Part shown: positions 1 through 46,406 of the stretch, in pieces | Layout: every line of letters begins with the position of its first letter | How positions within the stretch are numbered: position 1 is the first letter of the stretch | Source of the DNA: Heterodontus francisci | Taxonomy: Eukaryota | Assembly (NCBI RefSeq): GCF_036365525.1 | Contig: NC_090416.1 | Location: 16,774,945 to 16,821,350 of the forward strand | Length of the DNA: 46,406 bases | Direction: 5' to 3' | The notes under the pieces: model-generated | The model's input: only the letters and a program-made list of their open reading frames with translations | What the model was told of the DNA's origin: nothing | Database searches by the model: none | Made by a program: the position numbers and the translations under genes

Positions 1-3000
1 GGCACTAATATCCTGGCTGCAAAGTTTGCTAGCGTCACTCGGGAGGGTTTAAACTAGTGTGGCAGGGGGGTGGGAACCAGAACAGTGGGACAGCTAGAAA
101 AATAAATGAGGAGGACATAGTAAATAAGGCCAGTAAGACTAAGAGGAAGAGCAGGCAGGAAGATGTTGCTGAGCACAGCAGGACTGGTGCTCTGAAGTGC
201 ATTTCTTTCAATGCGAGAAGTATAGCAGGTAAGGCAGATGAACTTAGAGCTTGGATTAGTACTTGGAAATATGATGTTGTTGCTATTACAGAGACTTGGT
301 TGAGGGAAGGGCAGGATTGGCAGCTAAATGTTCCAGGCTTTAGAAGCTTCAGGCGGGATAGAGGGGGATGTAAAAGGGATGGGGGAGTTGCATAACTGGT
401 TAAGGAGAATATCGCAGCTGTACTGCGGGAGGACACCTCAGAGGGGTCATGCAGCGAGGCAATATGGGTGGAGCTCAGGAATAGGAAGGGTGCAGTCACG
501 ATGTTGGGGGTTTACTACAGGCCTCCCAACAGCCAGCGGGAGGTAGAGGAGCAGATATGTAGACAGATTTTGGAAAGATGTAAAGGTAACAGGGTTGTGG
601 TGGTGGGTGATTTTAACTTCCCCTATATTGACTGGGACTCACTTAGTGCTAGGGGTTTGGATGGGGCATAATTTGTGAGGAGCATCCAGGAGGGCTTCTT
701 GAAGCAGTATGTAGATAGTCCAACTAGGGATAGGGCCATTCTGGACCTGGTATTGGGGAATGAGCCCGGCCAGGTGGTCGAAGTTTCAGTGGGGGAACAT
801 TTCGGGAGCAGTGACCATTATTCCATAAGTTTTAAGGTACTTGTGGATAAGGATAAGAGTAGTCCTCGGGTGAAGGTGCGAAATTGGAGGAAGGCTAATT
901 ATAACAATATTAGGCAGGAACTGAAGAATTTAGATTGGGGGCGGCTGTTTGAGAGTAAATCAACATCTGACATGTGGGGGAGTCTTTCAAACGTCAGCTG
1001 ATTAGAATCCAGGACCAGCATGTTCCTGTGAGCAAGAAAGACAAGTTTGGCATGTTTCGGGAAATTTGGAGAACACTGGATATTGTGAGCCTAGTCAAAA
1101 AGAAACAGGAAGCATTTGTAAGGGCTGGAAGGCTAGGAACAGACGAAGCACTTGAGGAATATAAAGACAGTGGGAAGGAACTTAAGCAAGTAGTTAGGAG
1201 GGCTAAAAGGAGTCATAAAAAGTCATTGGCAAACAGGATTAAGGAGAATCCCAAGGCTTTTTATACATATATAAAGAGCAAGAGGGTAACCAGGGAAAGG
1301 GTTGGCCCACTCAAGGATAGAGATGGGAATCTATGTGTGGAGCCAAAGGAAATGGGCGAGGTGCTAAATGAGTACTTTGCATCAGTATTCACCAAAGAGA
1401 AGGACTTGGTGGATGATGAGCCTAGGGAAGGGAGTGCAGATAGTCTCAGTCATGTCATTATTAAAAAGGAGGAGGTGTTGGGTGTCTTGCACAGCATTAA
1501 GGTAGATAAGTCCCCAGGGCCTGATGGGATCTACCCTAGAATACTGAGGGAGGCAAGGGAAGAAATTGCTGGGGCTTGACAGAAATCTTTGCATCATCAT
1601 TGGCTACAGGTGAGGCCCAAGAGGACTGGAGAAAAGCCAATGTTGTTCCTTTGTTTAAGAAGGGTGGCAAGGATAATCCAGGAAATTATAGGCCGGTGAG
1701 CCTTACGTCAGTGGTAGGTAAATTATTAGAGAGGATTCTTCGGGACAGAATTTACTCCCATTTGGAAACAAACGAACTTATTAGCGAGAGACAGCATGGT
1801 TTTGTGCAGGGGATGTCATGTCTTACTAATTTGATTGAGTTTTTTGAGGAAGTGACGAAGATGATTGATGAAGGAAGGGCAGTGGATGTTGTCTATATGG
1901 ACTTTATTAAAGCCTTTGAGAAGGTCCCGCATGGCAGACTGGTACAAAAGATAAAGTCACACGGGATCAGAGGTGAGCTGGCAAGATGGATACAGAACTG
2001 GCTCGGTCATAGAAGACAGAGGGTATCAGTGGATGGGTGTTTTTCTGAATGGAGGGATGTGACTAGTGGTGTTCCGCAGGGATGAGTGCTGGGACCTTTG
2101 CTGTTTGTAGTATTATAAATGATTTGGAGGAAAGTGTAGCTGGTCTGATTAGTAAGTTTGCGGACGACACAAAGGTTGGTGGAGTTGCGGAGAGTGATGA
2201 GGATTGTCAGAGGATACAGCAGGATATAGATCGGTTGGAGACTTGGGTGGAGAAATGGCAGACGGAGTTTAATCCGGACAAATGTGAGGTAATGCGTTTT
2301 GGAAGGACTAATGCAGGTGGGAGGTATACAGTAAATGGCAGAACCCTTAGGAGTATTGACAGACAGAGAAATCTGGGCGTACAGGTCCACAGGTCACTGA
2401 AAGTGGCAACGCAGGTGGATAAGGTAGTCAAGAAGGCATACGGCATGCTTGCCATCATTGGTCGGGGCATAGAGTATAAAAATTGGCAAGTCATGTTGCA
2501 GCTGTACAGAACCTTAGTTAGGCCACACTTAGAATATTGCGTGCAATTCTGGTCGCCACACTACCAGAAGGACGTGGAGGCTTTGGAGAGGGTACAAAGG
2601 AGGTTTACGGATGCTGCCTGGTCTGGAGGGCATTAACTATGAGGAGAGGTTGGAAAAAGTCGGTTTGTTTTCACTGGAACGACGGAGGTGGAGGGGCGAC
2701 ATGATCGAGGTTTACAAAGTTATAAGCGGCATGGACAGAGTGGATAGTCAGAAGCTTTTTCCCAGAGTGGAAGAGTCAGTTACTAGGGGACATCGGTTTA
2801 AGGTGAGAGGGGCAAAGTTTAGAGGGGATGTGCGAGGCACGTTTTTTACACAGAGGGTGGTGAGTGCCTGGAACTTGCTGCCAGGGGAGGTGGTGGAAGC
2901 AGATACGATAGCGACGTTTAAGAGACATCTTGACAAATACTTGAATAGGAAGGGAATAGAGGGATATGGGCCCCGGAAGTGCAGAAGTTGTTAGTTTAGG

Positions 3001-3085
3001 CAGGCATCAAGATCGGTGCAGGCTTGGAGGGCCGAATGGCCTGTTCCTGTGTGGTACTGTTCTTTGTTCTTGTTCTTTGTTCTCT
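1..3085 (+). mobile_element. CR1-clade LINE copy A (5' part outside window), disrupted ORF2 (APE endonuclease + RT)
   Basis: Fragments [60 protein letters not shown]; stops at 393-395, 669-671, 2083-2085 plus frameshifts; 3' tail GGCCGAATGGCCTGTTCCTG followed by TGTTCT repeats. Confidence 0.95.
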
Positions 3086-3297
3086 CTATCNNNNNNNNNN
3101 NNNNNNNNNNNNNNNNNNNNNNNNNNNNNNNNNNNNNNNNNNNNNNNNNNNNNNNNNNNNNNNNNNNNNNNNNNNNNNNNNNNNNNNNNNNNNNNNNNNN
3201 NNNNNNNNNNNNNNNNNNNNNNNCTTGCTCTATCTATTTGTCTGTCTGTCCATCTCTATCTATCTGTCTGTCCATCTCTGTCTGTCTGTCTGTCTAT
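3086..3297. repeat. (TCTA/TCTG)n microsatellite, partly N
   Basis: Visible tetranucleotide repeats; unmasked paralogues at ~19501-19711 and ~35114-35326. Confidence 0.9.
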
Positions 3298-3350
3298 CCC
3301 TCAGTACTGACCCTTTGACAGTGCGGCACTCCCTCAGTACTGACCCTTTG

Positions 3351-4580
3351 GGAACTGAATATTCCAGGGTATTTGACAGTTTGGAATGACAGGAAGCAAG
3401 GAAAAGGAGGTGGTGTAGTTCAGTTAATAAAGGATGAGATCAGTACAGTGGTGAGAAATGATCTTGGATCAGAAAATCAAGATGTGGAATCAGTTTGGGT
3501 GGAGATATGAAATAGCAAAAATTCATACAGTAGCTGCACTGTGGGACAGAGTATAAATCAAGAAATAAGGGGGGGGGGGCTTGTAAGGAAAATACTGCAG
3601 TAATCCTGGGTGATTTTAATCTTCATATAAATTGGAGTAATCAAACTGGTAAAGTTAGATAGATGATGAGTTCATGGAGTGTACTCAGGACAGTTTCTTA
3701 GAACAATACATTCTGGAACCAACACGGGAGCAGGATATTTTAGACCTGGTAATGTGTAAGGATACGGAATTAATTAATGACCTCTTAGTAAAGGAAGAAT
3801 AGAAAAGTAGAATATTATTTACATGGAGAGAGACTGCAGAATGCTGCAGTACAGAGGGATCTGGGTGTCCTTGTACATGAATCACAAAATGTTAACATGC
3901 AGGTTCAGCAAGTAATTAGGAAGGCAAATGGAATGTTGGTATTTATTGCAATGGGAATGGAGTATAAAAGTAGGGACATCTTGCTACAACTGTACCGGGT
4001 ATTGGTGAGACCGCACCTAGAATACTGCATACAGTTTTGGTCTCCTTATTTAAGGAGGGATATACTTGCATTGGAAGCAGTTCAGAGAAGGTTCACTTGG
4101 CTGATTCCTGGGATGAAGGGATTGTCTTATAAGGAAAGGTTGAGCAGTTTGGGCCTGTACTCATTGGAGTTTAGAAGAATGAGAGGTGATCTTATTGAAA
4201 CGTATAAAGTCCTGAAGGGGCTTAATTGGGTGGATGGTGAGAGGATGTTTCCCCTCGTGGGAGAATCTAGAACTAGGGGGAACAGTTACAGAATACGGGG
4301 TCTCCCATTTAAGACGGAGATGAGGAGGAATTTCTTCTCTGAGGGTCATTAATCTTTGGAATTCTCTTCCCCAGGGAGCAGTGGAGGCTGGGTCATTGAA
4401 TATATTCAAGGCTGAGTTGGAGAGTTTTTTGATCTACAAGGGAGTTGAGGGTTATGGTGGGGGGCAGACAGGAAAGTGGAGATAAGGTCACAATCAGATC
4501 ATCCATGATCTTATCGAATGGCAGAACAGTCTCGAGGGGCCGAATGGCCTTCTCCTGTTCTTATTTCTTATGCTCTTATG
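3351..4580 (+). mobile_element. Older, internally deleted CR1 fragment (endonuclease remnant joined to ORF2 C-terminus and 3' tail)
   Basis: GDFN-like endonuclease remnant ~3600; ORF 3897-4352 [20 protein letters not shown]...RRMRGDLIE; tail GGCCGAATGGCCTTCTCCTG...TCTTATG. Confidence 0.85.
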
Positions 4581-5877
4581 TTGAAGATATCGTACCTGCT
4601 GTATTCAATACCTGTCCAGGTCTTTAAAGCCCAAAGTGGCCGTAACTGTTCCTATCTGTGCAGAGAGCCCTTGGCAGTAATATAATATAATGAAAATGGC
4701 CTGGCTGAAACTCCCCGGGTCTGGATATCTCAGTACAGATTGGGGAAGGGGTGGTCGGAGTGCTGGAATCTGGGCCTTCCCAGCAAGTGTCCTGTAAGGG
4801 AACTGAATGACCTCAACGAAGGAACGAGTTCACAGAGGGAGATGAGGCTGATGTGATTGTCGTGTGTGCGAACAAGAGGAGGCCATTCAGCCCTTCGAGA
4901 CTGCTGTGCCATTCCATTAGATCATAGCTGGTCTGTACCTTAACCCCATATACCCTGCCTTAGCTCCATAGTCCTTGCTGCCCTGACCCAATAAAAATCT
5001 ATCAACCACAATCTTTATAACTCCAATTTTTAATGAAGTGCATTTCTATAGCGTCTTTCACAACCTCAGGATGTTCCCAAAGTGCTTCGCAGCCAATGAA
5101 ATACCTTGAAAAGCAATGTTGGGAAATGAAGACTGGGATGTAGAGCAGGAGTTCAGTTCAGTTCTCCTGAGGGGCCCAGTCCAGATAATGGGTTGTTTTG
5201 TTGTAAATGTGTGACGTGTCCAAGAATGTAACCGTTTAACGGTGTTTCTGAGATTTCCGTCCTGTTTCTGTGTGTTTCAGAGCAGGGGAACTGGGCCCAG
5301 ATGCTGCTGCTCTCTGCTGCTTATCAGACAGTGAACAGGGAGGTTTCGGTTCCTCCCCGGGGCTCCTCTCCCACCCCCTGCAGCGAGTGACCACACCACC
5401 TGCACCACATCACAAACAAGACAAAAACAGCATCGATTTGGGTATCAGGATCTAAAATAAGGCTTTCAGAACACCGCCCAGATCCCCTGTGGTTGATGAC
5501 GAGGGCCTGATCTGAGCTGCATTCAGTGCCATTCTCAGACCCAGTCTGGAACCTGGCTGTTCGGCCATGTGAATCATCAACATTGTGGATTTAACTGGAC
5601 TGATAAACGTTTGATGGCCTTTAAGATACTCCTCAAAACCTAGCTCTTTAACCGAGCTTTTGGTCACCTGCTCTAATATCTCCGAATGTGGCTCAGCATT
5701 AAACTTTGTTTGCTGACGCCCCTTGCGACGTTTTATTACATTAAAGGCGCCATATAAATGCAGATTGGTGGTTGTTTGCAGATGACAATTCGTTGAAGAC
5801 CTTAATAACTAACCGACTGCAGGCCATGAAGTACATCAACTAAAGCCACAATTAAAACTCAAGGCTTCTGATGTAAG

Positions 5878-6195
5878 TACAGTACTGAAGGAATACCGCA
5901 CTGCCGGAGGGGCTATCTGTCACTTGCAATCTGCCCTCTGTTAAAGATACTGCAACCCCTATTTAGAAAAAGAGTTGGGGAGTTCTCCCCCATCCCCGTG
6001 TCTTGGCTGATATTTATCCTTCAATCAATATCACAAAAAAAATCACCTGGGTCATTATCTCATTGTTATGTGTGTGGGATCATGCTGTGCGCAAATTGGC
6101 TGCTGTGTTTCCTACATTACAACAGTTGACTAGACTTCAAAAAAAAAACTTGGTTGGCTGTAAAGCGCTGTGGGACATTCTGAAGCTGTGAAAGG
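5878..6195 (+). mobile_element. Degenerate DeuSINE (SacSINE1-like) fragment
   Basis: CAGTACTGA..GGA, GGGGAGTTCTCCCC, GTCATTATC.CATTG, CTTCAAAA..TTGGCTGTAAAGCGCT; homologous to 14280-14530; paralogues ~22290-22600 and ~37903-38215. Family name from recall. Confidence 0.6.
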
Positions 6196-6479
6196 AGGCT
6201 CACTATCACCTTCTCAGGGGGACAACTAGTGATGGACAATAAATGGCTGGTCTTACCAGAGATGCCCACATCTCGAGAATGAAGAAGTGCAGGTTCTGTC
6301 TCTCTGGACGCTGTGATGTCCCCTTGTAAAACATACTGAAACTAAATAGTTCTAAAAACATCTGCATAAATACAGCATCCTCAGACTCGAGATGAGGATT
6401 AAACCTGCATTTAATACCTCTTTAAGTGCGTGGCCCCTTTAAGGTGTGCTGAGGGACTGGGCTTTTCCAGCACTCTCTG

Positions 6480-7165
6480 TTCATTTACTCTTTGAGGTGA
6501 TGCAACCGATACCCTCTCCACAGCCGGAGGCTCAGTTAACAGCCCTTCCCTCTTATGGCCCCTAGTTCTGCTCTCACCCGCAAGTGGAAACGTCTAGCCT
6601 TATCGAGTCCTTTCATAACCTTAAAGGGCTCCATCAGGTCCTACCCTCCCCCCCTCTCAGTCTTCTCTTTTCAACCTATCCTGGTAGCCTATCTCAGTAC
6701 TGGTACCATCCCAGCACATCTTTTCTTGCACCTTCTCCAGTGTCATTTTATAACATGGAGACGGGAACAGTGCACAGTAATTCCAAGTGTGGTCTAACTG
6801 AGGTTCCCTACAAGTTTGACTTAATGTATCTGCTTCTCAATTCTATCCCTCGAGAAATTAACCCCGGTGTTTGGATTGCTTTTTATATGGCCTTATTCAG
6901 CAGCATTGCTGCAGTTACTCTATAACCCTCGATCCACAACCCTATTTAGACTCTTTCTTCCCCACCTCCCCCTCCCTCCAGGACTAGGTGACCTCATTCA
7001 TCCTCCCAAAAAGTAGCACCTCACACTTATCCATACTGACCTTCATTTGCCAATTACACACCCATTCTGCATGTCACTTCATGTCCTGTCATTTGTGATG
7101 GACCTAATATTAACTGCAGCCTCCCCCAATTTGGAGTCATCAGCAAACTCTCAAATTGTACCTGG
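6480..7165 (-). mobile_element. Degenerate CR1 RT fragment, antisense (approximate ends)
   Basis: Minus strand ~7125-7150 reads EFADDSKLG; ~6780-6800 reads VRPHLE; paralogues in units 2 and 3. Confidence 0.6.
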
Positions 7166-7309
7166 TGCTAGTCTGTCCCGTGCCATCCCATCTCTCGGAC
7201 CAGGATAGTGAGCAGTTCTCCCTGGGAGGGACGGTATTTTATTCCAAACAGATGCTTTTCCTGTAAATCACATACAATGATGGTCTAGTATGGGAGAAAC
7301 TACACTTTA

Positions 7310-7830
7310 GGATGGGAGGGTTGTTGAGAGTGTGCAGAGGAGGTTGACCGGAATGGTTCCAGGGATGGGGGACTTCTCGTTACAAGGTCAGCCTGGAGAA
7401 GCTGGGATTGTTTTCCTTGGAGCGAAGGAGATTGCAGGGAGATTTAATAGAGGTGGACAAGATGATGACAGATCTGGATAGAGTAGACAAGGAAAAACAG
7501 TTCCCATTAACTGATGGTACAAGGGCTAGGGGACACAGATTGAAAGTTTTGGGCAAGAGATACAGGGTGGGGGGGGGTGGCGGCGGGGGGGATGTGAGGA
7601 AGAATTTATTTATTTTTAAATGCAGTGAGTGGCAATGACCTGGAACTCACTGCCTACCAGAGTGGTGGAAGCGGGAGACAATGATTTCAGTAAGAAACTG
7701 GGGTGGGGGGGGGGGGGGGGGGGGGACACTTAAATTCGCAGGGGGCCCCGGGGGGATTGGGACATACTGGATTGCACCACGGGGAGCTGTCATGGATCCG
7801 AGGGGCCGAATAGCCTCCTTCTGTGCCAGA
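7310..7830 (+). mobile_element. CR1 3' fragment
   Basis: LEKLGLFSLERRRLQGDLIEV...RGHRLKV and GGCCGAATAGCCTCCTTCTGTG tail; paralogues ~23720-24210 and ~39335-39825. Confidence 0.8.
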
Positions 7831-8022
7831 AATGAAATCGAATTCGTTTAAAATAGTTAACTCTGCTTGAATATTTTTTTATTAAATCTGCCCAAACGAA
7901 AAATCCTCAAATCGCCAATATTCGTACAGTTAACCACTGACTTGCACCAATATCCACCTCAACCCACCCCCACCCCCCCTCCACAGAAAAAAAATAACAC
8001 AGCAATTTGAATTCATGTCATC

Positions 8023-8028
8023 TTTATT
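8023..8028 (-). terminator. Polyadenylation signal AATAAA, cluster 1
   Basis: AATAAA ~330 nt after the C stop, followed by a GT/T-rich tract; second AATAAA at 7878-7883. Confidence 0.75.
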
Positions 8029-8357
8029 AAAACAGCCACACACACAGAGATACACTTTTCAATTCTAACAAATGGTACTACTGAGAGAAAGGAGAGAGGG
8101 AGCAGAACCCATCCAGCTCCAAATGGGAATGTACTCCCGGGATAGGTGGTCCTGATATTCACTGTCACCCACCTGCGCCCCCCAGTTAAAATTGGATCCA
8201 AAATTGGATCGTTAAACTGCGATTGAAGTGACTGTTTCAACATCGTTGGCCACATTTGCTACAGTGATTACATTGTAAAACAACAACAACAACATTCCAC
8301 ATATTGAATAATATTTCATCAGCAATAAATCAAACTCTAAACCCCAGTTGCCCCCTC

Positions 8358-8686
8358 TCAGTCGGAACAAGCGGTGGAGCTGATGGTTTTGAGGAGAGGT
8401 GAGCTCAGAGAGCCGTGGTCCACACTGCAGGTATAGCTGGAGCCCTTATTCCAGGCAGTGGCGGGGACTCTCAGGTAACTGCTCAGGCTGTAGCTTTGAT
8501 CACTGTCCGTGGACACGGTGCCTGTGGTCACCCCGCTGTCTGTCTCTTTATCATCCACTCTCCAGAGAACCCGCACGAAACCCGGCTTAAAGCGGCTCAC
8601 CAGGCAGGACAGAGTAGCCCATCCCGAGTCTATTTCTTCCGAGGAAGGAGGGAGCAGGAGAACTGATGGTTTCCGATCCTCACTAC
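8358..8686 (-). CDS. Ig light-chain constant exon, cluster 1 (type I/sigma-cart-like)
   Basis: C1-set domain SEDRKPSVLLLPPSSEE...ATLSCLVSRF...W...YSLSSYL...YTCSVDH...ACSD*; acceptor CACACAG| at 8688-8687, phase 1 matching the J donor. Confidence 0.96.
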
Positions 8687-9689
8687 CTGTGTGTGTGAGA
8701 GACAGGGTGGAAGAAAGGAATCTCACTGTTAGTATCAATCATTTTTTCTAAAAGGCACATCCAGAATTAGTAACACATACTATAATTTAAAACAAACATT
8801 TAACTTGACTTCAGACTTAGGTAGAGACAGTAAATAATATAACAGCCTGAGTGTTTCCAGCACTCGATTTCAGATTTCCAGCATCTGCAGGATTTTGCTT
8901 TGATTGGATTAAAATTAAATATTTAGTCCAATCTTAACTCCCTGTCAATTGAGAGCTGGACTTGTACATGGATTCGAGACATTCAGATAAATTAATTAAC
9001 TGAATATTAAATACAACAGACAATATCGAATTGTTTAAAATTCAGGGGCAGATTAAAATCAAAAGTTTAAAAATTGAGGAAGTTTCACATTTCGGATAGG
9101 CTGTACTGGAGGTCTTATGGAGGTGCTCGGAGTATGTATTGGGAGTAACTCAACCTCCCAGATCCACACTCAGAGTTCGGTGATCACCTCACTAGGAAAA
9201 ATTATTTATTTATAAAAAAAAGTTTTAAAAGTAATAAAGTTCGGGGCGGTTTCCATTTAGAAAGTAGGTTAGACACTTCACATGAAGGAACGACAGTCGG
9301 AAGGAGGGGTTTGGGAAGGGAGACGGGGACTGGGGGGTAGAGGGACCGGGTGCGTGAGGAACAGACAAGATGGGGGGAGGGGGCGCAGAATGAGGCCATT
9401 CGCTCCATCGAGTCCCTGCCGCAGCCGAACCCCACTTCCCAACTTTGGGAGTCTTTTTTTGAGGTGGGGGAGGGGGTGCTAGTGTCAAACTCGACCCCCT
9501 TTGAGTGTGAGTAAAATTCCTGTTTGTAAATCTTCCAGCAACACCCGGGGCAGGCTCGCTATTTATACAACAGTGCAGCGAATAGACGGAGAAGTCCACA
9601 CCTGCACACTGCAGACCTGGCCGAACAGACTCGAGGGGCTGAATGGCCTTTCTCCCCTGTTCATTCTGCATTTTTTTTTGCCAATGGAG

Positions 9690-9842
9690 TTTTTCCTCGG
9701 TTCTGAGGAAAGGTCAGAGACCCGAAACTGTTCACCGTTTCTCCCTCTCTCTCCGCAGAGGCTGCCCAGACCTGCTGAGTATTTCCAGCATCTTCTGTTT
9801 TTTTTATTTCAGATTTCCAGCATCCGCAATTGTTTTGCTGCT
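9690..9842 (+). mobile_element. Penelope-like terminal repeat fragment in the J-C intron with degenerate minimal hammerhead core
   Basis: CTGAGGA-AAGGTC-AGA-GACCC-GAAAC followed by AGACCTGCTGAGTATTTCCAGCA...TTTCAGATTTCCAGCATC; shorter copy at ~8845-8901; paralogues start at ~26055 and ~41675. Confidence 0.6.
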
Positions 9843-10021
9843 ATTTTAGTGTTTATTTTTCTACCCTCCAGAATCCAAATTCCCAGCACTGAATCAGTGG
9901 ACAGAAAAATAAAAATCTGACCCAATTTGTTTTCACCGTTATCAGGGCAGATCCGATTCTGCAACAATAAATGAATAAATAATTGAAACAATATGAATGA
10001 TAGGATGAGGGAATTACTTAC

Positions 10022-10058
10022 TCCGTAAACTCAGGGCGGTCCCAGGTCCGAAGGTAAA
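10022..10058 (-). CDS. Ig light-chain J segment, cluster 1 (FTFGPGTALSLR)
   Basis: FGxG motif; donor A|GTAAGT at 10021; abuts the heptamer. Confidence 0.96.
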
Positions 10059-10097
10059 CACAGTGCAGTGTTTTAATGGGACGGGTCACCTAAAACC
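10059..10097 (+). other. J recombination signal, 23-bp spacer
   Basis: CACAGTG + 23 nt + CCTAAAACC (7/9 match to ACAAAAACC). Confidence 0.92.
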
Positions 10098-10411
10098 CAG
10101 GCTGGGAAGAAAGAGGGGAAATATTAATAATCTGTCCTTTATCACATTCCCTTTCACATTCTGCCTTTCACAGGGGCCGGAATGCTGAGAGGCTGGAGAA
10201 AGATTTTCACATATCAGTGAGGAAACCTTGAGAATATCAGTGTTTACCTACCCAGCTAATAGCCCAAATATTGGGGAAAATCCAAATAAACCCATGGAAT
10301 TCCAGTGAGATTTTCCACAAGATACATAAGGAATATTTCTGAAGCTCATCCCACAGTCTCAGGCAGGAATATTTCAGTAGCTGTTGGAATTCTGAGTGGT
10401 TCTGTTGATAC

Positions 10412-10439
10412 AGTTTTTGTATTGCCCTGTCTCACTGTG
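10412..10439 (-). other. V recombination signal, 12-bp spacer
   Basis: CACAGTG + AGACAGGGCAAT + ACAAAAACT. Confidence 0.96.
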
Positions 10440-10767
10440 TATGTAGCTGCTGAGCCATCCCCGGCAGCACAGTAATAGACGGCGGAGTCTCCCGGTTCCA
10501 AGCTGCCGATGGTCAGAATGTGACTGTTACTGGAGGTGTCTCTGGAAGGTTTAAAACGGTCCGTGAAGCCGGTGCCTCGATAGATGCTACCATCTTTATA
10601 GTGCACTAACACCCCCACCGGAGCCTCCCCGGGTCTCTGTCGGTACCAGTACATGTAGTAACTGCCCACATTGCCGTTCTGCATCGCACACTTTAACTCG
10701 GAGGTCTCACCGGCGGAGACTGGGTCTGAAATTGGGGTCTGATTGAGGACAGGAACCGCCAGGACAC
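10440..10767 (-). CDS. Ig light-chain V exon, cluster 1 (germline, unrearranged)
   Basis: GVLA-VPVLNQTP...LKCAM...WYRQRPG...DRF...LEPGDSAVYYCAAGDGSAAT; acceptor TTGAAG| at 10769-10768. Confidence 0.96.
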
Positions 10768-10932
10768 CTTCAACACAAAACACAAGAGAGAGAAAAAAAA
10801 CACATTCAGTTTATTGGAGCAAAAAAACACACTGATAAATAAACAGGCCGGGCTACCAAATCCCTTTGCTTCCTAATCTAATGGTTTACAAATGAATAAT
10901 TGAGTAACGTTCTGTTAACATAAGTCTCTCAC

Positions 10933-10981
10933 CTGTTAAATGGAGTAGCAGGGTCCCCAGGAGATACATTACTGCAGCCAT
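10933..10981 (-). CDS. Leader exon, cluster 1 (MAAVMYLLGTLLLHLT-G)
   Basis: ATG at 10981, 49 nt, hydrophobic peptide, donor G|GTGAGA, 165-bp intron in phase with V. Confidence 0.9.
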
Positions 10982-11088
10982 TCCCTCCGGGGGGGAAAAA
11001 AACCCGTGAAGAATTAGAGAGCAGGGTTTTACTGTAACTCCAGAAAGTGGATCCAGTTACAGTGCCGGACAAGGTGAGACCAGTATCT

Positions 11089-11111
11089 ATTATATGAACC
11101 TGTATGCAAAT
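11089..11111 (-). promoter_or_regulatory. Ig V promoter: octamer ATTTGCAT and TATA-like TATAAT, cluster 1
   Basis: Octamer 11111-11104 in light-chain orientation, TATAAT 11094-11089, CCAAT at 11212-11208, poly-G tract ~11134-11175. Confidence 0.88.
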
Positions 11112-12029
11112 ACAGGGAGGGTTGAGAGGAGCAGGGGCGGCGGGGGGGGGGGGGGGGGGCGGGGGGGGGGGGGGTGGACCAGACCAGATTTTTTTTATTG
11201 AGCCTCTATTGGTCCCCAATTAAACATTTCCATGTATTTATTTCCACCGAGTTGAGGGTTAATTCACAATAATTTCTGATTTTAACCCCCCCTTCTCATG
11301 TCATGAGTGTGAGATTTAAAAGAACAACTGTAGAAATTGCACATTTTATCCCAGATGGTCAAAGACAAAAGCCCTTCAGAATCCAGTGCCTTGAATTCAT
11401 CCAGAACAAGTTTAACCCAGCGATAGTTAAGGATTTGTTTTTTTTTATATTTGGGTCTGCAATGTGTACTTAAACACATATCTTTATATCCAACACGCTG
11501 GTGTTTGAAACAAAGCAGTTCATTGGAAGGATTGGAATGGAAGAGATTGACTGGACTGCTTCTCTGAGCTGCTCTTTTTTCCTATCCGCCACTGTACAAG
11601 TGCACTGCTTGTCCTGGCGTTTGAGCCGAGTGTCGGGTCAAAACACTCGTTTCTCACTCAGGCCGACGTTCAGAAACAGCCAGAATCAACTCCAATATCC
11701 GTTTTAATTGGTAATGCAACGAGGAGTGAGATTCTGACCGGGCAAGCTGACTGCTCGGCTAGTTTCTGTGTTGTGTCCGGATCCTGTGTTAAGTCCAGTT
11801 TCAATGAAATGTGTTTTCCTGCTGCAACAGTTCCTGCCCTGACTTTTTTTTGTTGCAACTAAACCACATGTATCGGAACCTCAGTCCCAGGAATACATTT
11901 GTTTTAACATTCCATTTCAGATGTTTTATGTCAATCACTCGATGCCAAGGGAAAACTTGCAACAAGTTGCTCGTGAGAGGAGTTAGTTTCTTTAAAATGA
12001 ATATTTTCTATCTTTTTATTTAAAATTCA

Positions 12030-12802
12030 CTTAATTGGATGTGGACATCACTTGGCCCTGCCCGCATTTATTGCCCATCCCTCATTGCCGTTGAGGGCGG
12101 CACAGTGGCGCAGTGGTTAGCATTACAGCCTCACAGCTCCAGGAACCCGGGTTCGATTCCGGGTACTGCCTGTGTGGAGTTTGCAAGTTCTCCCTGTGTC
12201 TGCGTGGGTTTTCTCCGGGTGCTCCGGTTTCCTCCCACAAGCCAAAAGACTTGCAGGTTGATAGGTAAATTGGCCATTATAAATTGTCACTAATATAGGT
12301 AGGTGGTAGGGTAATATAGGGACAGGTGGGGATGTTTGGTGGGAATATGGGATTAGTGTAGGATTAGTATAAATGGGTGGTTGATGTTCGGCACAGACTC
12401 GGTGGGCCGAAGGGACTGTTTCATTGCTGCATCTCTAATCTAATCTAAAGGTGGTGGTGGAGTCGCCTTCTTGAACTGCTACAGTGCAGTGGTTTTTGTA
12501 CAACAGAACTGAGGGCAGTTAAGAGTCAACCACATTGCCGTGGGTCTGGAGTCACATGTCGGCCAGACCAGGTGAGGACGGCAGATTTCCTTCCCTAAAA
12601 GGACATTTGTGAAACAGATGGTTTTTTGTTAATGAACATTCAATTTATGGTCACCATTACTGAGACTAGGTTTCAATTCCAATTTTTCTTTTAATTAATT
12701 AGTTGAATTTAAATTCCATGGTGGGATTTGAACTCGTGTCTCCAGAGCATTATCCTGGGCCTCTGGATTAGTAATATCGAGTGCCATAACTACTACGCCA
12801 CC
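12030..12802 (-). mobile_element. Old antisense SINE/LINE-tail composite (host of the SINE insertion)
   Basis: Minus-strand tRNA-like head GGTGGCGTAGTAG...GAGTTCAAATCCCAC; 3' part similar to plus-strand 6197-6285; uninterrupted in units 2 (~28394-28820) and 3 (~44010-44442). Confidence 0.55.
12096..12447 (+). mobile_element. tRNA-derived V-SINE (HE1-like), present only in unit 1
   Basis: A box TGGCGCAGTGG (12106), B box GGTTCGATTCC (12150), V-domain TGTGTGGAGTTTGC...CTCCGGTTTCCTCCCACA, CR1-like tail GGGCCGAAGGG...(TCTAA)n; empty site GCCGTTGAG|AAG in units 2 and 3. Confidence 0.88.
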
Positions 12803-12824
12803 TTGTGATGGATCAATATTAATT

Positions 12825-13185
12825 CTAGAAATGTGATAGGATTTGAGCCAGTGAAAGGGAGAGGGTGGGAAGAAGAACAGCAGGGAAGGTCTGTGACAGG
12901 GGTGGAGGGCAGGAGAGATTAAATGACAAAAAGGGTGTCAAGGTGCAAAGCCAAAGGGAGTGGTAATAAAAGATGTGTCTGGAGGAGATGTGAATGGCAG
13001 GATCGGAACACAAAGTAAAGGAAATAAGAGGTAAACAAGAGAGATAAAATAACAAATCAGCAAAGAAAAGGGCAACAAAAATGAGGGCAGGGGGGTTACA
13101 AACTAAAATTGTAGAATTCAGTGTTGAGTCCGGAAGGTTGTAGAGTGCCCAGTCGAAAGATGAGGTGCTGTTCCTGCAGTTAGCC
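12825..13185 (-). mobile_element. Penelope-like element 3' fragment (GIY-YIG C-terminus)
   Basis: Minus strand 13179-13102 translates LQEQHLIFRLGTLQPSGLNTEFYNFS, followed by a pyrimidine-rich tail; paralogues ~28842-29203 and ~44465-44825. Confidence 0.75.
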
Positions 13186-13441
13186 TCCGATTACTGACAT
13201 GTTCAGTCAAGTCAGTGTCGACTAGCTGCCCCCTAGACAGAGAATTTCACCCCTCCCCCATTCAAAATCCATTTCTGATTGGTCTCCACAGCAGAAACAG
13301 ACCCACCTCCCTCCCCTCCCACCAGGCAGATTCTCTGGGTCATTTTCAACTAACCCTAACCTGCATTACTATAGAGACCTCAGGATGTCCTAAAGACAGA
13401 CAAATAAACACCTGTTTTGAAGTTTTGTCATTGTAACATCG

Positions 13442-13543
13442 TAATAAAGTGTTTTCCCCTGCTCCCCTTGACCCCCTCCCTGTATTTGCATATTGACTAA
13501 TATATAGATACTAGTCTTCTCCGGGTTCCCGGAGTTACAGTAA
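13442..13543 (+). promoter_or_regulatory. Inverted orphan copy of the Ig V promoter, unit 1
   Basis: CCCTCCCTGTATTTGCATA is 19/19 identical to the reverse complement of 11103-11121; TATATA; GGAGTTACAGTAA 13/13. Homology is clear; function is unknown. Confidence 0.7.
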
Positions 13544-13600
13544 TATTGTTGAAGTGAAAGCACAATTGCTAAATGTGTGAGAAGCTGAACTCAGCTTTGC

Positions 13601-13722
13601 CCATGTAGTTGAATGGAGAGTGCACATATGTAGTTAAATGGAGTCATCCTCGTATGTAGTTAAATGGAGTCATCCACGTATGTAGTTAAATGCAGTCATC
13701 CACGTATGTAGTTAAATGCAGT
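13601..13722. repeat. 26-bp minisatellite TATGTAGTTAAATGGAGTCATCCACG (~5 copies; ~4 in units 2 and 3)
   Basis: Period 26 (13627, 13653, 13679, 13705); paralogues 29681-29775 and 45301-45396. Confidence 0.9.
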
Positions 13723-13970
13723 GTGCCAGTGTGCAGTAAAATGGGGTTGTGCACATGTCTAATGGAAAGCAGTTCAGCACCTCTAGGTTCATAGAATCTC
13801 TCACTTTGCACAGCAGATGTCACATGGCTGCAGCTTTGCCCAGGGAGCCTACCCGGTTCACACAGGATAGGCCAGGTGTTAAAGCAAGAGCATTTGGTGT
13901 TGCCTATTGAAGCTTGCACAGCGGTTAAAGGAAAATACAATTAAAGCTCACAAGATGGGAATCTTGTAAA

Positions 13971-14530
13971 GTGTCAGCCATGGCCTCGTGGCTTCAAGTC
14001 ACAATCCAGAGACTTGAGCACAAAAAGCAGTCTCACATTCGCCGTGTAGTACTGAGGGAGTGCTGCACTGTCAGAGGGTCAGTACTGAGTGAGTGCCGCA
14101 CTCAGAGGGTCAGTACTGAGGGAGTGCTGCATTGTCAGAGGGTCAGTCCTGAGGGAGCGCTGAACTGTTGGAGGGTCAGTACTGAGGGAGTGCTGAACTG
14201 TTGGAGGGTCAGTACTGAGGGAGTGCTGCACTGTCGGAGGGTCAGTACTGAGGGAGTGCTGCACTGTCTGAGGTGCCATATTCACAAGTCCCCCTCAGGT
14301 GGACATTATCGATCCCATGACTCTATTTGAAGGAGAGCAGGTGCCCTGGACAATATATATTCCAACATTAACACCTAAAGCTGTAACTGGTCATTATCAC
14401 ATTGCTATTTGTGGGAGCTTGCTGTGTAAATGACTGTCAGATTTCCTGCATTTCAACAGTGACTACATTTCAAAACACACTTCAAAAGTACGTCATTAGA
14501 TGTAAACCACTTTGGGGCAGCCTAGTGATC
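13971..14530 (+). mobile_element. DeuSINE (SacSINE1-like) with internal 33-bp minisatellite (7 copies)
   Basis: Unit GGGTCAGTACTGAGGGAGTGCTGCACTGTCAGA at 14048-14273, then TCAGGTGGAC..GATCCCATG..GTCATTATCACATTGCT. Confidence 0.7.
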
Positions 14531-15202
14531 AGACCTCTCTGTCTCTCCATCTGTCTATCTNNNNNNNNNNNNNNNNNNNNNNNNNNNNNNNNNNNNNNNN
14601 NNNNNNNNNNNNNNNNNNNNNNNNNNNNNNNNNNNNNNNNNNNNNNNNNNNNNNNNNNNNNNNNNNNNNNNNNNNNNNNNNNNNNNNNNNNNNNNNNNNN
14701 NNNNNNNNNNNNNNNNNNNNNNNNNNNNNNNNNNNNNNNNNNNNNNNNNNNNNNNNNNNNNNNNNNNNNNNNNNNNNNNNNNNNNNNNNNNNNNNNNNNN
14801 NNNNNNNNNNNNNNNNNNNNNNNNNNNNNNNNNNNNNNNNNNNNNNNNTTCTCTCCATATCTATCTATCTCTCTATCTATCTATCTATCTATCTGTCTAT
14901 CCATCTATCTGTCCATCTCTTGCTATCTATCTATCTATCTGTTTATCTATCTGTCTGTTTATCTATCNNNNNNNNNNNNNNNNNNNNNNNNNNNNNNNNN
15001 NNNNNNNNNNNNNNNNNNNNNNNNNNNNNNNNNNNNNNNNNNNNNNNNNNNNNNNNNNNNNNNNNNNNNNNNNNNNNNNNNNNNNNNNNNNNNNNNNNNN
15101 NNNNNNNNNNNNNNNNNNNNNNNNNNNNNNNNNNNNNNNNNNNNNNNNNNNNNNNNNNNNNNNNNNNNNNNNNNNNNNNNNNNNNNNNNNNNNNNNNNNN
15201 NN
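14531..15202. repeat. (TCTA/TCTG)n microsatellite, largely N
   Basis: Visible TCTA repeats at 14535-14560 and 14850-14967 bordering the N runs. Confidence 0.8.
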
Positions 15203-18200
15203 GCGGAGTTCCAGACCGGTAAGTGCAAAAACCTTACTTCGGGGATTCTCGGACAGACTCGGAGGGCGGAATTAACCTCGGTGATTCTCGGACAGACTCG
15301 GAGGGCGGAGTTAACCTCGGGGATTCTCGGACAGACTCGGAGGGCGGAGTTAACCTCGGGGATTCTCGGACAGACTCGGAGGGCGGTGTTCTCCTCGATG
15401 GGTCGAAGGGCCTGTTTCAGTGCTGTATCTCTAAATAAAAAATAAAAATAAATAAAATAATATTTATAGTAGAAATCTAGCACTGGGGACCATATCGTTT
15501 ATTATAACAATTTAGTAAGGATTTAATAAGTATTTATTTTATATTAATTAACTAATTAGTGATAGAAATGTCAGTAAAAGGGGTGAAGTGCTTCACCTGT
15601 GAGATGTGGGAAGTCCGTGACACTTCCAGCGTTCCGGGCGACTCCGCCTGCAGGAGGTTTACCCAGTTGCAGCTCCTCACAGACCACATGGATCGGTTGG
15701 AGCGGCAACTGGAAGCACTTGGGAGCATGCAGGTGGCAGAGAGCGTCATAGACAGGAGTTTTAGAGAAGTGGTTGCACCCAATGTGCAGGCAGATAGATG
15801 GGTGACCGCTAGAAGGGGCAGGCAGTCAGTGCAGGAATCCCCTGTGGCTATCCCCTTCTCCAACAAGTATACAGTTTTGGATACTGTTGGGGGGGATGGC
15901 CGAGCAGGGGAAAACAACAGCAGCAGCCAGAGCAGTGGCACCACAGCTATCACTGTTGTTCAGCAGGGAGGGACAAAGCGCAAAGAACAATAGTTATAGG
16001 GGACTCTATAGTCAGGGGCACAGATCGGCACGTCTGTGGACGTGAAAGAGACTCCAGGATGGTATGTTGCCTCCCTGGTGCCAGGGTGAAGGATGTCTCT
16101 GAACGGACAGGGGGCATTCTGAAGGGCGAGGGTGAACAGCCAGAGGTTGTGGTACACATCGGTACCAATGACAAAGGCAGGAAGAGTGCTGAGGGCCTGC
16201 AGGGGGAGTTTAGGTAGTCAGGTAGAAAGTTGTAATCTCTGGATTTAACCCTGTGCCACGTGCCAGAGAGGATAGAAATAGGAAGATAGTGCAGCTAAAC
16301 ACGTGGCTGAGCAGCTGGTGTCGAAGGGAGGGTTTCAGATATCTGGACCATTGGGCTCTCTTCAGGGACAGATGGGACCTGTACAAGAAGGACGGGTTGC
16401 ATCTAAACTGGAGGGGCACTAATATCCTGGCTGCAAAGTTTGCCAGCGTCACTCGGGAGGGTTTAAACTAGTGTGGCAGGGGGGTGGGAACCAGAGCAGT
16501 GGGACAGCTAGAAAAATAAATGAGGAGGACATAGTAAATAAGGCCAGTAAGACTAAGTGGAAGAGCAGGCAGGAAGATGTTGCTGAGCACAGCGGGACTG
16601 GTGCTCTGAAGTACATTTCTTTCAATGCGAGAAGTATAGCAGGTAAGGTAGATGAAATTAGAGCTTGGATTAGTACTTGGAAATATGATGTTGTTGCTAT
16701 TACAGAGACTTGGTTGAGGGAAGGGCAGGATTGGCAGCTAAATGTTCCAGGCTTTAGAAGCTTCAGGTGGGATAGAGGGGGATGTAAAAGGGGTGGGGGA
16801 GTTGCATTACTGGTTAAGGAGATTATCACAGCTGTACTGCGGGAGGACACCTCAGAGGGGTCATGCAGCGAGGCAATATGGGTGGAGCTCAGGAATAGGA
16901 AGGGTGCAGTCACGATGTTGGGGGTTTACTACAGGCCTCCCAACAGCCAGCGGGAGGTAGAGGACAAGATATGTAGACAGATTTTGGAAAGATGTAAAGG
17001 TAACAGGATTGTGGTGGTGGGTGATTTTAACTTCCCCGATATTGACTGGGTCTCACTTAGTGCTAGGGGCTTGGATGGGGCAGAATTTGTGAGGAGCATC
17101 CAGGAGGGCTTCTTGAAACAGAATGTAGATAGTCCAACTAGGGATGGGGCCATTCTGGACCTGGTATTGGGGAATGAGCCCGGCCAGGTGGTCGAAGTTT
17201 CAGTGGGTGAACATTTCGGGAGCAGTGACCATAATTCCATAAGTTTTAAGGTACTTGTGGATAAGGATAAGAGTAGTCCTCGGGTGAAGGTGCGAACTTG
17301 GGGGAAGGCTAATTATAACAATATTAGGCAGGAATTGAAGAATTTAGATTGGGGGGGCGGCTGTTTGAGGGTAAATCAACATCTGACATGTGGGAGTCTT
17401 TCAAACGTCAGCTGATTAGAATCCAGGACCAGCATGTTCCTGTGAGGAAGAAAGACAAGTTTGGCATGTTTCGGGAAATTTGGATAACACTGGATGTTGT
17501 GAGCCTAGTCAAAAAGGAAAAGGAAGCATTTGTAAGGGCTGGAAGGTTAGGAACAGACGAAGCACTTGAGGAATATAAAGACAGTGGGAAGGAACTTAAG
17601 CAAGGAGTTAGGAGGGCTAAAAGGGGTCATAAAAAGTCATTGGCAAACAGGATTAAGGAGAATCCCAAGTCTTTTTATACATGTATAAAGAGCAAGAGGG
17701 TACCAGGGAAAGGGTTGGCCCACTCAAGGATAGAGATGGGAATCTATGTGTGGAGCCAGAGGAAATGGGCGAGGTGCTAAATGAGTACTTTGCATCAGTA
17801 TTCACCAAAGAGAAGGACTTGGTGGATGATGAGCCGAGGGAAGGGAGTGCAGATAGTCTCAGTCATCTCATTATTAAAAAGGAGGAGGTGTTGGGTGTCT
17901 TGCAAAGCATTAAGGTAGATACGTCCCCAGGGCCTGATGGGATCTACCCTAGAATACTGAGGGAGGCAATGGAAGAAATTGCTGGGGCCTTGACAGAAAT
18001 CTTTGCATCATCATTGGCTACAGGTGAGGCCCCAGAGGACTGGAGAACAGCCAATGTTGTTCCTTTGTTTAAGAAGGGTGGCAAGGATAATCCAGGAAAT
18101 TATAGGCCTGTGAGCCTTACGTCAGTGGTTGGGAAATTATTAGAGAGGATTCTTCGGGATAGAATTTACTCCCATTTGGAAACAAACGAACTTATTAGCG

Positions 18201-19500
18201 AGAGACTGCATGGTTTTGTGCTGGGGAGGTCATGTCTTACTAATTTGATTGAGTTTTTTGAGGAAGTGACGAAGATGATTGATGAAGGAAGGGCAGTGGA
18301 TGTTATCTAAATGGAATTTATTAAAGCCTTTGACAAGGTCCCGCATGGCAGACTGGTACAAAAGATAAAGTCACATGGGATCAGAGGTGAGCTGGCAAGA
18401 TGGATACAGAACTGGCTCGGTCATAGAAGACAGAGGGTATCAGTGGATGGGTGTTTTTCTGAATGGAGGGATGTGACTAGTGGTGTTCCGCAGGGATGAG
18501 TGCTGGGACCTTTGCTGTTTGTAGTATTATAAATGATTTGGAGGAAAATGTAGCTGGTCTGATTAGTAAGTTTGCGGACGACACAAAGGTTGGTGGAGTT
18601 GCGGATAATGATGAGGATTGTCAGAGGATACAGCTGGATATAGATCGGTTGGAGACTTGGGCGGAGAAATGGCACATGGAGTTTAATCCGGACAAATGTG
18701 AGGTAATGCATTTTGGAAGGACTAATGCAGGTGGGAGGTATACAGTAAATGGCAGAACCCTTAGGAGTATAGACAGACAGAGAGATCTGGGCGTACAGGT
18801 CCACAGGTCACTGAAAGTGGCAACGCAGGTGGATAAGGTAGTCAAGAAGGCATACGGCATGCTTGCCATCATTGGTCGGGGCATAGAGTATAAAAATTGG
18901 CAAGTCATGTTGCAGCTGTACAGAACCTTAGTTAGGCCACACTTAGAATATTGCTTGCAATTCTGGTCGCCACACTACCAGAAGGACGTGGAGGCTTTGG
19001 AGAGGGTACAGAGGAGGTATACCAGGATGTTGCCTGTTCTGGAGGGCATGAGCTATGAGGAGAGGTTGGAAAAACTCGGATTGTTTTCACTGGAACGATG
19101 GAAGTGGAGGGGCGACATGATAGAGGTTTACAAAGTTATGAGCGGCATGGACAGAGTGGATAGTCAGAAGCTTTTTCCCAGGGTGGAAGAGTCAGTTACT
19201 AGGGGACATAGGTTTAAGGTGAGAGGGGCAAAGTTTAGAGGGGATGTGTGAGGCAAGTTTTTTACACAGAGGGTGGTGAGTGCCTGGAACTTGCTGCCAG
19301 GGGAGGTGGTGGAAGCAGATACGATAGCGACGTTTAAGTGACATCTTGACAAATACATGAATAGGAAGGGAATAGAGGGATATGGGCCCCGGAAGTGCAG
19401 AAGTTGTTAGTTTAGGCAGGCATCAAGATCGGTGCAGGCTTGGAGGGCCGAATGGCCTGTTCCTGTGTGGTACTGTTCTTTGTTCTTGTTCTTTGTTCTC
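15203..19500 (+). mobile_element. Near full-length CR1 LINE copy B, disabled (ORF1 zinc finger/coiled coil/SGNH esterase; ORF2 APE-RT)
   Basis: ORF1 from ~15568: CFTC...C, heptad Leu, IGDSIV, VHIGTND, DGLHL; ORF2 from ~16471 with stops and frameshifts (17415, 18310, 18499, 19251); CR1 tail. Confidence 0.95.
15230..15388 (+). repeat. 39-bp CpG-rich tandem repeat in the CR1 5' region (~4 copies)
   Basis: Unit GGCGGAGTTAACCTCGGGGATTCTCGGACAGACTCGGAG; 13-aa periodicity RRAELTSGILGQT in the ORF track. Confidence 0.9.
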
Positions 19501-19764
19501 TGTCTATCTGTCCATCTCTCTGTCTATCTATCTGTCTATCTGTCTATCTGACTATCTATCTATCGATTTATCTATCTGTCCATATCTATCTATCTATGTA
19601 TCTATCTATCTGTCTATCTATCCACCTGTCCATCTCTCTCGCTCTATCTATTTGTCTGTCTGTCCATCTCTATCTATCTGTCTGTCCATCTCTGTCTGTC
19701 TGTCTGTCTATCCCTCAGTACTGACCCTTTGACAGTGCGGCACTCCCTCAGTACTGACCCTTTG

Positions 19765-20990
19765 GGAACTGAATATTCCAGGGTATTTGACAGTTTGGAA
19801 TGACAGGAAGCAAGGAAAAGGAGGTGGTGTAGTTCAGTTAATAAAGGATGAGATCAGTACAGTAGTGAGAAATGATCTTGGCTCAGAAAATCAAGATGTG
19901 GAATCAGTTTGGGTGGAGATATGAAATAGCAAAAATTCATACAGGAGCTGCACTGTGGGACAGAGTATAAATCAAGAAATAAGGGGGGGCTTGTAAGGAA
20001 AATACTGCAGTAATCCTGGGTGATTTTAATCTTCATATAGATTGGAGTAATCAAACTGGTAAAGTTAGATAGAGGATGAGTTCATGGAGTGTACTCAGGA
20101 CAGTTTCTTAGAACAATACACTCTGGAACCAATCCGGGAGCAGGATATTTTAGACCTGGTAATGAGTAAGGAGACGGAATTAATTAATGACCTCTTAGTA
20201 AAGGAAGAATAGAAAAGTAGAATATTATTTACATGGAGAGAGACTGCAGAATGCTGCAGTACAGAGGGATCTGGGTGTCCTTGTACATGGATCACAAAAT
20301 GTTAACATGCAGGTTCAGCAAGTAATTAGGAAGAGAAATTGAATGTTGGTATTTATTGCAATGGGGATGGAGTATAAAAGTAGGGACATCTTGCTACAAC
20401 TGTACCGGGTATTGGTGAGACCGCACCTAGAGTACTGCATACAGTTTTGGTCTCCTTATTTAAGGAGGGATATACTTGCATTGGAAGCAGTTCAGAGAAG
20501 GTTCACTTGGCTGATTTCTGGGATGAAGGGATTGTCTTGTAAGGAAAGGTTGAGAAGGTTGGGCCTGTACTCATTGGAGTTTAGAAGAATGAGAGGTGAT
20601 CTTATTGAAAAGTGTAACGTTCTGAAGGGGTTTGACGGGGTAGATACTGAGAGGATGTTTCCCCTCGTGGGGGAATCTAGAACTAGGGGGAATAGTTACA
20701 GAATACGGGGTCTCCCATTTAAGACGGAGATGAGGAGGAATTTCTTCTCTGAGGGTCATTAATCTTTGGAATTCTCTTCCCCAGGGAGCAGTGGAGGCTG
20801 GGTCATTGAATATATTCAAGGCTGAGTTGGAGAGTTTTTTGATCTACAAGGGAGTTGAGGGTTATGGTGGGGGGCACACAGGAAAGTGGAGATAAGGTCA
20901 CAATCAGATCATCCGTGATCTTATCGAATGGCAGAACAGTCTCGATGGGCCGAATGGCCTTCTCCTGTTCTTATTTCTTATGCTTTTATG
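19765..20990 (+). mobile_element. Older internally deleted CR1 fragment, unit 2
   Basis: Paralogue of 3351-4580; ORF 20343-20762. Confidence 0.85.
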
Positions 20991-23900
20991 TTGAAGATAT
21001 CGTACCTGCTGTATTCAATAGCTGTCCAGGTCTTTAAAGCCCAAAGTGGCCGTAACTGTTCCTATCTGTGCAGAGAGCCCTTGGCAGTAATATAATATAA
21101 TGAAAATGGCCTGGCTGAAACTCCCCGGGTCTGGATATCTCAGTACAGATCGGGGAAGGGATGGTCGGAGTGCTGGAAACTGGGCCTTCCCAGCAAGTGT
21201 CCTGTAAGGGACTGAATGGCCTCAACGAAGGAACGAGTTCACAGAGGGAGATGAGGCTGATGTGATTGTAGTGTGTGCGAACAAGAGGAGGCCATTCAGC
21301 CCTTCGAGACTGCTGTACCATTCCATTAGATCATAGCTGGTCTGTACCTTAACCCCATATACCCTGCCTTAGCTCCATAGTCCTTGCTGCCCTTACCCAA
21401 TAAAAATCTATCAACCACAATCTTTATAACTCCATTTTTTAATGAAGTGCATTTGTATAGCGTCTTTCACAACCTCAGGATGTTCCCAAAGTGCTTCGCA
21501 GCCAATGAAATACCTTGAAAAGCAATGTTGGGAAATGAAGACTGGGATGTAGAGCAGGAGGAGTTCAGTTCAGTTCTCCTGAGGGGCCCAGTCCAGATAA
21601 TGGGTTGTTTTGTTGTAAATGTGTGACGTGTCCAAGAATGTAACCGTTTAACGGTGTTTCTCGGATTTCCGTCCTGTTTCTGTGTGTTTCAGAGCAGGGG
21701 AACTGGGCCCAGATGCTGCTGCTCTCTGCTGCTTATCAGACAGTGAACAGGGAGGTTTCGGTTCCTCCCCGAGGCTCCTCTCCCACCCCCTGCAGCGAGT
21801 GACCACACCACCTGCACCACATCACAAACAAGACAAAAGCAGCATCGATTTGGGTATCAGGATCTAAAATAAGGCTTTCAGAACACCGCCCAGGTCCCCT
21901 GTGGTTGATGACGAGGGCCTGATCTGAGCTGCATTCAGTGCCATTCTCAGACCCAGTCTGGAACCTGGCTGTTCGGCCATGTGAATCATCAACATTGTGG
22001 ATTTAACTGGACTGATAAACGTTTGATGGCCTTTAAGATACTCCTTAAAACCTACCTCTTTGACCGAGCTTTTGGTCACCTGCTCTAATATCTCCGAATG
22101 TGGCTCAGCATTAAACTTTGTTTGCTGACACTCCTTGCGACGTTTTATTACATTAAAGGCGCCATATAAATGCAGATTGGTTGTTGTTTGCAGATGACAA
22201 TTCGTTGAAGACCTTAATAACTAACCGACTGCAGGCCATGAAGTACATCAACTAAAGCCACAATTAAAACTCAAGGCTTCTGATGTAAGTACAGTACTGA
22301 AGGAATACCGCACTGCCGGAGGGGCTGTCACTTGGAATCTGCCCTCTGTTAAAGATACTGCAACCCCTATTTAGAAAAAGAGTTGGGGAGTTCTCCCCCA
22401 CCCCCGTGTCTTGGCTGATATTTATCCTTCAATCAATATCACAAAAAAAATCACCTGGGTCATTATCTCATTGTTATGTGTGTGGGATCATGCTGTGCGC
22501 AAATTGGCTGCTGTGTTTCCTACATTACAACAGTTGACTAGACTTCAAAAAAAATACTTGGTTGGCTGTAAAGCGCTGTGCGACATTCTGAAGCTGTGAA
22601 AGGAGGCTCACTGTCACCTTCTCAGGGGGACAACCAGTGATGGACAATAAATGGCTGGTCTTACCAGAGATGCCCACATCTCGAGAATGAAGAAGTGCAG
22701 GTTCTGTCTCTCTGGACGCTGTGATGTCCCCTTGTAAAACATATTGAAACTAAATAGTTCTAAAAACATCTGCATAAATACAGCATCCTCAGACTCGAGA
22801 TGAGGATTAAACCTGCATTTAATACCTCTTTAAGTGCGTGGCCCCTTTAAGGTGTGCTGAGGGACTCTGCTTTTCCAGCACTCTCTGTCCATTTACTCTT
22901 TGAGGTGATGCAACCGATACTCTCTCCACAGCCGGAGGCTCAGTTAACAGCCCTTCCCTCTTATGGCCCCTAGTTCTGCTCTCACCCGCAAGTGGAAACG
23001 TCCAGCCTTATCGAGTCCTTTCATAACCTGAAAGGCCTCCATCAGGTCCTACCCTCCCCCCTTCTCGGTCTTCTCTTTTCAACCTATCCTGGTAGCCTAT
23101 CTCAGTACTGGTACCATCCCAGCACATCTTTTCTTGCACCTTCTCCAGTGTCATTTTATAACATGGAGACGGGAACAGTGCACAGTAATTCCAAGTGTGG
23201 TCTAACTGAGGTTCCCTACAAGTTTGACTTAATGTATCTGCTTCTCAATTCTATCCCTCGAGAAATTAACCCCGGTGTTTGGATTGCTTTTTATATGGCC
23301 TTATTCAGCAGCATTGCTGCAGTTACTCTATAACCCTCGATCCACAACCCTATTTAGACTCTTTCTTCCCCACCTCCCCCTCCCTCCAGGACTAGGTGAC
23401 CTCATTCATCCTCCCAAAAAGTAGCACCTCACACTTATCCATACTGACCTTCATTTGCCAATTACACACCCATTCTGCATGTCACTTCATGTCCTGTCAT
23501 TTGTGATGGACCTAATATTAACTGCAGCCTCCCCCAATTTGGAGTCATCAGCAAGCTCTCAAATTGTACCTGGGGCTAGTCTGTCCCGTGCCATCCCATC
23601 TCTCGGACCGGGATAGTGAGCAGTTCTCCCTGGGAGGGACGGTATTTTATTCCAAACAGAGGCTTTTCCTGTAAATCACATACAATGATGGTCTAGTATG
23701 GGAGAAACTACACTTTAGGATGGGAGGGTTGTTGAGAGTGTGCAGAGGAGGTTTACCGGAATGGTTCCAGGGATGGGGGAATTCTAGTTATAAGGTCAGC
23801 CTGGAGAAGCTGGGATTGTTTTCCTTGGAGCGAAGGAGATTGCAGGGAGATTTGATAGAGGTGGACAAGATTATGACAGATCTGGATAGAGTAGACAAGG

Positions 23901-24391
23901 AAATACAGTTCCCATTAACTGATGGTACAAGGGCTAGGAGACACAGATTGAACGTTTTGGGCAAGAGATACAGGGGAGAGGGGGGTGGGGGGATGTGAGG
24001 AAGAAATTATTTATTTTTAAATGCAGTGAGTGACAATGACCTGGAACTCACTGCCTACCAGAGTGGTGGAAGCGGGAGACAATGATTTCAGTAACACTTG
24101 AAGGAAATAAATTCGCAGGGGGCCACGGGGGAGTGGGACTGACTGGATTGCACTACGGGGAGCTGTCATGGATCCGAGGGGCCGAATAACCTCCTTCTGC
24201 GCCAGAAATAAAATCGAAGACGTTTAAAATAGTTAACTCTGCTTGAATATTTTTTATTAAATCTGCCCAAAAGAAAAATCCTCAAATCGCCAATATTCGT
24301 ACAGTAAACCACTGACTTGCACCAATATCCACCTCAACTCACCCCCAAACCCCCACAAAAAAATAACAGAGCAATTTGAATTCATGTCATC

Positions 24392-24397
24392 TTTATT
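24392..24397 (-). terminator. Polyadenylation signal, cluster 2
   Basis: AATAAA at the same offset from the C stop as in cluster 1. Confidence 0.75.
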
Positions 24398-24726
24398 AAA
24401 ACAGCCACACACAGAGAGATACACTTTTCAATTCTAACAAATGGTACTACTGAGAGAAAGGAGAGAGGGAGCAGAACCCATCCAGCTCCAAATGGGAATG
24501 TACTCCCGGGATAGGTGGTCCTGATATTCACTGTCACCCACCTGCGCCCCCCAGTTAAAATTGGATCCAAAATTGGATCGTTAAACTGCGATTGAAGTGA
24601 CTGTTTCAACATCGTTGGCCACATTTGCTACAGTGATTACATTGTAAAACAACAACAACAACATTCCACATATTGAATAATATTTCATCAGCAATAAATC
24701 AAACTCTAAACCCCAGTTGCCCCCTC

Positions 24727-25055
24727 TCAGTCGGAACAAGCGGTGGAGCTGATGGTTTTGAGGAGAGGTGAGCTCAGAGAGCCGTGGTCCACACTGCAGG
24801 TATAGCTGGAGCCCTTATTCCAGGCAGTGGCGGGGACTCTCAGGTAACTGCTCAGGCTGTAGCTTTGATCACTGTCCGTGGACACAGTGCCTGTGGTCAC
24901 CCCGCTGTCTGTCTCTTTATCATCCACTCTCCAGAGAACCCGCACGAAACCCGGCTTAAAGCGGCTCACCAGGCAGGACAGAGTAGCCCATCCGGAGTCT
25001 ATTTCTTCCGAGGAAGGAGGGAGCAGGAGAACTGATGGTTTCCGATCCTCACTAC
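24727..25055 (-). CDS. Ig light-chain constant exon, cluster 2
   Basis: Protein identical to cluster 1 C; intact acceptor and stop. Confidence 0.96.
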
Positions 25056-26385
25056 CTGTGTGTGTGAGAGACAGGGTGGAAGAAAGGAATCTCACTGTTA
25101 GTATCAATCATTTTTTCTAAAAGGCACATCCAGAATTAGTAACACAGACTATAATTTAAAACAAACATTTAACTTGACTTCAGACTTAGGTAGAGACAGT
25201 AAATAATATAATAGCCTGAGTGTTTCCAGCACTCGATTTCAGATTTCCAGCATCTGCAGGATTTTGCTTTGATTGGATTAAAATTAAATATTTAGTCCAA
25301 TCTTAACTCCCTGTCAATTGAGAGCTGGACTTGTACATGGATTCGAGACATTCAGATAAATTAATTAACTGAATATTAAATACAACAGACAATATCGAAT
25401 TGTTTAAAATTCAGGGGCAGATTAAAATCAAAAGTTTAAAAATTGAGGAAGTTTCACATTTCGGATAGGCTGTACTGGAGGTCTTATGGAGGTGCTCGGA
25501 GTATGTATTGGGAGTAACTCAACCTCCCAGATCCACACTCAGAGTTCGGTGATCATCTCACCAGGAAAAATTCTTTATTTAAATAAAAAAGGTTTTAAAA
25601 GTAATAAAGTTCGGGGCGGTTTCCATTTAGAAAGTAGGTTAGACACTTCACATGAAGGAATGACAGCCGGAAGGAGGGGGCTGGGAAGGGAGACAGGGGG
25701 TCGGGGCTAGTGGGACCGGGTGCATTAGGAACAGACAAGATGGGGGTGCGCAGAATGAGGCCATTCGGTCCATCGAGTCCGTGCCGCAGCCTAATCCACC
25801 TCCCAACTTTGGGAGTCTTTTTTTGAGGTGGGGGACGGGGTGCTAGTGTCAAACTCGACCCCCTTTGAGTGTGAGTAAAATTCCTGTTTGTAAATCTTCC
25901 AGCAACACCCGGGGCAGGCTCGCTATTTATACAACAGTGCAGCGAATAGACGGAGAAGTCCACACCTGCACACTGCAGACCTGGCCGAACAGACTCGAGG
26001 GGCTGAATGGCCTTTCTCCCCTGTTCATTCTGCATTTTTTTTTGCCAATGGAGTTTTTCCTCGGTTCTGAGGAAAGGTCAGAGACCCGAAACTGTTCACC
26101 GTTTCTCCCTCTCTCTCCGCAGAGGCTGCCCAGACCTGCTGAGTATTTCCAGCATCTTCTGTTTTTTTTATTTCAGATTTCCAGCATCCGCAATTGTTTT
26201 GCTGCTATTTTAGTGTTTATTTTTCTACCCTCCAGAATCCAAATTCCCAGCACTGAATCAGTGGACAGAAAAATAAAAATCTGACCCAATTTTTTTTCAC
26301 CGTTATCAGGGCAGATCCGATTCTGCAACAATAAATGAATAAATAATTGAAACAATATGAATGATAGGATGAGGGAATTACTTAC

Positions 26386-26422
26386 TCCGTAAACTCAGGG
26401 CGGTCCCAGGTCCGAAGGTAAA
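26386..26422 (-). CDS. J segment, cluster 2
   Basis: FTFGPGTALSLR, GTAAGT donor. Confidence 0.96.
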
Positions 26423-26461
26423 CACAGTGCAGTGTTTTAATGGGACGGGTCACCTAAAACC
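26423..26461 (+). other. J 23-RSS, cluster 2
   Basis: CACAGTG-23-CCTAAAACC. Confidence 0.92.
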
Positions 26462-26775
26462 CAGGCTGGGAAGAAAGAGGGAAAATATTAATAATCTGTC
26501 CTTTATCACATTCCCTTTCACATTCTGCCTTTCACAGGGGCCGGAATGCTGAGAGTCTGGAGAAAGATTTTCACATATCAGTGAGGAAACCTTGAGAATA
26601 TCAGTGTTTACCTACCCAGCTAATAGCCCAAATATTGGGGAAAATCCAAATAAACCCATGGAATTCCAGTGAGATTTTCCACAAGTTACATATGGAATAT
26701 TTCTGAAACTCATTCCACAATCTCAGGCAGGAATATTTCAGTAGCTGTTGGAATTCTGAGTGGTTCTGTTGGTGC

Positions 26776-26803
26776 AGTTTTTGTATTGCCCTGTCTCACT
26801 GTG
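26776..26803 (-). other. V 12-RSS, cluster 2
   Basis: CACAGTG-12-ACAAAAACT. Confidence 0.96.
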
Positions 26804-27132
26804 TATGTAGCCTGCTGAGCTATCCCAGGCAGCACAGGAATAGACGGCGGAGTCTCCCGGTTCCAAGCTGCCGATGGTCAGAATGTGACTGTTACTGGAG
26901 GTGTCTCTGGAAGGTTTAAAACGGTCCGTGAAACCGGTGCCTCGATAGATGTCACCATCTGTATAGTGGTATAACACGAACACCGGAGCCTCCCCGGGTC
27001 TCTGTCGGTACCAGCTCATGTAGTAACTGCCCACATTGCCGTTCTGCATCGCACACTTTAACTCGGAGGTCTCACCGGCGGAGACTGGGTCTGAAATTGG
27101 GGTCTGATTGAGGACAGGAACCGCCAGAACAC
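26804..27132 (-). CDS. V exon, cluster 2 (distinct sequence; YSC in FR3)
   Basis: ...YYMSWYRQRPGEAPVFVLYHYTDGDIYRG...AVYSCAAWDSSAGYI; 329 nt. Confidence 0.95.
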
Positions 27133-27293
27133 CTTCAACACAAACCACAAGAGAAAAAAAACACATTCAGTTTATTGGAGCAAAAAAACACACTGATAAA
27201 TAAACAGGCTGGGCTACCAAATCCCTTTGCTTCCTAATCTAATGGTTTACAAATGAATAATTGAGTAACGTTCTGTTAACATAAGTCTCTCAC

Positions 27294-27342
27294 CTGTTAA
27301 ATGGAGTAGCAGGGTCCCCAGGAGATACATTACTGCAGCCAT
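27294..27342 (-). CDS. Leader exon, cluster 2
   Basis: Same 49-nt leader with GTGAGA donor. Confidence 0.9.
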
Positions 27343-27449
27343 TCCCTCCGGGGGGGAAAAAAACCCGTGAAGAATTAGAGAGCAGTGTTTTACTGTAATT
27401 CCAGAAAGTGGATCCAGTTACAGTGCCGGACAAGGTGAGACCAGTATCT

Positions 27450-27472
27450 ATTATATGAACCTGTATGCAAAT
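27450..27472 (-). promoter_or_regulatory. Octamer + TATA promoter, cluster 2
   Basis: ATTTGCAT 27472-27465; TATAAT 27455-27450. Confidence 0.88.
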
Positions 27473-29460
27473 GCAGGGAGGGTTGAGAGGAGCAGGGGCG
27501 GCGGGGGGGGGGGGGGGGGGGAGGGGGGGGGGGGGGACCAGACCAGATTTTTTTCATTGAGCCTCGATTGGTCCCCAATTAAACATTTCCATGTATTTAT
27601 TTCCACCGAGTTGAAGGTTAATTCACAATAATTTCTGATTTTAACCCCCCCCCCCCCTTTCTCATGTCAAGAGTGTGAGATTTAAAAGAACAACTGTAGA
27701 AATTGCACATTTTATCCCAGATGGTCAGAGACAAAAGCCCTTCAGAATCCAGTGCCTTGAATTCATCCAGAACAAGTTTAACCCAGCGATCGTTAAGGAT
27801 TTGTTTTTTTTAATATTTGGGTCTGCAATGTGTACTTAAACACATATCTTTATATCCAACACGCTGGTGTTTGAAACAAAGCAGTTCATTGGGAGGATTG
27901 GAATGGAAGAGATTGACTGGACTGCTTCTCTCAGCTGCTCTTTTTTCCTATCCGCCACTGTACAAGTGCACTGCTTGTCCTGGCGTTTGAGCCGAGTGTA
28001 GGGTCAAAACACTCGTTTCTCACTCAGGCCGACGTTCAGAAACAGCCAGAATGAACTCCAATATCCGTTTTAATTGGTAATGCAACGAGGAGTGAGATTC
28101 TGACCGGGCAAGCTGACTGCTCGGCTAGTTTCTGTGTTGTGTCCGGATCCTGTGTTCAGTCCAGTTTCAATGAAATGTGTTTTCCTGCTGCAACAGTTCC
28201 TGCCCTGACTTTTTTTTGTTGCAACTAAACCACATGTATCGGAACCTCAGTCCCAGGCATACATTTGTTTTAACATTCCATTTCAGATGTTTTATGTCAA
28301 TCACTCGATGCCAAGGGAAAACTTGCAACAAGTTGCTCGTGAGAGGAGTTAGTTTCTTTAAAATGAATATTTTCTATCTTTATTTTAAATTCACTTCATG
28401 GGATATGGGCATCACTTGGCCCTGCCCGCATTTATTGTCCATCCCTCATTGCCGTTGAGAAGGTGGTGGTGGAGCCGCCTTCTTGAACTGCTCCAGTGCA
28501 GTGGTTTTTGTACAACAGAACTGAGGGCAGTTAAGAGTCAACCACATTGCCGTGGGTCTGGAGTCACATGTAGGCCAGACCAGGTGAGGACGGCAGATTT
28601 CCTTCCCTAAAAGGACATTTGTGAAACAGATGGTTTTTTGTTAATGAACATTCAATGGTAGTTTTATGGTCACCATTACTGAGACTAGGTTTCAATTCCA
28701 ATTTCTTTTAATTAATTAGTTGAATTTAAATTCCATGGTGGGATTTGAACACGTGTCTCCAGAGCATTATCCTGGGCCTCTGGATTAGTAATATCTAGTG
28801 ACATTACTACAACGCCACCTTGTGATGGATCAATATTAATTCTAGAAATGTGATAGGATTTGAGCCAGTGAAAGGGGGAGGGTAGGAAGAAGAACAGCAG
28901 GGAAGGTCTGTGACAGGGGTGGAGGGCAGGAAAGATTAGATGACAAAAAGGGTTTCAAGGTGCAAAGCCAAAGGGAGTGGTAATGAAAGATGTGTCTGGA
29001 GGAGGTGTGAATGGCAGGTACTGAACACAAGGTAAAGGAAATAAGAGGTAAACAAGAGAGATAAAATAACAAATCAGCAGAAAAAAAGGGAAACAAAAAT
29101 GAGGGCAGGGGGGTTACAAACTAAAATTGTAGAATTCAGTGTTGAGTCCGGAAGGCTGTAGAGTGCCCAGCCGAAAGATGAGGTGCTGTTCCTGGAGTTA
29201 GTCTCCTAATACTGACATGTTCAGTCAAGTCAGTGTCGACTAGCTGCCCCCTAGACAGAGAATTTGACCCCTCCCCCATTAAAATTCCGTTTCTGATTGG
29301 TCTCCACAGCAGAAACAGACCCACCTCCCTCCCCTCCCACCAGGCAGATTCTCTGGGTCATTTTCAACTAACCCTAACCTGCATTAATATAGAGACCTCA
29401 GGGTGTCCTAAAGACAGACAAATAAACACCTGTTTTGAAGTTTTGTCATTGTAACATCGT

Positions 29461-29622
29461 AACCCAATGCACAATGGAAATAAATATTTGGAAATGTTTA
29501 ATCAGGGACAAATATATTTTTAATAAAGTGTTTTCCCCTGCTCCCCTTGACCCCCTCCCTGTATTTGCATATTGACTAATATATAGATACTAGTCTTCTC
29601 CGGGTTCCCGGAGTGACAGTAA
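29461..29622 (+). promoter_or_regulatory. Inverted orphan Ig promoter copy, unit 2
   Basis: TGGAAATAAATA..TGGAAATGTTTAAT..GGGAC.AATA, CCCCTGCTCC, octamer 29563-29570, TATATA. Confidence 0.7.
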
Positions 29623-30023
29623 TCTTGTTGAAGTGAAAGCACAATTGCTAAATGTGTGAGAAGCTGAACTCAGCTTTGCCCATGTAGTTGAATGGAGAGT
29701 GCATTTATGTAGTTAAATGGAGTCATCCACGTATGTAGTTAAATGGAGTCATCCACGTATGTAGTTAAATGGAGTGGGCCAGTGTGTAGTAAAATGGGGT
29801 TGTGCACATGTCTAATGGAAAGCAGTTCAGCACCTCTAGGTTCATAGAATCTCTCACTTTGCACGGCAGGTGTCTCATGGCTGCAGCTTTGCCCAGGGAG
29901 CCTACCCGGTTCACACAGGATAGGCCAGGTGTTAAAGCAAGAGCATTTGGTGCTGCCTATTGAAGCTTGCACAGCGGTTAAAGGAAAATACAATTAAAGT
30001 TCACAAGATGGGAATCTTGTAAA

Positions 30024-30580
30024 GTGTCAGCCATGGCCTCGTGGGTTCAAGTCCCAATCCAGAGACTTGAGCACAAAAAACAGTCTCACATTCCCCGTGT
30101 AGTACTGAGGGAGCGCTGCACTGTCGGAGGGTCAGTACTGAGGGACTGCGGCACTGTCTGAGGGTCAGTACTGAGGGAGTGCTGCACTGTCGGAGGGTCA
30201 GTACTGAGGGAAAGCTGTATTGTCGGAGGGTCAGTACTGAGGGAGTGCTGCACTGTCAGAGGGTCAGTACTGAGAGAGTGCTGCACTGTCAGAGGGTCAG
30301 TACTGAGGGAGTGCTGCACTGTCTGAGGTGCTATCTTCACAAGTCCCCCTCAGGTGGACATTATCGATCCCATGACTCGATTTGAAGGAGAGCAGGTGTC
30401 CTGGACAATATATATTCCAACATTAACACCTAAAACTGTAACTGGTCATTATCACGTTGCTATTTGTGGGAGCTTGCTGTGTAAATGACTGTCAGATTTC
30501 CTGCATTTCAACAGTGACTACACTTCAAAACACACTTCAAAAGTACGTCATTAGATGTAAACCACTTTGGGGCTGCCTAG
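30024..30580 (+). mobile_element. DeuSINE with 33-bp minisatellite (7 copies), unit 2
   Basis: Paralogue of 13971-14530. Confidence 0.7.
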
Positions 30581-30816
30581 TGATCAGACCTCTCTGTCTC
30601 TCCATCTGTCTTTCTNNNNNNNNNNNNNNNNNNNNNNNNNNNNNNNNNNNNNNNNNNNNNNNNNNNNNNNNNNNNNNNNNNNNNNNNNNNNNNNNNNNNN
30701 NNNNNNNNNNNNNNNNNNNNNNNNNNNNNNNNNNNNNNNNNNNNNNNNNNNNNNNNNNNNNNNNNNNNNNNNNNNNNNNNNNNNNNNNNNNNNNNNNNNN
30801 NNNNNNNNNNNNNNNN

Positions 30817-33800
30817 TAGTTCCAGACCGATAAGTTTAAAAAACTTACTTCGGGGATTCTCGCACCAGGCTGGGAGGGCGGAGTTAACCTCGGGAATTTT
30901 CGGAGCAAACTCGGAGATTCTCGGTCAGACTCGGAGGCCGGAGTTAATCTCGTGGATTCTCGGACAGAGTCGGAGGGCGGAGTTTGTGTCGATGGGCCGA
31001 AGGGCCTGTTTCTATGCTGCATCTCTAAATAAAAATAAAAATAAAAAAATAAAATAATATTTATAGTCGAAATCTAGCACTAGGGACCATATCGTTAATT
31101 ATAACAGTTTAGTAAGGATTTAATAAGTATTTATTTTATATTAATTAACTAATTAGTGATAGAAATGTCAGTTAAAGGGGTGAAGTGCTTCACCTGTGAG
31201 ATGTGGGAAGTCCGTGACACTTCCAGCATTCCGGGCGACTCCGCCTGCAGGAAGTTTACCCAGTTGCAGCTCCTCACAGACCACATGGATCGGTTGGAGC
31301 GGCAACTGGATGCACTTAGGAGCATGCAGGTGGCAGAGAGCGTCAAAGACAGGAGTTTTAGAGAAGTGGTTACACCCAATGTGCAGGCAGATAGATGGGT
31401 GACCGCTAGAAGGGGCAGGCAGTCAGTGCAGGAATCCCCTGTGGCTATCCCCCCTCGCTACACCATTTTGGATACTGTTGGGGGGGATGGCCTAGCAGGG
31501 GAAAACTAAAGCAGCAGCCAGAGCAGTGGCACCACACCAATCACTGTTGTTCAGCAGGGAGGGACAAAGCGCAGAAGAGCAATAGTTATCGGGGACTCTA
31601 TAGTCAGGGGCACAGATAGGCGCGTCTGTGGACGTGAAAGAGACTCCAGGATGGTATGTTGCCTACCTGGTGCCAGGGACAAGGATGTCTCTGAATGGAC
31701 AGGGGGTATTCTGAAGGGCGAGGATGCACAGCCAGAGGTTGTGGTACACATCGGTACCAATGACAGAGGCAGGAAGAGTGATGAGGTCCTGCAGGGGGAG
31801 TTTAGGGAGTTAGGTAGTAAGTTAAAAAAACAGGACCTCTAGGGTTGTAATCTCTAGATTAGTCCCTGTGCCACGTGCCAGAGAGGCTAGAAATAGGAAG
31901 ATAGTGCAGCTAAACACGTGGCTGAGCAGCTGGTGTAGAAGGGAGGGTTTCAGATATCTGGACCATTGGGATCTCTTCAGGGACAGATGGGACCTGTACA
32001 AGAAGGACGGGTTGCATCTAAACTGGAGGGGCACTAATATCCTGGCTGCAAAGTTTGCTAGCGTCACTCGGGAGGGTTTAAACTAGTGTGGCAGGGGGGG
32101 TGGGAACCAGAGTCGTGGGACAGCTAGAAAAATAAATTAGGAGGACATAGTAAATAAGGCCAGTAAGACTAAGAGGAAGAGCAGGCAGGAAGATGTTGCT
32201 GAGCACAGCGGGACTGGTGGTCTGAAGTGCATTTCTTTCAATGCGAGAAGTATAGCAGGTAAGGCAGATGAACTTAGAGCTTGGATTAGTACTTGGAAAT
32301 ATGATGTTGTTGCTATTACAGAGACTTGGTTGAGGGAAGGGCAGGATTGGCAGCTAAATGTTCCAGGCTTTAGAAGCTTCAGGCGGGATAGAGGGGGATG
32401 TAAAAGGGATGGGGGAGTTGCATAACTGGTTAAGGAGAATATCACAGCTGTACTGCGGGAGGACACCTCAGAGGGGTCATGCAGCGAGGCAATATGGGTG
32501 GAGCTCAGGAATAGGAAGGGTGCATTCACGATGTTGGGGGTTTACTACAAGCCTCCCAACAGCCAGCGGGAGGTAGAGGACAAGATATGTAGACAGATTT
32601 TGGAAAGATGTAAAGGTAACAGGATTGTGGTGGTGGGTGATTTTAACTTCCCCTATATTGACTGGGACTCACTTAGTGCTAGGGGTTTGGATGGGGCATA
32701 ATTTGTGAGGAGCATCCAGGAAGGCTTCTTGAAGCAGTATGTAGATAGTCCAACTAGGGATAGGGCCATTCTGGACCTGGTATTGGGGAATGAGCCCGGC
32801 CAGGTGGTCGAAGTTTCAGTGGGGGAACATTTCGGGAGCAGTGACCATTATTCCATAAGTTTTAAGGTACTTGTGGATAAGGATAAGAGTAGTCCTCGGG
32901 TGAAGGTGCGAAATTGGGGGAAGGCTAATTATAACAATATTAGGCAGGAATTGAAGAATTTAGATTGGGGGGGCGGCTGTTTGAGGGTAAATCAACATCT
33001 GACATGTGGGAGTCTTTCAAACGTCAGCTGATTAGAATCCAGGACCAGCATGTTCCTGTGAGGAAGAAAGACAAGTTTGGCATGTTTCGGGAAATTTGGA
33101 GAACACTGGATATTGTGAGCCTAGTCAAAAAGAAACGGGAAGCATTTGTAAGGGCTGGAAGGCTAGGAACAGACGAAGCACTTGAGGAATATAAAGACAG
33201 TGGGAAGGAACTTAAGCAAGGAGTTAGGAGGGCTAAAAGGAGTCATAAAAAGTCATTGGCAAACAGGATTAAGGAGAATCCAAAGGCTTTTTATACATAT
33301 ATAAAGAGCAAGAGGGTAACCAGGGAAAGGGTTGGCCCACTCAAGGATAGAGATGGGAATCTATGTGTGGAGCCAGAGGAAATGGGCGAGGTGCTAAATG
33401 AGTACTTTGCATCAGTATTCACAAAAGAGAAGGACTTGGTGGATGATGAGCCTAGGGAAGGGAGTGCAGATAGTCTCAGTCATGTCATTATTAAAAAGGA
33501 GGAGGTGTTGGGTGTCTTGCACAGCATTAAGGTAGATAAGTCCCCAGGGCCTGATGGGATCTACCCTAGAATACTGAGGGAGGCAAGGGAAGAAATTGCT
33601 GGGGCTTGACAGAAATCTTTGCATCATCATTGGCTACAGGTGAGGCCCAAGAGGACTGGAGAAAAGCCAATGTTGTTCCTTTGTTTAAGAAGGGTGGCAA
33701 GGATAATCCAGGAAATTATAGGCCGGTGAGCCTTACGTCAGTGGTAGGTAAATTATTAGAGAGGATTCTTCGGGACAGAATTTACTCCCATTTGGAAACA

Positions 33801-35113
33801 AACGAACTTATTAGTGAGAGACAGCATGGTTTTGTGCAGGGGATGTCATGTCTTACTAATTTGATTGAGTTTTTTGAGGAAGTGACGAAGATGATTGATG
33901 AAGGAAGGGCAGTGGATGTTGTCTATATGGACTTTATTAAAGCCTTTGAGAAGGTCCCGCATGGCAGACTGGTACAAAAGGTAAAGTCACACGGGATCAG
34001 AGGTGAGCTGGCAAGATGGATACAGAACTGGCTCGGTCATAGAAGACAGAGGGTATCAGTGGATGGGTGTTTTTCTGAATGGAGGGATGTGACTAGTGGT
34101 GTTCCGCAGGGATGAGTGCTGGGACCTTTGCTGTTTGTAGTATTATAAATGATTTGGAGGAAAGTGTAGCTGGTCTGATTAGTAAGTTTGCGGACGACAC
34201 AAAGGTTGGTGGAGTTGCGGACAGTGATGAGGATTGTCAGAGGATACAGCAGGATATAGATCGGTTGGAGACTTGGGTGGAGAAATGGCAGACGGAGTTT
34301 AATCCGGACAAATGTGATGTAATGCGTTTTGGAAGGACTAATGCAGGTGGGAGGTATACAGTAAATGGCAGAACCCTTAGGAGTATTGACAGACAGAGAA
34401 ATCTGGGCGTACAGGTCCACAGGTCACTGAAAGTGGCAACGCAGGTGGATAAGGTAGTCAAGAAGGCATACGGCATGCTTGCCATCATTGGTCGGGGCAT
34501 AGAGTATAAAAATTAGCAAGTCATGTTGCAGCTGTACAGAACCTTAGTTAGGCCACACTTAGAATATTGCGTGCAATTCTGGTCGCCACACTACCAGAAG
34601 GACGTGGAGGCTTTGGAGAGGGTACAAAGGAGGTTTACGGATGCTGCCTGGTCTGGAGGGCATTAACTATGAGGAGAGGTTGGAAAAAGTCGGTTTGTTT
34701 TCACTGGAACGACGGAGGTGGAGGGGCGACATGATCGAGGTTTACAAAGTTATATGCGGCATGGACAGAGTGGATAGTCAGAAGCTTTTTCCCAGAGTGG
34801 AAGAGTCAGTTACTAGGGGACATCGGTTTAAGGTGAGAGGGGCAAAGTTTAGAGGGGATGTGCGAGGCAAGTTTTTACACAGAGGGTGGTGAGTGCCTGG
34901 AACTTGCTGCCAGGGGAGGTGGTGGAAGCAGATACGATAGCGACGTTTAAGAGACATCTTGACAAATACTTGAATAGGAATGGAATAGAGGGATATGGGC
35001 CCCGGAAGTGCAGAAGTTGTTAGTTTAGGCAGGCATCAAGATCGGTGCAGGCTTGGAGGGCCGAATGGCCTGTTCCTGTGTGGTACTGTTCTTTGTTCTT
35101 GTTCTTTGTTCTC
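30817..35113 (+). mobile_element. Near full-length CR1 LINE copy C, disabled
   Basis: ORF1 fragments 31156-32086; ORF2 fragments to ~34990; shares several stops and frameshifts with copy A. Confidence 0.95.
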
Positions 35114-35379
35114 TCTGTCTATCTGTCCATCTCTCTGTCTATCTATCTGTCCATCTATCTATCTGACTATCTATCTATCGATTTATCTCTCTGTCCATAT
35201 CTGTCTATCTATGTATCTATCTATCTGTCTATCTATCCACCTGTCCATCTCTCTTGCTCTATCTATTTGTCTGTCTGTTCATCTCTATCTATCTGTCTGT
35301 CCATCTCTGTCTGTCTGTCTGTCTATCCCTCAGTACTGACCCTTTGACAGTGCGGCACTCCCTCAGTACTGACCCTTTG

Positions 35380-36591
35380 GGAACTGAATATTCCAGGGCA
35401 TTTGACAGTTTGGAATGACAGGAAGCAAGGAAAAGGAGGTGGTGTAGTTCAGTTAATAAAGGATGAGATCAGTACAGTAGTGAGAAATGATCTTGGATCA
35501 GAAAATCAAGATGTGGAATCAGTTTGGGTGGAGATATGAAATAGCAAAAATTCATACAGGAGCTGCACTGTAAGACAGAGTATAAATCAAGAAATAATGG
35601 GGGCTTGTAAGGAAAATACTGCAGTAATCCTGGGTGATTTTAATCTTCATATAAATTGGAGTAATCAAACTGGTAAAGTTAGATAGAGGATGAGTTCATG
35701 GAGTGTACTCAGGACAGTTTCTTAGAACAATACATTCTGGAACCAACACGGGAGCAGGATATTTTAGACCTGGTAATGAGTAAGGAGATGGAATTAATTA
35801 ATGACCTCTTAGTAAAGGAAGAATAGAAAAGTAGAATATTATTTACATGGAGAGAGACTGCAGAATGCAGAGGGATCTGCGTGTCCTTGTACATGAATCA
35901 CAAAATGTTAACATGCAGGTACAGCAAGTAATTAGGAAGAGAAATGGAATGTTGGTATTTATTGCAATGGGAATGGAGTATAAAAGTAGGGACATCTTGC
36001 TACAACTGTACCGGGCATTGTTGAGACCGCACCTAGAATACTGCATACAGTTTTGGTCTCCTTATTTAAGGAGGGATATACTTGCATTGGAAGCAGTTCA
36101 GAGAAGGTTCACTTGGCTGATTCCTGGGATGAAGGGATTGTCTGATAAGGAAAGGTTGAGCAGGTTGGGCCTGTTTAGAGTTTAGAAGAATGAGAGGTGA
36201 TCTTATTGAAAAATATAAAGTCCTGAAGGGGCTTAATTGGGTGGATGGTGAGAGGATGTTTCCCCTCGTGGGGGAATCTAGAACTAGGGGGAACAGTTAC
36301 AGAATACGGGGTCTCCCATTAAAGACGGAGATGAGGAGGAATTTCTTCTCTGAGGGTCATTAATCTTTGGAATTCTCTTCCCCAGGGAGCAGTGGAGGCT
36401 GGGTCATTGAATATATTCAAGGCTGAGTTGGAGAGTTTTTTGATCTCCAAGGGAGTTGAGGGTTATGGTGGGGGGCAGACGGGAAAGTGGAGTTAAGGTC
36501 ACAATCAGATCATCCATGATCTTATCGAATGGCGGAACAGGCTCGAGGGGCCGAATGGCCTTCTCCTGTTCTTATTTCTTATGCTTTTATG
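35380..36591 (+). mobile_element. Older internally deleted CR1 fragment, unit 3
   Basis: Paralogue of 3351-4580. Confidence 0.85.

Positions 36592-46406: not shown

What the first reader, a model, noticed from the sequence alone, without database searches (positions are those of the whole stretch)
13442..13543. Every cluster carries a second, inverted, gene-less Ig promoter pointing away from V
Seen: 2.1-2.4 kb upstream of each V promoter lies a plus-strand paralogue of that promoter. Collinear blocks against the reverse complement of 11029-11260 are CCCCTGCTCC (10/10), CCCTCCCTGTATTTGCATA (19/19, containing the octamer), ATAGATACT(G/A)GTCT and GGAGTTACAGTAA (13/13). In units 2 and 3 (29461-29622, 45082-45243) it extends to TGGAAATAAATA-NN-TGGAAATGTTTAAT-NN-GGGAC-N-AATA. 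The octamer and a TATA box are intact in all three copies although sequence between the blocks has diverged, and no leader or V follows. Known: octamer+TATA is the core B-cell Ig promoter and octamers also act in enhancers. Inference: it is a retained divergent promoter/enhancer giving each cluster autonomous control, or a relic of an inverted cluster. If active, it would transcribe into the 5' end of the co-oriented CR1 and antisense toward the neighbouring cluster.
Basis: partly seen in the sequence, partly recalled or inferred. Interest (0 to 1): 0.8.

Follow-up and report, generated by a model that had tools for sequence, protein, structure and literature searches.

The report
Orphan inverted copy of antibody promoter
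Each of three near-identical horn shark antibody light-chain gene units carries, about 2 kb upstream, a short backwards-facing duplicate of its own promoter with no gene behind it; it is most likely an old leftover copied along with the unit, and nothing yet shows that it is used.

Summary
The window holds three tandem ~15.6 kb units, 93-97% identical. Each has a minus-strand Heterodontus francisci type I (sigma-cart, name recalled) V-J-C light-chain cluster and a plus-strand LINE. In each unit, 2.09-2.37 kb upstream of the V promoter, lies a plus-strand, collinear paralogue of that promoter: 63 bp at 81%, E 1.6e-7, plus 53 bp at 81% in units 2 and 3. It has a canonical octamer and a TATA-like box at the same spacing. 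Homology stops 47 nt before the leader ATG. No leader, V, J or C remnant follows.

The evidence offered for retention does not hold. The three copies are recent duplicates and count as one observation. Differences among units are as frequent in the copy as elsewhere. Unit 1 has lost the distal third by a 61-bp deletion. The block pattern of identity fits uniform ~23% divergence.

Best reading: an orphan inverted partial promoter duplicate, older than the array expansion, possibly still able to fire in B cells. A selected enhancer or antisense-promoter role remains open (~0.3).

The parts
13456..13543 (+). Unit 1 orphan promoter copy (core only): CCCCTGCTCC, octamer 13484-13491, TATA-like box about 13500-13507, and terminal block GGAGTTACAGTAA 13531-13543. 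The distal block is missing (61-bp deletion, junction at about 13441-13444).
29475..29622 (+). Unit 2 orphan promoter copy, full length: distal block TGGAAATAAATA..TGGAAATGTTTAAT..GGGAC..AATA (29475-29527), and a core with octamer 29563-29570. The terminal block carries one substitution (GGAGTGACAGTAA).
45096..45243 (+). Unit 3 orphan promoter copy, full length; octamer 45184-45191. One substitution in the distal block and one after the TATA-like box.
11029..11252 (-). Unit 1 true V promoter and start of the 5'UTR: distal TGGAAAT blocks, CCAAT, poly-C tract (11134-11174), octamer 11104-11111, TATA-like box about 11087-11095, and a 5'UTR palindrome ACTGTAACT/AGTTACAGT (11063-11031). Homology to the copy ends at 11029, 47 nt before the leader ATG (10981-10979).
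27390..27605 (-). Unit 2 true V promoter; octamer 27465-27472.
43012..43226 (-). Unit 3 true V promoter; octamer 43087-43094.
8361..10981 (-). Unit 1 light-chain cluster served by the true promoter: leader exon 10981-10933, V exon about 10789-10361 with an RSS after it, J 10058-10020, C exon 8702-8361. The last 108 residues of the C exon are identical to a Heterodontus francisci light chain, P0001.
13603..14560 (+). What the copy points at: a 26-bp tandem repeat (13603-13722), unassigned sequence, then a repeat-like stretch with a 33-bp internal tandem array (14048-14273) running into masked N. No exon-like feature.
15559..19400 (+). Co-oriented LINE about 2 kb downstream of the copy. It has an APE-type endonuclease domain and reverse transcriptase, split over several frames. 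The subfamily (CR1) was not tested.

Best explanation
The element is an orphan, inverted, partial duplicate of the sigma-cart V promoter. It covers roughly -150 to +50 relative to the inferred start site.

It arose once, well before the 15.6 kb unit was amplified. Copy-to-promoter divergence is about 18-23%, against about 3% between units. It has since been copied passively with every unit.

It lies head-to-head with the real promoter, with the distal promoter ends facing each other across a repeat-rich 2.1-2.4 kb spacer. Its 5'UTR end points outward into tandem repeats, SINE-like sequence and a decayed LINE.

It keeps a canonical octamer and a TATA-like box at the native spacing. It could therefore bind Oct factors and start some non-coding plus-strand transcription in B cells as a by-product (inferred). 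No signal shows that selection maintains it, and no gene, exon or known RNA lies behind it.

Whether it once headed a second, inverted V gene or was only ever a promoter-sized duplication cannot be decided.
For: Shown:
- Significant collinear homology confined to about 150-230 bp (z = 17), with sharp ends. Downstream residual score z = 0.5. The only upstream signal is a non-collinear G-run.
- No V, J, C or leader on the plus strand (rows printed for 2 of 7 queries). No ATG-started frame over 51 aa within 400 bp. 0 Rfam matches at E <= 1 in 27200-30615.
- Units are 93-97% identical over their whole length, so the three copies are one evolutionary sample.
- Variable columns among units: 3 of 150 in the core copy and 4 of 89 just before it, against 208 of 5693 overall. 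Plain spacer windows at 11439-11888 are 1.3-2.0%.
- Of the 3 differences among the copies, all fall inside the 'conserved blocks'. Unit 1 lost 61 bp holding the whole distal block and a CCAAT.
- The identity-run pattern is compatible with random placement of differences: longest run >= 19, P = 0.17; top five runs, P = 0.05; number of runs, P = 0.59 (20,000 shuffles).

Inferred: competence to fire rests on the statement that octamer plus TATA alone gives B-cell-specific reporter expression (passage read in PMC13043367).
Against: The octamer is perfect in all copies, and the longest identical run (19/19) is the one that holds it. At 77% identity per column an intact 8-mer is expected only about 12% of the time (my arithmetic). 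The octamer-TATA spacing is kept to within 1 nt.

First-reader notes from four other windows of the same array report the same twin, from 230 kb before this window to 16 kb beyond it. One calls the orphan 'far better preserved than its gene' (unchecked). If those units are much more diverged, that would argue for constraint.

The test among units has very little power (about 5 differences expected). No expression, chromatin or cross-species data could be obtained.
Confidence: 0.5

Rival explanations
1. It is a selected cis-regulatory element. A promoter-derived enhancer or antisense (divergent) promoter gives each cluster its own octamer-dependent control. It would open chromatin for V-J joining, transcription or hypermutation, much as PAIR elements do in the mouse Igh V region.
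For: Canonical octamer plus TATA-like box at native spacing in 3 of 3 units. These and the true promoters hold the only octamers in 46.4 kb, so no other octamer-bearing element is present in the unit. The longest perfect run spans the octamer. Notes from other windows suggest the twin is array-wide (unchecked). PAIR elements show that repeated intergenic elements beside V genes can be regulatory and give antisense transcripts (passages of PMC10390877). Shark IgH genes are said to lack the upstream octamer, so octamer control would be specific to light chains (passage of PMC2435157).
Against: There is no excess conservation among units. The distal block and CCAAT are deleted in unit 1. Substitutions fall in the named blocks. 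Block clumping is not significant. All three copies are recent duplicates.
Confidence: 0.3
2. It is the stump of a former second V gene, or of a whole cluster, in the opposite orientation (a head-to-head V pair). The coding part was destroyed by repeat and LINE insertions and by deletion.
For: The geometry is head-to-head, with the copy running from the distal promoter into the 5'UTR. Downstream sequence is dominated by tandem repeats, repeat-like sequence and a LINE. One first-reader note elsewhere in the array speaks of the orphan copy and 'its gene' (unchecked).
Against: No leader, V, RSS, J or C remnant on the plus strand anywhere in the window at tblastn E <= 10 (rows printed for 2 of 7 queries). 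No residual DNA homology past the 5'UTR block (z = 0.5). 0 RSS heptamers within 28900-30100.
Confidence: 0.12
3. The two arms are the long terminal inverted repeats of a transposon-like insert (11029-13543; 27390-29622). The outer ends would be the perfect 13-mer, and the V promoter would itself lie inside one arm.
For: The best-conserved terminal block (13/13) sits exactly at both outer ends of the inverted pair, and homology stops sharply there. TA flanks CTGTAACTCC at both ends (read).
Against: The TA is part of the inverted repeat itself, so it is no target-site duplication. Pfam found 0 families in the 10 longest stop-free segments of the body (10 of the 20 listed). There are no further copies of the arm in the window beyond the six. 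An octamer-TATA promoter at this distance from the leader is the ordinary light-chain arrangement.
Confidence: 0.04

Closest known systems
Octamer/TATA promoters of immunoglobulin light-chain V genes (mammalian V-kappa type; nurse shark NS4 genes)
   Same: ATTTGCAT on the sense strand, followed after about 9 nt by a TATA-like box. It is a direct sequence paralogue of the neighbouring functional horn shark promoter. Nurse shark L chain genes are reported with an upstream octamer (passages of PMC2193156).
   Different: No leader or V exon follows. It lacks the poly-C tract and the promoter's own CCAAT position. Unit 1 lacks the distal third. Activity is untested.
PAIR (Pax5-activated intergenic repeat) elements of the mouse Igh distal V region
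   Same: A short repeated intergenic element that accompanies V genes, sits in antigen-receptor V-region DNA and, if active, would give non-coding or antisense transcripts (passages of PMC10390877).
   Different: PAIR is defined by a 470-bp repeat with Pax5-dependent activity and shown active chromatin. Here there is no shown binding, transcript or chromatin state. The element is promoter-derived. No sequence relation to PAIR was tested.
Bidirectional VH promoters with a divergent transcript
   Same: Octamer-dependent initiation pointing away from a V gene.
   Different: In those, one shared octamer serves two start sites within one promoter. Here there are two separate octamer/TATA modules 2.1-2.4 kb apart.
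Promoter remnants of V pseudogenes, and oppositely oriented V segments in teleost light-chain clusters (recalled)
   Same: Head-to-head orientation relative to a functional V. Decay of the coding part would leave an orphan promoter.
   Different: No V remnant is detectable here. Shark clusters are described as single V-J-C units in one orientation.

Membership tests
Paralogue of the adjacent sigma-cart V promoter | Statistically significant, collinear sequence similarity to the true promoter | tested here: met
   63 bp at 81%, E 1.6e-7, and 53 bp at 81%, E 5.6e-7. z = 17 against 200 shuffles. 125 of 163 columns identical with gap runs collapsed.
Functional Ig V-gene promoter | Canonical octamer with a TATA-like box a short fixed distance downstream | tested here: met
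   Octamers at 13484, 29563 and 45184 on the plus strand. TATA-like ATATATAG lies 9 nt after the octamer, against 8-9 nt in the true promoter.
Functional Ig V-gene promoter | A leader exon and V exon follow within about 100-150 bp | tested here: not met
   No plus-strand V, J, C or leader hit (rows printed for 2 of 7 queries). Downstream homology z = 0.5. Longest ATG frame 51 aa.
Functional Ig V-gene promoter | B-cell transcription starts about 25-30 nt after the TATA box | not testable with these tools
Enhancer or PAIR-like regulatory repeat | Sequence conserved above its flanks | tested here: inconclusive
   3 of 150 variable columns against 3.65% overall, with other spacer windows equally low. 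61-bp deletion in unit 1. Run-length tests P 0.05-0.59. Only recent duplicates were available.
Enhancer or PAIR-like regulatory repeat | Active chromatin, factor binding or antisense transcripts in B-lineage cells | not testable with these tools
Relic of an inverted V gene or cluster | Remnants of leader, V, RSS, J or C in the same orientation behind the promoter | tested here: not met
DNA transposon with terminal inverted repeats | Transposase remnant in the body, a target-site duplication, and other copies | tested here: not met
   0 Pfam families in 10 segments. The TA is part of the repeat. The 19-mer with up to 3 mismatches occurs only 6 times, all in promoters or copies.
Heterodontus francisci type I (sigma-cart) light-chain cluster (context) | V, J and C exons matching known horn shark type I light chains, with V and J unjoined | tested here: met
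   The best hits are H. francisci light chains. The last 108 C-exon residues are identical to P0001. V, J and C are separate hits. The equation type I = sigma-cart is recalled.

The most novel reading that the evidence does not exclude
Every horn shark sigma-cart cluster carries its own promoter-derived upstream control module. This would be an inverted octamer/TATA element acting as a cluster-autonomous enhancer or antisense promoter. It would open that one cluster for V-J joining, expression and hypermutation. It would be the first cis-regulatory element defined for the shark multi-cluster Ig system and a functional analogue of mouse PAIR elements.
Probability: 0.25. Interest if true: 0.65.

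Novelty: new member of a known kind. Interest (0 to 1): 0.3.

Why it matters
How sharks switch on one of many independent Ig clusters per B cell is an open question. I found no described enhancer for shark light-chain clusters in the searches I ran. An octamer module repeated with each cluster is a cheap, testable candidate.

If it is only a fossil, it still dates an inverted duplication older than the array. It also warns that agreement among units of a young tandem array is not evidence of constraint.

Tried and rejected
- Orthologous and diverged clusters.
- Metagenome scan for the octamer 19-mer. It gave 9 contigs, all with only 20-23 nt of match. These are chance hits.
- Rfam on 27200-30615. 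0 matches at E <= 1.
- The bacterial-type promoter scan is irrelevant to a eukaryote.
- Transposon reading. No transposase remnant, no true target duplication, and no extra copies.
- Fold-back duplication at the 5'UTR palindrome. Rejected because that would place the UTR ends together, whereas here the distal promoter ends face each other.
- RAG-mediated germline inversion. No RSS heptamer within 28900-30100.
- Extension of homology upstream. The z = 3.1 signal is a non-collinear G-run.
- Literature. PMC402057 (Shamblott and Litman 1989, the likely first description of this promoter) is not held. Of PMC2192082 only the abstract and reference list are held. I cannot say whether either mentions an upstream inverted copy. 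Searches listed no paper that describes one. Supplementary files were not consulted.
Only the V-exon frame and the C exon were used, each alone.

Full report
CONTEXT. The window holds three tandem units of about 15.6 kb. Self-BLAST gives 15207-30328 vs 30818-45949 at 96.6% over 15,187 columns, and 3224-12095 vs 19638-28459 at 97.0%. The stretch around the finding is 93-96% identical between units.

Each unit carries a minus-strand light-chain cluster. In unit 1 these are the leader 10981-10933, V about 10789-10361, J 10058-10020 and C 8702-8361. The V-exon frame finds Heterodontus francisci light chains first: 45 proteins at E <= 0.001 among 102 candidates, best 79% identity. The last 108 residues of the C exon are identical to P0001. 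So this is a horn shark type I cluster array. The name sigma-cart for type I is recalled, not tested.

V and J are separate hits, so the genes are unjoined.

On the plus strand each unit has a LINE with an endonuclease domain (E 1.2e-17) and reverse transcriptase pieces (E 5.9e-8, and a weaker one below Pfam's cut-off), split over several frames. Whether it is a CR1 was not tested.

THE OBSERVATION. It stands. On the plus strand, 2373, 2091 and 2090 bp from the V-promoter octamer, lies a collinear paralogue of that promoter. The matches are 13456-13517 vs 11137-11077 (63 bp, 81%, E 1.6e-7) and, in units 2 and 3, 29475-29527 vs 11246-11194 (53 bp, 81%, E 5.6e-7).

Local alignment carries unit 1 on to 13543 vs 11029 through several small gaps and ends in the perfect 13-mer. 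MAFFT places that last block differently. This is because the true 5'UTR holds a 9-bp palindrome, ACTGTAACT/AGTTACAGT. The 13/13 match with a roughly 21-nt gap is the better reading.

A global alignment of the unit 2 copy with the unit 1 promoter has 229 columns: 125 identical, 28 mismatched and 76 gapped. That is 125 of 163 (77%) when each gap run counts once. The copy-promoter score is 17 sd above 200 mononucleotide shuffles.

The six octamers of promoters and copies are the only ones in the window (expected 1.69; 2 of 100 shuffles reach six). The 19-mer around the octamer, with up to three mismatches, occurs only at these six places.

LIMITS OF THE HOMOLOGY. It runs from the distal TGGAAAT blocks to a point in the 5'UTR 47 nt before the leader ATG, and stops sharply at both ends. 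Downstream of the copy there is no residual similarity to the rest of the UTR, leader, intron, V, RSS or J (z = 0.5, with 82 of 200 shuffles as good). Upstream, the only signal (z = 3.1) is a non-collinear G-run.

The tblastn rows I printed (2 of the 7 shark light-chain queries run) show V, J and C only on the minus strand. Within 400 bp after the copy, no ATG frame exceeds 51 aa in any unit. Rfam finds nothing in 27200-30615.

What follows the copy is a 26-bp tandem repeat, then unassigned sequence, then a repeat-like stretch with a 33-bp internal array whose pieces recur elsewhere in the unit. After that come masked N, a 39-bp tandem repeat and the LINE. The 2.1 kb between the two promoters also looks repeat-rich. 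One stretch has a diverged inverted copy elsewhere in the unit. The rest of that impression is recalled resemblance to common shark repeats and was not tested. The ten longest stop-free segments of the spacer match no Pfam family.

IS IT RETAINED BY SELECTION? That carries no weight, because the units are 93-97% identical everywhere.

In a three-way alignment from the C exon to the masked run, 208 of 5693 ungapped columns vary (3.65%). The 150 columns holding the core copy have 3 variable sites, and the 89 before them have 4. At the mean rate about 5.5 would be expected in 150 columns, so 3 or fewer has a probability of about 0.2 (my arithmetic). Plain spacer windows at 11439-11888 are as quiet (1.3-2.0%). 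The true promoter window has 4 of 150.

The differences that do exist among the copies fall inside the named blocks: T to G in the 13-mer of unit 2, C to A just after the TATA-like box in unit 3, and T to A in TGGAAATGTTTAAT of unit 3. Unit 1 has lost 61 bp between two TAA triplets. That removes the whole distal block and a CCAAT.

Between copy and promoter, perfect blocks separated by diverged stretches could suggest footprints. But shuffling the positions of the differences 20,000 times gives a longest run of 19 or more in 17% of trials. The three longest runs are matched in 9%, the five longest in 5%, and as few runs in 59%. So the pattern is at most borderline and fits uniform divergence of about 23%.

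In favour of constraint are the perfect octamer (about 12% expected at that divergence; my arithmetic), the kept octamer-TATA spacing, and the unchecked notes from other windows. Because the element was flagged for its intact octamer, that 12% is inflated evidence.

AGE AND ORIGIN. Copy and promoter differ at 28 of 153 aligned bases (18%), plus many indels. Units differ by about 3%. The duplication is therefore several times older than the triplication seen here and was amplified with the unit. First-reader notes report the same twin at clusters 230 kb, 148 kb and 117 kb before this window and 16 kb beyond it. They are unchecked, but they fit an array-wide, inherited feature.

The arms lie head-to-head, with the UTR ends outward. 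This fits an inverted duplication of a promoter, or of a whole V gene whose body is gone. It does not fit a fold-back at the UTR palindrome.

A transposon reading, with the arms as terminal inverted repeats ending in the perfect 13-mer, was considered. It has no support beyond the geometry.

HOW IT MOST LIKELY WORKS. Shown: it is a gene-less, inverted, partial paralogue of the V promoter with an intact octamer/TATA core.

Inferred: octamer plus TATA alone is reported to give B-cell-specific reporter expression (passage read in PMC13043367). The copy may therefore bind Oct factors and start weak plus-strand non-coding transcripts. These would run into repeats and, 2 kb on, the decayed LINE. Only after about 11 kb would they be antisense to the next cluster.

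I hold a passive relic, with or without such by-product firing, at 0.5. A selected enhancer or antisense promoter is at 0.3, the stump of a lost inverted V at 0.12, and a transposon arm at 0.04.

COMPARISON WITH WHAT IS KNOWN. Octamers upstream of shark L chain genes are known (passages of PMC2193156). Shark IgH genes are said to lack them (passage of PMC2435157). PAIR elements of mouse Igh are the nearest functional analogue of the novel reading (passages of PMC10390877).

I found no paper describing a second inverted promoter in shark light-chain clusters. However, the 1989 genomic paper on these very genes is not held, and the 1995 skate paper is held only as abstract and references. Print priority is therefore open.

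I worked beside that place afterwards. There is thus no expression evidence and no cross-species evidence either way.

VERDICT. This is a real but probably ordinary feature: a promoter fossil multiplied by tandem duplication. It offers a cheap experimental test of a more interesting possibility. The scan's first readers noted the same thing in four other windows of this genome.

Noticed in passing
window 12096-12447: Unit 1 has about 352 bp that units 2 and 3 lack (their sequence is continuous at 28459/28460 and 44074/44075). It is probably a young SINE insertion; that resemblance is recalled and not tested. It accounts for the 2.4 kb against 2.1 kb spacing.
   Followed up: partly
window 11134-11174, 27500-27545, 43120-43165 (minus strand reads poly-C): A poly-C tract of 40 nt or more sits between the CCAAT region and the octamer of each true V promoter. 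Its length and interruptions vary among units, and it is absent from the orphan copies.
   Followed up: no
window 11031-11063 (-): The 5'UTR of the V gene holds a 9-bp perfect palindrome, ACTGTAACT ... AGTTACAGT, with a 15-nt loop. The orphan copy keeps only the second arm.
   Followed up: no
window 9200-9500 (J-C intron) and 10547-10697 (V exon): Variability among units jumps to 16 of 149 and 9 of 144 columns in part of the J-C intron, and to 12 of 150 in the V exon. Neighbouring windows show 0-2%. These are local hot spots of difference between otherwise near-identical units.
   Followed up: no
window 14048-14273, 30101-30328 and 3297-3350, 19711-19764, 35323-35379: A 33-bp tandem array inside a repeat-like element downstream of the orphan copy has short inverted relatives just after the 3' end of each LINE.
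   Followed up: no
window 15559-19400, 31166-35100, 1-3090: The LINE copies have endonuclease and RT domains but are broken into several frames, and they end in a TCTA-type microsatellite. A fragment of another LINE 3' end lies just before each LINE 5' end (30990-31030).
   Followed up: partly
whole window: No octamer occurs in the J-C intron or downstream of C (6 octamers in all, every one in a promoter or orphan copy). Any intronic or 3' enhancer of these clusters would have to work without a canonical octamer.
   Followed up: partly

Follow-up and report, generated by a model that had tools for sequence, protein, structure and literature searches.

Adjacent-base differences among germline light-chain V genes of the horn shark are probably old, selected contact-codon variants

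Germline V genes of a light-chain array in the horn shark, Heterodontus francisci, differ by blocks of adjacent bases, and these blocks are probably old, selected variants of contact codons that were built mostly by single-base changes and that short tracts of gene conversion have reshuffled among 43 V genes. The earlier note on this DNA had likened the blocks of one gene, V2, to shark somatic hypermutation (SHM), and had offered two explanations: that AID-like mutagenesis or templated transfer had reached the germline, or that strong diversifying selection and microconversion had rewritten whole codons.

Units of the array and the differences of V2

The window, i.e., the whole 46,406-nt stretch of DNA that was analysed, contains three units, each about 16 kb long, arranged head to tail on the minus strand and consisting of leader, V, J and C (Table 1). 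The main array in contig C46 (G000) comprises 36 V-J-C units at 16.27-16.87 Mb, and a further 7 V genes at 15.04-15.19 Mb of C46 bring the total to 43. A heptamer closes V in 43/43, none of these 43 sigma-2 V genes on C46 is fused to J, and 34 of the 43 are distinct over codons 1-106. The 12-spacer recombination signal is intact in V1, V2 and V3, and J has a 23-spacer signal; with its signal present, V2 is unrearranged. C varies little across the 36 units (pi 0.0056), and six of its seven variable codons are synonymous.

By sequence comparison, the array is the horn shark sigma-2 (type I) Ig light-chain locus. In a protein search the window proteins matched horn shark light chains; the array protein P0005 co-clusters at 90% with P0077, a record named Ig sigma-2 light chain from Heterodontus francisci; and relatives of the array proteins include a skate type I chain. 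The translated CDRs, delimited by IMGT-style boundaries, are 8 (NGNVGSYY) and 7 (HYTDGDI) residues long, the lengths given for sigma-2 in excerpts of PMC5985310. The horn shark light-chain locus type, with V and J split, is reviewed in a section of PMC5192425.

Table 1. Features of the window (positions count from its first letter)
Feature	Position	Strand	Basis
V1 exon, copy A31	10440..10767	-	exon comparison
C exon, unit 2	24727..25055	-	unit alignment
J segment, pi 0.003	26386..26422	-	unit alignment
J recombination signal: nonamer, 23-nt spacer, heptamer	26423..26461	-	sequence
V recombination signal: heptamer, 12-nt spacer, nonamer	26776..26803	-	sequence
V2 exon, sigma-2/type I light-chain V, copy A32	26804..27132	-	exon comparison and translation
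1-nt indel close to V coding end; present in 20/42, absent in 22/42 V	26812..26812	-	paralogue comparison
Block AGC/GAC, Ser/Asp, CDR2; AG/GA swap	26952..26953	-	codon counts
Block GTG/TAC, about L49; composite, seven codon states	26969..26971	-	codon counts
Block GGG/TTC, about L46; composite, one 2-nt jump left	26978..26980	-	codon counts
Block TAC/AGC, Tyr/Ser, about Kabat L34; AGC 25, TAC 16, CAC 2 of 43	27015..27016	-	codon counts
Leader exon, no variation across 36 units	27294..27342	-	unit alignment
V3 exon, copy A33	42425..42752	-	exon comparison

Several pieces of C46 depart from the standard unit. At C46:15156009-15163067 two leader-V-J sets precede a single C exon (V-J-V-J-C), unlike the usual single V-J-C per cluster, a layout that would permit a second rearrangement. 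A C exon without V or J lies within the main array (C46:16638248-16638576), and a J-C without V (C46:15114400-15116948) and a solitary C (C46:15201261-15201596) were also found; such pieces are signs of unit turnover. Right outside the array, a divergent V of 56% amino-acid identity (C46:16884855-16885118) has a frame in which YYCAIW runs directly into GPGT, and may be germline-joined. Between the type I clusters, at C46:15052178-15095457, are three Ig-like V domains with roughly 30% identity.

V1 and V3 are identical in V, and V2 differs from them by 16 substitutions (27128, 27016-15, 26980-78, 26971-69, 26961, 26953-52, 26933, 26838, 26827 and 26821) and one 1-nt indel, an extra G at 26812 that V2 alone of the three carries; the hand count in the earlier note was exact. 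Its description also held in that 10 of the 16 substitutions lie inside the four named adjacent-base blocks, only two changes (27128, 26933) are synonymous, FR1 and J are without change, and C is near-invariant in the 36 units. Its placement of the blocks stood for AGC/GAC, which is in CDR2, but GGG/TTC and GTG/TAC belong to FR2 and not to CDR2. Aligned with a human lambda structure, the blocks fall at about Kabat L34 (TAC/AGC), L46 (GGG/TTC) and L49 (GTG/TAC). The indel falls within the zone usually trimmed during V-J joining. At 26837-26839, V2 reads YSC where YYC is conserved, as do 4/42 V. As the earlier note had supposed, the variants are germline, since several unrearranged copies, and independent records too, share each block state.

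Codon states, flanks and hypermutation signatures

Both 3-nt blocks are composite (INTERMEDIATES; codon states in 43 V genes). GGG is one step off TGG, the state of 35/43 genes, and TTC is one step off TAC; at L49 the states are GCC 20, GAG 6, GTG 6, TAC 5, TTG 2, AGA 2 and AGG 2, and GTG is one step off GAG. The AGC/GAC codon is AGC in 31 of the 43 and GAC in 8, with four rarer states. For L34, neither AAC nor TGC was found among the 43 V genes, and no intermediate codon was found in the horn shark genome for TAC/AGC, AGT/GAT or AGC/GAC. Thus the suggestion that intermediates among paralogues would point to ordinary selection is borne out for the 3-nt blocks, which decompose, while 2-nt jumps without an intermediate persist among the 43 genes.

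The codon states seen across the 43 genes were linked by fewest changes into a network, and 25 contact-type codons, a set based on approximate position numbering and enlarged by two codons because CDR2 is long, were compared with the rest. Multi-base edges made up 9/53 of the edges in contact codons versus 0/37 elsewhere in V (p 0.009). Confinement to codons was incomplete: all nine within-codon jumps are in contact codons, yet a few blocks span codon borders. Two doublets lie over codon borders (27035-34 and 26822-21), and a 5-nt run in copy A27 includes two synonymous changes.

Residues that would correspond to intermediates occur in other species. Among 74 non-Heterodontus V domains, L34 is N in 13 and C in 2, the AGT/GAT codon encodes G in 11 and N in 10, and the AGC/GAC codon encodes N in 9 and G in 2. 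A contig of another species has GGT, an AGT/GAT intermediate, alongside the horn shark majority codons TGG, GCC and AGC. In organism B contigs the second L34 state was AAC in one reading and TAC in another, and was not counted as intermediate. Coverage of CDR2 was scant in runs X10 and X15, and the 3 reads of run X17 at the A27 run were uninformative.

Raw adjacency is higher in V than in the flanks. Adjacent differences amount to 10/16 in V, versus 34/295 (V2/V1) and 28/249 (V2/V3) in non-coding DNA, and over the 630 pairs of 36 units the adjacent fraction is 0.59 in V versus 0.137 in non-coding DNA. The raw fraction in V is high because contact columns are so densely polymorphic (53%, versus 9-13% elsewhere). 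In a flank control, repeats and the edges of indels were masked in the 36 units, and only columns covered in at least 30 of them were used. When pairs of variants without an intermediate were counted there, adjacent pairs numbered 13/33 versus 24/115 at 2-6 nt in V (odds 2.46), and 41/242 versus 68/932 in non-coding DNA (odds 2.59). The excess of adjacent sites is therefore equal in V and flanks, and a tandem signal special to V, as the earlier note had it, is lost. Doublets occur along the whole unit, with about 23 extra per about 1,430 variant alleles (about 1.6%, an arithmetic estimate), and background doublet mutation of the ordinary kind may explain a few of the blocks. The non-coding doublet excess includes GC>AA and GA>TT, doublets linked to polymerase zeta.

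In shark SHM, according to part of the text of PMC5931798, tandem mutations make up 38% in framework and 51% in CDR, and hotspot G/C is favoured 4.3-fold. We compared polymorphism at WRCH/DGYW G/C with that at other non-CpG G/C. Hotspot versus other counts were 8/16 versus 13/19 in contact codons (ratio 0.73), 0/19 versus 6/84 in the remaining V codons (ratio 0), 11/148 versus 50/454 in introns and the V-J spacer (ratio 0.67), and 110/893 versus 365/2918 in distal DNA (ratio 0.98), i.e., no WRC/AID hotspot enrichment in any of the four. Nor was diversity raised beside V, where intron and spacer pi was 0.014-0.028 versus 0.023-0.034 in distal non-coding DNA; 8% of proximal columns were in blocks versus 6% of distal non-coding columns. 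Germline purifying selection could depress the framework tandem count, yet not the intron count. In sum, SHM-type mutagenesis by an AID-like activity reaching the germline is not supported: hotspot bias was absent, the adjacency excess in V equalled that of the flanks, and the 3-nt blocks decomposed.

Swaps of AG and GA account for 2/15 V doublets versus 0/43 non-coding doublets, and AG-to-GA is a frequent tandem change in human SHM, as excerpts of PMC8781386 describe; the spectrum in this comparison is human, not shark, and a two-transition route explains the swaps equally well. Asp is found in 43 and 31 of the 74 other-species domains at the two swapped codons, and the direction of the swaps is likely Asp to Ser. 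At 26952-26959 and 27014-27016 the commonest horn shark states are AGY serines, where other species mostly have Asp or Tyr; the AGY-serine majority could reflect selection for mutable codons.

Selection, exchange and the age of CDR2 motifs

Diversifying selection with microconversion, the other option of the earlier note, gained support from both amino-acid change and exchange. In contact codons piN is 0.168-0.186 and piN/piS is 2.5, a conservative value because pathway averaging inflates piS, and the rest of V has a piN/piS of 0.48-0.60; leader, J and C are nearly fixed across units. Four gametes were seen in 145/666 V site pairs, with an Rm of 9, i.e., at least nine exchange breakpoints in 318 nt, and linkage (r2) is 0.33 at 1-10 nt and falls to 0.04 past 3 kb. 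V1 equals V3 over about 490 nt despite differences at 236/11,195 non-coding sites (2.1%), which points to a conversion tract. Recent whole-unit duplication was rejected as the source of this identity, as the flanks give V1 and V3 different nearest neighbours. A27 has the most divergent contact codons among the copies listed, with ordinary flanks.

Frameworks and CDR2 have different affinities. At non-contact positions, identity is 87-100% among the horn shark V genes and no more than 83% to any other species, and a framework tree places them in one group (97/84). In a 10-residue CDR2 segment, horn shark genes are down to 20% alike, and a single horn shark group is rejected (AU p 0.013) by a CDR2 tree of 21 columns with long branches, in which A27 joins Heptranchias (99/92). 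At a threshold of 9/10 residues, chosen post hoc, four of the 20 CDR2 motifs have a match in a ray or distant shark (permuted mean 0.37, p 0.002); a permutation test on summed motif sharing was marginal, with p 0.039 in one run and 0.057 in another. Before the motif tests, 6/39 non-horn-shark proteins in one and 10 proteins in the other were left out for indels or pattern mismatch. The motifs LEHQPD.DIY, LLHETD.DIY, IRHDPDNYI and IRHDTD.DIF recur in rays and distant sharks; the motif of the A27 run has a 9/10 match in Heptranchias, and its YIARG ending is found in rays too. Both states of each V1/V2 block are found among the 74 shark and ray domains. The CDR2 motifs of V1 and V2 themselves match other species at 7/10 at most (p 0.67 and 0.995) and look like mosaics. 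Since the sharing is seen at the protein level alone, convergence could also have produced it, and it is about an even bet that CDR2 motif lineages have been kept since before the shark-ray split on frameworks homogenised within each species.

Simulation was used to ask how many jumps single-step change would leave. With a young, neutral-shaped genealogy 3.1 jumps were expected (P(>=9) = 0.005), and with deep branches 5-15 times longer 7.0-9.4, compared to the nine observed. No single setting fitted contact and other codons jointly (joint P 0.004 or less), so older lineages are needed at contact codons, a split that was picked after the data were seen. In the model, old contact-codon lineages with young frameworks would suffice for the observed jumps.

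A mechanism along these lines starts from the observed gathering of variation, with an amino-acid excess, in about a dozen contact codons. Units swap sequence in short tracts, as the mosaics in V show, with conversion a more probable route than crossover. Through this exchange the leader, frameworks, J and C would stay young and alike, and selection would retain several motif lineages, some of which, going by the protein sharing, would predate the split from other sharks and rays. Finally, two old states would come to resemble a single tandem event because intermediate codons vanish with time, for which the simulation indicates that age would be enough.

Competing explanations and known systems

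It is rather unlikely, in our judgement, that the variants are young, with ordinary germline doublets giving codon jumps favoured at contact positions and cross-species sharing due to convergence. The non-coding doublet excess reported above is real, and the marginal summed test of motif sharing fits convergence; however, a 2% doublet rate on the young genealogy gave 4.2 jumps (P(>=9) = 0.021), and multi-residue motifs recur in rays and distant sharks. Least credible of all is that the blocks are assembly errors or somatic lymphocyte variants in the sample. Although no read or contig listed was shown to span a complete V gene, the block states are each repeated in several unrearranged copies, the horn shark records P0004 and P0003, not tied to C46, carry FVLY and KM, both L34 letters are present in another sample's raw DNA reads (4/5 and 1/5), and the A27 run is matched in high-depth, short-read contigs of run X1.

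AID active in germ cells and coupled to tandem repair of the shark type, or transfer from V sequences mutated in the soma, could also write SHM-like blocks into the germline, and would account for nine jumps without intermediates among 43 genes, the two AG/GA swaps, the two cross-codon doublets and the 5-nt run of A27. RAG-like activity in shark germ cells, with joining there, has been proposed (a section of PMC2193156), and would lend such a route plausibility. Against it, hotspots are not enriched and the DNA beside V is not more diverse; a simulated 20% tandem rate over V gave 7.4 jumps outside contact codons, where none was seen; none of the 43 V genes is joined to J; the A27 run sits in the motif shared with Heptranchias and, in its ending, with rays; and AG/GA is the easiest two-transition route, probably running from Asp to Ser. 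We consider this origin of the blocks very improbable, and V-wide germline mutagenesis is largely refuted. It is equally improbable that tandem hypermutation reaches the germline only as short, selected contact-codon tracts, by germ-cell AID or by conversion from somatically mutated V, in which case the germline array would store products of past immune responses. Old, selected contact-codon variants remain our preferred explanation, with some doubt left by the two SHM-type AG/GA swaps and the absence of intermediates within the horn shark.

The horn shark type I or sigma-2 V-J-C clusters (sigma-cart; NS5 in nurse shark) are the same locus as the array studied here, and its structure is no different. 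The full 43-gene array, its variant pattern and the cross-species CDR2 motifs were not found described in a literature search, a weak one based on titles and the opening of abstracts and covering few subscription journals. The array is a clean example of germline diversity storage, in which near-identical units differ almost solely at contact residues in a cluster-type locus that cannot pair V with the J and C of other clusters.

Shark SHM with tandem substitutions was reportedly described by Lee et al. in 2002. It resembles the array in that V genes show stretches of 2-5 neighbouring changed bases (PMC5931798, in part). In SHM, as that part of the source presents it, 38-51% of changes are tandem, in frameworks and CDRs alike, with a 4.3-fold hotspot bias; the horn shark blocks, unlike these, are found only in contact/CDR codons, have no hotspot bias, are inherited and are common to many copies. 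A soma-to-germline feedback for V genes has been inferred from SHM-like unrearranged germline V arrays, according to excerpts of PMC4763540. The SHM-like reading of the horn shark blocks makes the same inference, for which the hotspot, flank, framework and cross-species age tests were unsupportive here. An apparent case of hypermutation entering the germline is thereby removed, and the array shows how the tandem signature of sharks can be imitated when dense selection at a few codons is combined with conversion.

What deserves following up is how old the CDR2 motifs may be. If the motifs shared with rays are common by descent, they would be MHC-like polymorphisms over 200 million years old, and would suggest that ligands or heavy-chain partners have been conserved. 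In MHC peptide-binding codons, with their trans-species polymorphism, and in rabbit VH a-allotypes, old multi-base differences at binding positions are reshuffled by conversion and are common across species. The horn shark array resembles this patchwork in its multi-base codon differences at binding positions, probably old and reshuffled by conversion, but its variants are held by tandem paralogues rather than alleles, they lie at antibody CDR2 and contact sites, and their sharing extends to rays, at the protein level only.
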